This document shows positions 1 to 64,000 of a DNA stretch of 64,000 nucleotides, piece after piece. Within the stretch, counting starts at the first letter, position 1; each line of letters starts with the position of its first letter. A program made the translations under genes and the position numbers. The DNA is taken from the IMG/VR virus record IMGVR_UViG_3300025000_000056; one strand, 5' to 3'. The DNA is from a virus. Lineage: Duplodnaviria > Heunggongvirae > Uroviricota > Caudoviricetes. The notes below the pieces were generated by a model. It ran no database searches. It was given only the letters and a program-made list of their open reading frames with translations, and was not told the DNA's origin.

Positions 1-3000
1 TAGACTTCATCTTGTATAAAGGTATTAACCGACTCTTCAATTGGAGCATTGTTAATTTGTCTTGGCATATCTAAGACCTGAGTCTTTCCTGGAGTATAAA
101 CCTCTTTAGTCGTTGATGTATCATAATACGATTGCCACTGTCCATTTGAGTTAGCAAAGTGAAGTTGATTGTCGCGAACTTTAAAGGTGTCTGTTGTGTA
201 TACGTTATCCTTACCAATTAGTTTCATCTGTGCTCTAAACCCAGGCGCTGAAATAATTTTAGCAAGCTCTACGGCTTCGCGAGCATCAGCAGGTTTTAAC
301 GTTAACTTACCGTCCTTTGCAAAGAGAGTAAATAGATCCTCATCCGTTTTAGAGTCTAAAAGACTGTTAATGATATTGTCTGATTCATTAACGCGGTCGT
401 AACCTGATTCATAATGAGTATCTTTAGGTGTCCCTTTCTCTAAGAATTCATCATCTCCAAAATAATCCTCAGTATCGATATCAACTTCAGACATATCAAA
501 CTTCTCATTATCATGCTTTAGAAGATGATGATAGCGATTGGCTGTCATGTTAAACGAATATCCTTTGGATTTAACACCCTCAGTAATCTTGTTAAAGATG
601 TACTTAATCGTCGCATCATTTTCGAGCACAGGCGTGCCATGGCTTTGTATCGTTTCATGAATCATACGTGCCATTGATAATTCAGCAGCGTCTCGTACAT
701 TGCCAGTGTTGTGAAAAATCTCTTTATATAGATTACTTACGAAGTCATCTTCAAGGCCTTTTTCAAAGATGCTATCTGTCAGCTTACCTAGCTGATTTAT
801 ATCCTTTAAGTTTTTAGTACCAACGGTTAAGTTAAGATCCGGCTTATTACGAATCGTAGTTATCATAGTAAGGTATGCCGTTTGCAACGTATCTTCGACT
901 TCATGATTAAGAGCCCACGGTGCCTTAAGATGAAGAAGATCAAGAAGCTTCGTCGGTGCCTTGGACCTAGACCCTGATACTTTACTAAAACCTTTCATGA
1001 AGCTTTCTTCGACGGTTGCCATGTTTATATTGTTAAGCTCTAGGCTTTTCTTGTATTCACTTAGGTTTCGGTCACGAAGACGTTTAATCGTATCATCAAA
1101 ACCGTCTCTTAATGATTTCTCTAATTCTTCATCAGCAATAAGATTTAGCTGAACAAGTTTACTACCTTTAGATTTATCGAGAGCCAAAGCATTAGGAGAG
1201 ATATCTTTAAAAGCATCCAGTGTCCTTAATTGATTTGTTTCGTTAAGACTCTTTAATAGCTTTTTCAGGTTCTTGGGTTTTTCAATAATGAATTCGAGGT
1301 TATCTCCTGTTGCTTGAATCCCTTGTTCCGTAGCAATAATTCTACCATCTTTTTCAACGATATCCCATGGCAGGATATTGCCTTCGAAATAGACACCTAC
1401 TTTGTCTTTAGCAACTTGTTGCCATTTACTTAAGACTTGCGCTTGCCCCTTGGCGGACTGTAATTCCGCAGGCTCTAAATAACTAACTCCATCTATAATG
1501 GTTTTCTTAGTTAAAGCGTCACCAATATGCTGCCTATAAGCATTATATGGAGAGGCATCTCGTAATTCTCCGCGCTCCTTAGAGGCTTTAAGTAATGTCG
1601 ATTCCCAGTCAGCAATCGTTTGTTCATGATACTCTTGAAGTCGATTTAATTTATCATCAACACCAAGACTTGACTCGCCAAGTAATTGCTCTTGAGCTTT
1701 CATAAATTGTTCCTTAGTAATTAAAGAAACATCACCCGTTTCAGCCATACGATCAATATTGGCATTAAGATTTCTTAAGTGATCAAATTGATCATTCGAA
1801 AGTTCAATCATTTGTTCAAAGAAAGTTGATCGAGTCTGCTTTACTTTAGACTGAGTTGTCCAGAAGGTCTTGAAAGCCTTTTGAATATCAAAGTAGACAT
1901 TTGCTTCTTTAGCTTCTTTAGCATATAAGGACCCCTCTAAGTTGAATCTATAATGTCGATATTTGAGTCCATTCTCAAGTACGCCAGCTATACGTTGTAA
2001 AATCTCAAGTTGTGTCGGTTTTTCCGTCTCAGCAAACTTAAGAAGATCCTTAACTCCAGAAATCTTATAGATTTCTTCTAAGTCAATATTATTGAGTTTG
2101 CCATTCTTAGAGCTAAGATTAATAGCCTTTTGTAATGCATCGATCTTAGGACGATCAGCTATTTGAGTTTGAGCATAATACTTATTAATTCGATCAAATT
2201 CAAGACTTGATTTATTGGTTAAGACATTAACTTTACCATCAATAAGATCCGGTTCAATTTCACTATAAGATAACTTTAGATCTTTATCTAACAAGTGATA
2301 ACGTCTATCGCCGTTAGTCCCAATCTCAAGACCAAAGTTCTTAGCATCTGCATTCTTACTAAGTGCCAATCTATATTCTGCTTCTGAGATTGACTCCCCT
2401 CGATCAATTTGCGTCCATGATTCAAGTCCTTGATAATCCTCTAAAATAGCTTTAGTTTGATAGAGTCTATTATACGACTCTAATTCGTCAACATAACTTA
2501 TACTAGAACCTGGCTTAAATCCCTCTATAGAGGGTCTATGATCTGGGCCAATAGCTATATTAAATGTTTTAGGTGGTAGATGTGGCCCTTGCATTGCTCT
2601 CTTAGGAAAAAACTCATCTGCTGAACTTGAGTACGTCATGTACCGAGCAAATCTCTTATTACGTCGTGCCCAGTATTTAAAATCATGATTATCATAACTC
2701 ATATAATTAGGTTTATTATCGATTAAGCTATTGCCCTTTAGATTAAAGTAACGAGTCGCTGTTCTCTCATAATTATAATTAGGTAGTCCTATCACTGGTT
2801 CATTACTCGGAATTTGCGTAGGAATATCCCAAAGCTCAGGATGATTAACTCTTGTTTTCCTAGGTAATTTATAATTAAAAATACTACTTTGCGGAAGCCT
2901 AGTTTCTCTTATTGGCGTATATGTAAACCGCTTAGGTGTGCTTAATTCAGGTTCGTCAGGATATGTCGGTATATAATTCTTAAACCAATCATTGTCGTTC

Positions 3001-3002
3001 AT
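1..3002 (-). CDS. Giant virion-associated protein, partial (>1000 aa, runs off left edge; absent from the ORF track)
   Basis: Hand translation: GGGAGG RBS, ATG at 3002 (MNDNDWFKNYIPTYPDEPEL...), no in-frame stop seen down to position 3 (...EESVNTFIQDEV). Lies directly downstream of the 1823-aa tail protein. Confidence 0.88.
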   Translation of the reverse strand, partial: MNDNDWFKNYIPTYPDEPELSTPKRFTYTPIRETRLPQSSIFNYKLPRKTRVNHPELWDIPTQIPSNEPVIGLPNYNYERTATRYFNLKGNSLIDNKPNYMSYDNHDFKYWARRNKRFARYMTYSSSADEFFPKRAMQGPHLPPKTFNIAIGPDHRPSIEGFKPGSSISYVDELESYNRLYQTKAILEDYQGLESWTQIDRGESISEAEYRLALSKNADAKNFGLEIGTNGDRRYHLLDKDLKLSYSEIEPDLIDGKVNVLTNKSSLEFDRINKYYAQTQIADRPKIDALQKAINLSSKNGKLNNIDLEEIYKISGVKDLLKFAETEKPTQLEILQRIAGVLENGLKYRHYRFNLEGSLYAKEAKEANVYFDIQKAFKTFWTTQSKVKQTRSTFFEQMIELSNDQFDHLRNLNANIDRMAETGDVSLITKEQFMKAQEQLLGESSLGVDDKLNRLQEYHEQTIADWESTLLKASKERGELRDASPYNAYRQHIGDALTKKTIIDGVSYLEPAELQSAKGQAQVLSKWQQVAKDKVGVYFEGNILPWDIVEKDGRIIATEQGIQATGDNLEFIIEKPKNLKKLLKSLNETNQLRTLDAFKDISPNALALDKSKGSKLVQLNLIADEELEKSLRDGFDDTIKRLRDRNLSEYKKSLELNNINMATVEESFMKGFSKVSGSRSKAPTKLLDLLHLKAPWALNHEVEDTLQTAYLTMITTIRNKPDLNLTVGTKNLKDINQLGKLTDSIFEKGLEDDFVSNLYKEIFHNTGNVRDAAELSMARMIHETIQSHGTPVLENDATIKYIFNKITEGVKSKGYSFNMTANRYHHLLKHDNEKFDMSEVDIDTEDYFGDDEFLEKGTPKDTHYESGYDRVNESDNIINSLLDSKTDEDLFTLFAKDGKLTLKPADAREAVELAKIISAPGFRAQMKLIGKDNVYTTDTFKVRDNQLHFANSNGQWQSYYDTSTTKEVYTPGKTQVLDMPRQINNAPIEESVNTFIQDEV

Positions 3003-3022
3003 CTAATAGATCCTCCCACTTA

Positions 3023-3045
3023 AGGGAAGTCTATTAGACTTCCCT
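3023..3045. repeat. Intergenic inverted repeat (11-bp arms, 1-nt centre)
   Basis: AGGGAAGTCTA-T-TAGACTTCCCT, between the stop of the 1823-aa gene and the RBS of the next gene; no U-tract on the coding strand. Confidence 0.85.
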
Positions 3046-6000
3046 ACATAATAAGTGATGCATTCTGATTAACATACTCTTCAAGCTCTTGACGACGATC
3101 GCGAGCAATGTCGACATCGACCTTATATCCACTGGCAGGATCTACTTGAACCTGTATATCATGAAGTCCCGTAGTTCCTAGGAGTTCTTCTAAGACGCGC
3201 TTAATCTTACCAGGCGTTGTATGTTTATTAGGACTCGGTGTTGAGATCTTAGGGTTAAGTAAAGCCGCCCGGTGTTTATCGTCCGCCCAGATATTAAATT
3301 CGGATTCATCCATGCCTTCGTGTTTGACAATCTTTACTTTAACGTCATCTAAATTAACATCTGGCCGCCACCCGCCCCACTCGCTCCCCGGAAGTTCATG
3401 AGTCTTAAAGTATTCTTCGAGTTGGGGCTTTTCCTCAACGGTCTTTTCGCCCCACATCGATTCAAGAACGCGCCTGAGATAAAGTGGTGTTTCTCTTAAG
3501 AGTTCTTTACGATCGGACTCAGGTGCCGTTACAAACGGCATTAAATAATCTCGATCCTTTTTTGGAAGACCAGCAAGTAAATTCGTTAAAGGGTCGCCCG
3601 ATTCATAGCCATACATCGTTTGTTTAGACAACTGATGATATTTAAGCGCCTCACGAGCAATAGGTGTTGTTGGTGGAGTCTTAATATACTTGCGTTTCTC
3701 TTGTACATCAGCCATAACCTTATTGACGGAACTCATAATCTCAGCTTTGTTATTGCCAGAAATGACAACATCATTGCCTTGTCTCTTTATCTCAGCATTC
3801 ATGGCCCGCAGAATCTCTTTTGCTTCAGACTCGTTTGCCTTATAAAGCTTACGTTTCTCTTGAAGCAGATACCGCTGGAGTTTCTTGTTAAAATCAAGTC
3901 GTGTGTTCTGTTTACTTAAATACTCATCAACATTAAATCCCTCTTTAGACAAAGCCGTATCGGCCGCTTGTCGATATAAGGATTCATATTTAACATACTT
4001 TAATGTATCTAAGTATTCGTTGAAGTTCCATTCTTTGTGTCGGCGTTCTGGAATCCACTTCTCTCCAGTAATAGCATCATGGGCTGATCGATAAAGCGCA
4101 CCGCCTCCTACCGTAGCAGCTCCAAACATAGCTCCAACCAATTTACCAAACGGAGCCTTACCCCTAGATACGCTTGCTCCAAAGAGAGAACCGATTAGGG
4201 CACCAGAAACGGTAGCTACAATCGGATTACGACGAATTAGATTATCATACCAAGGAACTAAGTAGTCGTCTACAGGATGTTGCCATGTTTGCCAGTCCTT
4301 ACCATAAAGATCGCGTCGTTCATACGACTCACGAGCGGAACGAACTTGTAAGAACTTTGTATTTGCCGGACTATCTAGATGGGCAAGAAACTCCCATGCC
4401 TTACCGACACTAATCTCATCGGATCTAAAACGAGCATGTACTGCTGCCGGAGAGAAGTCCTCGACTTTCTCTTTGCCAAGGCCCTGATTAATAAGTGTCT
4501 TATTAACATTTGTCATACCTTTATAAACGACAGATTGAATTGTCTGATACGTATTGTCTTTGATCTTATTCATTAGATCCGCGTTATAGCCAATTTGAAC
4601 CTTAGCGCCCGAATAAATAATCTTCGATAAATAGTCTCGCGCAGCGTCTGCTACTTTATTATCTTTTGCATTAGAGACAGAGACCCCTGCAAGTCGTATT
4701 GGATTATCTGGATACTCTTTCGTGAAGAAGGTATTATTATCAATGACTCTATCAACTGTAACGGTCTCTTTCTCGATCTTAGAATTCGAGAACCGATACG
4801 GATAAAGTCGCTTAGGCTTTTTCTTGGCCGTTGTTTGTTGATTGATCTCTTTAATCTGTTCGACTTGATCAGGCTTTAGATCTGTCATTCGTGTGAGTTT
4901 CTTAATTGTCTTGAGTTCATCCGAATAAGGAGCGACATCTGATAAGATTCTATAACGGTCAACCCAGTCATACATATCGGCTGGGCCTACGATACCTTTA
5001 TCAATCATACCTTTGACATAGTCGCGGGCGTCATTAACTTTAGCGATTGTCTGATCCAGCATCGTTTGATCGAAATCAAATCCATAAACCTTCGGAGGAA
5101 GTTCCGGTTTATCTCTATTTAAGTGAACTAGATAAGCCCTATGAATACCGGAAGCATGCATGTAGAAATTGATCTGCTCTTGGTTCTTTTCAAACATCTG
5201 ATTTTGATTATATTTCTTATCAGACATCGTTTTAAAGTCCATAACGGCTCGTCCATCTGCTACATTTTGAGCAAGATTTCCCAAGTTAAGTATACCATGC
5301 TGACTATAATATTCCAAGAACTTTTGATTATCGACAATAGCATCATAGATACCACTAATGCGCATTTCCTTATCTTCCAAGTGTTCTTCTGTCGCAAGGG
5401 CAACACCGGAATTAATAAGTTCTCGCTCGGCTTGTGCGTGGATTTTAGTCCCGTAGTTTAAGATCTCTTCCATGTCATCGTTATTAAAGTCATCCATATG
5501 GAGTAGATGATTGACAATTTCTTCTTTCGTTCCACCGATCGAACTGGCGCCAATCTTCATATCCATCGGATTACCAAGACCCCATAGAGCTTCGTATCCT
5601 GAGCCTGGCAGCCGTGTTTCACCGTTAGGTATCTTTACATAAGGATCGCCATGTTTAAAGTCCGTAAAATAAGAACTCCCCGGCATCCAGCTCGGCATCT
5701 GGTTACGTACGGGATTAAAAGCGTCTTCCCATTTCTCACGATTACCAGTGAAACGTCGTCCAATTTCATTGACGTCATCTCCAAAACCACCGATCTGTAG
5801 ATCCCAGAATTGTCTTCGCATACTTGTAATGGCCCTTGTATCTGCAATTACAGGATTAGGTGTTATTTCTCCGGATGCCGTATTTGCCGCGAAACCATAC
5901 ATACCACCCATTTCTTTAACACCAAGCCAAGCCCTAGCACCAACTTGAGACCCCTGTTGAGAAACCTCTATACTCTCACCATACGTTGAATTCAAGTCTT

Positions 6001-8515
6001 GATCGTCATCAATCGTAATCTCACCGAACGAATCTCTATTGGGACCTACGTTATCTCGTACAGTCCTTGGAGCGGTCGCTGTGATACCCTTGAAGGTTCC
6101 ACGATAAGGTTGCTTTCCACTTTGTCCACTAAAGCTACTACCACTGCCAGTAACCCCTCCAGGGCCCTGTGGTATCATATCAACCATCTTACGTTGATAG
6201 ATTATGTCAGACGGCGTAGGGCTTATTTTGCTATCACTATAAGTACCCTTATGAAGCTTATCCCAAACTTCTAAATGCATCTTGTGTTGAGGTTTTAAGA
6301 TCTGACCAATTGTTGCTCCAGCTAATGGGCCTACGATTGGTATCTCGTCAATCTCCGGGATACCGCCGGTCATTAAATAAGGTCTATCTAGTTTATGTTT
6401 TTCTTCGTAATGATAAGGATCTGTTATTAGGTGTTCAATAGGTGCTAATGGATGACGAGGCGTTGGGAAGATTGAGTTCTCCCAGTATTCGTCCTTAGAA
6501 CCCCATAAGACATCTGTGTACTTATAATCTGACTCTATCTTTCTAACCCAGTTAGGCTCCCAGTGATCAATCTTAGCTCCCGTATACGGAGTGTTTCCCA
6601 TAGGCCACCAGCGACCTTTACGAATTGGAACCATACCGGTATCCCAAAACGTCTGAGTTTCCTCTTGTGAGTCATTAAGATCAAATAGTCGACCTACAAT
6701 AGGAAGTTCAGCGATCTGTTCTCCACCCTGGAAGAGATCAGTTTTATGTTTCGCCCACTTGGTAACCCCTAATTTATCACGAACTCCTGCAAGTCCTATA
6801 GAAGCATTCTTATAAGTCTGAGCAATACCTTTTTCAAAGTTAACTCCTAGATTATCTTCAGATTCAAAGTTTAGATAATTCCAAGCGGCGATACCGGCAA
6901 CGATTGGAAGACCACGACGTACCAGTAAATTGGCAAAGATGTCAGCCGCAGACCCTTGATTATAGATAGGTAATCCTAACTTAACTTGACTGAGTGATGC
7001 ATCGATCCGTTGAAAGAATGTATACGGTAGAAGCGTTGCCGTTGTTATATTATTAGGATCGTTACGTCCGGCGAACCACTGTTTAAAAACAACACCTGGA
7101 TCGTCTTTACCCAGGTGCTTCATCTTGTTCATGACAATATAATCAGGTTTTTCGCTAAAGGCGTATTTTAAATCACGTTCAGCAATCTTGTCCCATGGCT
7201 TAAATCGATCCACGTAATTCGCAAAACCAGGAATATAAGACATAGGATCAAATGCACTAAACTTCGTATTCGGGCCATCTGAAAATCCGATGCCTAACGT
7301 GTCTGAGAAAGCGTAAGCCATCTTACCTAATGAGCCATACTTCTTTGGACCGGTATAATTCGATGTCGTAATATTAGACATGATCCTCATATTACGAGCA
7401 ACGGGCCCCTCTTGACTCGCCGATAAATAGGTGTTCTTCATGATGGTCTCAAGTTGACCATCGTTAAGTTTCGCCTTATAGACATTTCCATTGATAAAGA
7501 CAAAGTCTTCTCCGACTTTGCGATCCATGGCTTTGCCTATAGAGTTAGATAATAAGGGATTGTAATTATCTCCAGATAAGAAATGAGCAAAAGGAACCTT
7601 GTCGATATTAAAGATATTGTCAACATAAGCCATTCTTAAGGGATTGATATTAACAAACGGGAATCCAAAATCCGTAGCAGCACTATGAATGAACCGGTTC
7701 ATGATATTATGAGCATTACGCATGTCAGAAACATTATGAGCCGCACCTTTGGCCTTGCCAATTTCAGCGTTCGTCATAATGTCTTTGTCAATCATAATAT
7801 CATAGTCTAAATTAATACCCTTTTTAGCCATAGATTCCTTATAGGTATCAAAGCTTTGCACGAAGCTTTCAACGGCTTTAGGATTTTTAAAGAGATCATG
7901 TCGCCCTGTTTCTAAAACTTCCCGTGCAGTTATTTGACGATATCCCATGGTTTTAAGACGCTCTGCCTGCTCTTTATAAGTTACGCCATGATCACGAAAC
8001 AAAGCTTCCCTGGCTTCGCTCATTATGCCGTGAATATCATCTGCTGTATGATTCTTATCAGTTAGAGAGTTCTTAAGTCGACTAATCTCATCCATACTTT
8101 TCTCTAATGAAGAGAAAATGAAGTCGGCTTCTTTAGCTTGGGCTTCTCCAATATATTTGGGTAGCTTAGACATACCTGTAAAGACCATGCTTAAGGAATT
8201 TTCAAGCCCATATTTCTTGAAGTTTTCGCTAAACTTGAATCGATCTTGTCCTGCCCATTCTTCGATGCCTTTCATAGACTTTGGCAAATAACCCTCTTTG
8301 TATTTACCAAGTTGTTCAATCAAAGAAGAAATTGGCTTTCGAAGGGCTCCACTCTTTAAAGCCAAAAGGCCGCCAACGGCTAAACCCGTGGCGGCTGCTC
8401 CATACCCTATCGCCTTATCTAAGAATGAGGAGGACTCTTGAGGTTTATCCAGATATGCTTGATAAGGTCGTTTACCTTCTAGATAATCTCTATATTTATT
8501 TTGATAAGCCATCAA
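3044..8515 (-). CDS. Tape-measure-position/ejected virion protein with a PD-(D/E)XK (RecB/Cas4-like) nuclease domain and a degenerate SNase-like domain
   Basis: 1823 aa, follows the tail chaperone pair; hydrophobic Gly/Ala segments; motifs YGTKIH..TEE..SGIYDAI..DFKT..QINFYM and VDRVIDNNT..IRLAGV..VNKTLINQGLG. Confidence 0.7.
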   Translation of the reverse strand: MMAYQNKYRDYLEGKRPYQAYLDKPQESSSFLDKAIGYGAAATGLAVGGLLALKSGALRKPISSLIEQLGKYKEGYLPKSMKGIEEWAGQDRFKFSENFKKYGLENSLSMVFTGMSKLPKYIGEAQAKEADFIFSSLEKSMDEISRLKNSLTDKNHTADDIHGIMSEAREALFRDHGVTYKEQAERLKTMGYRQITAREVLETGRHDLFKNPKAVESFVQSFDTYKESMAKKGINLDYDIMIDKDIMTNAEIGKAKGAAHNVSDMRNAHNIMNRFIHSAATDFGFPFVNINPLRMAYVDNIFNIDKVPFAHFLSGDNYNPLLSNSIGKAMDRKVGEDFVFINGNVYKAKLNDGQLETIMKNTYLSASQEGPVARNMRIMSNITTSNYTGPKKYGSLGKMAYAFSDTLGIGFSDGPNTKFSAFDPMSYIPGFANYVDRFKPWDKIAERDLKYAFSEKPDYIVMNKMKHLGKDDPGVVFKQWFAGRNDPNNITTATLLPYTFFQRIDASLSQVKLGLPIYNQGSAADIFANLLVRRGLPIVAGIAAWNYLNFESEDNLGVNFEKGIAQTYKNASIGLAGVRDKLGVTKWAKHKTDLFQGGEQIAELPIVGRLFDLNDSQEETQTFWDTGMVPIRKGRWWPMGNTPYTGAKIDHWEPNWVRKIESDYKYTDVLWGSKDEYWENSIFPTPRHPLAPIEHLITDPYHYEEKHKLDRPYLMTGGIPEIDEIPIVGPLAGATIGQILKPQHKMHLEVWDKLHKGTYSDSKISPTPSDIIYQRKMVDMIPQGPGGVTGSGSSFSGQSGKQPYRGTFKGITATAPRTVRDNVGPNRDSFGEITIDDDQDLNSTYGESIEVSQQGSQVGARAWLGVKEMGGMYGFAANTASGEITPNPVIADTRAITSMRRQFWDLQIGGFGDDVNEIGRRFTGNREKWEDAFNPVRNQMPSWMPGSSYFTDFKHGDPYVKIPNGETRLPGSGYEALWGLGNPMDMKIGASSIGGTKEEIVNHLLHMDDFNNDDMEEILNYGTKIHAQAERELINSGVALATEEHLEDKEMRISGIYDAIVDNQKFLEYYSQHGILNLGNLAQNVADGRAVMDFKTMSDKKYNQNQMFEKNQEQINFYMHASGIHRAYLVHLNRDKPELPPKVYGFDFDQTMLDQTIAKVNDARDYVKGMIDKGIVGPADMYDWVDRYRILSDVAPYSDELKTIKKLTRMTDLKPDQVEQIKEINQQTTAKKKPKRLYPYRFSNSKIEKETVTVDRVIDNNTFFTKEYPDNPIRLAGVSVSNAKDNKVADAARDYLSKIIYSGAKVQIGYNADLMNKIKDNTYQTIQSVVYKGMTNVNKTLINQGLGKEKVEDFSPAAVHARFRSDEISVGKAWEFLAHLDSPANTKFLQVRSARESYERRDLYGKDWQTWQHPVDDYLVPWYDNLIRRNPIVATVSGALIGSLFGASVSRGKAPFGKLVGAMFGAATVGGGALYRSAHDAITGEKWIPERRHKEWNFNEYLDTLKYVKYESLYRQAADTALSKEGFNVDEYLSKQNTRLDFNKKLQRYLLQEKRKLYKANESEAKEILRAMNAEIKRQGNDVVISGNNKAEIMSSVNKVMADVQEKRKYIKTPPTTPIAREALKYHQLSKQTMYGYESGDPLTNLLAGLPKKDRDYLMPFVTAPESDRKELLRETPLYLRRVLESMWGEKTVEEKPQLEEYFKTHELPGSEWGGWRPDVNLDDVKVKIVKHEGMDESEFNIWADDKHRAALLNPKISTPSPNKHTTPGKIKRVLEELLGTTGLHDIQVQVDPASGYKVDVDIARDRRQELEEYVNQNASLIM

Positions 8516-9191
8516 GGATCACCTCATTCTTCCAAGCATTCGTTCCGGCAATAAAGGGTAATTCCATATAAGGATTTTTCACCTTAACTAGACCTTGTAA
8601 TTCAATCATCGGATCAATGCCAACTTGATGCATCTCTATGCAAATCTCTTTACGAGATTTCATAGGTATTTCCTCTTTATCTTCATCATCGTCCTTGTCA
8701 TCATATTCTTCAAGATCGAATCCTAAATCCTTATCGTAGACGGTTTTTAGAACCCACTCAGCTTTAGCTAAGTAACGCATGAGTTTGTCTGGCGTCCAGT
8801 GAATCATCTCCTCAAAGCTTTGATCAGGAAACGCTGCTTTAATGATCGCTTCCGCTTGAGCTTCGAACGTAGTCATCTCTAAACGATATTGAATAAGCAT
8901 ATTACGATTTAATTTATTAGGACCGTAACCACTCTCTTCAACAATTGACATTGCTAGATTTGGAATTATTCCAGCATCGATTTCATCCCAATTATTAATC
9001 GAAGGCCAAACAACCGTCATCTTACAGATTTCTTCTTCGAATCGAAAACGATCATTCTTATAATAAAGATTGATCTCACGCCATTCATGCCTTGTTAAAA
9101 AGCGAAAGATAAAGGTTTGACCATTGATCGTTACAATAAAGATATCTGGATACGTCTGTTTTAGCTCCTTGACTAGTTGATCCAACTCCAT
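8496..9191 (-). CDS. Tail assembly chaperone-like protein
   Basis: 231 aa between tube genes and the tape-measure-position gene; N-terminus (FIFRFLTRHEW..EEICKMTVVWP) paralogous to the 152-aa neighbour. Confidence 0.6.
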   Translation of the reverse strand: MELDQLVKELKQTYPDIFIVTINGQTFIFRFLTRHEWREINLYYKNDRFRFEEEICKMTVVWPSINNWDEIDAGIIPNLAMSIVEESGYGPNKLNRNMLIQYRLEMTTFEAQAEAIIKAAFPDQSFEEMIHWTPDKLMRYLAKAEWVLKTVYDKDLGFDLEEYDDKDDDEDKEEIPMKSRKEICIEMHQVGIDPMIELQGLVKVKNPYMELPFIAGTNAWKNEVILDGLSK

Positions 9192-9204
9192 AGATCACAC
9201 CGCC

Positions 9205-9663
9205 TTAGAGTTTCTGAGGGAGTATCATCCTCGTAAAACCACTCTTCTCCATGATTTGCTCCGATAGCATCGAAGGAATACCCGCCTTATCGCCGCCCAT
9301 ATCAATAACGTCATACTCAAAAGGGAATAAGACGCACGTTTCACAGATCATTTCTTCACGAATTAGCGGATCCGTATTAGGGATAGAGACGATCTGTTTA
9401 TACTCTAAACGCTTTAAGGTTCTCCAGATAAAACCCTGACCGGTTATCTCTGTTAGATACACGTCTTCGAATTGCTTTTTCCAAGAAGATACGAGAGACT
9501 CATTAGGGCCTCCTGGAAAAATAGGCCCATCGTCCTCTTCGAGTAAACGTTGGATTTCATCGTCTGTAATAGTTGGCTCTTCGGGTCTTACATCGGATGG
9601 ATGAGCGAATCTTCCTCTAACAATACCTAATTGACTATCCATAATTGTTGGATCAACTTGCAT
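9205..9663 (-). CDS. Tail assembly chaperone-like protein
   Basis: 152 aa; FIWRTLKRLEY..EEMICETCVLFP..AGIPSMLSEQIMEKSGF; synteny. Confidence 0.6.
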   Translation of the reverse strand: MQVDPTIMDSQLGIVRGRFAHPSDVRPEEPTITDDEIQRLLEEDDGPIFPGGPNESLVSSWKKQFEDVYLTEITGQGFIWRTLKRLEYKQIVSIPNTDPLIREEMICETCVLFPFEYDVIDMGGDKAGIPSMLSEQIMEKSGFTRMILPQKL

Positions 9664-9677
9664 GTGTTTATCCTCCC

Positions 9678-11132
9678 TTAATCTATATCACTTGAAATAA
9701 AACTGTACGTCTCATAAATGGGGTTTCCATCAGGGTTTAATTGCTGAGTTACACCGGTCAATTGAATACCACGAATCGCCTTAACGGTCGTATTATATTT
9801 CACCATGTCCGGATAACCTTTATTGGCATTTTGTAAGATCTTAACGTCTTCGTTGATAGGTCCATAAGTAATATAAATATCGTAGCCGGTTGCTCTAAGT
9901 TTCTTAGTTTCACCTTTTTGATAGAAGTACGTCCGATTACGATAATCACTAACTGAAGTATCTAAGAAGCGCCGACCCCATATCTCGTTTTCTTGTTCTG
10001 TATATTTATTCTCAGATAACTTACTAGGATCCATTGCCGTCGCACCTGGAACCGTGCGACTATAGCTATCTACCATTAAGTCCGCCGTAGCATCATCCAT
10101 AATGCCGTTCGGTGTTAACCCTTTGCTTTTCTGAAAGGCTGCAAGCGCTAACTTTGTTGGGAAGTCAAAGTCACCAGTAACCCAACTATTATTAACAACT
10201 GCCGTACCCATCTCTAAAAATCTCTTAGTATCGGCATTCATACTCCCGGTCGGCGTTAAGCCAGCAAACGCTTGGAACTTCATTAGAGTAGATTTTGTAT
10301 AAGTACCAAATTTACCACGGACACCCACCGCATCCCATCCATCAACATCGTCATCAACCTGGAAACTCCTCCAGATAGGAGATGCTAGACGCTGTCTCAT
10401 CTGAGCAACGGATTCATAAATATGTTCAACGCCACCGTACGGTTGGTTGTTATCGTCATATTTTTGAACCATCTGCGACATATCCCAGTTAAATGTCGTA
10501 GGCTGAACCACAAGGTTTAGCTTATTGAATAGATGATCTTGCATCTCACTAATGCAACCTTTACCGGTAGCCTTGTAATTATGCATATCATAATTAGAAA
10601 GACCGACGTCCGCATCTTTCATTCCCATCTTCATAGGAACCTTCCAGTCACCCTTATGACTACGGCTATCTTGTACGGTTGTATCGGGCTTGTTCTTGGT
10701 CGGATCATTAAATAAGATATCTAAGGCGTCCTCAATTCTCTCTTTGATCGGAGAAGTCCATGCGGGCATATTCGCGGTCTCGCCGGTTGCTAAGTAGGCA
10801 AGTTCAGGTCTTGCGTAATCTCCAACGGACGCTACGTGATCAAGGATTGTATAAAGCCATCCCACTTCTTTAAAGGCTACAGTGAATTGTCCCGACACTA
10901 AACGATTTCCTCTAGCAACCTCATCATACGTATAAGAGGCATAGCCATAGATTGGCAAGACTTTTTCCTCTAAAGTAAATGATAGGCTTACGATATCATC
11001 AGCCCATACGTCACCAAAATAAACTGTAACATCAGAACCCGAGAAGTAGTCCTCTGGAAAGTATTGATATTCCGTCTGTTTCCTAGTATTTATAACTCCT
11101 GCAGGCGGAGAATCTAACGAATAATCTGTCAA
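9678..11132 (-). CDS. Tail tube-fold (tube initiator-like) protein with inserted peptidoglycan-binding repeats
   Basis: N-terminus (FSGSDVTVYFG..IYGYASY..RGNRLVSGQF) and C-terminus (YDIYITYG..IRGIQLTG..ETYSFISSD) align with the 243-aa tube; two PG_binding_1-like repeats (G.FG..TK..L..FQ...GL...G.M...T) in between. Confidence 0.75.
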   Translation of the reverse strand: MTDYSLDSPPAGVINTRKQTEYQYFPEDYFSGSDVTVYFGDVWADDIVSLSFTLEEKVLPIYGYASYTYDEVARGNRLVSGQFTVAFKEVGWLYTILDHVASVGDYARPELAYLATGETANMPAWTSPIKERIEDALDILFNDPTKNKPDTTVQDSRSHKGDWKVPMKMGMKDADVGLSNYDMHNYKATGKGCISEMQDHLFNKLNLVVQPTTFNWDMSQMVQKYDDNNQPYGGVEHIYESVAQMRQRLASPIWRSFQVDDDVDGWDAVGVRGKFGTYTKSTLMKFQAFAGLTPTGSMNADTKRFLEMGTAVVNNSWVTGDFDFPTKLALAAFQKSKGLTPNGIMDDATADLMVDSYSRTVPGATAMDPSKLSENKYTEQENEIWGRRFLDTSVSDYRNRTYFYQKGETKKLRATGYDIYITYGPINEDVKILQNANKGYPDMVKYNTTVKAIRGIQLTGVTQQLNPDGNPIYETYSFISSDID

Positions 11133-11144
11133 CTATTTCACCAC

Positions 11145-12644
11145 CTATGATGCATTTACAACGAAGTGCCAAGCTGTTTTAACGGGACCAATACACGTTA
11201 GCGTCGTACTGCTGGGTTGCATTAATGTAGCCCAGACTGTTATTTGCGCCTCGGCGGGTACGTTATAATCTGAGAATGGATTAAAGAACTTAACCTTCAT
11301 CCAATCACGAAGTCCTGCTATATCAATTGATCCGGGAATAGAATAAGCCGATCCATCACCGGCGAGTCCAAGCTGTGTATCTCCCGTACCGATATAAGAG
11401 ATATTGTACTTAGGAGATCTACTCTCCCGGACAACGATAACGTCCCAATGAATTGAATAACCAAGTCTGCTGATATCTTCAGTAAAGACTCCTTCGGTCA
11501 ATTTCATCGTTGCCTCACATTTACTAAAGACATCTTCTGCAAAGTGCGTAAACGGATCGATATAATTCGGCTCGGCAAGATAAGATCCTTCAGGGTAGTA
11601 TTTATATCGATTCGGCTTAGTAATTGTAAAGGTCATATCAAAGGTTTCGCCACCACTGACTGTAATAGTTCTCGCTGTTGATAAATCGCCGGATAAATTG
11701 ACTGTCACCGTAGTTCCATCTGGTATATGATTAAACGCTATTTGTCCTAAGGCATCGCTATTAGCTGCAGTTCTATTTGTTTGGCTGGAGCCAATCATCA
11801 TCGTAACGTTAGCATATTGTACAGGATCGCCATCATCATTTCGTATTTGAACTAATACAGTAGCCTCATTAGCGCCAGGTGTAATGGGCGCTATATCCTT
11901 CGTTGGATCGTAACTATAACTTCCACCATCTGCTCCGGTATATCTTGGAGCTGGTGGATAATTAGTAGTAGCCGTTATTAATCCAGCTCTAGAAGCTAGT
12001 TCTGCTTGTGCTTGGATTTGTGCTTCTTGATAAGCTTTAATTGCAGCTAATCGATCCGCTTCATCTACAGCGGCCGATAGTGTATTAAAATTAAAGATAC
12101 CAAGTTTCTCTGTAGCGTCCATGAGTTTAACACTACCTTCGACCTTCATATCAGAAGTCCATGGGCCGTCAACTAATTCAATATCACGAGCCCTATATGT
12201 AAAGGTGTTTTCAGTGTAGAGGTCTTGACTTGAAAGAATCATCCCATCATCAATAATATGAACACCATAGATAACAAGTTTTGCACCCGTTCCATATTCA
12301 TTACCAAAACTAATCAAGATATCAAAGGGTGGCAATTCATCGGTCTTAATAGGCTTGTTAATATTCTTAATAGCCGGAACCGAACGTCGTATATCGTTTG
12401 TCATACTACGTTCGATTAACGTCATAATCATAGATCCTGCAATCGTACGTGGTCCTTTTGATAGGCCTTTTTCACTAATACGTCCTAATGTTCTAACGGG
12501 CGCAACTTCTCTAAAGGTTGAATAAGATATCGTCGAAGCCTTACCAACGGCTATTGGAGCGCTTCCTGGAAATAAGAACTGTACGACCATATCAACTCCC
12601 GAAAAGGATCCATAGTATGGATTAAGACTTGCCTCACTTAACAT
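11145..12644 (-). CDS. Tail tube-fold protein with C-terminal Ig/carboxypeptidase-regulatory-like extension
   Basis: First ~160 aa match the tube paralogue (SFSGVDM..TISYS..RTLG..RTIAGS..LPPFDILISFGNEYG); then VLVQIRNDDGDPVQYANV..SDALGQIAFNHIP beta-sandwich. Confidence 0.72.
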   Translation of the reverse strand: MLSEASLNPYYGSFSGVDMVVQFLFPGSAPIAVGKASTISYSTFREVAPVRTLGRISEKGLSKGPRTIAGSMIMTLIERSMTNDIRRSVPAIKNINKPIKTDELPPFDILISFGNEYGTGAKLVIYGVHIIDDGMILSSQDLYTENTFTYRARDIELVDGPWTSDMKVEGSVKLMDATEKLGIFNFNTLSAAVDEADRLAAIKAYQEAQIQAQAELASRAGLITATTNYPPAPRYTGADGGSYSYDPTKDIAPITPGANEATVLVQIRNDDGDPVQYANVTMMIGSSQTNRTAANSDALGQIAFNHIPDGTTVTVNLSGDLSTARTITVSGGETFDMTFTITKPNRYKYYPEGSYLAEPNYIDPFTHFAEDVFSKCEATMKLTEGVFTEDISRLGYSIHWDVIVVRESRSPKYNISYIGTGDTQLGLAGDGSAYSIPGSIDIAGLRDWMKVKFFNPFSDYNVPAEAQITVWATLMQPSSTTLTCIGPVKTAWHFVVNAS

Positions 12645-12659
12645 CTTGTCAACTCCCCA

Positions 12660-12687
12660 ATAGGCCGGTAGATATCTACCGGCCTAT
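12660..12687. repeat. Perfect 28-bp palindrome, intergenic
   Basis: ATAGGCCGGTAGAT|ATCTACCGGCCTAT between tube gene stop and next RBS. Confidence 0.9.
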
Positions 12688-12700
12688 GATTTACAAAAGA

Positions 12701-13432
12701 TTAATAAACTGCTGTGCCGCTTGTAACCCCTGTATCAGAACGAGTGAATACGCCACTGGTTAAAGGAGAAAGTCTTCGAGCAATAAAGGTCATATGACGC
12801 TCCATGACAATACTATCAACTGACACGCCCGATCCGTCATTCAAGATATCAATATCATAGATGCGCTGGAAAGCAGCTTGGCCGTATTCATTGGCGAACG
12901 TCATCGTAATATCAAACGGAGGCAACATATCAGCATACAAGATATTTCCACTTTGAATCAATGCGAATCCAGGTGGCACATTGATATCAACGCCGGTTCC
13001 ATTAATTGCAATGTTAGTAGTAGGTACCACATCAGTAGAACCAGAGGCGGGAGTCGTAGCTAATGTGGAAACCGTATCGTTCCAGCCGGCCATACTGAGA
13101 AGATTCGAGAAATCCTCAGAACCTCGACTTGCAATGTTTCCTGCAGCCGTAAACATGGCCGGAGGCGCAATTGAATTCCAGTTAGCTTCTTTAGTTAACT
13201 CGGCAATAAGAGCGTCCCGATCGAACATTGCGAAAGCGAGTTGGCCAGCGATTCCACGTTTTCCTCTGGAAAAACTTCTCGGATCTGGGGATCCCAGGGT
13301 ATAGACAGGAGCCTTCTCACGTTGAATTCCGTAGCTGATTGATTGAAGTTCGCCGATAACAACGGGGCCAAAATTGACAATCAGGTCGGCACCACTAAAT
13401 GAAGTAATCGTTTTAATAGAAGAACTTGCCAT
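12701..13432 (-). CDS. Major tail tube protein
   Basis: 243 aa immediately after sheath; SFSGADLIV..LQSISYGIQREKAPVYTLGSPDPRSFSRGKRGIAG..LPPFDITMTFANEYG. Confidence 0.8.
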   Translation of the reverse strand: MASSSIKTITSFSGADLIVNFGPVVIGELQSISYGIQREKAPVYTLGSPDPRSFSRGKRGIAGQLAFAMFDRDALIAELTKEANWNSIAPPAMFTAAGNIASRGSEDFSNLLSMAGWNDTVSTLATTPASGSTDVVPTTNIAINGTGVDINVPPGFALIQSGNILYADMLPPFDITMTFANEYGQAAFQRIYDIDILNDGSGVSVDSIVMERHMTFIARRLSPLTSGVFTRSDTGVTSGTAVY

Positions 13433-13460
13433 TATAAAACCCTCCTTATTGGGTTTAGAT

Positions 13461-13492
13461 TTCTGACAGTGACAAATTTGTCACTGTCAGAA
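13461..13492. repeat. Perfect 32-bp palindrome, intergenic
   Basis: TTCTGACAGTGACAAA|TTTGTCACTGTCAGAA between sheath stop and tube RBS. Confidence 0.9.
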
Positions 13493-13499
13493 TCAAGAA

Positions 13500-15989
13500 T
13501 TAGAGTGACGGTTTTAACGACACTATCGTTGTAATTTTACGCAGTTCCATCGGAGGAACAATAGTTAACTCGATCTTCGCCTGGCCCATGAGTTGATCCT
13601 GTAACGTAGAGATAATTTGGAACTCAGAACCTTGGATAACGCCAAGTTCTTTAAGTTTATCCAGACGTTTACTAATAGCCGAAGAGAGGGCATTTCGTTG
13701 CGATACATCGTTCGGTTCTCCAATGAAGGGATCAGATACCTCACGGATTTGATCAACGCACTCTTTAACGGCACGAACCGTTGAAAGACGAGTATAATCA
13801 GATCCTACTTGAGCGGCTGTAGGGGCGTCGGTTACAGCGACATTAGCACCGTTATTCTTAAGCTTAAATGTGGTATAACGGGCAGCCGCTAAACGATCAA
13901 GTTGTCCATTCGAGAATTCATAACGAAGTCCCTTAGCAGACGTTACGATCTTGTTCGTTGGAGCACTTTGAGGAGGCAAAGTGGAAACGAATCCACCAAG
14001 AACCGGTGCTGAGTTTGTAGCATAGATACCCAAGCGACTATGTCTTAACACGAGGTCTGGCCCTGCTAATACCTCAATAAAGCGACCAAGATCAATTAAG
14101 TTATCGTCTGAATCTTTGAGTTGATTACCGGCTCTGTCGATCATAAAGAAGTTAAGCGGTTTGCCTTCTAACTTTCTAACATGCGCTTCAATTGAAGCCA
14201 GAGTTGTATCAACTGGAGAACTCGTAGCGATAACACCGGTTGTCATGCGATTGCGATGACTCATAACAGCACATGCAAGAGCCAATTGATATGCGAAGTT
14301 GTCGTTTTTACGGACAAGCGTATCGTCTGCAAAAACACCAATTGGAATTACGATATCACAGGAATAGTTTTCTAAGAGCTGATAGACACCAATCTCCAAG
14401 AGATTACCCTGCTCATCTCGTTTACCGCCAAGGCATTCATACATCTCTTCTTTACTCAGGTTAAGTCCATCATTTCCATCCGTAAAGTTAAAGATAAGAA
14501 CATCCTTTAACGTTGAAGATTGTTGTTTCGGAAATAGAGTCGATGCCTTAACAACATTGTTTTTAGAATCGGCATTGATCACTCGAACCATAATATCGAA
14601 CGTAGGATAATCAAGGCTACTATAAATCAGAGGAGTCTCATTAACCTGGAACTTCTTAGAGTTCGGCTTGGTAATGCGTACTTCCTTGCCGATGACTGAG
14701 CCTCCGGCAGTGGTGACATTAACAACTTCAATCTGCAGGTCATTATAGAGTTCTCCGCCATAGACTGACTGGAAGTCAATCGTAGGATTCGCACTATCGC
14801 TTGCATAGTAATTGTAATTAGCACTAATTAGATCAAGGGATGAGACATTGTCAAGATTGAGAGAAACACTCATGCCGTCATCAGACAATGTGAAATCCTT
14901 AGTATCAATGGCGATACTTGAATTCTTGTAAAGCTGAATAGCCTTAGGATCATTTACAGCATGCTGGAGAGAGAACACTTGAGCAGCGCCAGTCGTCTTA
15001 TTGCCATTTTCAGTAACGCTGCAAAGTACATTAGAGGCATTTGTATAATTGTAAGCCACTCCAATATAACTTCCTACGTTGGCAACATTAGCATGTAAGA
15101 CATAAGAGGTTCCGGTCTCCGATAGATGATACTGTCCACTCTCCGGAATAATATCAGTAGCAGGAATTGCAGCATAAGCCATAAAGCTAAATGTGCAAGT
15201 CAGCGTAGTTAAGTCGCCGCCGCCAGCTCCAATATTAATGACCAATCCATCACCTAAGTCAAAGGCTTGCGATCCAGCGCCACCAAGCTCGGTAATGACC
15301 GTTCCATCTAAGAGAGTTATCTCAGAAGCTTCAAGAGACTCAGCCACGGCAGTTACCGTGATAACGTATTCTTTGCTATCTGCTCCGGTAAAGTAACCAT
15401 CAATAGTAGCAAGAGTACCGGCATCGCTCAAGGTTATTTCGCTTAATTCACTGGCAGTTTCGAGAGTTGCTGGAATCTCTGCTTCTCCGAGAATTAATGG
15501 AATATTGCTGATGGTTATCTTCAAGCTATCATTGTCGAGCTGATTTGCAGGATCATTAGACAAGATCTTTAAGAGATACGTTGCAGCATCGTTGCCGTTA
15601 GCAAATCCTAATTGCTCATCCTGAACAGAAGTAAGCACTTGGGATGTAATGCTATCAGAATCGATTCCGATGGAAGCCGTTGCTGGCTCACCTGAGATTC
15701 TCATAAGTCGAATGTCTCGACACCCAATACCATAGGCCTCTTCAAACCCTTGAGTTAGAGTCGCACCATTTGGAATTCCATTAGAATAAGTAGCTTTACC
15801 AAAAATAGATTCAGCAGAAGCTGGATCAACCGATACAGGTTGAAGTATTGGCCCGTCCGTTGCTGTTCCGAGCAATAAGACGGCCTCAGTACTAGGCGGA
15901 GCTACATCTGTTTTAAGTTGTAAACCTCCGTCTTTCAGTTCAACTAAATGACCAGGAAGATTAGGATACGAGTCTTTAATTCCTGCCAT
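13500..15989 (-). CDS. Contractile tail sheath protein (major), with large internal insertion
   Basis: 829 aa; N-term LLGTATDGP..AESIFG; C-term SAPTNK..LRYEFS..RYTTFK..VRAVKECVDQIR..FIGEPN..ELTIVPPMELRKI, typical sheath C-domain. Confidence 0.88.
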   Translation of the reverse strand: MAGIKDSYPNLPGHLVELKDGGLQLKTDVAPPSTEAVLLLGTATDGPILQPVSVDPASAESIFGKATYSNGIPNGATLTQGFEEAYGIGCRDIRLMRISGEPATASIGIDSDSITSQVLTSVQDEQLGFANGNDAATYLLKILSNDPANQLDNDSLKITISNIPLILGEAEIPATLETASELSEITLSDAGTLATIDGYFTGADSKEYVITVTAVAESLEASEITLLDGTVITELGGAGSQAFDLGDGLVINIGAGGGDLTTLTCTFSFMAYAAIPATDIIPESGQYHLSETGTSYVLHANVANVGSYIGVAYNYTNASNVLCSVTENGNKTTGAAQVFSLQHAVNDPKAIQLYKNSSIAIDTKDFTLSDDGMSVSLNLDNVSSLDLISANYNYYASDSANPTIDFQSVYGGELYNDLQIEVVNVTTAGGSVIGKEVRITKPNSKKFQVNETPLIYSSLDYPTFDIMVRVINADSKNNVVKASTLFPKQQSSTLKDVLIFNFTDGNDGLNLSKEEMYECLGGKRDEQGNLLEIGVYQLLENYSCDIVIPIGVFADDTLVRKNDNFAYQLALACAVMSHRNRMTTGVIATSSPVDTTLASIEAHVRKLEGKPLNFFMIDRAGNQLKDSDDNLIDLGRFIEVLAGPDLVLRHSRLGIYATNSAPVLGGFVSTLPPQSAPTNKIVTSAKGLRYEFSNGQLDRLAAARYTTFKLKNNGANVAVTDAPTAAQVGSDYTRLSTVRAVKECVDQIREVSDPFIGEPNDVSQRNALSSAISKRLDKLKELGVIQGSEFQIISTLQDQLMGQAKIELTIVPPMELRKITTIVSLKPSL

Positions 15990-16003
15990 TTTAATATTCC
16001 CCC

Positions 16004-16642
16004 TTAATAGATGTTGTTGAGTATAATATCCCGTTCTTCATTTAAAGAAGGGGGATAAGCAATTGTTGATTCACCGGTACTAGGATTTAGAACTTCGATC
16101 TGCTGCTCGAGAATTCTAATAGCATAAGAACGTCTCTCATGAATGCGTTCTAATTGAATGCCATAACGAATTGCAACATACGGAATATCTTGACGATAAC
16201 GAGTATTAACTTCTGGCTTAGTCATTTCAATAAATACTATTTCTGCAATACCTAGATTCTTGAAGATACCGGTATACGTAAATATGAATTCTTCAAGTTG
16301 TTCAGCCCGGCTCATAGCACCGCTTGATGTCTTATCCCAACAAACAAAATCTAAGATACAATCATAACGTTGTCTATATTCAGAGATTGTATAACCAGGA
16401 TTATCTGGATCTGGATAGGTATTGTATAAAACCGGCTTGATGTTCTTTATGGACTTACTGGGTTTTCTACTTACTTGGACGTAGGTAATTTGAGGCATTG
16501 GTGCTTCATGATCATTATATTTAGGCATCTCTGCCGTAAACTTACCCCAGTCTTTTCCCCATGCCGCTTCAAGGATCGGTTTAAGTCGGTCAGTTAGACC
16601 ATTGATATCAGTATTTGCATGAGCATATTGTCTATCAGTCAT
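16004..16642 (-). CDS. Putative tail completion/terminator protein
   Basis: 212 aa between the two sheath paralogues; call is mainly from synteny and a predicted alpha/beta fold. Confidence 0.45.
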   Translation of the reverse strand: MTDRQYAHANTDINGLTDRLKPILEAAWGKDWGKFTAEMPKYNDHEAPMPQITYVQVSRKPSKSIKNIKPVLYNTYPDPDNPGYTISEYRQRYDCILDFVCWDKTSSGAMSRAEQLEEFIFTYTGIFKNLGIAEIVFIEMTKPEVNTRYRQDIPYVAIRYGIQLERIHERRSYAIRILEQQIEVLNPSTGESTIAYPPSLNEERDIILNNIY

Positions 16643-16653
16643 TTGACACCTCC

Positions 16654-18264
16654 TTATGGATTTGTAAACATAACTCCTGCTGAAGTTGATATAAAGTCAA
16701 TAGCATAGAGTGTCAATAAATCCAGTGCTATGTATCCGCGGCCATTATTATTGAATGAAATAGACACTCGAAAATCTTGAATAACCTTCGCCGTTTTTAG
16801 GGCATTAAGCTTTTCGTTAAGTTGCTTGTCCATCTCTTTCTTCTTAATGATTGGTGTATAGGGCTCGCCAATAACATTATTAACTAATAAGTTGATCTCA
16901 GAGAGAACAGCTTGCACCTGTCTGACATTGATCATACTATGTAAATCAGACGAACTAAGGGCGGCTGTAACTCCACTTGAAATTACAAGACTCTCAGAAT
17001 TGACACTATAACGAAATGTCACGATACCCATATTGGACAGCTCATAAATCTCATTTGTTGTAAATTCATAACGTAGAGTATTAAGTCCTGGAATTGGCTG
17101 ATTTGTAGGGGTGGCACTCGCTCCGAGATTTGTAAGCATCGCCGCATAGATCGCGGCGCAATTATCTGTATACTCGGTTTCTAATCCTTCATTAAAGACG
17201 GCTTCCGCTGCGACTAAAGAAACATAATAACCCTGATCGATATACTCTCCGCCGTCAAAAACTGTTAGATCAAAGCGAGTTTTAAAGGCCGTAGCATTTG
17301 CAAGCTTAACAATATATGAATACTCGGTCGTCACGTCGCTAACATTTGTGATGGGCTTAAATCCTAAAACACCGTGTGTCATAAAACCAAAGTTCATTTG
17401 ACGCATGCAAAAGTCAATTAACTGACCATGGAACGTACAGGCCTTATAATTATTCTTTACATCAACGAGATCTAAAACATCGTCACCATCGCTATAGTAT
17501 CCGTCACCCCAGGAATTCTCGCCATAAATTGTTACCGGATGGACATCGTCAAAATAGACACCTAATGGTAATATGATATCCGCATAGATACCTTCAAGCA
17601 GGCCATAGGTTTCATTTAACTCGACATAGAGGTCGTTCTTACTGAGCGTTACTCCGTCATTACCTCCGATTAGATTAGCACGGAGATTTAGATTAGGACC
17701 AACAATAGCCTGAGAACTTTCTAAACCATAAGGTGTCGATGCGTATACTAAACTTTGTCCACTATCGGTATCTTGATTAATCGACTGACATAGTCTTCCG
17801 AGCGTCGAAAAGTCTGATAAGAAGTAAAGCTTAGGTGATATATTATAGCTATCAGGAAAGATAAGCCTCAAGCATGCTTTAGATATATCATCAACCGGAT
17901 CAACCATATAATCAAGCATTATACAGACCTGATTATAGAGCGATCCACCATATTTAGAGCGAAATCTAAGCAACGTATCGACTTTATACTTACTTGTTAA
18001 TCCGGTTAGATCCAGCGTAGCGTAATCGCCAGTAAAACGAACAAGGTAGACCGTAATGGTTTTATCCGTATCGTAAACTTGTTGATATCCCTTAAGTAAG
18101 GTACCATTGCCGGGGTCACCAAAGATAGAAGCAGCTTGCGTTGGATTAAGCACCATAATAGGTTCTTTAATCGGGCCATCGTTCGATGTTCCAAGAAGTA
18201 TTAAGGTCTTCCCAATGGTCGGAGAACGAGGAGCGCTTGCTCTGTAGAGATCATAATAGATCAA
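16654..18264 (-). CDS. Second tail sheath paralogue
   Basis: LLGTSNDGPIKEP..AASIFG and TPTNQPIPG..LRYEF..GIVTFR..INVRQVQ..IGEPY match the 829-aa sheath. Start re-assigned to TTG 18264 (GGAGGGAG RBS; removes overlap with the upstream gene); the track start is 18393. Confidence 0.8.
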   Translation of the reverse strand: MIYYDLYRASAPRSPTIGKTLILLGTSNDGPIKEPIMVLNPTQAASIFGDPGNGTLLKGYQQVYDTDKTITVYLVRFTGDYATLDLTGLTSKYKVDTLLRFRSKYGGSLYNQVCIMLDYMVDPVDDISKACLRLIFPDSYNISPKLYFLSDFSTLGRLCQSINQDTDSGQSLVYASTPYGLESSQAIVGPNLNLRANLIGGNDGVTLSKNDLYVELNETYGLLEGIYADIILPLGVYFDDVHPVTIYGENSWGDGYYSDGDDVLDLVDVKNNYKACTFHGQLIDFCMRQMNFGFMTHGVLGFKPITNVSDVTTEYSYIVKLANATAFKTRFDLTVFDGGEYIDQGYYVSLVAAEAVFNEGLETEYTDNCAAIYAAMLTNLGASATPTNQPIPGLNTLRYEFTTNEIYELSNMGIVTFRYSVNSESLVISSGVTAALSSSDLHSMINVRQVQAVLSEINLLVNNVIGEPYTPIIKKKEMDKQLNEKLNALKTAKVIQDFRVSISFNNNGRGYIALDLLTLYAIDFISTSAGVMFTNP

Positions 18265-18271
18265 TGAATTC

Positions 18272-18802
18272 TCAACTCCCTCCGACAATTTCATAATTCT
18301 TCTTGGATCCGATCGAATGAATAGTCCACTCTTTAAACTTAAAATCGATAGCTTCTGCCTTACTCGCTGCAAAGTAGAACTCAATACGCCCATTGTCTCC
18401 GCGTTTAGCTTCAGAGTGTGATAGCTTAAAACAGCGATGCAGATTTACAGGACGATCCTTATTCCATCCTACTTCATAAATCAAATCACCTATTTGAGGA
18501 TGAACATCGTGCTTAAAGTGGTAAACATTTGCGGGTGTATAGATATAACCCAAAGGCCCCATCGTGTTTAATCCTGGCTTACTAACAACTAAGCTCTGAT
18601 TCTGAGAGTAAGTTTTATGTTTTTCAATCCGGTTGACCCAACCTGATCCATAGCAGATAGGACAGTGAGAATCCGGTTCTTGGTACTTTTCCTTAAAACA
18701 GGAGCAATGGATTTTACGGCTTGTCCGTTGAAGCAAAACGTAATAACCGTAATCCTTAAGAATGTCATCAATCTCCTTACGTAAATCAATATTATTACGC
18801 AT
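18272..18802 (-). CDS. Putative head closure/neck protein with Cys4 motif
   Basis: 176 aa; CSC..CPICYGSG; position between adaptor-like gene and sheath. Confidence 0.5.
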   Translation of the reverse strand: MRNNIDLRKEIDDILKDYGYYVLLQRTSRKIHCSCFKEKYQEPDSHCPICYGSGWVNRIEKHKTYSQNQSLVVSKPGLNTMGPLGYIYTPANVYHFKHDVHPQIGDLIYEVGWNKDRPVNLHRCFKLSHSEAKRGDNGRIEFYFAASKAEAIDFKFKEWTIHSIGSKKNYEIVGGS

Positions 18803-19392
18803 TAGATCGAACTACGCTTTACAAGTAGATTATCTGTCGCCATAGCCGACGTAGTCTCTGTAATGCTAGGCGCAAAGAGTTTGTGCTTCGTATAGCCTCG
18901 TACAGCACTTTGAGCAAGAGCTCTTGCTCCAAAGAGTGCTCTGTACCAACGATTCGTATCATCTTGAAGCCCCTTCAAGACCCTTGCCATTTGAGGAGCT
19001 TTAGAATCACGGATAACTTTAAGATCGCCTAAATCCTTTTCTTCTGACCCAACATTTAGGGATTTACTAATGAGTATCTCGGTTGCCATATTTAAGGCCA
19101 CGGCACTTGATACATATCGTCTAATTTTGTAAGTATAGTCTTCAAAGACCTTAGTACTTGGCCAAGACGTTAAAACAAACAGACTAACTTGCCAAATCAT
19201 AAAATTGATCTCTTCATCCGTAAAGTCATCAGCAAGACCAGACGCTGAATTACGCACAAGCTTCGGTGTTGAGTAATAAGGACTATAACGTGATGTAAAG
19301 CTCCAAGCATAATCTGTACTGCCAAGTTTAACTTTAATCGAATAAAGTTGGTTATTCTTTAAAGTAGGATTATTATCATAAAGTTGTAGCAC
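18802..19392 (-). CDS. Putative head-tail adaptor protein
   Basis: 196 aa, GTG start with GAGGTG RBS; helical FTDEEINFMI..YVSSAVAL..EKDLGDLKV pattern; synteny. Confidence 0.5.
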   Translation of the reverse strand: MLQLYDNNPTLKNNQLYSIKVKLGSTDYAWSFTSRYSPYYSTPKLVRNSASGLADDFTDEEINFMIWQVSLFVLTSWPSTKVFEDYTYKIRRYVSSAVALNMATEILISKSLNVGSEEKDLGDLKVIRDSKAPQMARVLKGLQDDTNRWYRALFGARALAQSAVRGYTKHKLFAPSITETTSAMATDNLLVKRSSI

Positions 19393-19401
19393 TTAATCAC
19401 C

Positions 19402-19908
19402 TCAATCTTGACGCACAATAACTACCCAATCTACTTCTAAAGGTGAAGTGAAAGTAATAGTTGTTTTATCAGTTTCTATATAGTCGTAGTTCTTTCTCTG
19501 AAGAAGTCCGTTTAAATACACTTGCAAAGAATTGGTGTTTGTTATATAAGGCTTGTCCAGCGAGATAATCACTTGGTCTACTTGATCTACGATGATTTCT
19601 TGATAATACCTATTTTCAAGATTCAAAGAAAACGAACGGACAATAAAGAGTAATTCGTCACCAAGCTTAAGGGGTAAAATAAAACGAACGGTCGTCTCAT
19701 TGATTTCAATATAGTCTAAGATAACATACTGTAACAAACCATTTAAGTAGATTTCAAGCTGATTATATCCAAGATCGTAAGCGCCCGTTGTGATAGAAAC
19801 ATCAGTTTGATCCTCAATATCAATCGTTATCTTTTCATAAACTTTATTGGTTATTGGAATTAAAGCATCCGTAGATGAACCTTGATTAATCAAGAATTTG
19901 ATCGACAT
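19402..19908 (-). CDS. Virion protein with two tandem LxxYLNGLLQ...DYIE beta-domains
   Basis: Internal duplication LEIYLNGLLQYVILDYIE / LQVYLNGLLQRKNYDYIE. Confidence 0.75.
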   Translation of the reverse strand: MSIKFLINQGSSTDALIPITNKVYEKITIDIEDQTDVSITTGAYDLGYNQLEIYLNGLLQYVILDYIEINETTVRFILPLKLGDELLFIVRSFSLNLENRYYQEIIVDQVDQVIISLDKPYITNTNSLQVYLNGLLQRKNYDYIETDKTTITFTSPLEVDWVVIVRQD

Positions 19909-19912
19909 ATCA

Positions 19913-21022
19913 TCACACTCCTGGTGTAACTACGATTTTAAAGGCGTAATCCTGCATTGAAGGTACATAATCTTCTCGACTGATCTTTAACCAGAAGGTA
20001 ACCTCCTGAGTTGGCCCAATACTCTCAATAATGATATTATCCCCATAAGAGAAGGGCATACCGAGATCATCAAGGGAAACGTCTGCCAACTGATAACCTT
20101 CGCGGGCTAAGAGTTGGTAAATTCCAATATGAACGTTATTTAAGATGTAATCTTCATTGTTCGTAACGATAACTCTCTTTTCGATAAAGTTTTGAACCAT
20201 TTCTCCAAGATCAAGACTTATATCCTGTCTTAATACAATATCGTCAATACTAAAACTCAAATCGAGATCATACGAAAAGACATCTCCACCCCAAAGATGA
20301 TCGAGCGCAGTCTTGCCAATTAATTGACCAAGACTGTCGTAAATTTCAACGGTGCCGTAAATTGACAATGTATTGACATTCAGATAAGTGACTTTTTTGC
20401 CTTGGGGTACAGTAGTTTGACTAAGTATCTGATTATTGAAATTACGTAAGATAACTTTCCAATTAGGCAATAGATTGCCCACTATAATCTTATTATCCCT
20501 CATAATTCTTACGTAGTCAATATCAAGATTGACAGAATTGACATTATTTTTGCCTTGAAGTTCTACTCCGATCATTGTAAGTCCAGGGGATACTCCGGAG
20601 CCAATTAATTTCCAAGTGTTGCCGCCATCACTAGATCCGTAGCCTTCGTAACGACCCTGAGATCTTTTTATACGCATATGAGTATAATTTATAGAGGTCT
20701 GTTGATATTTATCAAAGTACTCTAGAAGTTCTACCTTTTGCGATTCTCCTTGGTATGCTACAATTCCACCCATATCGGATTCAATTGTTGGAAAATAGTT
20801 ATTGGCAATTTCGAAAACAAAGTCGCCATCAGGCATAGGAAGTAGGGCATAAATATCAGGGTCTCCGTGCTTTAAACGGAGATACCCTGATATTTCTGTC
20901 GTACTGTAACGACTTGTATCACTTGGCGACATTAACCAGTTAGAGCTTAGCGACGGATCGGAGAAATTATCTTCAAAGATGAGTCCGCTTTCCACTCGAT
21001 TAATAATAGCCATTTGACTCAC
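19913..21022 (-). CDS. Virion protein with ConA-like lectin (beta-xylosidase C-term/DUF1349-like) N-domain
   Basis: FEDNFSDPSLSSNW..GYLRL..GGIVAY..HMRIKRSQGRYEGYGSSDGGNTW..DIDYVRI. ATG at 21013 may be the true start. Confidence 0.6.
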   Translation of the reverse strand: MSQMAIINRVESGLIFEDNFSDPSLSSNWLMSPSDTSRYSTTEISGYLRLKHGDPDIYALLPMPDGDFVFEIANNYFPTIESDMGGIVAYQGESQKVELLEYFDKYQQTSINYTHMRIKRSQGRYEGYGSSDGGNTWKLIGSGVSPGLTMIGVELQGKNNVNSVNLDIDYVRIMRDNKIIVGNLLPNWKVILRNFNNQILSQTTVPQGKKVTYLNVNTLSIYGTVEIYDSLGQLIGKTALDHLWGGDVFSYDLDLSFSIDDIVLRQDISLDLGEMVQNFIEKRVIVTNNEDYILNNVHIGIYQLLAREGYQLADVSLDDLGMPFSYGDNIIIESIGPTQEVTFWLKISREDYVPSMQDYAFKIVVTPGV

Positions 21023-21030
21023 CCCACTAA

Positions 21031-21348
21031 TTACTTCAAAACTAATTCCATCCTATGATTAATAACCTTAACAATTCTTGTGTTCTCGTCACCTATATAG
21101 GAAACCGAAAGTTTCAATGATGCAACAGCGTCCTGAATAGATCCATGGATTGAATGTATGATCCACGGTTGACCTTTGATTGGCTCAACAACAAGAGGAT
21201 TATTATAAGCAAATGGTGCCCCGGTAGTAGGCGGAGTAGGATTATGATAGAAAAGACATTGTGATGCTGTATCATCCGTAGCATACATTGTCAAATGACT
21301 AAATGGATTTCTTGGTCGACGCATTACCCAATATTCAACTAAAGCCAT
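21031..21348 (-). CDS. Hypothetical virion-module protein
   Basis: 105-aa ORF with GGGGG RBS, co-oriented in the operon. Confidence 0.7.
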   Translation of the reverse strand: MALVEYWVMRRPRNPFSHLTMYATDDTASQCLFYHNPTPPTTGAPFAYNNPLVVEPIKGQPWIIHSIHGSIQDAVASLKLSVSYIGDENTRIVKVINHRMELVLK

Positions 21349-21367
21349 GTTTATTCCCCCTTAATAA

Positions 21368-24175
21368 TTATCTGATCCACATCTTGCGTTGTTTGATGCG
21401 ATTATCACCTTTAGATTTTTGATGCCAGTGATCCATATGATAACGTATTAGATACGTTATTAACTCACGCGCTGCCACAATTCCCTTAAGATCATTCGAA
21501 TTATCTTGTTGTTTTGTATAGGCTCCGATAAACCGAGCACCCGTCAAGACTAAACCGGATAATTTACACGAAGATCCAACATAGTGAAATACGATAGCAT
21601 GAGTACCCATAGGTACATTGAACTCATAACGCTTACTTGTATCGGGTGTTATTGTTTCAATAAGTTGATTATTAATTGATACCGTTAATGTACCATCCGT
21701 AAGCATTGTACTAAAACTAAACGTCCCGTCGATGTAATTTGTTAAACTAAGAGTTAAGAAGTTATCGCCGCCTAATGTTAGAATAGAATTATCAAATGTA
21801 ACGTTGTCCCAAGTATTTAAGGCGTAGTCACAATTGAAATCTCCAACAGCAAAATTGTCCATCCAACTTCCATAATCCCTAACAAGTAGCCACTTACCAT
21901 ATTTCATGATACAGCGTTCTCCATACCACCTAGCAAATCGTAATGCCCTATGATAACCAGGGTTATTCTTTATTCCCTCGGAGTTATAGATGTAATCATG
22001 CATATAGTTAAGAACACTATTAACACCTTCGCCGGCGCTCATACCAGCGAATTTATTAATATAACGGTAAAGATAAACCGCACCAACGATTGTGATATCT
22101 CGAAGATAGTAATTGTTAACCCATAATTCCTGTTTTGCGAAATCACCAGGCATGTCGACTGGATGGTTAAGCATATGATTAACATAGACATCGGCAACGT
22201 TTGGTGGGCTTAATGGATTATATGGAACCCCATTAACGTCATAAACTTGATCTTTAAGTTTAGCATAATCATAATCACTCTGCGGCATGATCATATAATC
22301 AAGGCGATCATCATCGATTAATAGTTTCCATAGATCATCAAATCCTATATTCCATGTACCATCAATCGTGCTATTGAAACTTACCGGTCGATTATCTCCA
22401 TCATAGTTCCAACCAAGCAGTGTCTCACTCGGCTCAATAATTGAATCTGCCTTATTAACATCAAGTGTTTTAGACTCTTCAACTAAACGCGGTGCCGGGA
22501 TAATGTCTAGAGTCTTAGTCTCTCTGCCTGGACGTATAATTGGAATAGTATCAATAGTTTTTGAAAAGACCGTTTGTCGAATGTTTGGTAGAATATCGAT
22601 GGTTTCTTGCTTAAGAACATCACGCTTGTCTTGGAGAGTCTGAATAATATCCCGTAAAATGACATCTCTGATAATAGGCCTATCAATTATAAGGGCTTTA
22701 TTGAGACAGGCCTTCAAGATCTCATTATGACTAAAGACGGTCTCATGAAGTACTAGAATTTTACGTCTCTTATCTGATCGTTTTAATTGTTCAATTAAAC
22801 TAACTCGAACTTGCTTTTCGATAGTATAACTATCATAGATAATAGACTCAAGATAGCCTTTAACTGCATTCGCTTCACGAGTATTTATGATCGCTGGATT
22901 ACTATCTTTTGATATATTTGAAATAGCAACCATATAAAATATCAAAGGCTCTCTTGTGTTTTTACCTTCGAATATCTTATCCATGAGTTTGTATCCCTTT
23001 GTTTTTCTAAAGGATTTAACAAAGTTGTCATAAGATACTGTGGATTCATGGTGGACATTCGTTCGAAATCCGTGAGTCCATTTCGTCGATAAAGCGCCGT
23101 AGTTATCAATTCGATTAGCATGTGAGTCACCATAAAGATCTGCACGCTTATCGACATTCATGCGAGTCATCGTTTCTGATTCCGGTATACCGGAATCATT
23201 CCTATAAACTCTAAAACCATTAGAAAGATCGGTCTTATTAGATACATGTTCACGACTTTTTCTAAGAAAGTGTGTAAGACTTAAACCTACAGCATCATGA
23301 TAAATCATTAAGCGATCTAGAGTAAGATTACTAAACAGTGCCGCATCAATTTCACGACGTAACTTTACTGCTTTGAGTGTGTTAATTAAGCCTGCGTCGT
23401 AAAGAGCGCTTGGTCTTGCGATCTTAATCGATGCATGAAGATTCGAAGTAATAGCCTCATAAAGCTTCTCAGATATAATAACGTCACCAAACTCCGTATA
23501 ACGAGCTTCATGGATCTTTTCGGTATTGATGACATTATTAAGAATTCCAAAACTAATAGTACCCTTGCCAAATGAAATGATGGTTTCGTTTAAATCACAT
23601 GGTCTTGTTTCACGAAACGTGATGACATTTCTAGACATATCACCTATACGTACATTGCTATTAATCAGTATGACGTTGTTCATTTTACTATCAAAAGAGG
23701 ACTTACTCGCTGCTGGCGTTAACGCCAGCAGCGTTTCCCTTGGTTTAGGATTAAACTCTACGATCTTATTCGTCACTATATCTCGAGCATTTTCCTTAGC
23801 TAGTAGAGAGTTACTAAGATAAGTAAGGTATTTAGGCTTTTGAAGTAGTAAAGAACTATTAAAGTGACCTATCGATAGTGGTTTTTCAAGCAACATAGAA
23901 TTGTTCATGAAAACTTCTGATTCGGGTTTAATAAAGGCCATTAATCTATTAATAGTAGACACGATATTACGGCGCTTCGCCGTAATAAACTCAGCCATCT
24001 GAATCGTATCTATATTTTCTCTAATGGCCGGTAGAGAGGATTCCGTTTGTGCTTGAAATGTCTGATAAGGATCGAATAGAAAACCGTAGCTTCTTTCAGA
24101 CCGAGTCTGAAATTTAAACGAATAACTATTCTCCACCTTTTTCATATTGAATGAGAAAGAATATTCCTGCGGCAT
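21368..24175 (-). CDS. Large fibre/appendage-like protein with 14-15-aa pseudo-repeats
   Basis: 935 aa; repeats ETIDILPNIRQTVFS/KTIDTIPIIRPGRET/KTLDIIPAPRLVEES; C-terminal beta-sandwich. Confidence 0.55.
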   Translation of the reverse strand: MPQEYSFSFNMKKVENSYSFKFQTRSERSYGFLFDPYQTFQAQTESSLPAIRENIDTIQMAEFITAKRRNIVSTINRLMAFIKPESEVFMNNSMLLEKPLSIGHFNSSLLLQKPKYLTYLSNSLLAKENARDIVTNKIVEFNPKPRETLLALTPAASKSSFDSKMNNVILINSNVRIGDMSRNVITFRETRPCDLNETIISFGKGTISFGILNNVINTEKIHEARYTEFGDVIISEKLYEAITSNLHASIKIARPSALYDAGLINTLKAVKLRREIDAALFSNLTLDRLMIYHDAVGLSLTHFLRKSREHVSNKTDLSNGFRVYRNDSGIPESETMTRMNVDKRADLYGDSHANRIDNYGALSTKWTHGFRTNVHHESTVSYDNFVKSFRKTKGYKLMDKIFEGKNTREPLIFYMVAISNISKDSNPAIINTREANAVKGYLESIIYDSYTIEKQVRVSLIEQLKRSDKRRKILVLHETVFSHNEILKACLNKALIIDRPIIRDVILRDIIQTLQDKRDVLKQETIDILPNIRQTVFSKTIDTIPIIRPGRETKTLDIIPAPRLVEESKTLDVNKADSIIEPSETLLGWNYDGDNRPVSFNSTIDGTWNIGFDDLWKLLIDDDRLDYMIMPQSDYDYAKLKDQVYDVNGVPYNPLSPPNVADVYVNHMLNHPVDMPGDFAKQELWVNNYYLRDITIVGAVYLYRYINKFAGMSAGEGVNSVLNYMHDYIYNSEGIKNNPGYHRALRFARWYGERCIMKYGKWLLVRDYGSWMDNFAVGDFNCDYALNTWDNVTFDNSILTLGGDNFLTLSLTNYIDGTFSFSTMLTDGTLTVSINNQLIETITPDTSKRYEFNVPMGTHAIVFHYVGSSCKLSGLVLTGARFIGAYTKQQDNSNDLKGIVAARELITYLIRYHMDHWHQKSKGDNRIKQRKMWIR

Positions 24176-24190
24176 GATATCACATCCTTA

Positions 24191-25657
24191 TCAGGCCTCT
24201 TTGATACCAATACCACAATGGAAATTAGGAGTATTAGTCAAGAAGCTGAATGGAGCATTAATCTTAAAGTATCGATAGGTTTCTTCCGGCTTTTCGGGAT
24301 CGACCGAACCTTTATTAATAACTAATTTGTCAAGATGAATAATAGAGGTATTGTCTACCACGACGACGTCAGTCAGCCAGCCTCGATATCCATCATAACC
24401 ATGCACAACGTAAGCGGGTGAAAGATGAAACTTGTTTGTCCAACGACTTGGATTAAACCGATCCTTATCCATATCTTCAGACGTTGTTATAAATGAGACA
24501 TAATGTCGTTGATAAAACGTATCATTGCGAGTTTTGTACATTGAGATATCTGATACGCCGGTAGCCGTATACTCACCCCAGAAATCTGAGTATTTGATAT
24601 CTATAATATTGCCGTACAGTGGGTCTCTTGTTACTCCATTTGGAATACACGGGACACTTGAAGATCCAGTAGTTAAGGCAAAGTTCCCAGCCGTATCGTT
24701 TGAGGAGTCCTTAAAATTACTAATCTTGCCCACGTAACCAAAACTAATAAGATAGTTATCATAGTTTAACGTTGGATCGCCTATGAGCACCATTGCGGCA
24801 TGGTCGTTGTCGACTGAGATATAAAACTGAATCGTAAGATTCTCAAAAATACCAACGTAGGGAATCTTAGCATACGTCAACCCATCTTCAATATTCGTAG
24901 TTCCGCCGTCTTCATCTAGAGCGTCGTTCAACTGCTCCTCGAAATCGCGATACCAACTAAACTGGGACCATTCGGAAACGTGGGAGTTAAAGTTAATGAT
25001 ATTACCACTTACGTCGTCAAAATCATTCTCTTTATATTGTTCCGTTATACTATCCCAAACATCAAAGATACGAGTTTGTACATAATAATGATTTTCGTAG
25101 GTCGTTTCTACGCCAGTTTCAAGATTCGTTACGAATTTGGGTTTAACGATTTCCCAGTACATTGTTATTTGATCAACCTGGGAACTGGTATTTGTACCAT
25201 AGGGATCTTCCATCGGTTCAGGAATAATCTTGGTCGTTACGGTCTTTAAAACAATTCGATCTGTTATCTTTCCTAAGCCGGTCTGTAGCTTGTTACTTGT
25301 TTTGTAATCATAACTAGCCATTAAGCTGTCTAATTTCGGAACGACAAAAGAGATTTCACCCAGTAAGAAGTTTACAGTATACTCGACACTATCAACTTCG
25401 GTACCATCTAGATATTTTAGAACAAAACTATTGTTGTCAATTAAGTCCTGTTCAGACGTAGAAAATATAAGATTGGTATCATCAGCAACAAGAACCTCAT
25501 CAAACATGTTGGCCGTATTATACGGCGTAGGATAAACTAATGACCAATTTCTAGCTTCATCAACTAATCCCGATTCGTCTTTGTTTGCTGTACAAAATAT
25601 GTTTGCAATATCCCTTAGGAATCGACTAGAATTTGTTAAACCTTCAGCCCATGCCAT
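24191..25657 (-). CDS. Virion structural protein, paralogue A
   Basis: 488 aa; MAWAEGLTNS..WSLVYP..SEWSQFSWYRD..NDTAGNFALT..YRYFKINAPFS shared with the neighbour. Confidence 0.75.
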   Translation of the reverse strand: MAWAEGLTNSSRFLRDIANIFCTANKDESGLVDEARNWSLVYPTPYNTANMFDEVLVADDTNLIFSTSEQDLIDNNSFVLKYLDGTEVDSVEYTVNFLLGEISFVVPKLDSLMASYDYKTSNKLQTGLGKITDRIVLKTVTTKIIPEPMEDPYGTNTSSQVDQITMYWEIVKPKFVTNLETGVETTYENHYYVQTRIFDVWDSITEQYKENDFDDVSGNIINFNSHVSEWSQFSWYRDFEEQLNDALDEDGGTTNIEDGLTYAKIPYVGIFENLTIQFYISVDNDHAAMVLIGDPTLNYDNYLISFGYVGKISNFKDSSNDTAGNFALTTGSSSVPCIPNGVTRDPLYGNIIDIKYSDFWGEYTATGVSDISMYKTRNDTFYQRHYVSFITTSEDMDKDRFNPSRWTNKFHLSPAYVVHGYDGYRGWLTDVVVVDNTSIIHLDKLVINKGSVDPEKPEETYRYFKINAPFSFLTNTPNFHCGIGIKEA

Positions 25658-25660
25658 ATA

Positions 25661-27451
25661 TTACACCTCCTTAATAGCAATTCCATAATGGAAGTTTGGT
25701 GAGTTTGTTAAACAACTAAAGGGAGCGTTAACTTTGAAATATCGGTACGTTTCCTCTGGAAGCAGAGGATCTACAGAGTCTTTGTTAACGATCAACTTAT
25801 CTAAATGAATAATTGAAGAATCGTCAACAACCACAACGTTCTTTAACATCCCTCGATATCCATCATACCCTTGTACGACGTAAGCAGGTGACATATGAAA
25901 CTTTCCAGTCCATCGGCTTGGATTAAAAGCATCTTTCTGCATCGTTTGTTCCGGAGTAATAAAGGCCAGAAAGTGTTGCTGAAAATAAGCACAGTTACGA
26001 GACTGATACATTGAAATATCCGATACGCCAGTAGCCGTTCTTAAACCCCAAGTTGTTGGATAAACAATATTAGTAATCGAACCATAATACGGATCTCTAA
26101 CAACTCCAAGTTCAGTCTTAACGTATTGAGTAACTGGCGGAGTAATACTATGATCACTGGTCAGCGTCCTTGGTATATAGCCCTGTAATAACAATATATC
26201 TTTAGCAACATCTTCAACAAAATACCAATTAGTATCGACTGCGTCGGCCGCCGGTACACTAGACCCATTGCCGTCTAAGGCCCAAGTTACGATCTTTTTC
26301 ATAAAAACCTTAACACGAGTTGCGGTCGGCGGGATATTTGCGAATTCAACTTTAAATTGATCCTTATCCGTTTTCCTGCAGTTATAAGACTCGTAGGTTG
26401 TGTATGATGTAACGCCGGTTTGTTGATTATAAGTACCTAATCGAGAAGTTAAATGATCAAAGTTTTCTATATACGTTACAACAAGCTCTTGCATTAGAAG
26501 AGGATCGCCAACGCTTCTATCGTTGTAGGGCAGGAACTTAAAGGACACTTTATGAATACGCTCAACTCGCGAATCATACAATTGAGTTTGTCCTTCTGGA
26601 ATCACTATTGTAGGTTGTGTAACGGTCAACTCTACGGGAAACTCCATTGTAACGGGATCCGTAATCGCTGAATCTGAATCCGTTCGTTGAATCCAACAAG
26701 GAATTACCGAAGAACTAACAGTTAAAGCAAAGTTCCCAGCCGTATCATTAATAGAACCTTCAAAGCTTTCGATTTTGCCAATATAACCAAAACTGATTAA
26801 GTAATTATCAAAGTCTACCGTTGGATCTCCAACGAGAACCATTGCGATTTTATCGTTGTCAACCGAACAATAAAACTCAATACCTACCGTGCCAAAGACT
26901 CCAAGATTGGGAATCTTATCATAAATAAGTCCTTCTTCGATATTACTGGTTCCACCATCGGTATCGAGCGAGTCCTTTAATTGTTCAGTATAGTCGCGAT
27001 ACCAGCTAAACCGGGCCCATTCGGAACAATGGGAATTATATGTTGCAACATTGCCTTTAGCGTCGTAAATATTAGCCTTAGGTTTAAATGTTACTTCGTC
27101 CATAACATCGAACATTCGACATTCAAAATAGTAGTAGTTTTTATAGCCTGACCATATGCCAGTTTCTACATTAAGAACAACTTCCGGCATATAAAACTCT
27201 ACATACATGCTTAATGATTCTTCATCATTATTATCGATACCATAAGGATTAGGCACTCCGGCTTGAGCAGGAGTTGTCGTTGTTCTAACGACAGCACGAT
27301 TAGTAATTAGATCAAGACTTGCTGGGTAGATTAATTCCCAGTTCTTAGCCGGATCAACATCGCCGTCGACATTCTTATTAGCAGTACAGAAAACATTCAT
27401 TAAATCCTTAAGTATACGCTCGCTGTTTGTTATTCCTTCAATCCATGCCAT
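25661..27451 (-). CDS. Virion structural protein, paralogue B
   Basis: 596 aa; MAWIEGITNS..WELIYP..SEWARFSWYRD..NDTAGNFALT..YRYFKVNAPFS. Confidence 0.75.
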   Translation of the reverse strand: MAWIEGITNSERILKDLMNVFCTANKNVDGDVDPAKNWELIYPASLDLITNRAVVRTTTTPAQAGVPNPYGIDNNDEESLSMYVEFYMPEVVLNVETGIWSGYKNYYYFECRMFDVMDEVTFKPKANIYDAKGNVATYNSHCSEWARFSWYRDYTEQLKDSLDTDGGTSNIEEGLIYDKIPNLGVFGTVGIEFYCSVDNDKIAMVLVGDPTVDFDNYLISFGYIGKIESFEGSINDTAGNFALTVSSSVIPCWIQRTDSDSAITDPVTMEFPVELTVTQPTIVIPEGQTQLYDSRVERIHKVSFKFLPYNDRSVGDPLLMQELVVTYIENFDHLTSRLGTYNQQTGVTSYTTYESYNCRKTDKDQFKVEFANIPPTATRVKVFMKKIVTWALDGNGSSVPAADAVDTNWYFVEDVAKDILLLQGYIPRTLTSDHSITPPVTQYVKTELGVVRDPYYGSITNIVYPTTWGLRTATGVSDISMYQSRNCAYFQQHFLAFITPEQTMQKDAFNPSRWTGKFHMSPAYVVQGYDGYRGMLKNVVVVDDSSIIHLDKLIVNKDSVDPLLPEETYRYFKVNAPFSCLTNSPNFHYGIAIKEV

Positions 27452-27464
27452 TAAACTATCTCCT

Positions 27465-27932
27465 TTACTTAAAGAATTTTAAATTGAACCACACAGTTTT
27501 ACTGGTTCCGCTATCATTATGAAAACTTATAGCGATTGCCGTATTAGCAGCTACTGGAATAACACCAGATTGTGGGCTCATCTCTGGCAGTTCTTTAGTA
27601 TAAATGGTTTCGTAGTACGTTACGCCGTTAATTATTAACTCCCAATAATCATCATCTGCATAGCCACTACAAGCAATGATAACTCCCGATAGCTCCATAT
27701 CGACAGTCGGCACATATTCAATCGTGTGTGTGGTCATCGTTGCGGGTATGTTAATCTTTAATCCTTTAGTAAAGGGTACTCCAAGCGTTGGAAATCCTGG
27801 TATATGGATCTTTCCAATTTCATCGATATATACAACTTGATCGAGCTTGCCGCCTTTAAGATTCTTAACCTCATTGACAACATCGACTTCATCGACCTTA
27901 CCACCAACATTATAATTAACTGAAAATGCCAT
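27465..27932 (-). CDS. Hypothetical virion protein (jelly-roll-like C-terminus)
   Basis: 155 aa, beta-rich, GGAG RBS. Confidence 0.7.
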   Translation of the reverse strand: MAFSVNYNVGGKVDEVDVVNEVKNLKGGKLDQVVYIDEIGKIHIPGFPTLGVPFTKGLKINIPATMTTHTIEYVPTVDMELSGVIIACSGYADDDYWELIINGVTYYETIYTKELPEMSPQSGVIPVAANTAIAISFHNDSGTSKTVWFNLKFFK

Positions 27933-28919
27933 TTATTTCACCACCGGTAAATCAGGTAAGGTAAACACGACTAGTGTTGTTCCATCGGGCTGCGGTAGCG
28001 CTTCAATCTTTTCAGGAGTTATATAACCGTGATCATTAACATCATCACCATCAACAGCTTCTCCCTTGATAATAAAGCTCTCCGGATCGATATCATCTAC
28101 TAGTACAGTCCCGGTAACTTGTAACGTAATAACCTTTAAATAAGTTGATACATTGCTAAAATCCCTTTCAGGATACGTATCTAATACTTCGGTGTATTCC
28201 TCATCATTAGACGAGAAGTCATAGGTACCCGCATCATAGCTAAGCGTATCTTCCTCTGAGATTGTAGCCTTACCATAGATTGATAGATTAAATTGTTGAA
28301 TATCTGACCACTGACCATCAATTGCTCGAACACGCCAGTAAATTATACCGTCTGAGAATTCTATATTAGGACTAATGGGTCCGGTGCTTTCGATCTTATC
28401 ATTTGACCAAATTAAAGGTTCAAATGTGTTACTGTAACTAATCATTACTTCATAGATTTGATGTGGATTTTCACTAACTGATTCCCATGAGAATCCCGGC
28501 ATACTTAGATAAATCGTTTTATCAATTGGACTAATAATTACAGGAGCTTTAAGAAGCTCAATAATAATCGTTGTAAAGGTTAGTTTCATTGAGCCAAAGA
28601 GAGGTGCTCCAGAAACATCTTTAATACAATTTTGGGCTAAATCACTCATATCGTTTTGCCCAACAACCGTAATAAAGTACGTCGTGTTAGAATCCCATGC
28701 CTTAGAGATCGGTATGATTTCTAAGCATTTCTCTTCTCGATTGAGAGTCACCGTGTGATCAACATGGGTTCCAATACTTGTTGTCACTAAGATTCCCATA
28801 TCAAGCGTATTGACATCAATATAACTGCTGAAATAAATTAGAACAGGCCTATATGTAAGAATATTCGCAGCGTTATTGGCCGGTATTGTTTTAGTGATTT
28901 GTAATGGGCCTATGTACAC
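27933..28919 (-). CDS. Ig-like (SbsA/Big_5-type) plus FN3-like virion decoration protein
   Basis: ITKTIPANNAANI..VLIYFSSYID..LEIIP....NTTYFITV; second domain APVIISP..FSWESV..YWRVRA. Confidence 0.6.
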   Translation of the reverse strand: MYIGPLQITKTIPANNAANILTYRPVLIYFSSYIDVNTLDMGILVTTSIGTHVDHTVTLNREEKCLEIIPISKAWDSNTTYFITVVGQNDMSDLAQNCIKDVSGAPLFGSMKLTFTTIIIELLKAPVIISPIDKTIYLSMPGFSWESVSENPHQIYEVMISYSNTFEPLIWSNDKIESTGPISPNIEFSDGIIYWRVRAIDGQWSDIQQFNLSIYGKATISEEDTLSYDAGTYDFSSNDEEYTEVLDTYPERDFSNVSTYLKVITLQVTGTVLVDDIDPESFIIKGEAVDGDDVNDHGYITPEKIEALPQPDGTTLVVFTLPDLPVVK

Positions 28920-28939
28920 AGATGATCACCAACCTTAAA

Positions 28940-28965
28940 TAGGACGAGGCTTAAGCCTCGTCCTA
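28940..28965. repeat. Perfect 26-bp palindrome, intergenic
   Basis: TAGGACGAGGCTT|AAGCCTCGTCCTA after the gene following the major capsid gene. Confidence 0.9.
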
Positions 28966-28971
28966 AGCTTA

Positions 28972-29316
28972 TTACTCTTTATCTTGAGTAGTTTTAGGTT
29001 CCTTCTCAGGATCTTGTTCGAGTTCTTTCTCAGGCTCTTTATCCTCTTGAGGAGCCTTCGGAAGTTTTACAGGCCTTACGGCCTTCTCAGTCTTTTCAAC
29101 CTCGACAATCTTTTCGCCAGCTAAGACTCTCGTCAATGTCCCTTTGACATCGATTAAGTCCTTACTCTCTAACGAGTTTTTGATCATTCTTAAAACCGAT
29201 TCCGTGGCGTCGTCAGGAACGAATCCCATCGGACGCCACGGGGTTAAGTCAAGACCAATCTCTGGTATAAAGAATAAACTGCGACCAGGTGCCAGGCAAA
29301 CTTGATGCTTCGCCAT
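28972..29316 (-). CDS. Small capsid-associated protein with charged tail
   Basis: 114 aa directly after the MCP; K/E/P-rich C-terminus. Confidence 0.65.
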   Translation of the reverse strand: MAKHQVCLAPGRSLFFIPEIGLDLTPWRPMGFVPDDATESVLRMIKNSLESKDLIDVKGTLTRVLAGEKIVEVEKTEKAVRPVKLPKAPQEDKEPEKELEQDPEKEPKTTQDKE

Positions 29317-29339
29317 GTTTCACCCAACCTTCCAAACAA

Positions 29340-30428
29340 TTAGATATTTTTGACACGAATCGGAATATTGAAGGCTTTGTTCATGGAAATGTTCTTAGCA
29401 ACGGCCACAGCGCGACCTTGATAGAGTACACCCACGCCATAGCGTTCAACGCATTTTACGTTATGGATATCCCGAGCAGGCTCGTCGAATTGCTCGGTTT
29501 TGAGTTCGTCACGAACAAGCAGGACACCAATGTTGTTTTTATCAACAAAGTACATGTCATAAGTCTTGTTCTTTTTGTCAACCGGAATAAACGGAGACAG
29601 TTGAACGTTAAAACTAAACGGCAAACGACCTTGAATCGAGGAAGGTCCCATAGCCATAGATGCCGGAGCGCCCTTGGCAGGGAAGGTTGTATAAGGATTG
29701 GCAGCAACCATATTCGCGAGTTCAGTCTTAGCGAAAGCACTCCATGAAAGCGGATGCATCAGGATGTCTCCTGGTGTAAACTCGTTATTCATGATGATGA
29801 TTGCCATGTCAAGGAAGTCCTCAGCACTCATGGTTCCGTTGGCTACGCCATTATAATCGAGACCGGTTGTTTTAGCAGCCGCACGAGGATCGGCATTGTC
29901 AAACACAGTGTGACCATGTTTAGAGAAAGCATTGAAACACTTTTGCTCTTTATGGCGAGCCATTGCGCGACCAGCTTGCTCAATCAACATAGAGACGATA
30001 TCCCATTGAGAGTCAGCAACCATTTCACTCGAAACTCGCACGCGAACACCGGATTTTCCTACGCGGATTTCCGGTACTTCGTGGGTCTGCCAGTCGATGG
30101 TGTCTTCGGGAATTTCTTGACCTTCCCCAACGTCGTAAGCTCTCATAATACCAATACTTGGGAACACCATAGATTGACCCGTTTGAAGACGGACTTTCTT
30201 AAGCATCTTAGAAGCGATATAGAGGGGTTCAGCCGCTTCGCGCATAGCACCGATAATGACCTTAGGAATAAGTACAGAAGCCGATGGACTTGCCAAGAAT
30301 TCCTTCATAGCTAACGTTCCAGCAGGGGCTTCTTCTCCGGCCATAGCGATCTTAAAACCTTCGAGCATTTTCAGCTCGCTCTCATTTAATTTATAGTCTT
30401 TAATCTCTTGTTCGGTAAGTGTAGGCAT
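29340..30428 (-). CDS. Major capsid protein (HK97-like fold)
   Basis: 362 aa; VLIPKVI..AYDVGEGQEIP..KSGVRVRVSSEMVADSQWDIV..LMHP..VERYGVGV; follows protease/scaffold and decoration genes. Confidence 0.85.
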   Translation of the reverse strand: MPTLTEQEIKDYKLNESELKMLEGFKIAMAGEEAPAGTLAMKEFLASPSASVLIPKVIIGAMREAAEPLYIASKMLKKVRLQTGQSMVFPSIGIMRAYDVGEGQEIPEDTIDWQTHEVPEIRVGKSGVRVRVSSEMVADSQWDIVSMLIEQAGRAMARHKEQKCFNAFSKHGHTVFDNADPRAAAKTTGLDYNGVANGTMSAEDFLDMAIIIMNNEFTPGDILMHPLSWSAFAKTELANMVAANPYTTFPAKGAPASMAMGPSSIQGRLPFSFNVQLSPFIPVDKKNKTYDMYFVDKNNIGVLLVRDELKTEQFDEPARDIHNVKCVERYGVGVLYQGRAVAVAKNISMNKAFNIPIRVKNI

Positions 30429-30467
30429 TAATTATGTCCTCCTTATTAGACAATGTCAGTAATGACA

Positions 30468-31589
30468 TTAGAATTTAAGCAACAGTCTGATTGCACCGAC
30501 CGCGCCGTCGAAGTTCCAGCTTGATGGTGTACCATATTGCTTCGCTTTATAGGTAATGGTTACAGTACCTCTGTTAACTGCATCAGCAGTATAACCGATA
30601 AAACCCTTAAGATGATTAATCGTGCAAGCGGCCGTAACGTCAACGCCACCAACCTTAATAATAACAGAGCCTTCAATAAGGTTTTTCTGCGGAGCAACAA
30701 AGGTGAAGAGCGAACCAACTAGAACACCTACTGGGATTTCGGCCATCTCGCGATCTGTAAATAAGGTATTTGACATATGAGCGCCATCATTGATGCCCTT
30801 GACACCGGTTTGAGTCGTTGTCATGTCGGACCAATAGCCCGTCATATCATTAGTTCCATTACGGTATCCGTCAACCAAGTCTGGATCAAACGGATAACCT
30901 GCTTCACTTGGAGCAGAATAACCAAGCTTATTAATAAAGACATCGTCTTGTTGCTTGGCGGATTCATTCCACATAGCCCATTCTAACCAGCTCTTTGGCG
31001 ATCCTTCGTCTTCAATACCAAGAACTTGACCGATAATGTCTTGAGGCAAGTCAGTAGCAGGATCCCATTTCATAACGCGACCAAGAGAAAATTCACCAGC
31101 ACCACCAAGGTCTGTCGCCTTAATGCAGCGCAGACGGTCTCCGGCTTTGATGTTCCCTACGGCAAAACCCCAGGGAACTTCAGGAAGTTCGACTTTGGAG
31201 TTCGGAGCATTTGTAAAGAGCGGAAGCTCTACGTACTCGCGAGTGATAATTGTGGGCTGATTATCATAGAAGCGGTCCTCTACTCGACGGATCAAACTAA
31301 ATGGAGTCATGCCGATTGTTGGCAGAATTCCATCAGCAATTGTAATCTCAGGAATCTGACGCCCGGTATCATAATCCTTACCGGTTTTACCAGTTGCAGC
31401 GATCATTAGTCCTTTAGAAATTACGACATCCTGCAGTGCGCCATACCAGCCATAATATGGATAAGTCATAAGTGTTGGTAGTCCTTCTTTGACTAACCAT
31501 TTTTCAGCCGGTGAATCACCACCGGATACTACGAGTTTAGTATTACTAGGCATTTGATTGCGTAATTTTGCACCCTCAAAAAGAGCCAT
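30468..31589 (-). CDS. Head decoration/cement protein with C-terminal beta-domain
   Basis: 373 aa between scaffold and MCP; GNIKAGDRL..IIGQVLG pattern typical of decoration proteins; inference from position. Confidence 0.55.
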   Translation of the reverse strand: MALFEGAKLRNQMPSNTKLVVSGGDSPAEKWLVKEGLPTLMTYPYYGWYGALQDVVISKGLMIAATGKTGKDYDTGRQIPEITIADGILPTIGMTPFSLIRRVEDRFYDNQPTIITREYVELPLFTNAPNSKVELPEVPWGFAVGNIKAGDRLRCIKATDLGGAGEFSLGRVMKWDPATDLPQDIIGQVLGIEDEGSPKSWLEWAMWNESAKQQDDVFINKLGYSAPSEAGYPFDPDLVDGYRNGTNDMTGYWSDMTTTQTGVKGINDGAHMSNTLFTDREMAEIPVGVLVGSLFTFVAPQKNLIEGSVIIKVGGVDVTAACTINHLKGFIGYTADAVNRGTVTITYKAKQYGTPSSWNFDGAVGAIRLLLKF

Positions 31590-31607
31590 GGATTTACCTC
31601 CTTACAT

Positions 31608-32942
31608 TTAGACCGTTTTGGTCAGATAAGATACAACCGTATTTGCATACTCTTCAAGTGTTGGAATATGCGGAACTTGAGGTTTAGCGGTTGTGGATTC
31701 AAGCGTCGATTGACCGGCGGCATCCGCCAGAGTAACAGGTTGAATAACGCGTACAGGTTGTTCAGTAAGCAAGACTGTTAGACCGTCATTGAGTGCTTGC
31801 GCATTCTCTTTGATATGGTTTGCAATGAGGTCGTCACGTTTATCGTTGGCTTCTTTACCTAAATGAATCTTTAGATCTACAACTCGTTCAGCAAGTAGCC
31901 GATGTGAATATGTAGCTAGACTAACGTTTTGTTTAAGCATCGAAGCGCTTTCTTCACTTGCAACACGTAACTCGTCAGTAAGTCGAGTTACATCAGCCTG
32001 AGTCTGGGTAAGACTCTGGCGACTTACTTCATGTTCTTGTGTTGCAGTGGCAAGTTTAGCTTCAAGAACAGTAATCTGTTCTTGAAGACTAGCTACTAGC
32101 TCCGGAGTAATTTCTTCAGTTGTTACTGCAGGAACTACAGGTGGAACATCAGTTACTACCGGAATGACAGGTGGTACTTCAGGAACACCCTCTGCAACTA
32201 CAGGAATTACTGGCGGAGTAGCTAAAGCCGTAACTTGGTCTAAGATGGTTGGATCGATTACAGTTTCATCAGTCACCAAGATTATCCTCCCTTCTTCAGT
32301 TTGACTATCCTTAACGGAATCTTGAACTTTATGGCCAATAACTTGCGAATGCACATCGGCTGGCATGTTGACAAAGCTAATTTCATCAAATTCCATTTCT
32401 CCGATAATGTAATAACACTTTTGACCTTCGTAGGTATTACCCTTCCAGTGACCGCAATACTCTTCAACGACGTTTTTACCGCAGATTGAACATCTTGCTT
32501 CATTAGTTGTAGCACCAATAGAAAGGGTTTTATATCGACCATCAAGGACTTTTTGAATTGCGTCCGAGTCGGTGATAAGCAAATCGAGAGCAATACATTT
32601 AACACCATCTATGAGTTTCGAATCGGTAAAGTTAGAACTCTTTACCCTGCCAAGAGGCTCTGTATAACTACTATGATTCTTAAGAACCGGCTTGTCATAG
32701 ATATCAGTCCAAGTACCGGCGCTAGATTCTAGTCGATTAGCAGGATACATCGTGTTATTCTTAGTCATCTTAGCGTGAATCGCTTCGACGGTCACGAGTA
32801 ACTTCTTAGGGTTCTCGCTTGTTCCGCTTTTAGCAGCATCCGTTAGAGCACTAGGATTACCGGATTCGTTGAGCATTTGCTTAATCTCTAGGACTTCTGT
32901 TAAACAGAAGCGTCCTTCTTTAAGCTCAAAGGGTTTGCTCAA
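31608..32942 (-). CDS. Prohead protease fused to scaffold
   Basis: EAIH..TKNNTMYP..PVLKNH..PLGRV..DGRYKTLSIG..CSICG..CGH..FDEISFVNMPAD, then PV-rich linker and coiled coil. Start re-assigned to TTG 32942 after AAGGAGGT (track start 32978). Confidence 0.85.
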   Translation of the reverse strand: MSKPFELKEGRFCLTEVLEIKQMLNESGNPSALTDAAKSGTSENPKKLLVTVEAIHAKMTKNNTMYPANRLESSAGTWTDIYDKPVLKNHSSYTEPLGRVKSSNFTDSKLIDGVKCIALDLLITDSDAIQKVLDGRYKTLSIGATTNEARCSICGKNVVEEYCGHWKGNTYEGQKCYYIIGEMEFDEISFVNMPADVHSQVIGHKVQDSVKDSQTEEGRIILVTDETVIDPTILDQVTALATPPVIPVVAEGVPEVPPVIPVVTDVPPVVPAVTTEEITPELVASLQEQITVLEAKLATATQEHEVSRQSLTQTQADVTRLTDELRVASEESASMLKQNVSLATYSHRLLAERVVDLKIHLGKEANDKRDDLIANHIKENAQALNDGLTVLLTEQPVRVIQPVTLADAAGQSTLESTTAKPQVPHIPTLEEYANTVVSYLTKTV

Positions 32943-34791
32943 ACTCGTCCACCTCCTTATTTGAACCATTGATACCAATAATGTCAGTTAAACGATTTTC
33001 CATAACCCTAAATAATGAACTAATAGTTTCTGATGCTTCATTCAGTTTATTAGAACCTTGTGTTTCAACTAGCAATTTAATCGTAGTATCATGAATCTGT
33101 GCTAACATTCTCTTGATACTAATCTGTGTTGTTGAAGTAATTGCTCCATTAAATTCAATTGTGACATCATTTAACCGTTGTTCTGTATGTTTAACAGTAA
33201 GCGTAACGTCCTTAAGAAGTGCAGCGTTGTTACGTTTATCTGAGCTAGGATTATCAAGGTAATCAAAGTAGTTCTTAGCAATGATTTTTAAGCCTTCGCT
33301 AAGAAGCGTATACTCGTTTTCCATAGCTGTCTCATAAGCGGTCTTTTGTTTCTTCTTCACAGGTTTCTTCGGTGATTTAGAACCAGGTCTTGTTTTAGGC
33401 TTAGGAGCATTCTTTTTAGCAGCCGGACTTGTTGATGTTGCTGGTGCGACTGCGGCTTTAGCAGCGGCCGTGGCTTCAACTGTTGGGATTGTTACCATGT
33501 TTAAGAACATGAAAGATTCATCGAGTATTGGATCGAAACCAAGGCGTACGCGCATTTCGTTTTGATCAATTGAATTATGTTCATAAAGGTAAACGGCTTG
33601 ATTCTCGAATTTGATCTGAGCATCAAGATCGATTTCTTTAAAGACAAACCGAACGTCATCGTCCGGATTTAAAACCGGATCGTAGCCGCCTTCCATTAAG
33701 AGTTCCTTAATCATAGACTCATTTGTGAAAGCTGCAATAATCGTCTGCATGGCCTTGACCCTATCAATAAAGTCAGTCGTCATGTTGTCTGATGTACCAC
33801 GATTCGCAGCCCCTCCACGTCCGAAGAGTGTTTCAGGAACACCAAGACCAGAGAAAACCCGCGACTCAAAGTGTTTAAGATACGGTTGAGCATCGATAAT
33901 CTGATCTGATGCAATCGCCTTGATATTGACTCTTTCAGAGGTAATAAGTCCTCCTTCAAGTTCCATACTTTCAATGGCGAGCTTCACATCATCAACTTCT
34001 GGATCATCGGCAGGTTCTTCTTGAGTACCTACTTGAATGTGATGAAAGGGGTAAAGGTTCCGATAAATCATACGTAGGATATTCTCTTCTGCCTGACGTA
34101 AGGCTCTGATATCATCTAATACCGGAAACAGAAAACTCTGCCCAAAGGCATAACCTTTCTCACGTCGATAATACATATGGATGACATCTTCAGGCTTAAA
34201 TTTAACCGGCTTACCTTGACCTCCTTGAGCTTCTTGTTGCCATGCCTTAACGGTGCCAAACTGGTCACGATTGACACTAACCGTAAGCATATTTAGTGGA
34301 AAGTATCCGGCTACCGGCATTCCACCGGCAACCCCCTGGATAGCAATGCCTTGAGGTAGTGGTTGTCCATTTTTAACTCGCGCCTTAACAATGACCGTAT
34401 TAGAATACTTAACGACATCTTCAGCGATTTCGATAAAGAGTTGCTCTGTTGGAATCTGAGTTGATTCGGCAATTAACTTAAATCGTGTTCGTATGTAATC
34501 GATAGCATCTGCGTTGTTTCCCGTAAGATCCCATCCAGCTTTAAACATAAGCTCTATGTATTTATCACACGCAACACGAACATAAGATTCCGTATTATAA
34601 GCTTTACTTATTAAGTTCAAGTCAAACTCTGGACCAGAAAAGTCTCTCCCATTAGCGCCACCCGTAACTAAAGCAAGTTTCTTGATGATGGACTGTTTAG
34701 GATCACGTTTCGCACCACCGCCCTTACTAGGTGTGCTAACAGGAGCTTCACTTATTCCGAGCCAGGTTTGAATCATGGATCTAACACCCAC
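32926..34791 (-). CDS. Portal protein
   Basis: 621 aa; SYVRVACDKYIELM..FKPEDVIH..GYAFGQSFLFPVLDDIRAL..VFSGLGVPETLFG..NRGTSD; extended basic C-terminus. Confidence 0.88.
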   Translation of the reverse strand: MGVRSMIQTWLGISEAPVSTPSKGGGAKRDPKQSIIKKLALVTGGANGRDFSGPEFDLNLISKAYNTESYVRVACDKYIELMFKAGWDLTGNNADAIDYIRTRFKLIAESTQIPTEQLFIEIAEDVVKYSNTVIVKARVKNGQPLPQGIAIQGVAGGMPVAGYFPLNMLTVSVNRDQFGTVKAWQQEAQGGQGKPVKFKPEDVIHMYYRREKGYAFGQSFLFPVLDDIRALRQAEENILRMIYRNLYPFHHIQVGTQEEPADDPEVDDVKLAIESMELEGGLITSERVNIKAIASDQIIDAQPYLKHFESRVFSGLGVPETLFGRGGAANRGTSDNMTTDFIDRVKAMQTIIAAFTNESMIKELLMEGGYDPVLNPDDDVRFVFKEIDLDAQIKFENQAVYLYEHNSIDQNEMRVRLGFDPILDESFMFLNMVTIPTVEATAAAKAAVAPATSTSPAAKKNAPKPKTRPGSKSPKKPVKKKQKTAYETAMENEYTLLSEGLKIIAKNYFDYLDNPSSDKRNNAALLKDVTLTVKHTEQRLNDVTIEFNGAITSTTQISIKRMLAQIHDTTIKLLVETQGSNKLNEASETISSLFRVMENRLTDIIGINGSNKEVDEFEQTL

Positions 34792-34820
34792 TTCATCACC
34801 TCGCTTTATTGGACTACTAA

Positions 34821-35150
34821 TTACTTATTGACGTGTTGGGCTTTTGCCATATTGGCACTTGAGAGACTTTGAAGAATCTTAACGATTTCATGTAGGTAGT
34901 TACCGCCTCGACTAACTAATATTCCTGCAAGCAGGATTCCGGCATAATATTGAACACCGTTTCCGCCGAGCAAATCAAAGTTCGTAGCAAGTGACGTTAC
35001 GATACCGACAATGACAGAAATGCCAAACTTAATTCTGTCATCAGTAATACTAAAAATGTTCTTTAAGATCTCAACCGTTGCCTCTGTAACAAAGGCCAAA
35101 CCGATAAGATTCGTTAAGATAGAAATTAACATATCCGTTGAAATACTCAC
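34821..35150 (-). CDS. Holin-like membrane protein
   Basis: 109 aa, about 3 hydrophobic helices, GILVSRGGNYLHEI motif, next to endolysin. Confidence 0.7.
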   Translation of the reverse strand: MSISTDMLISILTNLIGLAFVTEATVEILKNIFSITDDRIKFGISVIVGIVTSLATNFDLLGGNGVQYYAGILLAGILVSRGGNYLHEIVKILQSLSSANMAKAQHVNK

Positions 35151-35182
35151 AATATAACACCTCCCATTAAGACTCTCTATTC

Positions 35183-35214
35183 ATATATAAACAGGGAAGA
35201 ATGGTCATTTTGTA
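35183..35214 (-). promoter_or_regulatory. Candidate late promoter TACAA-N21-ATATAT (copy 1)
   Basis: Minus strand TACAA-AATGACCATTCTTCCCTGTTT-ATATAT, about 30 nt upstream of the holin-portal-capsid unit; identical spacing in two other intergenic sites. Confidence 0.55.
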
Positions 35215-35266
35215 GCATTTAGATAATGAGTTAAAATAAATATTACAAAATGAATGTTATCTGTAA

Positions 35267-35707
35267 CTAATAACCAGCGGGCGCTTCGGAAGGACCGGGT
35301 AAATCATTAACAACAGGCTCGACGATTGTGAGTCCGGCCTCTTTGACGATTTGTTTAGCAGCATGTAATCGTTCATCGATTCTCTTTTGAACTTCAACAT
35401 CGGCTTTTGACTTAGCGTCTTTATAGATATTATTAGCTAAACCATCCATGGTTTGTTTCGAAACAACGAAACGTATCCATTTAGGTAAATGATCATAGGA
35501 TTTATCCACGACGAATTTCATCGCTTCAAGACCTGTCTCGAAGGCTAACTCTTCAGCTTGCTTAGCAACCCGAAGCATAAACTTCAGGGAGATCTCTTTA
35601 GCCTTAGATATCGCAAAGGCGCGAATACCGGCAATAATCGTACCACCGAGAATAGCGCCCCATGCTCCATTTAGTTGAACAAGTATATGGGTAAGTATTT
35701 CATACAT
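35267..35707 (-). CDS. Second holin-like/lysis accessory protein
   Basis: 146 aa, one N-terminal TM segment followed by amphipathic helices; adjacent to endolysin. Confidence 0.5.
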   Translation of the reverse strand: MYEILTHILVQLNGAWGAILGGTIIAGIRAFAISKAKEISLKFMLRVAKQAEELAFETGLEAMKFVVDKSYDHLPKWIRFVVSKQTMDGLANNIYKDAKSKADVEVQKRIDERLHAAKQIVKEAGLTIVEPVVNDLPGPSEAPAGY

Positions 35708-35708
35708 A

Positions 35709-36584
35709 TTACCTACCTCCGTTATGGATATAAGTTAATACTTGAAGTGCTGTATCAACACGGTCCGTTCCGGACAAATGCTTGTCCGATTTAATTTGAC
35801 TACCATTAAGGAGATATTGACCTACCGTTCCTCCAACTGTGATAATGCGAGTCGCAACATCTAAATCTGCCTTAGTTACACTCTCCAGGGCAATACTAAT
35901 TCCACTGGTAACGTATGCCATATAATAAGCAGAATGGACATCGACGGCATATTCATAGATAACAATCGTTCCCACTTTATTCACCTCCGTTACTGGAGTT
36001 GGTACTGGCACGGGTCGCGATTCATTATAAGTGATACCCAGATAATCACAAATTCCTTGAGCATGGCCAACCGCGATAGCCTGACGAAAATTAGGATCAC
36101 TTAATTTACGAGCATCACTTGGTGTATCGATAAATCCACTTTCAGTCAAGATGGCTGGAGCGTTTGTGTATTTTAACACGTAATCATTCGCAGTTTTAAC
36201 TCCGCGGTTTGACCAACCACATTGAGAGACTAATCGAGATAAGACGGATTTAGCTAATTTCTCTGCGCGGCCGCCCGTAGAAACAACCCAAACTTCAGAC
36301 CCAGTGCCGCCGCCTGCGTTAATGTGAATTGATACATAGAGATCAACATTTGCATTATTAGCAATATCACATCGTGCTTTTAATGATCCCGATACAGAAC
36401 TATAATTCCCAGGAACTTTTTCACCAGTTCTTGTCATAACAACTTCAATACCGTTAGCCTCAAGAAGAGGCTTAAGACGTAGTCCAATATCGAGTGTTAG
36501 GTCCTGCTCAAAAAGACCACAACCCTGAGCACCTGTATCAATACCAGACTTATTATGACCTGGGTCAATACATATCTTAGGCAT
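35709..36584 (-). CDS. Endolysin, N-acetylmuramoyl-L-alanine amidase (Amidase_3) with C-terminal wall-binding region
   Basis: ICIDPGH..GL.EQDLTL..VVMTR..LYVSIHINAGGG.GSE..SNRGVK..VLKYTNAPAILTESGFID. Confidence 0.92.
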   Translation of the reverse strand: MPKICIDPGHNKSGIDTGAQGCGLFEQDLTLDIGLRLKPLLEANGIEVVMTRTGEKVPGNYSSVSGSLKARCDIANNANVDLYVSIHINAGGGTGSEVWVVSTGGRAEKLAKSVLSRLVSQCGWSNRGVKTANDYVLKYTNAPAILTESGFIDTPSDARKLSDPNFRQAIAVGHAQGICDYLGITYNESRPVPVPTPVTEVNKVGTIVIYEYAVDVHSAYYMAYVTSGISIALESVTKADLDVATRIITVGGTVGQYLLNGSQIKSDKHLSGTDRVDTALQVLTYIHNGGR

Positions 36585-36596
36585 TTAAATCACCTC

Positions 36597-36698
36597 TTAT
36601 TTTGTTTTAGGAGTTTTAACGGTGTTGGGATTAGGTTTTGATGGACGTAATCCAACAAGACCATACATAACATTTTCATAATCCGATTCTTTGCTCAT
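36597..36698 (-). CDS. 33-aa small protein (below track cut-off)
   Basis: GGAG RBS, MSKESDYENVMYGLVGLRPSKPNPNTVKTPKTK, fills the gap in the operon. Confidence 0.55.
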   Translation of the reverse strand: MSKESDYENVMYGLVGLRPSKPNPNTVKTPKTK

Positions 36699-36718
36699 AT
36701 GTAAACACTCCATTCGTA

Positions 36719-36889
36719 TTAGATTTTAACCTTACGTTTTTTACCAGGCCGGTTAGGGGTTAGGATGCATTTTGTCATCCATCCTTTGATCTCATAAAGT
36801 TCCTTCTCGCATCTACGTACGCAGGTATCTTTAATAAAACAATAGCAACATTTGATTTTAACTTCTTCAGGAATTGATAACTTAGCCAT
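36719..36889 (-). CDS. 56-aa Cys-rich basic protein (below track cut-off)
   Basis: GAGGAGGGGAG RBS, MAKLSIPEEVKIKCCYCFIKDTCVRRCEKELYEIKGWMTKCILTPNRPGKKRKVKI. Confidence 0.65.
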   Translation of the reverse strand: MAKLSIPEEVKIKCCYCFIKDTCVRRCEKELYEIKGWMTKCILTPNRPGKKRKVKI

Positions 36890-36919
36890 ACTCTCCCCTC
36901 CTCTCTAAAGCATTATAGA

Positions 36920-37423
36920 TTACCAGTGAATTGCATTTATTTCACTCTCAGAGTTGAGAGATAAAACGTAAACTTTGAGTTGCCAATAACGTGCAATTTT
37001 ACCAAGCTTACTTACAGCAACATCGTCAACTACCGCATACCATTCTTCACGAGTATGCGGAATAGGGCCAATGTCATCTGTCTTCCAGTAAATTGTATCA
37101 ATAGAAGGATTTCTCGTTAAGATAGCGTCCTGTTCATTGAAGTTAATTTGATCCTTATAACTAAAACCATAATGATGACCATTCGATGCTATGAATCCGG
37201 ATAAGATATCGTTTTCACAAGCTTCGTCAAGTTCATTAAGTTTATCTTTACGAACCACTTCAATCCATGCTTGATCAAGTTGCTCTTGTGTTGGTTGTGG
37301 ATCTGATATATTCCATTGATCTATGTAGGCTCCCTCTCCATCGTCTCGAACAAGAATGTCTTTCATCATACAAGTATTAGGAAATAGATAAATTAAGGCT
37401 CGTGCTAAATTCATAATTGTCAT
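36920..37423 (-). CDS. XkdW-like/DUF4376-like tail fibre assembly protein
   Basis: NLARALIYLFP..VRDDGEGAYIDQWN...QPTQEQL (XkdW-like) plus ELDEACENDILSGF..HYGFS..DQINF..WKT..HTREE (DUF4376-like). Confidence 0.7.
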   Translation of the reverse strand: MTIMNLARALIYLFPNTCMMKDILVRDDGEGAYIDQWNISDPQPTQEQLDQAWIEVVRKDKLNELDEACENDILSGFIASNGHHYGFSYKDQINFNEQDAILTRNPSIDTIYWKTDDIGPIPHTREEWYAVVDDVAVSKLGKIARYWQLKVYVLSLNSESEINAIHW

Positions 37424-37428
37424 TCTCC

Positions 37429-37983
37429 TTACGAGGTCTTAATTCCATTAAAGTAAGTTAAATCAGGTCCGTAGGTAACATCGGTTCCATCACTTGTATA
37501 ACAATAGACTTCAACGTAATCGCCTGCTTTAAGCTTTATAGTTGCCGTACCAGACGAAGCATGGGTTGTAACGGTTATTTTTGATGATGCTGTTTGATCA
37601 AAAACCTGGGCCTTACTCGATCCATTAACATAAAGACTAGCACGCACTCTATTGGCAGGAGCGTCCGATGACCATTCGATGGATAAACTAAAGGTATATG
37701 TTCCATCGCTCAAAGCAACGAAACGCGATTGACTTAAGTTAAATTCGTTTAACATGTCATAAATTTCTGTATTAAATGTTACCTTAGTCCATGTGTTTGT
37801 GTTAATAGCTTGAATTGTTGTCGCTTTGTAAACAGAGAAACCAGACATTGTTTGTAAATCCAATTGTTCTGGTAAGATTGATTTAGGTTTAATATGACGA
37901 GATTCGATGGCTAAATCATCAATATCATCTGAAGTAATTCCTCGGTCTTTAATCTCTTTTCCTGGGATTTGTTGTAGTGGCAT
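37429..37983 (-). CDS. Fibre tip/receptor-binding protein with C1q-like domain
   Basis: TKVTFNTEIYD..FNLSQSRFVA..DGTYTFS..ASLYVNG..ATIKLKAGDYVEVY..YFNG. Confidence 0.7.
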   Translation of the reverse strand: MPLQQIPGKEIKDRGITSDDIDDLAIESRHIKPKSILPEQLDLQTMSGFSVYKATTIQAINTNTWTKVTFNTEIYDMLNEFNLSQSRFVALSDGTYTFSLSIEWSSDAPANRVRASLYVNGSSKAQVFDQTASSKITVTTHASSGTATIKLKAGDYVEVYCYTSDGTDVTYGPDLTYFNGIKTS

Positions 37984-37996
37984 TATAATCTCCCCT

Positions 37997-38026
37997 TAAA
38001 GGAGAGAGATTAATCTCTCTCCTTTA
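37997..38026. repeat. Perfect 30-bp palindrome, intergenic
   Basis: TAAAGGAGAGAGATT|AATCTCTCTCCTTTA after the 570-aa fibre gene. Confidence 0.9.
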
Positions 38027-38030
38027 TTAA

Positions 38031-39743
38031 TTACTCAGCGTTGTTATTGATGAACTTAAAGATTACAACATCCCCGACAGCAAGGACTTCGGGACTGAAG
38101 TCCACGCCTGTTCCATCTGCCAGCTCAGCATAATGCAAACCTTTAGCTTGCAATACACCGTTGACGAAAACATCGAGACTATCATCTCCTACTTGGAACG
38201 TTTTACCTCCAGTTAGATTGACAATCTGTTCTCCACCAACAGCAGAGAAGACCTGTTTGGTATGAGCATGGATTTTGGTACCTTGTTTAAGAGTACCATC
38301 TTCATTTAAGGCACGATCCAAGCGAGTATCGAGATCCACAGCAGAACCGCGAGCGGCAGTAATTTCTGTCTCAAGAGCCGTAGCGCGACCAGCCAAAGCA
38401 ACTTCTGCAAGTCCAGCGCGAGTCACTTCAGCAGCGATTGCATCAGCATTAGCAACCTCGGCGAGTCCGGCACGAGTAACTTCGGCAGCAATAGCGTCAG
38501 CGTTAGCTACTTCGGCAAGTCCGGCACGGATAACTTCCGCATCGAGTGCATCGGTCAGAACACCCTCGGCAGCAGTAGCCCGAGTAACCTCATCACTGAC
38601 AGCAGTTGTTAATACGCCCTCAGCGGCTACGGCACGATCATGCTCAACGGTGACTGCAGCATTGCGATCGATAACTTCTTGAGCCACCGCATCACTTAAG
38701 GCTGTTGCTCCGGAAGTATCTGCGTCAAGTAAAAGCTTAACCTTAGCATCGACTGTAGATTCAATGTCGTCTAAGCGCTCTTCGAGATCTACGAAAGTAT
38801 CAATAGCAAAGACGCCATTAACAGTAGCCGCATCACGAGTATGAGTATCGGTAACTTCAGCGCCACCACCAGTTTCAAGATCAGCAATACGATCGCTTAA
38901 TGCGGTATCGGCCGTCGCACGAGTACCTGCTTCAGCAGTCAGTGCTTCTTGAAGTGCAGTGTTCGCTAACGAACGAGTCGATACCTCAGTGTCCAGTGCA
39001 TCTTGAACAGCATCAACAGCAACTCCGCGAGCGATAATCTCATCAGCAATTTGAGTAGCCAAAGAGGTTGTAAGATTACCTACTCCGTCATTATCAAGAG
39101 CCCAAGCGCCGCCATAAATGTCCTTAGCGAGTTGTTCAAGATTAAACGTAGCCGTAACATCCATAGCTCCTTCGACAAATGACCCACCCTCAGTTACTGC
39201 GAAATCTTCTGGCATATCAAGCAGACTACCGCGCTTAAGATAAAAGAGGTCAACAGTGACGGGAACGACCATTGTGTATGGAGTTTCGACAACACCATCG
39301 TTGTCAAAGGTTAAGACATACTTGTCAGTTTCAACAACGTACGTAATGCGACCGAAGATGATATTACCATCAACGTCCCTTAATGGAGTATCTTCTGTTA
39401 CTCCATCGCGCATAATGAATTTGTTGTTTGGAGCATCTGTAATAACACCTTGACTAGTGCCATTCGATGTCACAGGAAGACCATCAATAAAGAAATCTTG
39501 TACTCCGTCGTTAAACTTGTAACGACCCTCAACGTTGACGAATTCAAGTGCACTAACACCGGCTGCTACTTGAATGTCATTGAGTTGCACCTTATAGAGA
39601 ACCTTTTTATTAGCTAAGGTCTCGGTGTGTGCATTGAAATCGATGGATAATTTGTTTTCCGCAATGGCAGCGTCAGCAGCAATATGACTATCTTTAATTG
39701 CACTACCCTGAATCTGAGCACCACGAATTTTAACAAATGCCAT
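38031..39743 (-). CDS. Long coiled-coil fibre protein with 18-aa repeats
   Basis: AEVTRAGLAEVANADAIA-type repeats; C-terminal LDVFVNGVLQ..HYAE domain. Confidence 0.75.
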   Translation of the reverse strand: MAFVKIRGAQIQGSAIKDSHIAADAAIAENKLSIDFNAHTETLANKKVLYKVQLNDIQVAAGVSALEFVNVEGRYKFNDGVQDFFIDGLPVTSNGTSQGVITDAPNNKFIMRDGVTEDTPLRDVDGNIIFGRITYVVETDKYVLTFDNDGVVETPYTMVVPVTVDLFYLKRGSLLDMPEDFAVTEGGSFVEGAMDVTATFNLEQLAKDIYGGAWALDNDGVGNLTTSLATQIADEIIARGVAVDAVQDALDTEVSTRSLANTALQEALTAEAGTRATADTALSDRIADLETGGGAEVTDTHTRDAATVNGVFAIDTFVDLEERLDDIESTVDAKVKLLLDADTSGATALSDAVAQEVIDRNAAVTVEHDRAVAAEGVLTTAVSDEVTRATAAEGVLTDALDAEVIRAGLAEVANADAIAAEVTRAGLAEVANADAIAAEVTRAGLAEVALAGRATALETEITAARGSAVDLDTRLDRALNEDGTLKQGTKIHAHTKQVFSAVGGEQIVNLTGGKTFQVGDDSLDVFVNGVLQAKGLHYAELADGTGVDFSPEVLAVGDVVIFKFINNNAE

Positions 39744-39817
39744 AATAGATCAACCCCTAAATAGGAGATTGGGTGTGTTTCACCCTGTCAGGTCTCTTAA
39801 CCTAACTTACGGCAGTC

Positions 39818-39964
39818 CTAGTTTTTAGGACCGCTAAACATGCTCACCAGTAACTCAAAGGAATCATAGAGTTGATCACATTTAAGACAGCGCAAACGAT
39901 GAACATCATCTCCAAAGAAGACAGCATGTAATTCTTCTTTACAAATTGGACAAGTAAACAACAT
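39818..39964 (-). CDS. 48-aa zinc-ribbon protein (below track cut-off)
   Basis: AGGTGA RBS, MLFTCPICKEELHAVFFGDDVHRLRCLKCDQLYDSFELLVSMFSGPKN. Confidence 0.65.
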   Translation of the reverse strand: MLFTCPICKEELHAVFFGDDVHRLRCLKCDQLYDSFELLVSMFSGPKN

Positions 39965-39974
39965 AACAATCACC

Positions 39975-41168
39975 TCACTCGCAAATCTTCCCAGGTGTGT
40001 CTAAACTGTTGTTGTCAATAAAACGTTTCACTTGTTTATCAATATTAGAATCCTTGAAATCAAACTGATCGAGCATGGCCTTAGTAAGACTATAAACTTG
40101 TCGAGCTTCTTTCTTTTGTTCCAATGAAGCAGCGATATCGTCTAGTTGCATCTTTTCTAAGGCATTGGTTTTACTTAGATCTGCCATTCGCGTCTGGTAA
40201 CTCGTCTCGACTAACTCCAGACCAGAAATTGCATCACTGAATAACTTTGTAATAGGTAGTGTGTCGTTCTTCGTACTTGTATTTGAAAACCAGTTAATTA
40301 GGGAACTTGAAGTTGTAGTTTTAAGATTTGATAAGATTTTCATATCACTATCAATCATTGCCCGCATAGACTCGGTATTTAGCCGCTTTGACCGGTTTTG
40401 GTTATCATCTGAAATAAAGGCTAATTGTTTAAATCGAAATTCTGTAATATCAGAAACATGACCTATATTATCAGGCCCGCCAAGAGCCATAGTTCTTACA
40501 ACGGAAGTAACGTCTTTAAATTGCTGATTAATACCGCTTGTTAGAACTTGTTTGATATTACCAACAAAACTTGAGACATTATTAATTCGATCGTTCGATG
40601 CGTCCAGTAAATTATGTTGTATCTTAAGTGATGTATAATCTTGAGCTCCTGGTTTCTTTATCTCTAGAGATACAAGTTTATTTATCTCTTTTTGTTCATC
40701 GTCTCTGTGCTTGTCGATATTATCGAATTGAGCCTTCCCGTTATAGAACGTATTACTAACATAAGCCTTATGCGTGTCTAAATTAGATTTAACATCTAAT
40801 AAATAGATTAGTGCCTCACCAGCAGTGCTGGCTTCCGGGCTATTGTTGTAATGGTCTTCGAATTGATCTCGTATCTCATAATTGTCGTTTTCCCTGGCTA
40901 ATCTATAATCCGCAATAGAAATACCACTATCGAGACGACCATCAAGGCACTGACCTAATTGATCGATCAGATCATCTAAAGCTTTAGAGGTATCTGCGAG
41001 ATTTTGTAAGACATCCGCAGCGGGCAACGACACAGTATCTAATAACGCCTGTGGCAAGTTCACAATATCAGATTCTGTTACATCGGTATCCGATATAATA
41101 GCAAGTAGACGTTTTGTGAATTCTAGCCTGGGAGAATACTCTAATTGTTGTCGCTCTAAATCATTCAT
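39975..41168 (-). CDS. Hypothetical helical protein
   Basis: 397 aa, AAGGAGG RBS, predicted mostly alpha-helical; no family recognised. Confidence 0.8.
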   Translation of the reverse strand: MNDLERQQLEYSPRLEFTKRLLAIISDTDVTESDIVNLPQALLDTVSLPAADVLQNLADTSKALDDLIDQLGQCLDGRLDSGISIADYRLARENDNYEIRDQFEDHYNNSPEASTAGEALIYLLDVKSNLDTHKAYVSNTFYNGKAQFDNIDKHRDDEQKEINKLVSLEIKKPGAQDYTSLKIQHNLLDASNDRINNVSSFVGNIKQVLTSGINQQFKDVTSVVRTMALGGPDNIGHVSDITEFRFKQLAFISDDNQNRSKRLNTESMRAMIDSDMKILSNLKTTTSSSLINWFSNTSTKNDTLPITKLFSDAISGLELVETSYQTRMADLSKTNALEKMQLDDIAASLEQKKEARQVYSLTKAMLDQFDFKDSNIDKQVKRFIDNNSLDTPGKICE

Positions 41169-41188
41169 TTAAAACCTCCTTAAAGAAT

Positions 41189-41385
41189 GGCCGGAGATAC
41201 TAAGGGGAGGGATAGTACTCCGGCCTAGAAGAAGAGTAAGGAGTGTCGTACCGAGAGGAAAGCGGACAACACTAGAAGAGTGATCATGGCGGCAGCCACG
41301 CCGCCTTATAGGTGAGCGGGAATGCACGAAGCTAACTTTCCCGCTAGATCACCGAATCTTAGCTTGCTTTAAGTGCAAGTAACTT
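41189..41385 (-). ncRNA. Candidate structured RNA/leader of about five hairpins with C/U-rich loops
   Basis: Stems GGCCGGAG/CTCCGGCC, GTGTTGT-CCG/CGG-ACGACAC (needs a G.U pair, favouring the minus strand), GGCGGC/GCCGCC, GGTGA-GCGGGAA/TTCCCGC-TCACC and CTTGC/GCAAG fill the 220-nt gap after TerL. Confidence 0.45.
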
Positions 41386-41389
41386 TAGA

Positions 41390-43117
41390 TTAAAAGGATT
41401 TGCGAGATGGAGCGCCTCCTCGTTGTCCTCTACCACCGCGTCTCATTTCAACACCATAAACGCTACCATGTATCATGGGAATTTTACGAGGTGGTGGTTC
41501 AATGTCTCGATCCTTAGTAGGATCGGACGTTTGCCGATTTTGAGTACCATCTAAGGCATTAACACCAACAATCCGATTAGTATGAGAGACCTTAAGCATC
41601 TCAGAATACTTAGTCGTAAAACCATGAATACACAGACAAAAAGCATCGATAATATGCTCGTTAACATCCGTATATTTCGGGCGACCTTCTGAACCAAGTG
41701 AAACAACGTGATAATCTTCGAGTTGTTTAATAAATAACTTATCCGTCGGATTTAAGGCAACTTGCTGCTTCTCAAAAGCGACAACTGCATTGTTAACCAT
41801 AAAGGGCTTAATGTCTTTCTTGATCTTTGTTCTCGTAATAGGATCCCTGACAACAATCTTATCTGAGAAACTAATCGGGATAATCTTTCGAGCAAGACCC
41901 GATGCTGGGTTCTTTTTGCCATAAAGTTTTAATAACTCTACTTGAGTTTCTCCGTAGCCGCGGTCCAAAACGATCCAGTCCCATTTGAACTCGTCATTAA
42001 GTTCTATTATCTTGTCAACCGCATTAGTTAAGGTGAATTCTGTTCTTGGAATTGACACTCTCACAATTGGAACGAATAAACCACGAGATTCGTCAAATTC
42101 AACACCAAGAATAGTAGACTCTGCTCCATACTTATCCCAATCTACCCCGAGGATACGGGGTCCGCGTTTAGGCGTTATCGTAGGATCATCTTTATCGCGA
42201 TACCGGATATTAAGTTCTACACCTTTGGCTTTCGCTTTATCAATGAAACGGTTTTGGAAGACCCCAACAGCTTCTTCACCAAATTCTGCCATAACCTCTT
42301 GTTGGAATCTGAGTTCTGTTAATTCGTCTTCTATATCTTCGAAATACGTTCTATTGGTCTCTGGGTTGATTTTTAGGAGCTCTTTGTTAACAGTTGATGG
42401 AGCATGGAAATGTGACCAACCATTTCCCCTTTTCTTAGTACCCTTATACTTGAAAGGTGTTCCATTAAGTATTTCTTGGACATCCGTCGTCATTGGTGTA
42501 TAACTATACGTCGCATCTTGGCACCATTTATAGTAACTACCGCGACGACCCGAGGGGGTTGATGTTGCAATGATCTTAATACGTTCAGGTGCTTCATTTC
42601 GGATGTTGATGATATTCGTGATATCGTCTTCACCCATATAATCAACTTCGTCTAAAATAAGCACATCAGCATGCTGACCACGGGTATTATTAGCGCCGGT
42701 TCCTGATTTCGATCCGGCCGTTAATCCTTTGATACACGTTCCATTATGAAACTCGATACAGTGATAAACATCGCGTTTAATGGTACCTTTTAAGGTTGTA
42801 GAGATATCAATTAATTCATGGAGCCGCTTGAAGATAAGATCGATCTGAGTTTCGTATGGCGTAATAATCAAGATATCGTATTGGTTATTAGGTCCCTTAT
42901 TAATCTGTGTTTGAGAATGCCAAAGGATTGCAACCGCTAGTTTCTCTGTTTTTCCTAGACGCCTACCAAGACGTAAGACGACTAGAGGCTTTGTACACAT
43001 CATATTAAGTGGATCAATCTGATAATCCCGTGCTGTCCAGTTCAACTCGGCTTGAGCCCATAGGACTGGATTTTGTAGCACACTATAGAGTTGTAGTTCT
43101 TCCGGTGTCAGAGTCAT
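41390..43117 (-). CDS. terL: Terminase large subunit
   Basis: LGRRLGKT Walker A, LILDEVD Walker B, TSTPSG motif III, RuvC-like GVDWD..DRGYG..HIIDAF. Confidence 0.93.
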   Translation of the reverse strand: MTLTPEELQLYSVLQNPVLWAQAELNWTARDYQIDPLNMMCTKPLVVLRLGRRLGKTEKLAVAILWHSQTQINKGPNNQYDILIITPYETQIDLIFKRLHELIDISTTLKGTIKRDVYHCIEFHNGTCIKGLTAGSKSGTGANNTRGQHADVLILDEVDYMGEDDITNIINIRNEAPERIKIIATSTPSGRRGSYYKWCQDATYSYTPMTTDVQEILNGTPFKYKGTKKRGNGWSHFHAPSTVNKELLKINPETNRTYFEDIEDELTELRFQQEVMAEFGEEAVGVFQNRFIDKAKAKGVELNIRYRDKDDPTITPKRGPRILGVDWDKYGAESTILGVEFDESRGLFVPIVRVSIPRTEFTLTNAVDKIIELNDEFKWDWIVLDRGYGETQVELLKLYGKKNPASGLARKIIPISFSDKIVVRDPITRTKIKKDIKPFMVNNAVVAFEKQQVALNPTDKLFIKQLEDYHVVSLGSEGRPKYTDVNEHIIDAFCLCIHGFTTKYSEMLKVSHTNRIVGVNALDGTQNRQTSDPTKDRDIEPPPRKIPMIHGSVYGVEMRRGGRGQRGGAPSRKSF

Positions 43118-43159
43118 GGCATCACCTGCCTAGGTATTATAACGACCTGGTTAAGTCGA

Positions 43160-43600
43160 TTATCTATGTAACATTCGTGCTTCGTTTCCTAAAACACTAC
43201 GGGCATTTAGGCGACTCTCTTGAATCGCTTGCATATTACGCTGTCTTAATGTATGACTTTGTTCCGTCTCTTGAAAATTACGAGAACCAAATCTTGCTTC
43301 ACCTGGATTAGTTGTTAAACGCTCTAAATTCTTCTTACCTAATTCCATCATTTTAATAGGCGTTGGTACTCCGAGCATGTCCATTCCTGCACCAATAAAA
43401 TCAAGACCCATTTTAACTTCCATAATAGGAGCAAAAGCATACCATTTAAGGGCTTCAAGTGCTGCGTGACCAGCGGCCTTTGAAGTACTTTCGCCATCCA
43501 TCTTACGTATGGCGAATTCAATTCCTCCGCCGAAGGCTGCAACACCTATACCACTAGAATGCTTTCTAACTCCAGAACGTGTTGTTTGTTGTGTTGCCAT
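43160..43600 (-). CDS. Small Gly/Ala-rich protein (putative internal/ejection protein)
   Basis: 146 aa; GIGVAAFGGG hydrophobic segment; C-term TLRQRNMQAIQESRLNARSVLGNEA. Confidence 0.7.
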   Translation of the reverse strand: MATQQTTRSGVRKHSSGIGVAAFGGGIEFAIRKMDGESTSKAAGHAALEALKWYAFAPIMEVKMGLDFIGAGMDMLGVPTPIKMMELGKKNLERLTTNPGEARFGSRNFQETEQSHTLRQRNMQAIQESRLNARSVLGNEARMLHR

Positions 43601-43610
43601 TTATTTCACC

Positions 43611-44474
43611 TCATCGACGATTATGCAAGGCAAAGACTAAATCGCCCGTTGCTCCTAATGAGTCTATCCTACTGCTACGAGTTGCAGCTATCGCAACATC
43701 GTCAACTTGCATCATAGCAGTTTTAGACAAACTATTATCTTTCTTTTCTTTCTTGTCAATCAATTTCGGTGCAAACCGAGAATCGTCTTCAAGGCCTGGC
43801 GTTACGTAAGGATTGATCATATAAGGATCTTTCTGAGGTAAGTTTTGTTCTCTAGCGGTACTTAATACTCCATAAGTACCAAAACCAGCTAAAGCACCAT
43901 AACCTAATACTGCTTTGCCACTACGGCTATTCGAAACCCTATTGGCGACCCGTGCTGTTTGAAGTATCGATCCACCAACTAAGTCAATGGCTCCTGGTAT
44001 TTGCTTTATGACGTGCTCCGTGGCGGCGACCCCACCACGAAAAGCCGCTCCTCCTGCAATATTGAGAACTGGCGTGACTAACTTAATAGGCGACACGACG
44101 GTCTTTACGCCCATACTCGTCGCAAAACCCGCTGCCTTAGTCAAAGTACTTAAAGGCCCGATACTCCATGGATTCCATGTTTGCGCTCGTTCTCTGGCAA
44201 ACTTTTGCATTTCTCGGATTCCACCTAATTTACGAGCTTCACCAAGTTCTTTAAAGAAGGTTCCCTTGCGTGCTCCTTCGAATAAACCGGAAATAAAGGA
44301 CCCAGGCATCCACATAACATCCATGGTTTCATTCATTAAAGTGCCGCCAGGGTTAATGACTGACTCACCGACACCTTTTACAGTCTTATCTAGGCCTTTA
44401 GCAAATTTGTATCCTTCTTTAAGTCCCTTATATTTATCAGCTAATTTAGATAAGAACATTAAGGGATTTGCCAT
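43611..44474 (-). CDS. Gly/Ala/Lys-rich protein (putative internal/ejection protein)
   Basis: 287 aa; AVLGYGALAGFGTYGVL segment; C-term SLGATGDLVFALHNRR. Confidence 0.7.
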   Translation of the reverse strand: MANPLMFLSKLADKYKGLKEGYKFAKGLDKTVKGVGESVINPGGTLMNETMDVMWMPGSFISGLFEGARKGTFFKELGEARKLGGIREMQKFARERAQTWNPWSIGPLSTLTKAAGFATSMGVKTVVSPIKLVTPVLNIAGGAAFRGGVAATEHVIKQIPGAIDLVGGSILQTARVANRVSNSRSGKAVLGYGALAGFGTYGVLSTAREQNLPQKDPYMINPYVTPGLEDDSRFAPKLIDKKEKKDNSLSKTAMMQVDDVAIAATRSSRIDSLGATGDLVFALHNRR

Positions 44475-44488
44475 TTATTTCACCACCA

Positions 44489-44917
44489 TTAAAATGGCAA
44501 TCCGGCAATATCCGATTCACCATTAGAATTCGTAAAAGGAGTTCCTCCACTTGCTAATCGCGCTACATTCGATCCTACCATCCATCCTGCGCCAATACGA
44601 GCCGCTCGCTGTGTTCCAGTAAGACCTCTACCGTCAGTACCCTTCCAGAAATATTCCTTAGCAGCATCTTTAATTGCTCCACCAGTACCAAAAACATAAT
44701 CACCTAATGAAGTATCTTGCATGCCCTCTTGTAATGGTACGGGTCCGGCCGTTTTTGAATTAGGCGTTAGAAGCCTTTTAACTCTGTTATCGGTTTTTCC
44801 TGCAATTCGATCTGTTAATCTAGATTCGATTGAACGATTTGCAATCATACCAGGTTCTACAAAGGTTTTCGTAAGTCCTCGTTCGGCTGCCTTCAACGCA
44901 TTATCTAATAATCCCAT
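44489..44917 (-). CDS. Small basic protein with C-terminal SDIAGLPF motif
   Basis: 142 aa; C-terminus shared with the next gene. Confidence 0.7.
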   Translation of the reverse strand: MGLLDNALKAAERGLTKTFVEPGMIANRSIESRLTDRIAGKTDNRVKRLLTPNSKTAGPVPLQEGMQDTSLGDYVFGTGGAIKDAAKEYFWKGTDGRGLTGTQRAARIGAGWMVGSNVARLASGGTPFTNSNGESDIAGLPF

Positions 44918-44930
44918 TTAACTCACCACC

Positions 44931-45539
44931 TTAAAAGAATGGTATGCCGGCGATATCCGATTGACCGTCGGCCGTTCGCGCCATAGTTCCACCGGTTGCA
45001 TAACGATATCCTACACCAAGTATACCAGGAGATGCTAATACTGCATGTTTAGCCATTATTTCAGTTAATGGTCCTGATGTCATATAATGCTTGGCAGCAC
45101 CGCCAACTACTTTTGCTTGACCCCAAAATCCCGTGCCAGATTCAGAAATCTCTTTATCAATAGCACTACTAGGTGCCATGACATTATCAAATTTAGCTTT
45201 ATTTTTCTCATAAAGCCCATTAACTTTGTCATATCCCCTTGGATCGGCTTTTCTCCAATTTATTTCATCACCGTACTTAGCAATACGACTATCTCGTATT
45301 TTATCAATAGTAGCGTCCCTTTTATAAAGGTGTTCAGCTTCTGGTAAAACTCGATCGGCTTCTCTACCTTGTTTCGATGTTAGTTGAGCAGCTTTCTTAA
45401 TGTTATCTTCATATTTACTGGCTAAATTATCTAATCCTCGTTTTGCTGACTTACCTCCTGGTATCGTACCAAGACCTCGTATAAGATTTCCAAATAAAGT
45501 CCCGGCAACTTGAACCGACTGGTTATTTACTAATCCCAC
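44931..45539 (-). CDS. Basic protein with C-terminal SDIAGIPFF motif
   Basis: 202 aa; C-terminus shared with the previous gene. Confidence 0.7.
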   Translation of the reverse strand: MGLVNNQSVQVAGTLFGNLIRGLGTIPGGKSAKRGLDNLASKYEDNIKKAAQLTSKQGREADRVLPEAEHLYKRDATIDKIRDSRIAKYGDEINWRKADPRGYDKVNGLYEKNKAKFDNVMAPSSAIDKEISESGTGFWGQAKVVGGAAKHYMTSGPLTEIMAKHAVLASPGILGVGYRYATGGTMARTADGQSDIAGIPFF

Positions 45540-45541
45540 GC

Positions 45542-46189
45542 TTACTCACCTTCTTCAACCATTTCGATATTTGTGATATCGACAACGTTACTTAGGAATC
45601 CATCTTTTTGGAGTTCCTTAACCTTAGCCATAAGGTTTGCAGCATTCGTTGAAGCGTCGAAAGCACCTTTAAGGCTTGATTCTTTATCCTTGCGTGTACT
45701 ATTCATCTTCTCTAGGATCTTTTGTCTACTCATACGAAGTTTATCCTTAAGTTCTAAGGATTTACTTAATTCATTCTTATAATAAGCCTTGCCGTCCGGA
45801 CCAATAGCAGCCACAACCGACTCAATAAAGTCCGCATCGATGGCCATTTTCTGATCTGCTCTAAGCATCATGACTTCAATGTCAATTAAATCCTTAACGA
45901 ATCCAAGATCGACGGTCTGTCGATCATCGCTAGGATCAATTCCGAATTCAGTACAATACTTTTGGAATCGATTAACAATCGCTGCAATCTCAACCGGGCA
46001 GCGATCGCCCACTTGTTGGTTAGTAACAGGAATCATACATGTTAAAGCAAAAGGACACTTTGGTCCCTTGCAAATAATCGGTATACCAGCATACATACCA
46101 TGATCTAATCTGATCATTACACTGGCATCATTGACGTTTTGTACGTTAACGTTCCAAACACTAGGTAAAGCAAGATTTGCAATGCTCAT
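45542..46189 (-). CDS. Putative terminase small subunit with Cys4 motif
   Basis: CKGPKCPFALTC..CPVE followed by helical/coiled-coil region; upstream of TerL. Start re-assigned to ATG 46189 (GGGGAG RBS); track start 46228. Confidence 0.5.
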   Translation of the reverse strand: MSIANLALPSVWNVNVQNVNDASVMIRLDHGMYAGIPIICKGPKCPFALTCMIPVTNQQVGDRCPVEIAAIVNRFQKYCTEFGIDPSDDRQTVDLGFVKDLIDIEVMMLRADQKMAIDADFIESVVAAIGPDGKAYYKNELSKSLELKDKLRMSRQKILEKMNSTRKDKESSLKGAFDASTNAANLMAKVKELQKDGFLSNVVDITNIEMVEEGE

Positions 46190-46262
46190 ATTTAACTCCC
46201 CTTGTCGGACATCGCTGGTCCGCGCCAATCCTAACTACATCGCTCCAGGATTCCGACATAAT

Positions 46263-46433
46263 TTATACGTAATTTAATAGATCTAGACTCAATGCAATGA
46301 CACAGACATCTACGATCATGCCAGTTATGAGTCTATAATCCTTGAGACCATGACGACGAATGTAAAGTATGGTCTCTATGGCGCTCATTGATGACAGTCC
46401 GAACGCCGCACCTAGAAGAAAAACTGCAAACAT
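46263..46433 (-). CDS. 56-aa two-TM membrane protein (below track cut-off)
   Basis: AGGGG RBS, MFAVFLLGAAFGLSSMSAIETILYIRRHGLKDYRLITGMIVDVCVIALSLDLLNYV. Confidence 0.6.
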   Translation of the reverse strand: MFAVFLLGAAFGLSSMSAIETILYIRRHGLKDYRLITGMIVDVCVIALSLDLLNYV

Positions 46434-46488
46434 GGTATCAGCCCCTTGCAGTTCCCTCCCCGCATGAGCGAATTATGTCCACTCATTA

Positions 46489-46520
46489 ATATATAATCCC
46501 AGTAAATACGGCCTATTGTA
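46489..46520 (-). promoter_or_regulatory. Candidate late promoter TACAA-N21-ATATAT (copy 2)
   Basis: Minus strand TACAA-TAGGCCGTATTTACTGGGATT-ATATAT upstream of the TerS-TerL unit. Confidence 0.55.
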
Positions 46521-46857
46521 ACTCTTCGACAGTTTTTGGCAGGACTTTATTTCTAATATATTCCTGCGCTTGTAAAGCAGTAAGACTAAGCTCTCTAACC
46601 TTAACTTTCTTACCACGACACTCAGGACAGATACGTCGCATATGATCTTTACGATTAATCCAGGTAATAATTCCGCATCGTATGCATTCATAATGTTTGT
46701 CTGTCCTATTATCTAAGTTAGCCTTAGGTATTCCGTGACTATGTCGGGCTCTGTTGACGGTCGCTCTACTAAATCCTAGTATCTCGGCGATCTCATCGTC
46801 AAAGAGCCCTTCGTCTTGACTTAATTTGCGTACTTCATTGACCATTAATGGAATCAT
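46513..46857 (-). CDS. HTH plus zinc-ribbon DNA-binding protein
   Basis: FDDEIAEILGFSRATVNRAR (HTH) followed by CIRC..CPEC. Confidence 0.75.
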   Translation of the reverse strand: MIPLMVNEVRKLSQDEGLFDDEIAEILGFSRATVNRARHSHGIPKANLDNRTDKHYECIRCGIITWINRKDHMRRICPECRGKKVKVRELSLTALQAQEYIRNKVLPKTVEELQ

Positions 46858-46859
46858 TG

Positions 46860-47438
46860 TTACTCATCTCCGTCTAATAGATTCATTGGGAGTATTATCC
46901 CTGCCTGTTTTATTGCTAATTCGAGCATCAGACAATAACGTTCCAGCGTTTCAAGTCTGTGTTCAAGTTTAGTCATCCGCTCATTCTCTTCATCTTCCGT
47001 TTTATAGTAAGAATAATCCGATATAGCGTGTTGACCAACGCTCGAAGCAGTTGTCGTTGTCATAACTGCGTCACTTACTGCAGATACTGCTTGATCATAA
47101 GTATGCCAGGGTTGTATTACACTAGAAAGATTATTCGAAGCCTTAAGGAAATCGCGAGCCCCGCCCTCTACTTTAATACTTGCTCCGCCATGAGGATTTA
47201 ACTGATACTTAGTAATCTTTCCGATCACATGACTACGAGCCATGACATCACAATCTAGATCGAGAGAGGTAAATGAAGCCGTATGTGGCCCCTCGATAAA
47301 GTAAGTCGTTTCCATTGTGCCTCGATTCATAGTGTAGTTTGTAATTATACCTAATTCCTTACCATTAAGATAAGCTGTAACGTTCAATAAACTCATACTT
47401 GCTGTTGCCATACTAATTACTCCTCTCAATTCTGTCAT
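46860..47438 (-). CDS. Hypothetical protein
   Basis: 192 aa; C-term KLEHRLETLERY resembles that of the neighbour. Confidence 0.7.
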   Translation of the reverse strand: MTELRGVISMATASMSLLNVTAYLNGKELGIITNYTMNRGTMETTYFIEGPHTASFTSLDLDCDVMARSHVIGKITKYQLNPHGGASIKVEGGARDFLKASNNLSSVIQPWHTYDQAVSAVSDAVMTTTTASSVGQHAISDYSYYKTEDEENERMTKLEHRLETLERYCLMLELAIKQAGIILPMNLLDGDE

Positions 47439-47790
47439 TGATTAAATTGACATAAGCCTGCAAATGCTCTAAGCGCCGTTCTAACTTAGCAAGCTTAGTA
47501 TGATCCACAATATTAGGCCCTTGTCCAATAACGGAACATACATAACCCGTTATACTAACGCCCGTAGTGGAGAAGGGATTCGACTTCATAATAGATCTAA
47601 TAAGACCGATGTCATTACCACTCGAATCATAAACAGAGTGATCGTTCATAAGAGCTATATCAAGTTCAGTCCGAACACAAGCGTTCCATTTACATAAATC
47701 CGTCCTGCCGGTCGTTAACGTGAGACTATGTATCTCGCCCAGGTACGTAGTACCTGGCGCGTCCAGGTATAGCTTATCTCCAACTCGCAT
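47413..47790 (-). CDS. Hypothetical protein (distant paralogue of neighbour)
   Basis: GGAGGG RBS supports ATG 47790 (track start 47808); C-term KLERRLEHLQAY. Confidence 0.65.
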   Translation of the reverse strand: MRVGDKLYLDAPGTTYLGEIHSLTLTTGRTDLCKWNACVRTELDIALMNDHSVYDSSGNDIGLIRSIMKSNPFSTTGVSITGYVCSVIGQGPNIVDHTKLAKLERRLEHLQAYVNLINDRIERSN

Positions 47791-47806
47791 GTACATCCCT
47801 CCTATC

Positions 47807-47838
47807 ATATATCAACGATCAATTTCTTTATATTTGTA
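47807..47838 (-). promoter_or_regulatory. Candidate late promoter TACAA-N21-ATATAT (copy 3), at the strand switch
   Basis: Minus strand TACAA-ATATAAAGAAATTGATCGTTG-ATATAT directly upstream of the first leftward gene. Confidence 0.55.
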
Positions 47839-48021
47839 ACATGATGCCGCTTATAAGGGTGGATTTTTGACATAGGTATATGTGGGGATTTGGGAATTGA
47901 TGGAAATCTTGAGAGCACTGTCATCTGAGATATAAATTGTATCGGTGGTAGGACTCATATTTAAAGCAACTTAGTGCGAAACGTACCCCACTGGTTGTAT
48001 GTAAGGAAGGAGGACTGCATC

Positions 48022-48141
48022 ATGACCAAGAGACAATTAAAGTTTCAAGAACTATTGCAACAAGCCATTGCTAAGTTAATCGAAGAAGAAAAGCTTCAAC
48101 CACTTAAATCCATGCCTATCTATAAAACTATTAAGAAATAA
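48022..48141 (+). CDS. 39-aa protein, first rightward gene (below track cut-off)
   Basis: AAGGAGG RBS, MTKRQLKFQELLQQAIAKLIEEEKLQPLKSMPIYKTIKK. Confidence 0.65.
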   Translation: MTKRQLKFQELLQQAIAKLIEEEKLQPLKSMPIYKTIKK

Positions 48142-48146
48142 GGAGG

Positions 48147-48410
48147 ATGATTACTATGTCTGATAAACAAATGCAGGCTGCTATTATCATCAAGGGTATC
48201 ATTGAACGTAAGCTTATTGACCAAGGCCTTACTATGCAACACATCACAGATACCGAGGTAGGTGAGATCATTGCTGAATCACTTAAGTGCATACGACGCA
48301 TGAAGGCGCAAGGTGCTACTGATCAACACACTATTACTATCATGACAAGCTTTATTGATAATCGTTGTTCTATTATTAGGTATCTATGTGCCATAAGGAG
48401 AGATGAGTAG
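48147..48410 (+). CDS. Hypothetical early protein
   Basis: 87 aa, AAGGAGG RBS. Confidence 0.7.
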   Translation: MITMSDKQMQAAIIIKGIIERKLIDQGLTMQHITDTEVGEIIAESLKCIRRMKAQGATDQHTITIMTSFIDNRCSIIRYLCAIRRDE

Positions 48411-48486
48411 TGCTGTTAGAGTACTAGTGACAGTGTACTCTATAGAGCGCTGTGCTCTTAATGATAGATACATTAAATGAAGGGAG

Positions 48487-48708
48487 GTGATATGTATGTT
48501 AAATCGTGAGGATCTTATAGCTATCCATGATCGTCTGTTTAAGAACGGTACTATACAGGTTGATGCTATGCGTGCTATGCATGTAGAGGGCAATACAATC
48601 AAGATTAAGATTACCCATTGCAAGCTTATGACAATCAAAGCATACTACGTACTACACGAAGGCGAGCTTGTTTACTTTGCAGCACAAGCTAGATCAGTAG
48701 ATCAGTAA
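48487..48708 (+). CDS. Hypothetical early protein
   Basis: About 70 aa, GGGAGGTGA RBS (ATG at about 48496 is the likely start). Confidence 0.65.
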   Translation: MICMLNREDLIAIHDRLFKNGTIQVDAMRAMHVEGNTIKIKITHCKLMTIKAYYVLHEGELVYFAAQARSVDQ

Positions 48709-48719
48709 TAAAGAAAGGT

Positions 48720-49160
48720 GTGTACAACATGTTTATTAATTGTGATGATGTAAATCTAGAAACAACAAAGACCTTTGCAAGTAAGATTCTCAGAAAGATA
48801 CGTAAGCTCTATGTCGGTAAGCCGTTTAAACTAAAGTATACCTGGGCTATGGATCTCAATGCTATTTGGGAATCGGATAAACACTTTGTTATTCCTTACT
48901 ATTGCTATAACGAAAAAGGATTAGGATACAAGGTGTTCTTGCGGCTTCCTAAGCGTGAGCCTATAGTTGGTACGTTGTACGGGTATGACATTTATGGTAA
49001 TAAACATGTGCTTGCTGTTAACGTCTTTCCTGCTACCTTTCATGATCCTAGTTGTGTTATTAAGATGATTCAAATGGTTGCCAAGGTACCTATTGAGTAT
49101 GGTCGAGAACAATTGGCGTTTAACTTCAAGATTAGTAACGAAGGAGGTGATGCCATTTAA
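48720..49160 (+). CDS. Hypothetical early protein
   Basis: 146 aa, AAAGG RBS. Confidence 0.65.
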   Translation: MYNMFINCDDVNLETTKTFASKILRKIRKLYVGKPFKLKYTWAMDLNAIWESDKHFVIPYYCYNEKGLGYKVFLRLPKREPIVGTLYGYDIYGNKHVLAVNVFPATFHDPSCVIKMIQMVAKVPIEYGREQLAFNFKISNEGGDAI

Positions 49161-49830
49161 GTCTTATCTATTATGTGAAAGGAGGTGGTGTTGGCCCGTA
49201 GTTAGGTATCACACATGACATGAGGGGAGGTGAGGCATATTGCTTGACACCGGTGATCCTTAGTCTAGCGGTCATGTGTTCTAGATTTTAATCGTAGTTT
49301 AAGTGTTATAAGGGAAGATGTCATCATGTGCTGCTAGACGAAAGGACTATTAGTCGTAGAGGCTATAGTTTAATGCCCATCCTACCAAGGGATGAGCGTG
49401 ATAGGTTTTAATGCCTATCGGTCTACCGGTCCTATGTGGACTGGATTGAGGACCAGTTATGAGATGGCCCTTGAACTCGGCCCATAGAGGCTGGAGGTGG
49501 CCAGGTGCGTGTCTTCTCCGAAAGGGGAACAGACATGTTAATCTGGAGTTTATTAATCCTATATCCGTTGATGGCTCAGGAAGCCTTCCACATGCTAATG
49601 GATGACCTATTAGTAAGTGAGTCAGTGATGCTGGCTGTATTTAATTACAATCACTTCTACTATGAGGTCAATACCTTACAGTGGATAGGCGAATTCATGA
49701 GCCGGAGGACTGTTGCGCTCTTATCATCAATGGGGCGTAGTCTGACTACTGGTTGGTGAACTTCAAGTCGGAGGGTTACCCTTGTCACTGATTAAGACTA
49801 GTGACTATTGAACTACTGTCGAGAAAGGAA
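49140..49830 (+). ncRNA. Candidate large structured non-coding RNA
   Basis: About 690 nt with no convincing ORF; many short stems, a GAAA tetraloop hairpin, crossing 9-bp helices, repeated strong SD motifs. Confidence 0.4.
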
Positions 49831-49840
49831 GTGAACTTTT

Positions 49841-50008
49841 ATGTCTAAGAAACTTATGATTATTGGCCAAGTTAAACAGGGTGTTATCACGTATGGCAAG
49901 ATTGTCTCTAAACTGCGTCCAGTTGTTGCTGAACCAGCTATTTGGGAAGATGAAGATTCTAAAATCATGCAGCGTATTATCGAACGCAATCACAAAGCTA
50001 ATCGTTAA
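49841..50008 (+). CDS. 55-aa protein (below track cut-off)
   Basis: AAAGGAAGTG RBS, MSKKLMIIGQVKQGVITYGKIVSKLRPVVAEPAIWEDEDSKIMQRIIERNHKANR. Confidence 0.6.
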   Translation: MSKKLMIIGQVKQGVITYGKIVSKLRPVVAEPAIWEDEDSKIMQRIIERNHKANR

Positions 50009-50063
50009 TCATGACTAGTAAGACCTGACCTATCATGGCAGGCATAGTATAAAGGAGACTATT

Positions 50064-51176
50064 ATGACAAACTTATTAAACGTAAACAACACCGGTATCA
50101 CAACTCCAGTATCCGACACATTGAGTGCTAGTGTCAAAGTAGTTACTAACACTGTTGGTCACATTGGTAATACACTGTCTGGTGTTCTTGCTTCTTTAAC
50201 TAAGGCAGACGGTGCTGGTGCTATTGATTGTGTTGGTGCCCTGCTGATCAACGTTACTACAGAGACTGTCATTGGCGTATCGACCATAGCACATAGTGTG
50301 CAAGACAACTGGGCATCACCGGTCGTGAATATGGTTACCACTAAGTTTGCGCCTATGGCACCGGTGACTATCACACCTAATACTGAAGCTATCAGTGTCA
50401 ATGGTATTACACCTGAGATGCAGGCCGTTATTGATGCTAGTGTTAATAAGATCCTGGCCGATAGCAAGAACAGTGCTGCTCCTAGTAAACCAATCACAGT
50501 ACACCCCAAAGTGACGGCAACTGCTAAACAAGATGTACAGTTCATGTCTCACAAGAAAGTGCGTACTGCTGATGTCATTCATGAGAGTGTCAACTTTAAA
50601 GCTGAAGGTATTGTGTTGACAGTAGAGTTTATTGGTGCTGATCTCGCACTTGTATCACCTAAGGGTAAGAACAAAGTAACGAAAGAATCACTGATTACTA
50701 GATTAGCTAAGTACGCTGGTCCTGGTGTCACACGTACTGTTACTGCTATCAAGGCCTTAGCGCCTGACACTAAGATCGCTCCTAAGCCTGTAGTAACAGA
50801 GACCAAGCCTGAGATTAACGCACCAAGTGATGGTCCTGTCTGCGGTAGCTGTGGTTGCTCTTTAATAGGTAAGAAGGTTGTTATCAAGAACAAAGTTAAA
50901 CTCTGCCCTGATTGTGTCGGTGGAGGTACGCCTGCCGCGAGCGTAGCGAGCGGAACCCCTGATGATATTGATCCTAATGTTGCTGATGCTCCTGTTGATG
51001 AGCCTGCTAATGATGAAGCACAAGAAGGAGCAGCGCAAGCTGCTCCTGAACTCACACCACAACAGAAAGCTGCTGCTACTCGTGCTCGTAATAAGGCTGC
51101 CAAAGAAGCCCTTGTAAATCAAGCACCTGAGAGCACGGTCGTTACGGAATTCCAAGAAGAGGACACCTTGGTCTAA
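50064..51176 (+). CDS. Thr/Val/Ala-rich protein with zinc ribbon and basic AAATRARNKAA tail
   Basis: 370 aa, AAGGAG RBS; CGSC..CPDC; acidic linker then TPQQKAAATRARNKAAKE. Confidence 0.8.
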   Translation: MTNLLNVNNTGITTPVSDTLSASVKVVTNTVGHIGNTLSGVLASLTKADGAGAIDCVGALLINVTTETVIGVSTIAHSVQDNWASPVVNMVTTKFAPMAPVTITPNTEAISVNGITPEMQAVIDASVNKILADSKNSAAPSKPITVHPKVTATAKQDVQFMSHKKVRTADVIHESVNFKAEGIVLTVEFIGADLALVSPKGKNKVTKESLITRLAKYAGPGVTRTVTAIKALAPDTKIAPKPVVTETKPEINAPSDGPVCGSCGCSLIGKKVVIKNKVKLCPDCVGGGTPAASVASGTPDDIDPNVADAPVDEPANDEAQEGAAQAAPELTPQQKAAATRARNKAAKEALVNQAPESTVVTEFQEEDTLV

Positions 51177-51179
51177 GCC

Positions 51180-51780
51180 ATTCCCCGCCTTACGGCTAAA
51201 CATAAGAAATCCATTTCATGCCTCGTCATAAATCCAGCCTATGGTCAAGCCTCAGAAATCCAAAACATCGGTGTCACGGCCCTAGGGAAAACAGAGCAAA
51301 TCTTGAGTGCTTTAAGTTAACTGCCTAGATTCGTAACACTGCCTAGCGCCAGCCATAGGCTGGCGCTATGACCAGCCCAAATAAGGCCCATTAGATTCAC
51401 AGTGTTTGTTATTGTTTAGTGATTGATTAGTATCCCGTAACAATGCTTTATAACTAGATTGCCGTATGATCAGTAGTATATGCCTTGTTTTGATGCTCTA
51501 GAGTCGCTGTAATTGCGCTCTTTCTCTAATTGCCCAGCCCCTGGAGAAGCCCAACGATAGCCTAAAGGGTAATAAACGGGTCATACGGTGTTACAAATAC
51601 ATGGTGAATTACCGTTACACATACGTACTCATACAAGCCCGCAGTCCAGAGCCCATACGGTGTGTAGGTATATCTAAGCTTCGCAAGATATACCTACACA
51701 CCTAACATTAATAGTCTATATGAGTAGATATTAGGTTCAGGGTATATACTAACTATATATTACATTATGTAATTAAGGAG
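51180..51780. other. 600-bp non-coding region with short direct repeats and hairpins (possible origin/regulatory hub)
   Basis: AAATCC x3, CTGCCTAG x2, CATACGGTGT x2; hairpins at 51344-51368 and 51659-51702. Confidence 0.4.
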
Positions 51781-51788
51781 GTGAATTA

Positions 51789-51962
51789 ATGGATCGTTAT
51801 TATTATAAGGATGGTCGTATCTATGATCGGTCTGAGATGTGTGGTACTGAGCATATCTGTATTGCTGCTAATGTTGAGAAGTGGCGTGCTAAGATCATTG
51901 TACGTGAAATGAATCAAGGATTACCTTATCGTCCTGATATTAGTTATAAGGAGCGTGATTAA
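51789..51962 (+). CDS. 57-aa protein (below track cut-off)
   Basis: AAGGAGGTGA RBS, MDRYYYKDGRIYDRSEMCGTEHICIAANVEKWRAK... Confidence 0.7.
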   Translation: MDRYYYKDGRIYDRSEMCGTEHICIAANVEKWRAKIIVREMNQGLPYRPDISYKERD

Positions 51963-51967
51963 TTACT

Positions 51968-52312
51968 ATGAAGGTTCGTAAGCCTAGAGGTACTAAGTTA
52001 GATGGTTATCGATCTGAAGATATGTGTAAGCATTGTTGTTCTTTAGGTTGTGATCCAATGTCTATGAGTCCTAAGTTTAAACAAATGGTTCGTTATCGTA
52101 GAGATAATAATCTATGTCAAGCTTGTGGTGCTAATCCCTGTATCTGTAAGTCTAGTTTAGAAACTAAACCTCAATTACCTATTTGTGATGTTTGTGGTGA
52201 ATACATCTTAGGACGTGCTCACTATATGTTTAAATGTTATAAGAACGGTGTTAAATATACTGACACCAGTATCTTAGTTCATACTAAATGTATTAATGAA
52301 GGGAGTGTTTAA
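51968..52312 (+). CDS. Cys-rich hypothetical protein
   Basis: 114 aa with CKHCCSLGC, CQAC..CIC and CDVC motifs. Confidence 0.75.
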   Translation: MKVRKPRGTKLDGYRSEDMCKHCCSLGCDPMSMSPKFKQMVRYRRDNNLCQACGANPCICKSSLETKPQLPICDVCGEYILGRAHYMFKCYKNGVKYTDTSILVHTKCINEGSV

Positions 52313-52315
52313 GTA

Positions 52316-52660
52316 ATGGATTTATATCTTATATGTCCTAAGTGTTATCATATCATTGGTGATTATGTTTTTAAGGGTCCTGATTTCTTCTATACTACTC
52401 ATACTTGTTCTAACTGTGGTACTGTTGATACGATTGCTAAGTTTGTTTGTCTAAAGCTTGAGCCTAGTTTATCTAAGTTCACTATTGGTTTAATGCTTGA
52501 TTCAGATGATGTTATGATGGTTAGTTCTATTGAAGCTACTAATATAACTCATGCTATTGAATTATATGCTACTCAGCACAATTGGAATAATGATCCTTTA
52601 TGGAATCCTAAGCAGAATACTTATCAAGGTAATTGTCTTGTTAGTATTACTATATTATAA
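52316..52660 (+). CDS. Zinc-ribbon hypothetical protein
   Basis: CPKC..CSNC at the N-terminus. Confidence 0.75.
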   Translation: MDLYLICPKCYHIIGDYVFKGPDFFYTTHTCSNCGTVDTIAKFVCLKLEPSLSKFTIGLMLDSDDVMMVSSIEATNITHAIELYATQHNWNNDPLWNPKQNTYQGNCLVSITIL

Positions 52661-52672
52661 GGAGCGTGAGTC

Positions 52673-52987
52673 ATGCTTATTTTATTTCAAGTATCTGCTG
52701 CTATTAGTTTTGGCATGTTAGTTCTTATACTCATGCCTAAGGCTTGGTCTGATTCATTAATGAAGAGATTAGGCTATCGTAAGATTATGTCTCCTATTCA
52801 TAAGAATTGTTATTCTTGTCAATGCCGTATTTGTGTTAGTGATTGTAAGTTAAAGCTTGATGTCGATAGCTATGGTGTCTGTCATTATTGTGAAGATCTA
52901 TTAGATAGCTATGACTCATTAAGTGAAGCTACTTTAGAAATGATTGGTGGTCAATGTAAGGGTTATAAGGGAGGTGATTCAAATTAA
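52673..52987 (+). CDS. Membrane-anchored Cys-rich protein
   Basis: N-terminal TM helix followed by CYSCQCRICVSDC..CHYC. Confidence 0.7.
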   Translation: MLILFQVSAAISFGMLVLILMPKAWSDSLMKRLGYRKIMSPIHKNCYSCQCRICVSDCKLKLDVDSYGVCHYCEDLLDSYDSLSEATLEMIGGQCKGYKGGDSN

Positions 52988-53261
52988 ATACTTTGATGAT
53001 GATCGTGGTTCATGGGGAGAACAAGCTTTGTTAATAGCTAATGTTACCTATGAAGAGAAGTGTGCCTTGATTAAGTTTATTTCTGCTATTGCTAGGAACT
53101 ATGCCTTTAATAGAGAGGCTAATTTACATTGTTTTTATAATGAGCCAAGTAGTTTATATGCCTTGGTTATTATCTCTGGTTTTAATGATATGCGTCAAGC
53201 CATTAAAGACTTTATTGATGGTTATAACCTAGAAGATATACTCATTGATGAGAATTACTAA
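52944..53261 (+). CDS. Hypothetical protein (possible ATT start at 52983)
   Basis: The strong GGAGGTG SD at 52970-52976 sits 6 nt before an in-frame ATT. Confidence 0.6.
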   Translation: MVVNVRVIREVIQIKYFDDDRGSWGEQALLIANVTYEEKCALIKFISAIARNYAFNREANLHCFYNEPSSLYALVIISGFNDMRQAIKDFIDGYNLEDILIDENY

Positions 53262-53272
53262 GAGGTGATTAA

Positions 53273-53521
53273 GTGCGTATCTATGTTGATTCTACTAAGC
53301 GTTCACTCATGATTAGTAATGTTTTTATAGATGAGCAATTGCTTTTTGAGAGGTGGCTCAAGCAGTCTAATGTCTCTAACTTCATGTTTGGTGTTGATTA
53401 TTACTTCTTTATTAATCCGGCAAATGACCGGCGTGCATTAGTTGTATTAACTAATGATCATGACTTTATTATGGCCATTATGTTATGGTGGGATCGTCAC
53501 GATAGAGAGGTGGGTTACTAA
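53273..53521 (+). CDS. Hypothetical protein
   Basis: 82 aa, GAGGTG RBS, GTG start. Confidence 0.7.
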   Translation: MRIYVDSTKRSLMISNVFIDEQLLFERWLKQSNVSNFMFGVDYYFFINPANDRRALVVLTNDHDFIMAIMLWWDRHDREVGY

Positions 53522-53703
53522 TGTTTGATCAGCGTATGAAATGTAATAACCAGGTAGATGACATTTGTCCTGTTGATTGTAATGAATGTAGTGAGTATAA
53601 CATTCCTTGCAATGGTGTGTGTTCTAAGTGCTTAGATTCTACTTGCGAGAATCATAGAGATTATTCAGAGTATGTTCAATTATCATTTGTATTGGAGGTG
53701 TAA
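53521..53703 (+). CDS. 60-aa Cys-rich protein
   Basis: 8 Cys: C..CPVDCNEC..CNGVCSKC..C. Confidence 0.7.
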   Translation: MFDQRMKCNNQVDDICPVDCNECSEYNIPCNGVCSKCLDSTCENHRDYSEYVQLSFVLEV

Positions 53704-53706
53704 TTC

Positions 53707-53802
53707 ATGACTTGGTGCCCTGGGTGTCTTAAATATCACTATGGCTTTACTATTGTTAAGCGTGGACTTTGTTGTTCTAAGTGTGGTCATATATTTAACT
53801 AA
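53707..53802 (+). CDS. 31-aa zinc-ribbon peptide (below track cut-off)
   Basis: GGAGGTG RBS, MTWCPGCLKYHYGFTIVKRGLCCSKCGHIFN. Confidence 0.6.
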   Translation: MTWCPGCLKYHYGFTIVKRGLCCSKCGHIFN

Positions 53803-53907
53803 ATAGGTGTCGAGCAAACCGACACCTAATGGCTCAGAGCCATTAGCCTATTATTCATGGCTTCAGTGAGATGTGCCATAAACATCTCACTATATTAAAT
53901 AAGGAGT

Positions 53908-55089
53908 GTGGGTTTAATGAGTAAATCACCTCGTGGTCAACAAATTCAATGTTCTAAACTAATCAAAGAATGGTTTCCTAAAGAAGATATTTTAGAGTTC
54001 GTATTAGCAGGTTGGGCCGGTACTGGTAAGAGCTTTATGATTGAACACATTATTGATGTGCTTAATTTAAATCCCGATTCTGGTGAGGTAATCTTTGCTA
54101 CATTCATGGGTAAGGCTAGTTTAGTTGTCACTCGTAAGGCTGGTGGTAAATATACCTGTTATACACTACACAAGACATTATATTATGCCAAGAAAGATCC
54201 TCGTAGTGGTAAAGTAACGTTTCACCCTAAAACAGCAGAACACTTTGTTGGTGTTAAATTAATCATCGTTGATGAGGCCAGTATGATTACTAAGGAATTA
54301 CTTAGAATTTTACGTACACTTAAGATTAAGATTTTATTCATCGGTGATCATGGTCAATTGCCACCTATTGGTGAGGCAGACCGTGAAATGTACAATAGAC
54401 TTAAGTATCGTCCAGATTTTGTACTCACTGAAATACAACGCCAGGCTGAAGGTAATCCTATTATTGCATTAGCAACACAGATACGAAATGATGAGAAGAT
54501 TAACATTGGTAAGTATGGTGAAGGTGTATTAATTATACCTAAGTCACAAATCATGAAGTATTCTTCAAGTTTAATTAATGCTGATCAAGTATTATGTGGT
54601 TTAAATGCAACGCGACATAGATATAATGGTAATATTCGTGATTTACTTGGTATTAAGAGTCAAGATCCGGTGAACGGAGATAAACTAATTTGTCTCAGAA
54701 ATAACTGGAATCGTGGTATTGAAGATTATGCCTTGGTCAATGGTATGGTTGGTTTTATTGATAATGTTAAATCAATTAATAAGTATTTCAACTATGACTT
54801 CAGACCTGATTTTCTTAACGATCATGTCAATGTTTATTCTATGCAAGAAGAGATTCACGGTAAGTATGTTGATTATCAATCACTTACTAGACAAGAAAAA
54901 GATATGCTTGATAGTTTTAATTATGGATACGCCATAACGACTCATAAAGCTCAAGGTTCAGAGTGGGATAAGGTATTTGGCATTAATGAGACATTCAAAG
55001 GTAATGAGGCTGGTATACACGGATATAATAAAGAATGGTTATACACTTTATGCACGAGGCCTGCAGAAAAACTCATACTCGCAGTTTAG
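53908..55089 (+). CDS. Dda/RecD-like SF1B helicase
   Basis: GWAGTGKS Walker A, IIVDEASM, FIGDHGQLPPI, LTEIQRQA, GDKLICLRN, YGYAITTHKAQGSEW, LYTLCTRP. Confidence 0.92.
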   Translation: MGLMSKSPRGQQIQCSKLIKEWFPKEDILEFVLAGWAGTGKSFMIEHIIDVLNLNPDSGEVIFATFMGKASLVVTRKAGGKYTCYTLHKTLYYAKKDPRSGKVTFHPKTAEHFVGVKLIIVDEASMITKELLRILRTLKIKILFIGDHGQLPPIGEADREMYNRLKYRPDFVLTEIQRQAEGNPIIALATQIRNDEKINIGKYGEGVLIIPKSQIMKYSSSLINADQVLCGLNATRHRYNGNIRDLLGIKSQDPVNGDKLICLRNNWNRGIEDYALVNGMVGFIDNVKSINKYFNYDFRPDFLNDHVNVYSMQEEIHGKYVDYQSLTRQEKDMLDSFNYGYAITTHKAQGSEWDKVFGINETFKGNEAGIHGYNKEWLYTLCTRPAEKLILAV

Positions 55090-55097
55090 TACTCATC

Positions 55098-55136
55098 GTA
55101 CATACAATGCGTTTCTTTTAAACGCATTGTATGTAC
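55098..55136 (+). other. 17-bp stem-loop before RBS
   Basis: GTACATACAATGCGTTT-CTTTT-AAACGCATTGTATGTAC; no downstream U-tract. Confidence 0.8.
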
Positions 55137-55155
55137 TAATATAAGAGGTGAATTT

Positions 55156-55413
55156 ATGATTTATATTGATCGTTCTGGTATTAAATATATCTTTGGTAAT
55201 CTAACTTATACTGATGTTGATAAACTTTATTATCATATTATTCATGGTTTTAGTATGTGGACAATTGGTGAGATTAGTTATTTCGATGGCCCTAATAGCC
55301 GTGCAATGATGGTGTTTAATATTATTTTTCATAAAATCGAACATGAAGAAGACTTCATTACTTGGTGTTCAGATGTTTTAGGTCAAAAGGTTTATGGAAG
55401 GGAGGAACGTTAA
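55156..55413 (+). CDS. Hypothetical protein
   Basis: 85 aa, GAGGTGA RBS. Confidence 0.7.
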   Translation: MIYIDRSGIKYIFGNLTYTDVDKLYYHIIHGFSMWTIGEISYFDGPNSRAMMVFNIIFHKIEHEEDFITWCSDVLGQKVYGREER

Positions 55414-55803
55414 GTGGCAATTTATTATGCACACTCACTACTTAAGTATGATTCTACTGAAGAATGTATTGAACTCACATTAATTCATGGATGGAAGCAT
55501 TGGTGGAATCGAGTTTATAATCCTAATAATGATACACTTCAGGCTATTGGTAAAGTCTCTGGACAAGAGTGTATGGAAGAATGTTATCGCATTATCCGTA
55601 GTAAACAAATTCATTGTTTAGTCTTTAGTGCTTATAAGGGACATGTTGGTCGTGGTGTTTATGAAGAAATATCAGTAGCTCGCCAATGTGGTAAGGACGT
55701 TTATATTATTGAAGATCGTTGTATTAAACGCTTTGATATGCGTCGTCTTGAATTACTCGAGATTGATTGGAAGATCAAGTATGCCTTAATTAAGAAAGGA
55801 TGA
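55414..55803 (+). CDS. Nucleoside 2-deoxyribosyltransferase/nucleotide hydrolase-like (NDT-fold) protein
   Basis: IYYAHS..VYNPN..CLVFS....VGRGVYEEISVARQCGKDVYII, resembling the NDT/YtoQ G.G...E...A....KPV motif. Confidence 0.55.
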   Translation: MAIYYAHSLLKYDSTEECIELTLIHGWKHWWNRVYNPNNDTLQAIGKVSGQECMEECYRIIRSKQIHCLVFSAYKGHVGRGVYEEISVARQCGKDVYIIEDRCIKRFDMRRLELLEIDWKIKYALIKKG

Positions 55804-56726
55804 TTAATATGCAGATCATTAGTAAGTCCTTACTTGATATTAAAGAAGGTCTTATTGTTCATCAAGTCAACAACAGAGGGGTCATGAGAAGTGGTATTGC
55901 GAAAGACATTCGTGAGGCTTACCCTAAAGCTTATGAGCTCTATATGAAGAGACATCTAAGAAATTTATTAGATATGGGTACCGTCTTTGGTCATTGGGAG
56001 ATTCAAAATAAGTTCTTTGTTGCTAATTTAATTGGTCAAGATGGATATGGTCGTGACGGTAAGCAATACACCAGTTATGAGGCTTTACAAAAGGGTTTTA
56101 TTGAACTTGATAAGTTTGCTCATAATAATAACTTACAAGTTTATATACCTTTTAAAATGGGCTGTGGCCTTGGTGGTGGTGATTGGACTATTGTTAGTCA
56201 TTTAATCGATACGATTATACCAGATGCTATTGTCTGCAAACTCAATAAAGCTATGCCGGTTGATCGCAATCGTTACAATGTCTTAGTTTTATCTGGTCAG
56301 AAAAAGATCTTAGAATGCTCTAGTAAGGGTGATAAACGATTCTCTGCTTTTTATGCACGAGTTAAGGCCTTTGGTATCATGGCTTCAATCGAAGATCACT
56401 ATCAATTGGTTAAGAGATTTCCTGAAGTGCCTCACACATGTCGTGATGCCAAGGGTAAAAAGCCTACTCACATTTGTATTAATAGCCATGACTTACATGC
56501 TGATTATTTAAGTGAGTGGTATGCAAGTTTATGGATTAAGTATTTAGATGAGCATCCTGAACTTGTTAAGTATGCTCAAGAGTTTGATGACTTTCATGAT
56601 ATGTTTCGTGGTAAGTCGGTGAATTGTCAAGCTGATATGATTCGAATTTATGTTAAAGAGGGTAGATCAGCCTTGATTAAACAATGCTCTAGATTATGGA
56701 CTATTATGAGAAATTGGAGGGATTAA
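55800..56726 (+). CDS. Macrodomain (Poa1p-like) fused to a second, putatively NADAR-like domain
   Basis: N-domain SLLD..LIVHQVN..GVMRSGIAKDIREAYP..NLIGQ..YG..YIPFKMGCGLGGGDW; C-domain ILECSSKGDKRFSAFYA..SIEDHYQ..KGK..DDFHDMF..NCQADMI (NADAR-like call is inference). Confidence 0.75.
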   Translation: MINMQIISKSLLDIKEGLIVHQVNNRGVMRSGIAKDIREAYPKAYELYMKRHLRNLLDMGTVFGHWEIQNKFFVANLIGQDGYGRDGKQYTSYEALQKGFIELDKFAHNNNLQVYIPFKMGCGLGGGDWTIVSHLIDTIIPDAIVCKLNKAMPVDRNRYNVLVLSGQKKILECSSKGDKRFSAFYARVKAFGIMASIEDHYQLVKRFPEVPHTCRDAKGKKPTHICINSHDLHADYLSEWYASLWIKYLDEHPELVKYAQEFDDFHDMFRGKSVNCQADMIRIYVKEGRSALIKQCSRLWTIMRNWRD

Positions 56727-56727
56727 G

Positions 56728-57465
56728 ATGGTAAAATTCGGTATTACTGAAAGAGGCGACGCTGGTCTTGATACGAGTTGGGTTCGTAAATTAAGTACGG
56801 TTGATGGTGCCATAATTATTACCAAGGATGCCAGTCAAATTATTGATGAGCTAGTTTTGTATCAGAGGAAACTCATACTTCACTTAACATGTACTGGTTA
56901 TGGTAGTACGATTGTTGAACCGAATGTACCTAACGTTAATGAAACATTAATAACGTATCATCGTTTAATAGAAGCTGGTTTTCCCGTAAAACAAGTTGTA
57001 CTCAGATTAGACCCTATTATACCGACCAAGAAGGGTATTGCTCGTGCTTCTGATGTATTAACTCGCTTTGCACTTGATACATCGAGTAATACTATGATTA
57101 CTCGTGTTAGATATTCTTTCCTAGATATGTATCCACACGTTCGTTCTCGATTTGAACTTGCTGGCTTACCTGATCCTTATTCTGGTTCATTTACTGCATC
57201 AACTTATATGCAAGAACAAGCTATAAGAATGATTAATCTATGGCGTGGTCATTATGAGTTTGAATCTTGTGCTGAAGATACACCCGATAAGCAGGGTTGT
57301 ATTAGTCAACTTGACTATAATATTCTTGGTATCAATGCAGAAGCCTTTGGTAAATCCATTCAGCGATCAAATTGTTTATGTGCCGCCAGTAAAACAGAGT
57401 TATTAGATAATAGAGATCAATGTTTTCATGGTTGCCAATATTGTTACTGGAAAGGAGCTAGATAA
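56728..57465 (+). CDS. DUF1848-like (radical-SAM/SPL-related) protein
   Basis: IIITK..LHLTCTGYG..VEPNVP..VVLRLDPII..SFLDMY..ESCAE..GCI..QRSNCLC..CFHGCQYCYW. Confidence 0.75.
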   Translation: MVKFGITERGDAGLDTSWVRKLSTVDGAIIITKDASQIIDELVLYQRKLILHLTCTGYGSTIVEPNVPNVNETLITYHRLIEAGFPVKQVVLRLDPIIPTKKGIARASDVLTRFALDTSSNTMITRVRYSFLDMYPHVRSRFELAGLPDPYSGSFTASTYMQEQAIRMINLWRGHYEFESCAEDTPDKQGCISQLDYNILGINAEAFGKSIQRSNCLCAASKTELLDNRDQCFHGCQYCYWKGAR

Positions 57466-57526
57466 ATGATTGTTCAGACTCATGAACTGCATTTAACTAA
57501 ATTACTCAGAGTATTAATAGAATGGA

Positions 57527-57937
57527 GTGAAGATCAAGATGTCAATCAAGAAGGGAATACTCAAGATCAGTTCGATTCAAGGGTGTCAGCCTAGTTGTGA
57601 TATTAACTTATTTATTGTGAGATCCTGCAAATCCGTACCTAAGGGATTTACACATATCCCTGGCTTGGCTCCAAGTTCAGAACTGTTCTACAAATACTGG
57701 GATTGGAAGAAGCATAATCAATGGCCTAGTAAATGGCCTGAGTATGTTAATGCCTTTGTCGAAGAAATGAAACAACCCGAGATGGCGAAACTTATCAGGC
57801 TGATTAAGGAACGCCTAGATCAAGGTAAATCCGTTCAGCTTACGTGTTTTTGTCCAGATGAATTATATTGTCATCGTAGTCTTATTGCTGAACTATTTGA
57901 ACATTGGGGTTATATAATCGAAAGGATGGTAGCTTAA
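57527..57937 (+). CDS. DUF488-family protein
   Basis: GLAPSSELF..WPEYVNAFVEEM..VQLTCFC.DE..CHRSLIAE. ATG 57539 is the likely start. Confidence 0.75.
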   Translation: MKIKMSIKKGILKISSIQGCQPSCDINLFIVRSCKSVPKGFTHIPGLAPSSELFYKYWDWKKHNQWPSKWPEYVNAFVEEMKQPEMAKLIRLIKERLDQGKSVQLTCFCPDELYCHRSLIAELFEHWGYIIERMVA

Positions 57938-58489
57938 ATGGCAAATCAAGTGAAGATTGTAGCATTCACAGGACACAGACCAACGGCAGAAGGTATGGGT
58001 GGCTATGGAGATACTCCTGGTAATAAGGCACTCTTTGAAAAGCTTTATAGTGTTTGTAAGGCTGCTTATGAACATAATGGCACCCGTGAATTTATTACGG
58101 GTATGGCATTAGGTACTGACAGTATTGCTGCATCCGCAGTGTTATATCTTAAGCTTAAATATCCTGATATCAAACTCGTAGCTGCAGTACCATTTAAAAA
58201 TCAGGATTGCAAATGGCCTAAACATTCACGAGATGCTTATCATAACCTACTATCTCAGTGTGATGAAATAGTTTATGTTGATGAGATATTAGGCTATCGA
58301 CTCGGTAATCCCGGTCAGTACAGCGCGGCTAAAATGCAAAAGCGCAATGAGTATATGGTTGATCGAGCAGAAGGAATCATTGGAGTCTATAATGGAGCGG
58401 AAAAGGGTGGCACATACAATTGTATTTATTACGCTGAGTCAATCGGTAAACCAGTCTATATTATCGATCCAACCAAACTTAAGTTTTAA
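57938..58489 (+). CDS. SLOG-superfamily YspA/DUF1273-like protein
   Basis: VAFTGHRP..FITGMALGTD..AAVPF..QD.KW..MQKRNEYMVD..YNG..KGGTYNCIYYA. Confidence 0.85.
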   Translation: MANQVKIVAFTGHRPTAEGMGGYGDTPGNKALFEKLYSVCKAAYEHNGTREFITGMALGTDSIAASAVLYLKLKYPDIKLVAAVPFKNQDCKWPKHSRDAYHNLLSQCDEIVYVDEILGYRLGNPGQYSAAKMQKRNEYMVDRAEGIIGVYNGAEKGGTYNCIYYAESIGKPVYIIDPTKLKF

Positions 58490-58512
58490 TTGTTAGTCAA
58501 ATCTCATACTTT

Positions 58513-58558
58513 ATATTAAATAACCATTCCTTGCTTTGCAGGAATGGTTATTTAATAT
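58513..58558 (+). other. 18-bp stem-loop with TTGCTTTGCA apex before RBS
   Basis: ATATTAAATAACCATTCC-TTGCTTTGCA-GGAATGGTTATTTAATAT. Confidence 0.8.
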
Positions 58559-58587
58559 TAGATTAGAATAAGAAAGGTGTGTTGTAA

Positions 58588-59544
58588 ATGGATATGCTTA
58601 AACTTAAAGTACAACTGGTCAAGATTGAGGCTTTATTTCCTGAGGGATTTGAGTTCACGAGCAAAGATGGCAATAAGGCTGTCGTTACTAAGGTCTATTC
58701 TGAGCTCAAAGGTAACATCTTACGTCCAATGTATGAAGTTAAAGTTGGGAGTAAGACTCATTCGAATATCAAAGAGTCCTTTATCTACACTTATGCTTCA
58801 CCTAAGATTGCCAATAAGACCTTATTGGCTACTATGTTAGTAGGAACTAAATATAACAAGACTGAAGTTAAGATTCAGTGGTCAGACAAAATGGCTGGGC
58901 CTTATGCTATTATTCCAGGTGCCTTTGATGCATCAGGCAAGCGTTGGGTTAACTTAATCAACTGGTATGATACAGCAGGTACTAATGTTACACGTTGGAT
59001 TCAAGCAGGTTTAGTCAGGCTTTATGCAGGTATTACAAGTATGAACTTAGCTAAGCGCGGCACTCCAACTCAATATATTGATAGCGAATGTACACTGGCT
59101 ACATCCTGTTTTAATTGCCAATGCGTCAGGATGTTAAAAGGCTCTGACACGTACGAGGGTGACTCAGATGCCGACATAGCATCGAAGGGTACCACTCGTA
59201 TGGGTATTGAAGGTATCTATGATGAGACGTTCGTGTGTGCCCTGAATGGTAGTTGTCCAGCATCCGGTGATATTCATGCCGCTAACATGGAATGTACTCG
59301 TGGTAATGAACATGAGGCTGCCCGAATGTATAAAGAGGCACCTATTGGTACGGCATTGAATTGTGCTAGTTATACCTTCAAGGGTAATAAAGAAGTCAAT
59401 GCTAAACAAAGTATGGGTTGGTTAGTTAATCCAGGTAATCTACGCTTTGATCATCAAGAGGCCAAAGAGGCCACCGATGATAAGCCGGCCGTTATTGAGT
59501 CTTATCTCGTTAAAACAGCAGGCTACCACATTATCTTAATCTAA
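58588..59544 (+). CDS. Hypothetical protein with Cys-rich C-domain
   Basis: 318 aa; SH3-like beta N-terminus; CFNCQC..CALNGSC..C..CAS. Confidence 0.8.
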   Translation: MDMLKLKVQLVKIEALFPEGFEFTSKDGNKAVVTKVYSELKGNILRPMYEVKVGSKTHSNIKESFIYTYASPKIANKTLLATMLVGTKYNKTEVKIQWSDKMAGPYAIIPGAFDASGKRWVNLINWYDTAGTNVTRWIQAGLVRLYAGITSMNLAKRGTPTQYIDSECTLATSCFNCQCVRMLKGSDTYEGDSDADIASKGTTRMGIEGIYDETFVCALNGSCPASGDIHAANMECTRGNEHEAARMYKEAPIGTALNCASYTFKGNKEVNAKQSMGWLVNPGNLRFDHQEAKEATDDKPAVIESYLVKTAGYHIILI

Positions 59545-59562
59545 CTCAATTGTTCGTCGTTC

Positions 59563-59592
59563 AACCCCTTCCTTGCTTTGCAGGAAGGGGTT
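59563..59592 (+). other. Stem-loop with the same TTGCTTTGCA apex
   Basis: AACCCCTTCC-TTGCTTTGCA-GGAAGGGGTT. Confidence 0.8.
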
Positions 59593-59614
59593 TCACTATA
59601 AATTAATTTAAGGA

Positions 59615-61378
59615 GTGTTGATTATGACAATTATTCAAAACTACATCAATTCCCAATTACCTAAAACCAAGAAGGCTCGTAAACACATGAGCCCAGCCGA
59701 TGAAGGCAACTTGGTTAGTCAGATCATTTCCCGTATGTACAGTGAACTACCATTTATTAGTCAAGAAGAGCTGGACCGTACTCGTGAAGACTTCTTTAAG
59801 TACTCTAATAAGAGTGTTACGGACTATTCCATGAGTTCCGTGGTTCATCCTCATGAAGTTGAAAGAGTTCGTGAACCCTTCGAAGATATCTTAGCTACAC
59901 ATACTAAATATGGCAATGTCACAGTTAAGGGTGTTGATCGCATCGAGGATAATCAAGTTATCGTTAAGATCATATTTAGTGTTAAGAAAAGCGATAGTGA
60001 TAAATATCGAATTGTTATGAAATTCGTACCACTTGCTGAGCTTTATATCTCATTACCAGATCGCGATATATCTGGTGAAACGGTTCAAAGTCTGTTCTTA
60101 GAGTCGGCCGAAGAAGATGCTAAAGTTGAAGTCGAAACCACCAACTTAGCTTGGCACAAGCGAGGGCTCGTTGAAATCATTGGTGAATCTCATGATCGTA
60201 ATGGTACACTAACTTATTTAGTTGAGCCGGTCAATGAAGATGGCGAATCAAATGCTCCTAAGTTTGACCTTGGTGTTGAAGAGATGGGATCTATGGATGA
60301 TCATTGTCTCAGCCACGGTCGTTCATTCGAAGTTTATGAATGTGAACTCACGCCGTATGAGTTCTATGAAGTCCCTAAGACAGCTAAATTATGTCAACCT
60401 TATACAAAGGGAGCGACTGATGATCGGTCGAATACCCTGGACGAATATGTGTGGGTCACCAAGTTTATGCCTCGTAAACCAATCCTTGATTCTAATGGCG
60501 ATCAAGTTGTTAATACTGCTCGTACTAGATCAGGTAGCGTGATCTTAGCTAAAGCAGATCAACCTGTTAAACGTAAATGGTTTAGCCAAGGTGAATGGAA
60601 AATTATTGATAGCATCGAACGTACTATTCCCGTCAAATCAGCTCGTGGTGTCACATATGTTAAGAAAGCTTGCGTAGCACAACCTGCTTATGAAGCACCT
60701 ATGGTTGAAGCTATTGGAGAAAATACAGGTCGTAAGTATATTACTAAAGCTTTCTGGTTACTTGATATTGAGACTGGCGATAAGCTAAAATGGTTTAATC
60801 CAGAGACTAATAAGAACAAAGTGTTAGACGTATCAGAGCCTACTGAACTTAGTGATTACTATGATGAGTTTAACTATGATCCGGATATCACAGGTGATTA
60901 TCAAAGTGATGCTGTTTCTTCGGTTGAAGTACAAATTCATGAGTCTGTACCGCTTGAAGGATATGTTGATACTATTGACAGTATCACAACAACCGGTAGA
61001 GTGCTTAATGCCAAAGAACAAGCTAAATTTAATAAAGAGCTTAAGGCTCGAGATCTTGACGACATATTCAAATATATTAACACTGAAGCAGGATATTGGA
61101 AGGTTCCAAAAATTAGTTCACGTAGCCTGGGTATTACTCAATTAAAGATTAACTTTATTCAAGGCGCTAAGGTTGGTGTTGGTCTTAAACTTGCGGACGT
61201 TAGCTTTTATAAGCCCGACAAGAAAAAGACTTTCTCACTTGAAGTTTATGTATCAGATACTATCATGGGTGAACTTGATATTCGTGCTAAGTTCCCTTTG
61301 AATGATAATGTTAGGATTTTCTTTGCTCAACAAGTAAGCTATGACTTTGGTAAGGTTCGTATCGCTAAAGCCAAGTAA
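59615..61378 (+). CDS. Large hypothetical early protein
   Basis: 587 aa, AAGGAG RBS; no family recognised. Confidence 0.8.
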   Translation: MLIMTIIQNYINSQLPKTKKARKHMSPADEGNLVSQIISRMYSELPFISQEELDRTREDFFKYSNKSVTDYSMSSVVHPHEVERVREPFEDILATHTKYGNVTVKGVDRIEDNQVIVKIIFSVKKSDSDKYRIVMKFVPLAELYISLPDRDISGETVQSLFLESAEEDAKVEVETTNLAWHKRGLVEIIGESHDRNGTLTYLVEPVNEDGESNAPKFDLGVEEMGSMDDHCLSHGRSFEVYECELTPYEFYEVPKTAKLCQPYTKGATDDRSNTLDEYVWVTKFMPRKPILDSNGDQVVNTARTRSGSVILAKADQPVKRKWFSQGEWKIIDSIERTIPVKSARGVTYVKKACVAQPAYEAPMVEAIGENTGRKYITKAFWLLDIETGDKLKWFNPETNKNKVLDVSEPTELSDYYDEFNYDPDITGDYQSDAVSSVEVQIHESVPLEGYVDTIDSITTTGRVLNAKEQAKFNKELKARDLDDIFKYINTEAGYWKVPKISSRSLGITQLKINFIQGAKVGVGLKLADVSFYKPDKKKTFSLEVYVSDTIMGELDIRAKFPLNDNVRIFFAQQVSYDFGKVRIAKAK

Positions 61379-61383
61379 ATATT

Positions 61384-61422
61384 AAGTATCCCCTCTCTCT
61401 CCTTTCAGGAGAGGGGATACTT
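61384..61422 (+). other. 14-bp stem-loop before RBS
   Basis: AAGTATCCCCTCTC..GAGAGGGGATACTT. Confidence 0.8.
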
Positions 61423-61447
61423 ACACAATAGAATTGGAGGATTAAAC

Positions 61448-61738
61448 ATGAAACATAGACTTACTCGTATGGAGCGGCGCGCTCGTGTTGTTATGACTGC
61501 TCGTGATCTTGCTGTTAAACTTGGAGGATCGGGTATAATTGATCCTAGTGTTATGTTATTTCCTACGGCTAAACATTCTAGTCCTGAGGGCGATATACTC
61601 TATGATGAGAGTTCATTTGATACACATTCTGTTTATGTTAGTCCAGGATCAGGTAAGATCGTTGGCATTATGAGTGGTAAAGTCTATCCATCAATGCCTA
61701 CAGTCATTGATGCTGCAGAGTATTTCTTAACTAAGTAA
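61448..61738 (+). CDS. Hypothetical protein
   Basis: 96 aa, GGAGG RBS. Confidence 0.7.
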   Translation: MKHRLTRMERRARVVMTARDLAVKLGGSGIIDPSVMLFPTAKHSSPEGDILYDESSFDTHSVYVSPGSGKIVGIMSGKVYPSMPTVIDAAEYFLTK

Positions 61739-61742
61739 CTTG

Positions 61743-61779
61743 TTTCTTTGCCCTGTCTCGAAGAGACAGGGCAAAGAAA
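61743..61779 (+). other. 17-bp stem-loop (GAA loop) before RBS
   Basis: TTTCTTTGCCCTGTCTC-GAA-GAGACAGGGCAAAGAAA; the A-run gives a U-tract only on the minus strand. Confidence 0.8.
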
Positions 61780-61793
61780 ACTAAATATAGGAG

Positions 61794-62078
61794 TTGATAT
61801 CAGTGAAAGCCATTATAGAGCAAATTATGTTTAGGTTAACGGTTAATGCTGATAAAGAAGATCTTATTGACCTTCGATGTTTACTTAATCCTACGTGTTT
61901 AAATTGTCCTGATGTTGTTAAAAACTATCGTGGTTGTGGATGTGATCCTAAGTTTAAAGAAGGATCTGCTTTACGTATTGTTAATTTAACGAATATGATT
62001 GACGTTGCATTGGGAGTTGTTCCACCTAGAGTTGAAGGTATCTCGTCAGACAAATGTGAACCGCATTCTTTAATTTAA
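61794..62078 (+). CDS. Hypothetical Cys-containing protein
   Basis: 94 aa; CLNC..CGC. Confidence 0.6.
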   Translation: MISVKAIIEQIMFRLTVNADKEDLIDLRCLLNPTCLNCPDVVKNYRGCGCDPKFKEGSALRIVNLTNMIDVALGVVPPRVEGISSDKCEPHSLI

Positions 62079-62089
62079 GGAGGAATTCC

Positions 62090-62266
62090 ATGGGAACATA
62101 TGATTATTGTGATTGTCATACTCATTGGTGTTACTATGATTTTATCCAGGTGTTTAACATTTCGATTGATCTGTTTGCTAAATGGGTTATTGCTCCGTTT
62201 TTGAAAGTCATGCCTAAGCGTAAGCAACGCAATACATGGGTTGAGCTAACATGGCATGATCCATAG
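62090..62266 (+). CDS. 58-aa protein (below track cut-off)
   Basis: AAGGAGG RBS, MGTYDYCDCHTHWCYYDFIQVFNISIDLFAKW... Confidence 0.6.
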   Translation: MGTYDYCDCHTHWCYYDFIQVFNISIDLFAKWVIAPFLKVMPKRKQRNTWVELTWHDP

Positions 62267-62295
62267 TTGACAACTTAATTATTAGATTGTATACT
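62267..62295 (+). promoter_or_regulatory. Consensus SigA/sigma70 promoter
   Basis: TTGACA-17 bp-TATACT. Confidence 0.85.
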
Positions 62296-62317
62296 CACTA
62301 AGTTATCCTCATAATAT

Positions 62318-62365
62318 AAAGGGGAGCGTAGCCTATCTTGTCATAGGCTACGCTCCCCTTTTTTT
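62318..62365 (+). terminator. Rho-independent terminator
   Basis: AAAGGGGAGCGTAGCCTAT-CTTGTC-ATAGGCTACGCTCCCC followed by T7. Confidence 0.9.
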
Positions 62366-62539
62366 GATCACCGGTTATTCCGAGTGCTTGCGATGTGGCT
62401 TTTGCTTATAGTTTGGAATATAATTTGTCCAAACTATAAGCTAGACCCACACCTTAATTGGCTTAGTATAGTTTGCATTACAAAGTGTAATACTATATTA
62501 GGCTATTCTTTTACGAATTAACCTCAAAGGAGGTAATAT

Positions 62540-62749
62540 ATGAAGCAAGTCTTAGATCTAATTAGGTCAAAACGTACACCAAGCTATACTAAGCAGACCG
62601 ACATTAAGCGAATTGTGAAAGCCAAAGAAACTGGTAATTGGGAGGAGGTTTATAAAAGCAGTCTTTACAGGATTCATGGTGGTGAATATTGTGAGTTATT
62701 AAGCGTTATGCACAGATTCGAAAGTGAAGGAGGCGTTTATCATAGATAA
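62540..62749 (+). CDS. Hypothetical protein
   Basis: 69 aa, AAAGGAGGT RBS. Confidence 0.7.
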   Translation: MKQVLDLIRSKRTPSYTKQTDIKRIVKAKETGNWEEVYKSSLYRIHGGEYCELLSVMHRFESEGGVYHR

Positions 62750-63125
62750 GGCTATGTTTAGCCCTAGTCCGGCCCAAGGAGTAGTAGAGTCCTTTATTGC
62801 TACTCTTGTTGTTGAGCCTGTTAAAAAATCTAAACCAGATCTTGTGATCCGTGTTGATTGGTTTAAATCAAGTGGTAAATGGGCCTATGGTGGCGAAGTT
62901 AATGTTGGTCATGCTCGCTTATGGATGGGTGATGCCTTTAAGCAAGCTATTGTTAGTAATCAAGATATTATTCGCGACGGCTGGCAGAATAATGATTGGG
63001 TCGTCGTGACTCGTGATTTGTCTGAAGAATGGGCCAAGCGAGAGTATAGAGAGTTTAGTAGTCAGTATTATCCAGCAGGATCCTTTAATGGACTCTATAA
63101 GCATGTGATTAGCGATGGATTATAA
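62724..63125 (+). CDS. Hypothetical protein
   Basis: 133-aa frame; VDWFKSSGKWAY motif; true start may lie slightly downstream. Confidence 0.65.
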   Translation: MKEAFIIDKAMFSPSPAQGVVESFIATLVVEPVKKSKPDLVIRVDWFKSSGKWAYGGEVNVGHARLWMGDAFKQAIVSNQDIIRDGWQNNDWVVVTRDLSEEWAKREYREFSSQYYPAGSFNGLYKHVISDGL

Positions 63126-63351
63126 GACCAAGGTAGTGATCCTAACTGCGTGCATGTTACCAATCCAATTATTCATAGGTTTTCTCATGGGTCGTGATAT
63201 TGTTACACCTAGTTTCTTAATTAACTTTGTTGTGATCGTCGTTGTCGTGGCGATTATACTTATGGTTATCGCCACGTACGTTGATTTTTATAAACATGCA
63301 TCTAAGTATCGTGAAATATACGGGAGGCATGATGACAATGAGAGGCGCTAA
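63115..63351 (+). CDS. Two-TM membrane protein
   Basis: 78 aa, two hydrophobic helices. Confidence 0.65.
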   Translation: MDYKTKVVILTACMLPIQLFIGFLMGRDIVTPSFLINFVVIVVVVAIILMVIATYVDFYKHASKYREIYGRHDDNERR

Positions 63352-63661
63352 AGTTACTGTCGGCTTTATAGTCGCAATGATTAGTTCTTTAATATTATTG
63401 GAGTACAATGTTATTCCTGTACGTTATTGTATTCATAGTTCTGTTTTAATTGGTATTGTAACTATTGTGTCCTTTATCTTTGTAGCCGGTAAGGATGAGA
63501 TGGACAATATGAACGATGTTTGTTCTTGGTATGATGCAAACAAACATCGTTCATTAGAAGAATTTGTTAATACTCCAGATTTAAGTGAAGGTCATTTACT
63601 TAATGGCCTAGCTACTCTACGTTATTATTTGAGAAAGCGAGAGAAAGCCAATGCAAAATGA
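63332..63661 (+). CDS. Two-TM membrane protein with soluble tail
   Basis: GGGAGG RBS at 63322; track frame 63242..63661. Confidence 0.6.
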   Translation: MTMRGAKVTVGFIVAMISSLILLEYNVIPVRYCIHSSVLIGIVTIVSFIFVAGKDEMDNMNDVCSWYDANKHRSLEEFVNTPDLSEGHLLNGLATLRYYLRKREKANAK

Positions 63662-64000
63662 ACTGGATCTAATCGTTAAAGAAATGCTTGAGAAGCATCA
63701 AGGCGGAGAAGAGTTTTTCAATCACCTAGATCAAGCCGTACAGCAAAATCCTATTGTAAATCAGATCTATAAGAAAGCTTACTTTTGGATTGTTGAATCT
63801 CGTCTTGAATCTCCGGCATTTATTGTCTCTGGTAAATTTGGTCGGTTCTTTGATAATTGGCATATAACTGAACCTGGTATTTATGAATCTTTGCCCATAA
63901 TCGTTGTTAATGGTGGTATGCGTAAGGGTATACCAATTGATCGATTAACTTATCTCAAAGACCTAATTAAAGATCGTGCCTTTATCTTTATTGATGACAG
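63651..64000 (+). CDS. Phosphoribosyltransferase-fold protein, partial (runs off right edge; absent from the track)
   Basis: Hand translation MQNELDLIVKEMLEKHQGGEEFF..IVSGKFG..VNGGMRKG..RAFIFIDD; hhhDD is the start of a PRPP-binding motif. Confidence 0.6.
   Translation, partial: MQNELDLIVKEMLEKHQGGEEFFNHLDQAVQQNPIVNQIYKKAYFWIVESRLESPAFIVSGKFGRFFDNWHITEPGIYESLPIIVVNGGMRKGIPIDRLTYLKDLIKDRAFIFIDD

Follow-up and report, generated by a model that had tools for sequence, protein, structure and literature searches.

A candidate structured RNA of a new class in the early region of an uncultured groundwater jumbo phage

An uncultured jumbo phage from groundwater raises the question of what is encoded in a gap of 680 nt between two of its genes, and whether this gap specifies a large structured RNA. 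The window, by which we mean the whole 64-kb stretch of DNA that was analyzed, comes from a phage of ~220-230 kb whose distant relatives include Bacillus phage 0305phi8-36. The portal proteins of the two share 49% identity, and among the weaker relatives are phages with Bacillus and Moorella hosts. The use of PHROGs allowed TerL, the portal and a Dda-like helicase to be recognised in the window. Identical copies of the phage sequence were found in metagenomes from groundwater and sediment, on contigs of up to 220-230 kb, and the copy that was retrieved (L016) does not differ from the window. The region under study was identical in all public copies examined; their assemblies belong to two BioProjects (SRR1658469 / PRJNA268031 and SRR944699 / PRJNA167727). 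Leftward late genes stop at 47808, and rightward genes begin at ~47974. The region lies on the rightward side, between g146 (48720-49160) and g55 (49841-50008), both located on the plus strand and both with normal codon usage (0.31 and 0.52 bits/codon, respectively). Its GC content is 0.46-0.47, as compared with 0.37-0.39 in the upstream flank. No tandem repeats were found in the region, and no paralogue of it was found within the window.

The neighbouring genes gave nothing significant in PADLOC, Pfam or PHROGs; weak PHROG matches to a 'head protein' were obtained for the C-terminal part of g370 only. The g146 product (146 aa, or 143 aa when counted from 48729) is an ORFan. When it was compared by phmmer with 1.84 billion representatives, it matched itself and, spuriously, one repeat protein. 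The latter (P0128, 655 aa), which is the only distant g146 match, consists in part of five near-identical ~93-aa repeats that resemble residues 10-59 of g146 (48729-49160) with 32-34% identity, and its E-value is probably inflated by the repeats. The g370 gene (50064-51176) also codes for an ORFan, which matched only itself among 5.8 billion proteins. It contains a CxxC...CxxC zinc-ribbon-like motif, and its C-terminal third is acidic and rich in Ala and Pro.

The coding potential of the region was assessed with a model of codon usage derived from 29 long genes in the window. Each of the stop codons TAA, TAG and TGA occurs in all six frames, so no stop-codon reassignment opens the region. The open reading frame described in the earlier note as atypical in composition does exist at 49505-49759 on the plus strand (ORF84; 84 codons, with a GTG start codon spaced 7 nt from GGAGGTG). 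Its score of -0.017 bits/codon lies below the values for true 84-codon pieces (0.36 +/- 0.105, minimum 0.018) and inside the range of spurious long ORFs (-0.13 +/- 0.15), whereas all neighbouring small genes scored 0.09-0.53 bits/codon. The deduced protein has no Lys, as compared with 8% in neighbouring proteins, and contains seven internal Met in addition to the initiator and three Trp. No homologue was detected among 5.8 billion proteins, where ORF84 matched only itself, or by tblastn in phage records, and there was no significant match in Pfam or PADLOC. We conclude that ORF84 is probably a chance open frame.

The folding strength of the region was expressed as z-scores relative to dinucleotide-preserving shuffles (100 shuffles in the case of the domain 49243-49823). 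For the whole gap of 680 nt, z was -4.5 on the plus strand and -2.2 on the minus strand. The domain 49243-49823 gave -6.0 and -3.3, the hairpins H1-H7 gave -4.6 and -2.2, and the long arm at 49544-49765 gave -5.5 and -2.7, in the same order of strands. The leader at 49141-49242 was not folded beyond expectation on either strand (+0.75 on the plus and -0.76 on the minus strand), and four coding stretches of 580 nt each gave values between -0.8 and +0.7 on the plus strand. In a GC-corrected scan, three consecutive 300-nt windows over the region ranked 2nd, 3rd and 5th of ~425 on the plus strand, and the windows of the region did not appear in the top twelve of the minus strand. Among the 198 predicted pairs, 37 (19%) are G.U, consistent with base pairing in plus-strand RNA. 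These results support a real RNA-level structure on the plus strand. The proposal of the earlier note, a large structured non-coding RNA, is partly supported: it agrees with the strand-specific fold, the lack of a coding signal and the stops in every frame. The single stems are at chance level: four uninterrupted stems of at least 9 bp were observed, and 3.3 were found in dinucleotide shuffles.

Other intergenic gaps of the window also fold strongly, with z-scores of -3.75 (51204-51788), -5.5 (62079-62723) and -5.0 (41169-41389, minus strand). Strong folding is thus a feature that the region shares with other non-coding DNA of the phage. One such gap, when inspected, turned out to consist of small genes of the ordinary kind, a promoter of the sigma-70 type and a terminator with a U tail. 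The ORF-free gap at 51204-51788 (585 nt, with the above z on the plus strand) follows g370; it contains a perfect 17-bp hairpin (51659-51702) and a 23-nt imperfect inverted repeat (51222-51244 and 51353-51375), and shows no likeness to the region between g146 and g55. The apparent 645-nt 'gap' at 62079-62723 holds small genes, for example at 62091-62267. A canonical sigma-70-type promoter (TTGACA, 17 nt, TATACT) is located at ~62268-62296; downstream of it come a strong terminator hairpin with a U tail (~62320-62366) and then a second long hairpin, all within 62240-62540. This promoter and terminator indicate that the phage uses ordinary host-type signals. The gap at 41169-41389 comprises 221 nt after the terminase gene, and its z-score refers to the sense (minus) strand.

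According to the predicted fold, the domain 49243-49823 is a multi-branched structure of ~580 nt with about eight helices within a long-range closing helix. The 5' strand of the closing helix (49243-49261) consists of CUUGACA and GGUGAUCCUU, which pair with 49817-49823 (p 0.63) and 49771-49780 (p 0.86). Long-range helices are unreliable in minimum free energy (MFE) folds of single sequences. The first element, H1 (49263-49339), holds helix B (p ~1.0). It is followed by H2 (49344-49371), H3 (49373-49399), H4 (49400-49419, with the loop UUUAAU), H5 (49420-49454) and H6 (49465-49503), the pairs of which have probabilities of 0.7-1.0. The motif TTTAATGCCYATC is present twice among the hairpins in 49344-49503. 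H7 (49504-49543; p 0.95) is composed of 8 bp and 5 bp closed by a GAAA tetraloop, with a 2-nt AC bulge on its 3' strand and the GTG start of ORF84 inside it. Next comes the arm (49544-49765), which is long (222 nt) and irregular, has a 15-bp base, and carries the second UUUAAU hexaloop. The 3' strands of the closing helix (49771-49823) flank a hairpin at 49784-49805 (GUCACUG/UAGUGAC; p 0.97). Directly 3' of the closing helix, one base past its end, begins the RBS of g55, AAAGGAAGTG. The two UUUAAU hexaloops (49407-49412 and 49640-49645) have an unpaired probability of ~1.0, and the sequence UUUAA was observed six times in the region, as compared with 0.6 expected.

The stems listed in the earlier note were found in this fold. 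GATAGG/CCTATC, CCGGTCC/GGACTGG inside GGTC/GACC, TTCTCC-GAAA-GGGGAA and GTCACT/AGTGAC are all part of the MFE structure, with pair probabilities of 0.7-1.0. The same note had proposed a pseudoknot formed by two crossing helices, and the strands of both are where it had placed them. Helix A would join ACACATGAC (49211-49219) to GTCATGTGT (49271-49279), and helix B joins GTCTAGCGG (49263-49271) to CTGCTAGAC (49331-49339) by 9 bp with one G.U. The helices do cross and their pairing is energetically possible, but the arrangement is statistically unremarkable, since a crossing pair was present in 36% of shuffles. In the nested ensemble, the probability of helix A is 0 because that of helix B is ~1.0. 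The segment 49271-49279 of H1 can pair with 49211-49219 instead; helix A competes in this way with an extension of helix B, and forcing it costs 5.3 kcal/mol in the nested fold. The duplex energies are -11.8 kcal/mol for helix A and -12.9 kcal/mol for helix B. The calculated energy of the helix A duplex would allow a true pseudoknot, which we regard as putative.

Upstream of the domain lies an unstructured, purine-rich leader (49140-49242, plus strand) with three extended Shine-Dalgarno (SD)-like motifs: GAAGGAGGTGATG (49140-49152), GAAAGGAGGTGGTG (49177-49190) and GGGGAGGTGAGG (49224-49235). Each of them is followed by a minigene of 4-22 codons only. The three motifs match the usual anti-SD sequence of Bacillota over 8-11 nt. 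The window contains 13 copies of GGAGGTG (3.4 expected), four of which fall within the 360 nt of 49143-49499; the fourth is located at 49493, in H6. As judged by reading the coordinates, copies outside 49143-49499 mostly lie just upstream of gene starts. This placement suggests that the phage relies on unusually long SD sequences. The shorter GGAGG occurs six times in the region, as compared with 1.4 expected (P ~0.0005). A CsrA sponge was rejected, GGA not being enriched in the region (19 vs. 16), and the loop motif AGGAAGUUUAUGR was absent from it.

A leader of this kind has a counterpart in Bacillus. In Bacillus thuringiensis, the cry3A mRNA is stabilised on its 5' side by the STAB-SD element (Agaisse & Lereclus 1996; Mathy et al. 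2007; review, PMC4113751), and untranslated SD sequences block RNase J1 (PMC4113751). Such an element is situated close to the 5' end of a processed transcript that it stabilises, the block being due to a 30S subunit bound to it. Like STAB-SD, the long motifs GAAAGGAGGTG and AAGGAGGTGAT are SD-like, complementary to the 3' end of 16S rRNA, and start no real ORF, directing the translation of no gene. By analogy, they also stand upstream of the RNA that they would protect. Unlike STAB-SD, which is present in one copy, the leader carries three.

The earlier note had suggested an RNA such as ROOL or GOLLD, or a new class, and had proposed a comparison with Rfam that would also cover OLE, introns and ribozymes. 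The region is none of these known RNAs, as cmscan against Rfam 15 gave no match. At gathering scores, there were no matches in the whole 64-kb window, and at E <= 10 the interval 48900-50200 gave only five irrelevant ones with E of 2-6. The covariance models of ROOL, GOLLD and OLE were unmatched at both thresholds. Both ROOL and GOLLD belong to the large, ornate RNAs found in phages and prophages of Bacillota (Weinberg et al. 2017, PMC5737381; Rfam; cryo-EM, PMC12286853). The region resembles them in its size (~580-680 nt), in its occurrence in a phage of the kind that infects Bacillota, in the many helices arranged around junctions, in the lack of coding capacity, and in a GC content higher than that of the surroundings. 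It differs from them in that no covariance model matches it and it is a singleton, and in that it lies inside an operon with no promoter or terminator of its own found. It also lacks the nearby tRNA genes typical of GOLLD and ROOL, since no tRNA or tmRNA was detected by ARAGORN in the 64-kb window.

Relatives of the region were sought in several collections. The blastn comparison of the region, at a distant setting, with 50,697 phage records returned nothing related, and tblastn of g370 and g146 against the phage records was negative. Searches of IMG/VR with g370, g146 and the helicase revealed no relative carrying the region. The nearest relatives of the phage share 44-55% identity in TerL or the helicase. 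Searching the TerL relatives L001-L015 with the region by nhmmer was negative, as were BLAST and covariance models applied to the full records G001-G005 and four phages of the 0305phi8-36 group. The covariance models, R1 (49340-49505) and R2 (49566-49710), also gave no match in the loci of TerL and helicase relatives or in the complete 210-kb relative G005. Rfam at gathering scores revealed nothing relevant on the related loci, and two pattern scans of metagenomes and one of viral sequences returned unrelated tandem repeats only. No counterpart of the region was seen in the closest helicase relatives (L027-L030). The ORF-free gaps at comparable positions in relatives are ordinary AT-rich regulatory regions with no sequence likeness to it: the syntenic gap of L029 (5332-6006) is unstructured (z -1.6), and those of L004 and L005 are AT-rich divergent promoter regions. 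The region is therefore a singleton for which no conserved core can be defined. The closest helicase relative, L027 (55% identity; Logan SRR29050541), contains a strongly folding but otherwise ordinary intergenic stretch of 591 nt (2191-2781; z -6.7) ~4.3 kb upstream of its helicase, with a 33-aa ORF and a clear terminator. The sequence of this stretch is unrelated to that of the region.

We tentatively favour the reading that the region is a structured RNA of a new class, carried in an early transcript and preceded by a stabilising leader of the STAB-SD type. In this model, 49141-49840 would be a non-coding, structured segment of a rightward (early-side) polycistronic transcript, and the domain 49243-49823 would function as an RNA whose class has not been described so far. 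The motifs of the leader may bind the 3' end of 16S rRNA or 30S subunits, as STAB-SD does in Bacillus. The bound leader would shield the downstream RNA from 5'-to-3' decay and so let it accumulate. Transcription, processing, 30S binding, the single-domain architecture and any trans-acting function are inferred. The reading is favoured by the size and branching of the fold, the non-coding character of ORF84, the Bacillus precedent of untranslated SD sequences, and the sharp boundary that separates an unstructured leader, rich in SD motifs, from a compact domain. It is weakened by the absence of any homologue in the searches, the strong folding of other gaps, the start geometry of ORF84 together with its fairly confident helical model, and the lack of a detected promoter or terminator belonging to the region. 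A more elaborate version is doubtful. In it, a new ornate phage RNA class of ~580 nt with a STAB-SD-like leader would self-associate via its UUUAAU loops and serve host takeover; the two identical loops do have a self-complementary UUAA core.

Among the alternatives, the first, itself unlikely, is that the region acts in cis as a structured intercistronic spacer within the mRNA and has no independent function as an RNA. The domain and the hairpin at 49784-49805 could then be elements of processing and stability, namely RNase III or RNase Y sites or a 5' stabiliser of the g55-g370 message. Alternatively, the translation of g55 could be coupled to events in the leader, given that a minigene of seven codons (49240-49263) shares sequence with the 5' strand of the closing helix and the 3' strand of this helix abuts the RBS of g55. 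The single base that separates the helix from this RBS fits such an arrangement. So do the hairpins in other gaps of the phage and the STAB-SD precedent, in which it is the downstream mRNA that is stabilised. Neither a promoter nor a terminator of its own was found for the region; between g146 and g55, the plus strand has one weak terminator site (49620-49636), located within the arm. RNase III processing hairpins sit between early genes of T7 and of SP82/SPO1-type phages, and the region is like them in being structured and placed between early genes of a polycistronic phage transcript. However, those hairpins are single and tens of nt long, whereas the region is a multi-branched structure of 580 nt. 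Its length and its roughly eight helices far exceed the needs of known processing or stabiliser elements. Moreover, simple hairpins or terminators account for the structure in the other gaps, whereas the region is multi-branched, rich in G.U pairs and strand-asymmetric.

Rather unlikely is the reading in which ORF84 codes for a real small helical protein, its mRNA being tightly folded and repressed in translation and 49161-49504 serving as the structured leader. This would be an arrangement like that of type I toxin fold-back mRNAs. The region is like the hok/sok type in being strongly folded over several hundred nt with long-range pairing of its 5' and 3' parts, and in hiding the SD and the start codon of a small ORF: the SD of ORF84 lies in H6 and its start codon in H7, and the end of the ORF coincides with the closing of the arm. 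The geometry of SD, spacer and start is the same as in real genes, for example the gene at 51789, and ORF84 stays open for 84 codons and was called by the gene callers of public assemblies. A single-sequence AlphaFold2 model consists of two long helices (a helical hairpin) with a mean pLDDT of 77. The pTM of this model is only 0.35, however, and helix-prone chance sequences can attain such pLDDT values. By a rough estimate, an open frame of this length arises by chance in ~1/3 of such regions. The codon score below that of all true pieces of equal length and within the spurious range, the composition in Lys, Met and Trp, and the absence of homologues among 5.8 billion proteins also argue against a real gene. 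Type I toxin systems combine the mRNA of a small hydrophobic toxin with an antisense RNA encoded in cis, and typical toxins of this kind are shorter than ORF84. In contrast to type I toxin mRNAs, ORF84 has no obvious transmembrane segment on inspection of the sequence, and its codon usage is like that of non-coding DNA. No convincing antisense promoter was found either, the minus strand at the region having weak promoter-like sites only (9/12 matches).

The proposal that the region is functionless DNA, either decayed (remnants of small genes with surviving RBSs) or foreign (a mobile insertion), and that its folding is accidental, appears improbable. Several RBS-like motifs without ORFs, the GC content above that of the upstream flank, and the lack of relatives that carry the region would agree with it. 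Against it, the z-score of -6.0 was obtained with dinucleotide-preserving shuffles, which already remove the effect of composition. Phage genomes rarely keep 680 nt of junk within an operon, and the region was identical in the public copies examined from the two BioProjects.

A self-splicing group I or group II intron that divides one gene into g146 and g55 is very improbable: a structured element of ~680 nt with its ends joined by a helix does lie between same-strand ORFs, phage 0305phi8-36 is reported to carry a group I intron in recA (PMC3239194), and H7 is shaped like group II domain V (8 + 5 bp, GAAA loop, AC bulge), but neither Intron_gpI nor Intron_gpII or D1-D4 was matched at E <= 10, H7 has G-C-G-U at the triad position with no AGC or CGC and is followed by the 222-nt arm in place of domain VI, g55 is preceded by a separate RBS and, 6 nt before the ATG, by a stop codon in frame, and phmmer revealed no longer, uninterrupted or fused g146 homologue among 1.84 billion representatives.

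The preferred reading, a structured RNA of a new class with a stabilising leader, thus concerns a candidate large phage RNA predicted from a single sequence. Because no relatives were found in any database searched, it is a candidate for a new RNA class and not a proven one. The fold may be that of a free-standing RNA, of a cis element of an mRNA or of the wrapping of a small gene. Few large structured non-coding RNAs are known (ROOL, GOLLD, OLE), and their functions are still unresolved. If the reading is true, the region would be a further, unrelated example, from a subsurface jumbo phage and with a multi-copy ribosome-binding leader, and would widen this small set. It would also provide a new case in which to ask what role large RNAs play during infection.

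What the first reader, a model, noticed from the sequence alone, without database searches (positions are those of the whole stretch)
55414..58489. Compact nucleotide/ADP-ribose counter-defence or repair operon
Seen: five abutting genes (NDT-fold, macrodomain fusion, DUF1848, DUF488, SLOG/YspA) sit between two hairpins together with one small hypothetical ORF, just after a Dda-like helicase. A PRTase-fold gene lies at 63651. Established: macro and NADAR domains remove ADP-ribose; SLOG proteins bind nucleotides and co-occur with NAD-processing and TIR/sirtuin systems; NDT folds cleave N-glycosidic bonds; DUF1848 has SPL-like radical-SAM Cys motifs. Inference: a pathway that reverses defence-induced DNA or nucleotide modification or destroys nucleotide signals. 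The two DUF proteins would be its uncharacterised steps.
Basis: partly seen in the sequence, partly recalled or inferred. Interest (0 to 1): 0.75.

Follow-up and report, generated by a model that had tools for sequence, protein, structure and literature searches.

The report
Phage ADP-ribose clean-up operon
An uncultured jumbo phage carries one early operon holding almost every enzyme type thought to strip or digest ADP-ribose marks, plus an unstudied radical-SAM enzyme (DUF1848) that turns out to be fused or adjacent to the same partners in other phages, bacteria and archaea, so the set is probably one anti-defence toolkit whose chemistry is still untested.

Summary
Between two perfect hairpins (55098-55136, 58513-58558), just after a Dda-like helicase, lie six tightly packed + strand genes:
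- an orphan 85-aa ORF;
- a 129-aa protein with a nucleoside-deoxyribosyltransferase fold;
- a Macro-NADAR fusion;
- DUF1848;
- DUF488-N3a;
- a YpsA SLOG protein.

The Macro half is of the DarG/SCO6735 class and keeps that class's catalytic Asn, Gln and Gly. The NADAR half is of the DarT1-antitoxin type and keeps Glu, Lys and Asp. DUF1848 models as a radical-SAM-like barrel with its CX3CX2C loop moved to the C-terminus and four further invariant cysteines.

The genes do co-occur elsewhere:
- NADAR-DUF1848 and DUF488-DUF1848 fusions exist.
- DUF488 sits directly after DUF1848 in other phages.
- DUF1848, Macro-SLOG and DUF488 lie together in Methanoperedens archaea.
- This NADAR subfamily is fused to Macro, DUF488, DUF4326, SLOG, Nudix and nucleases.

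Most homologues nevertheless stand alone.

The Macro/NADAR/SLOG/DUF4326 theme was published as a prediction (Iyer et al. 2022), and phage NADAR and Macro anti-DarT proteins have been shown experimentally. The recruitment of DUF1848 and of the NDT-like family appears new. No activity has been tested. The scan's other notes on this stretch are first-reader notes only.

The parts
53908..55089 (+). Dda-like SF1 helicase (context; upstream neighbour)
   Evidence: phrog_325 at 4.9e-83; Pfam AAA_30, AAA_19 and UvrD_C_2. Related helicases sit 2-3 kb upstream of DUF1848 in L001, of Macro-NADAR in L019, and of NADAR followed by DUF488 in L124.
55098..55136 (+). Perfect hairpin (17-bp stem, 5-nt loop, no U-run) at the left edge of the block
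55156..55413 (+). orf85, an orphan small protein and first gene of the block
   Evidence: AGAGGTG ribosome-binding site upstream. No hit in Pfam, PHROGs, NCBIfam, PADLOC or the phage collection.
55414..55803 (+). 129-aa protein with a nucleoside 2'-deoxyribosyltransferase-like (TIR/DrHyd/SLOG-class Rossmannoid) fold; member of a small uncharacterised family
   Evidence: 178 relatives; invariant P37, G81 and E85. Six of 63 members give weak PF05014 hits. The family profile's top PDB hit is NDT 7m5h, with E85 on its catalytic Glu. AF2 model pLDDT 94.8; the top seven VIA matches are NDTs, Z 8.9-8.0, rmsd about 3 A, 97-106 residues aligned. Two members are fused to an RNase_T exonuclease.
55800..56279 (+). 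Macro domain (ALC1-like / DarG / SCO6735 class), N-terminal half of the 308-aa fusion
   Evidence: PDB 2afc 5.6e-9, SCO6735 (5e3b) 3e-6, DarG macro (5m31, 5m3i). NCBIfam DarG 4e-12 and PADLOC DarG 2e-14, macro half only. phrog_335 at 1.5e-37. Keeps the equivalents of SCO6735 Asn27, Gln85 and Gly128.
56289..56726 (+). NADAR domain of the DarT1-antitoxin type, C-terminal half of the fusion
   Evidence: PF22397 at 25.7 bits; the same protein carries PF22397 in the precomputed table. Subfamily profile A3 hits only G. lovleyi DarT1-NADAR 8bat, at 1.8e-9. Glu, Lys at +7 and Asp in FxDxF are conserved; these correspond to E88, K95 and D171 of E. coli C7 NADAR.
56728..57465 (+). DUF1848, short form: radical-SAM-like barrel with a C-terminal CX3CX2C and four further invariant Cys
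   Evidence: PF08902 at 3.3e-21. Seven invariant Cys in 36 homologues: C181, C191, C216, C218, C232, C236 and C239. AF2 model pLDDT 93. VIA top match is SPL 4fhc (Z 9.6, rmsd 3.0, 177 aligned), followed by more than 15 radical-SAM enzymes within 1.5 Z. PADLOC RTasDUF1848 at 1e-13.
57466..57538 (+). Only real intergenic spacer of the block; holds a 42-aa ORF (57466-57594) and a GGAG ribosome-binding site
   Evidence: no evidence that the 42-aa ORF is a gene
57539..57937 (+). DUF488-N3a (rhodanese-phosphatase superfamily), active form with a Cys...Cys-His-Arg motif; alternative GTG start at 57527
   Evidence: PF22751 at 3.4e-20. Invariant C103, C111, H112 and R113 across 12 homologues. PADLOC PDC-M45C and PDC-M19A. 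SPO1 gp21.2 is a relative.
57938..58489 (+). YpsA-type SLOG protein
   Evidence: PF06908 at 8.4e-20. B. subtilis YpsA 2nx2 at 6.6e-11 over residues 5-177. Relatives in 300 phage records; the best are SPbeta and phi3T at 44% identity.
58513..58558 (+). Perfect hairpin (19-bp stem, 8-nt loop, no U-run) at the right edge of the block

Best explanation
The six genes form one early transcription unit that encodes a multi-enzyme kit against host ADP-ribose-based defence. It most likely acts on ADP-ribosylated nucleic acid.

Step 1 is inferred from homology and catalytic-residue conservation, with experimental precedent in other phages. The fused protein carries two erasers:
- The SCO6735/DarG-class Macro domain removes ADP-ribose from thymine.
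- The DarT1-antitoxin-type NADAR domain removes ADP-ribose from guanine.
Together they would neutralise both DarT2-type and DarT1-type toxins on phage single-stranded DNA near the replication helicase.

Step 2 is inferred from gene fusions and neighbourhoods only. The other four enzymes would deal with what the erasers cannot finish:
- DUF488-N3a, a cysteine phosphatase-like enzyme, works as a pair with DUF1848, a permuted radical-SAM-like enzyme with a probable second Fe-S cluster, on a phosphorylated ribosyl remnant or a nucleic-acid end.
- The YpsA SLOG protein and the NDT-fold protein belong to N-glycosidase or nucleotide-binding classes. They would bind or cleave ribosyl-base bonds in remnants or in released ADP-ribose derivatives.

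The parts are modular. Other elements carry subsets, so each enzyme probably has value on its own.
For: Operon.
- The genes abut or overlap, and this is the only hairpin-free run in a region where nearly every other intergenic gap has a hairpin.

Macro domain.
- Its closest solved relatives are BT1257 and SCO6735, and the DarG macro models hit it.
- SCO6735 cleaves thymidine-linked ADP-ribose on DNA, and its essential Asn27, Gln85 and Gly128 (PMC9411070) align with identical residues here.

NADAR domain.
- The subfamily profile hits only the G. lovleyi DarT1-NADAR.
- The Glu, Lys and Asp shown to be needed in E. coli C7 NADAR (PMC11543638) are conserved.

Precedents.
- T4 AdfN is a NADAR that neutralises DarTG1 (PMC11825919).
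- A chimallivirus DarG2-like protein acts as an anti-defence protein (PMC13309987, abstract).

Functional linkage.
- Among 114 homologues of the fusion protein, the NADAR domain is fused to Macro (33), DUF488-N3a (7), SLOG (7), and also DUF4326, Nudix, RNase H, RNase_T and a 5'-3' exonuclease.
- P0107/L004 is a NADAR-DUF1848 fusion, with Macro and a SLOG-DUF488-N3a fusion within 2.5 kb.
- L066 and L201 are DUF488-N3a-DUF1848 fusions. In L040 and L062, DUF488-N3a follows DUF1848 directly, as it does here.
- Methanoperedens loci L216, L217 and L219 combine DUF1848, Macro-SLOG or YpsA, and DUF488.
- Among 68 dereplicated DUF1848 clusters, 9 have DUF488 within 3.5 kb, 8 have Macro and 5 have SLOG.
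- In a Pfam tally of 122 flanking ORFs, the most frequent families are DUF488-N3a, DUF488, dUTPase, Macro and YAcAr. Three of the five DUF488-N3a ORFs in that tally were added by hand.

Nucleic-acid context.
- The NADAR subfamily and the orf129 family are both fused to nucleases.
- SF1 helicases lie next to the module in the window, L019, L124, SPO1 (gp21.1-gp21.2-SbcD) and Methanoperedens plasmids.

Complex prediction for DUF1848 with DUF488.
- The verdict was weak support: score 0.36 against a best control of 0.01.
- That mark was reached by 58 of 80 solved complexes and 2 of 110 mismatched pairs. At 0.60 or under, however, it was reached by only 7 of those 80 solved complexes and by both of the mismatches that passed.
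- The runs agree in at least 83% of contacts, and partner pLDDT is at least 85.
Against: - No enzyme was assayed, and the host and its defences are unknown.
- 53 of 68 dereplicated DUF1848 clusters and 64 of 81 DUF488 loci show none of the partners nearby.
- The nearest relatives of this phage keep only DUF1848 (L001) or only Macro-NADAR plus SLOG (L019) in the same slot. The genes are therefore not obligately co-dependent.
- The published analysis of this network (PMC9503650, section 3.7.4) favours soluble ADP-ribose derivatives over macromolecular adducts for the phage Macro, NADAR and SLOG domains.
- RtcB and RlaP (RNA repair) also recur near DUF1848.
- No role can be derived for a radical-SAM enzyme in ADP-ribose removal from known chemistry.
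- My HMMs for SLOG and DUF488 were built from few sequences, and no matched random-gene control was run.
Confidence: 0.45

Rival explanations
1. The module is the same, but its substrates are soluble. The enzymes degrade low-molecular-weight NAD-derived immune signals or toxins, such as cyclic ADP-ribose isomers from TIR/Thoeris-type systems, ADPr-1''-phosphate or ADPr>p. Labour is divided by bond type: SLOG and the NDT-fold protein cut N-glycosidic bonds, Macro and NADAR cut ribose linkages, and DUF488 removes terminal phosphates.
For: This is the published prediction for viral SLOG, Macro, NADAR and DUF4326 neighbourhoods and fusions (PMC9503650, sections 3.4.3-3.4.4 and 3.7.4). The YpsA clade includes cADPR-sensing SLOG domains. 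The orf129 model also resembles TIR domains and nucleotide N-glycosidases such as DNPH1, BcmB and MilB. The NADAR subfamily is fused to Nudix.
Against: Both eraser domains belong to the subclasses with proven DNA-base de-ADP-ribosylase activity and keep the residues for it. Fusions to RNase H, RNase_T and a 5'-3' exonuclease, and the helicase neighbourhood, point to nucleic acid. A radical-SAM enzyme whose best structural match is a DNA repair enzyme fits a small-molecule scavenger poorly.
Confidence: 0.22
2. The module serves RNA repair or reverses RNA ADP-ribosylation. It would clean RNA ends or bases damaged by host anticodon nucleases or RNA-targeting ADP-ribosyltransferases, and dispose of the ADP-ribose by-products of 2'-phosphate removal.
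For: NADARs reverse guanosine ADP-ribosylation on RNA, and Macro-type hydrolases reverse phosphate-end RNA ADP-ribosylation (PMC11833690). RtcB and RlaP each occur twice among 122 ORFs flanking DUF1848, and RlaP plus a KTI12/AAA_33 kinase-like gene lie 5 kb from DUF1848 in L005. L004 has a SpoU RNA-methylase-type gene inside the module. Phage Macro relatives are often annotated as Appr-1''-p processing proteins.
Against: No RNA ligase, Tpt1/KptA, 2H or polynucleotide kinase was found among the ORFs scanned between 48.7 and 64 kb of the window. The helicase, SbcCD and replication context in the window, SPO1 and the archaeal plasmids is a DNA context.
Confidence: 0.12
3. The genes are adjacent by chance or by history. 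They would be independent accessory genes gathered in a hypervariable early-gene slot downstream of the helicase, each acting alone on unrelated targets. The DUF1848-DUF488 pair might serve the phage's own nucleic-acid modification.
For: Most homologues of every family stand alone. Related phages fill the same slot with different subsets. An earlier follow-up in this genome found a neighbouring 'cassette' to be unrelated neighbours (not rechecked here). DUF488-N3a occurs in SPO1-like and SP-15-like phages, which have modified DNA (the modified-DNA point is my own knowledge).
Against: Independent fusions (NADAR-DUF1848, DUF488-DUF1848 twice, SLOG-DUF488, NADAR with Macro, DUF488 or SLOG) and the recurrence of three or four of the families together in Methanoperedens are hard to explain without a shared function.
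Confidence: 0.15

Closest known systems
Viral ADP-ribose-processing neighbourhoods and fusions of YpsA-like SLOG, Macro, NADAR and the DUF4326 clade (Iyer, Burroughs, Anantharaman and Aravind 2022, Viruses 14:1977, PMC9503650; a prediction, not tested)
   Same: The same four domain classes are present, in an early-gene position, in a large phage. Tandem Macro+NADAR proteins are described there. SLOG followed by NADAR is also seen here in SP-15, LIS04 and KLEB27-3.
   Different: This operon uses DUF488-N3a, a sister of DUF4326 in the same clade. It adds DUF1848 and an NDT-fold family, neither of which that paper mentions (no occurrence of 'radical SAM'; the DUF1848 search did not list it). The domain order Macro then NADAR is the rarer one: 3 cases against 30 among homologues.
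T4 AdfN (gp30.3), a phage NADAR that neutralises DarTG1 by removing ADP-ribose from guanine in DNA (PMC11825919; PMC11125620)
   Same: An orphan NADAR in a phage, with the catalytic Glu and the Lys seven residues later conserved.
   Different: The window's domain is of the DarT1-associated (BC4488, Asp) type, not the phage gp30.3 (His) type. It is also fused to a Macro domain.
DarG and SCO6735 (ALC1-like macrodomain thymidine-ADP-ribose hydrolases; PMC9411070) and the chimallivirus DarG2-like anti-defence protein (PMC13309987)
   Same: The same macrodomain class. SCO6735-type catalytic Asn, Gln and Gly are present, and the TARG1/DarG Lys is absent, as in SCO6735.
   Different: There is no DarT-binding C-terminal domain and no adjacent DarT toxin; a NADAR domain sits in that place. 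Sequence scores are far below the DarG equivalog cut-off (46 bits against 250).
Spore photoproduct lyase and the radical-SAM superfamily
   Same: The DUF1848 model superposes on the SPL barrel (Z 9.6, rmsd 3.0 A, 177 residues). It has a CX3CX(aromatic)C motif, and JGI annotators call relatives 'DNA repair photolyase'.
   Different: The cysteine loop is at the C-terminus, and the match covers only the part of SPL after its own cluster loop, so DUF1848 looks circularly permuted. Four further invariant Cys are present. SPL is tied within 1.5 Z with more than 15 other radical-SAM enzymes, so no specific kinship to SPL is shown.
DUF1848 accessory protein of UG25 defence-associated reverse transcriptases (PMC9226505; PADLOC RTasDUF1848)
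   Same: The same Pfam family (PADLOC hit 9.8e-14).
   Different: That protein belongs to a host defence system and is paired with a methylase-RT. The one here is in a phage, paired with DUF488, NADAR, Macro and SLOG.
[quoted passage not shown]
   Same: DUF488-N3a is a Pfam model from that classification. The abstract, as I recall it, predicts action on sugar phosphates of NAD derivatives and on nucleic-acid ends in conflict systems.
   Different: I could not check whether that paper already links DUF488-N3 to DUF1848. If it does, the DUF1848 link is not new.

Membership tests
ALC1-like macrodomain hydrolases (DarG / TARG1 / SCO6735) | Macro fold with sequence similarity to class members | tested here: met
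   PDB 2afc 5.6e-9, 5e3b (SCO6735) 3.2e-6, 5m31 7e-4, 5m3i 2.5e-3. DarG models 4.3e-12 and 2.3e-14 over the macro half. Pfam Macro scores 20.5 bits, just under the cut-off of 22.
ALC1-like macrodomain hydrolases (DarG / TARG1 / SCO6735) | Catalytic residues: SCO6735 Asn27, Gln85 and Gly128, or the DarG/TARG1 Lys | tested here: met
   In the HMMER alignment to 5e3b, Asn, the Gln of ANxIGQ and the Gly of GCGLxGG are identical. The Lys type is absent, as in SCO6735 (PMC9411070).
DarG antitoxin (type II TA) | C-terminal DarT-binding domain and an adjacent darT gene | tested here: not met
   The C-terminal half is NADAR. No ART-like gene was detected among the operon's genes or the neighbouring ORFs scanned. 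The NCBIfam score of 46 is far below the equivalog cut-off of 250.
NADAR, DarT1-associated (BC4488) type (PF22397) | Profile match to the family | tested here: met
   The single sequence scores 25.7 bits against a cut-off of 27. The same protein is listed with PF22397 in the precomputed table. Subfamily profile A3 hits G. lovleyi DarT1-NADAR 8bat at 1.8e-9 over positions 4-129 and hits no other PDB chain.
NADAR, DarT1-associated (BC4488) type (PF22397) | Catalytic Glu, Lys (+7) and the subfamily-specific Asp (E88, K95 and D171 in E. coli C7 NADAR) | tested here: met
   Glu and Lys are invariant and Asp is at least 90% conserved in 30 subfamily members. They align to SVESAFQSSK and FTDIEF of 8bat.
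NADAR, DarT1-associated (BC4488) type (PF22397) | Operon partner DarT1 | tested here: not met
   No toxin gene lies in or beside the operon. It is an orphan, as with T4 AdfN.
DUF1848 (PF08902) | Pfam profile above the gathering score | tested here: met
   76.7 bits against 30.5, matching profile positions 46-261 of 262. The first 45 positions are absent in this short form.
Radical-SAM superfamily | CX3CX2C cluster motif with an aromatic residue before the last Cys | tested here: met
   C232-x3-C236-x-Y-C239 is invariant in 36 homologues, but it lies at the C-terminus and not near the N-terminus.
Radical-SAM superfamily | Partial TIM-barrel core fold | tested here: met
   AF2 pLDDT 93. VIA-align matches: SPL Z 9.6, PFL-AE 9.5, NifB 9.4, SuiB 9.4, SkfB 9.3, Cfr 8.5, viperin 8.3, BioB 8.3. 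Foldseek matches to RlmN and PFL-AE have probability 0.99-1.0 but TM of only 0.39-0.43.
Radical-SAM superfamily | Binds a [4Fe-4S] cluster and cleaves SAM | not testable with these tools
   Needs anaerobic reconstitution and a 5'-deoxyadenosine assay.
Spore photoproduct lyase | Specific kinship to SPL beyond the shared superfamily fold | tested here: inconclusive
   SPL ranks first but is tied within 1.5 Z with many radical-SAM families, at 8% identity. There is no sequence hit to any PDB chain.
DUF488-N3a (PF22751) | Profile above the gathering score and an intact Cys...Cys-His-Arg active-site motif | tested here: met
   72.9 bits against 27. C103, C111, H112 and R113 are invariant in 12 homologues.
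YpsA SLOG family (PF06908) | Profile above the gathering score and full-length similarity to B. subtilis YpsA | tested here: met
   71.9 bits against 27.7. 2nx2 at 6.6e-11, residues 5-177 against 2-168.
Nucleoside 2'-deoxyribosyltransferase (PF05014) | Pfam profile match | tested here: not met
   The window protein has no Pfam hit. Only 6 of 63 family members hit PF05014, all below the cut-off (best 1.4e-4, 22 bits against 28.8). It is filed as NDT-fold, not as an NDT.
Nucleoside 2'-deoxyribosyltransferase (PF05014) | Fold, and a Glu at the catalytic position after the central strand | tested here: met
   The top seven VIA matches are NDTs (7m5h Z 8.9, rmsd 3.0, 99 aligned). The invariant E85 aligns with the Glu of GVASE in 7m5h. 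ThsB TIR follows at Z 7.9, so the class (TIR/DrHyd/SLOG) is firmer than the family.
Viral ADP-ribose-processing network (PMC9503650) | SLOG, Macro, NADAR and a DUF488/DUF4326-clade domain combined in one neighbourhood or protein | tested here: met
   All four lie within 2.7 kb in the window. The same combinations occur as fusions and neighbours elsewhere.

The most novel reading that the evidence does not exclude
DUF1848 and DUF488-N3a together form a previously unrecognised two-enzyme nucleic-acid repair or editing machine: a circularly permuted, two-cluster radical-SAM enzyme working with a cysteine phosphatase-like partner. Phages and archaeal and bacterial mobile elements would use it, alongside Macro, NADAR and SLOG erasers, to remove ADP-ribose-derived or other base or end adducts that hydrolases cannot clear. 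That would be a new radical-based DNA repair chemistry in the phage-host arms race.
Probability: 0.15. Interest if true: 0.85.

Novelty: new variant of a known kind. Interest (0 to 1): 0.55.

Why it matters
DNA and RNA ADP-ribosylation by DarT-type and other toxins is a recently recognised layer of anti-phage immunity. So far only single phage erasers have been tested: T4 AdfN and a chimallivirus DarG2-like protein.

This operon offers three things:
- A natural fusion of both eraser types in one protein, which would be a broad-spectrum anti-DarT factor.
- The fullest single-locus assembly of the predicted viral ADP-ribose-processing network. Its proposed division of labour can therefore be tested with one small construct.
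- A concrete context for two families of unknown function. The DUF1848-DUF488 link by fusion and adjacency gives a starting substrate class (ADP-ribose-derived adducts on nucleic acid) for an uncharacterised, permuted radical-SAM enzyme that also serves a host defence system (UG25).

Tried and rejected
- DNA-level search of the phage collection found only three short hits inside two genes, so no close relative exists among isolated phages.
- No whole genome is held for the window, so the rest of the phage could not be searched for DarT-like, NAD-salvage or RNA-repair genes.
- tblastn of DUF1848, orf129 and orf85 against 50,697 phage records found nothing.
- Single-sequence PDB searches for orf129 and DUF1848 gave only chance-level hits. 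A profile of DUF488-N3a found no solved relative.
- The single-protein IMG/VR scan for the Macro-NADAR fusion found no relative. The scan with the window-like DUF488 subgroup found only two weak loci. Alignment A4 was too diverse to scan with.
- The 'longer' search for fused DUF488-N3a proteins returned nothing. The tool itself calls this weak evidence, and fusions were found by other routes.
- Foldseek against the PDB was uninformative for both models (TM 0.5 or less). VIA-align was needed.
- The 'PRTase-fold' ORF at 63651 has no Pfam, PHROG or PDB support.
- Ten further ORFs between 48.7 and 63.7 kb gave no informative Pfam domain, only one weak zinc-ribbon hit below its cut-off.
- Burroughs and Aravind 2023 could not be read by DOI, PubMed id or PMC id.
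- Literature searches for DUF488+NADAR, DUF488-N3 and radical SAM+NADAR gave nothing relevant. A YpsA/YAcAr search mostly returned papers on caimans.
- I considered a toxin-antitoxin reading, with the erasers as antitoxins to an operon-encoded ART. I rejected it because no ART-like gene was detected in or beside the operon.
- I considered the hairpins as Rho-independent terminators. I rejected this because they lack U-runs and occur in almost every intergenic gap, so they look like processing or stability elements.

Full report
**1. What is in the sequence**

The region lies in the rightward early-gene arm of what earlier notes of this scan call a roughly 220-kb uncultured groundwater jumbo phage (unchecked). 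No whole genome is held for it.

After a Dda-like SF1 helicase (53908-55089; phrog_325 at 5e-83) comes a perfect 17-bp hairpin (55098-55136). Six + strand ORFs follow:
- orf85 (55156-55413);
- orf129 (55414-55803);
- a 308-aa fusion (55800-56726);
- DUF1848 (56728-57465);
- DUF488-N3a (57539-57937, or 57527 with a GTG start);
- YpsA (57938-58489).

A perfect 19-bp hairpin (58513-58558) closes the block. Junctions abut or overlap by up to 4 nt. The one exception is a 61-73 nt spacer before DUF488.

The hairpins lack U-runs. Similar hairpins occupy almost every intergenic gap between 51.6 and 62.5 kb, and none lies inside the block. I therefore read the block as one transcription or processing unit, and the hairpins as a regional feature, not as terminators. 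Ten other ORFs in the early region gave no informative Pfam domain, only one weak zinc-ribbon hit below its cut-off. The cluster is an island of recognisable enzymes among orphan genes.

**2. Identity of each gene**

*Macro half.* The solved relatives are BT1257 (2afc, 5.6e-9), SCO6735 (5e3b, 3e-6) and the DarG macrodomains. The DarG models of NCBIfam and PADLOC match only this half. SCO6735 removes thymidine-linked ADP-ribose from DNA and needs Asn27, Gln85 and Gly128, while lacking the DarG/TARG1 lysine (PMC9411070). The HMMER alignment shows the same Asn, the Gln of ANxIGQ and the Gly of GCGLxGG in the phage protein.

*NADAR half.* The single sequence is just under Pfam's cut-off for PF22397 (25.7 bits against 27). 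A profile of 30 subfamily members hits exactly one PDB chain, the DarT1-associated NADAR of G. lovleyi (1.8e-9). The subfamily conserves Glu, Lys seven residues later, and the Asp of FxDxF. These correspond to E88, K95 and D171 of E. coli C7 NADAR, which are needed for guanine de-ADP-ribosylation.

*DUF1848.* It scores 76.7 bits but lacks the first 45 profile positions. Thirty-six homologues share seven invariant cysteines: a CX3CX(Y)C triplet at the extreme C-terminus and four more. The AF2 model (pLDDT 93) superposes best on spore photoproduct lyase (Z 9.6, rmsd 3.0 A, 177 residues). Radical-SAM enzymes dominate the rest of the top of the list (PFL-AE, NifB, SuiB, SkfB, Cfr, viperin, BioB and others). 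The match covers only the part of SPL that follows SPL's own cluster loop, so the cluster loop appears circularly permuted to the C-terminus. Kinship to SPL specifically is not shown.

*DUF488-N3a.* It scores 72.9 bits and keeps the Cys...Cys-His-Arg motif.

*YpsA.* It matches B. subtilis YpsA (2nx2) end to end.

*orf129.* It has no Pfam hit. It belongs to a family of 178 mostly 110-140-aa proteins with invariant P37, G81 and E85. A few members touch PF05014 or DUF4406 weakly. The family profile's top PDB hit is the NDT 7m5h, with E85 on its catalytic Glu. The AF2 model (pLDDT 94.8) has deoxyribosyltransferases as its top seven structural matches (Z 8.9-8.0), then ThsB TIR. 'NDT fold' is therefore right as a fold call, but the protein is not a member of the Pfam family.

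*orf85* has no relative anywhere I looked. The 'PRTase-fold' ORF at 63651 could not be supported.

**3. Do the genes belong together?**

Three lines of evidence say they do, at least in part.

*(a) Fusions.*
- Among 114 homologues of the fusion protein, the NADAR domain is joined to Macro in 33 (30 in the order NADAR-Macro, 3 in the window's order), to DUF488-N3a in 7 and to YpsA or YAcAr SLOG in 7. It is also joined to DUF4326, Nudix, RNase H, RNase_T and a 5'-3' exonuclease.
- P0107 is a NADAR (PF08719, 94.5 bits) plus DUF1848 (75.8 bits) fusion.
- L066 (IMG/VR) and L201 (an Endomicrobiaceae MAG) are DUF488-N3a plus DUF1848 fusions.
- L004 carries a SLOG plus DUF488-N3a fusion.
- Two orf129 relatives are fused to RNase_T.

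*(b) Adjacency.*
- DUF488-N3a follows DUF1848 directly in L040 and L062, as in the window.
- L004 packs NADAR-DUF1848, a SpoU methylase, Macro and SLOG-DUF488 into 3.6 kb.
- L023 has a DUF488-N3a-NADAR fusion, then a DUF4406 (NDT-like) gene, then RNase H.
- L019 has a helicase, then a Macro-NADAR fusion of the window's architecture, then an abutting SLOG.
- L124 has a helicase, then NADAR, then DUF488.
- SP-15, LIS04 and KLEB27-3 have SLOG followed by NADAR.

*(c) Independent lineages.*
- Methanoperedens loci combine DUF1848 with YpsA and DUF488 (L216), or with a Macro-SLOG fusion and DUF488 (L217, L219). Methanocorpusculum has DUF1848 followed by DUF488 (L203).
- Published Methanoperedens plasmids list YAcAr, YpsA, DUF488 and an SF1 helicase as consecutive ORFs 17-20 (PMC9674854).

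*Counts and limits.* After dereplication, 143 DUF1848 loci form 68 clusters at 80% identity.
- Fifteen clusters have a partner within 3.5 kb: DUF488 in 9 (3 fused or touching), Macro in 8 and SLOG in 5.
- The other 53 clusters have none.
- From the DUF488 side, 64 of 81 loci show no partner.
- A Pfam tally of 122 ORFs flanking DUF1848 in cellular genomes puts DUF488-N3a, DUF488, dUTPase, Macro and YAcAr on top. Three of the five DUF488-N3a ORFs were added by hand after my HMM scan.
- I ran no matched random-anchor control. The neighbourhood frequencies for Macro and SLOG alone could be near chance in large phages.

The weight of the argument therefore rests on the fusions, the touching DUF1848-DUF488 pairs and the archaeal recurrence.

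A complex prediction for DUF1848 with DUF488 gave weak support. The score was 0.36 against a best control of 0.01. That mark was reached by 58 of 80 solved complexes and 2 of 110 mismatched pairs. At 0.60 or under, it was reached by only 7 of those 80 and by both of the mismatches that passed. The runs agree in at least 83% of contacts, and partner pLDDT is at least 85.

**4. How it most likely works**

*Supported by homology and published experiments on relatives.* The fusion protein is a double eraser, with a thymine-ADPr hydrolase (Macro) and a guanine-ADPr hydrolase (NADAR). Phage NADAR AdfN defeats DarTG1 (PMC11825919). A chimallivirus DarG2-like protein provides anti-defence (PMC13309987, abstract).

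*Inferred.* The remaining enzymes extend the kit.
- The DUF1848-DUF488 pair would act on a phosphorylated ribosyl remnant or a nucleic-acid end.
- YpsA and the NDT-fold protein would bind or cut ribosyl-base bonds.

I favour nucleic acid as the substrate for three reasons: the eraser subclasses, the nuclease fusions, and the repeated helicase and recombination context in the window, L019, L124, SPO1 gp21.1-gp21.2-SbcD and the archaeal plasmids. The published analysis instead favours soluble ADP-ribose derivatives for phage Macro, NADAR and SLOG (PMC9503650). RNA repair is a further option (RtcB and RlaP near DUF1848; NADAR acts on RNA guanosine). I cannot derive from known chemistry what a radical-SAM enzyme would do here.

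**5. Comparison with what is known, and novelty**

The Macro, NADAR, SLOG and DUF4326-clade theme, including tandem Macro+NADAR proteins, is published as a computational prediction (PMC9503650). The DUF488/DUF4326 clade was defined by the same group in 2023; I could not read that paper.

The window's operon is the fullest single-locus version I found. It adds two components that I did not find linked to this network in the searchable literature:
- DUF1848, known otherwise only as an accessory gene of UG25 defence reverse transcriptases (PMC9226505);
- the orf129 NDT-fold family.

I rate it a new variant of a known kind.

**6. Verdict**

Interest is moderate to fairly high (0.55). The operon gives a compact, directly testable construct for a predicted network and a first handle on two domains of unknown function. 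The central idea is not new, however, and the mechanism beyond the two erasers is speculative.

Noticed in passing
window 51659-62451: Perfect or near-perfect hairpins without U-runs sit in nearly every intergenic gap of the early region: 51659, 53826, 53865, 55098, 58513, 59563, 61383, 61743, 62311 and 62394. They look like RNA processing or stability elements, not terminators.
   Followed up: partly
window 57466-57594: A 42-aa ORF starts at the stop codon of DUF1848, fills the only spacer of the operon and overlaps the DUF488 start. There is no evidence that it is translated.
   Followed up: no
P0270 (relative of orf129): One orf129-family protein carries a 25-residue patch, 44% identical to the DUF488 active-site stretch, with the Cys-x-Cys...Cys-His-Arg motif. 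It may be a chimera of the two folds or a convergence.
   Followed up: partly
L010 5272-6723; L011 1984-3435: Two DUF1848 paralogues lie in tandem in a 58-kb phage-like contig, next to a Thy1 thymidylate synthase and an ABC transporter.
   Followed up: no
L004 2952-3464: A SpoU-type methyltransferase sits between the NADAR-DUF1848 fusion and the Macro gene. This hints at an RNA or 2'-O-ribose link.
   Followed up: no
L016 3971-4429 (Listeria phage LIS04, OQ999172.1 about 24277-24735): A NADAR ORF directly after the annotated YspA gene is not annotated in the GenBank record.
   Followed up: partly
L015 4818-5363 (Bacillus phage SPO1 gp21.2): SPO1 gp21.2, of unknown function, is a DUF488-N3a protein. 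It lies between the helicase gp21.1 and the SbcD-type nuclease gp21.3, and it is conserved in 17 SPO1-like phage records.
   Followed up: partly
L217 5511-6632; L219 5440-6387 (Methanoperedens MAGs): Macro-SLOG fusion proteins lie next to DUF488 and within 1.3 kb of DUF1848 in archaeal contigs. dUTPase is also a recurrent neighbour of DUF1848 in cellular genomes (3 of 122 flanking ORFs).
   Followed up: partly
window 58588-61378: The two large genes just downstream (318 aa and 587 aa) have no hit in Pfam, PHROGs, NCBIfam or PADLOC. The 318-aa protein is Cys-rich.
   Followed up: no
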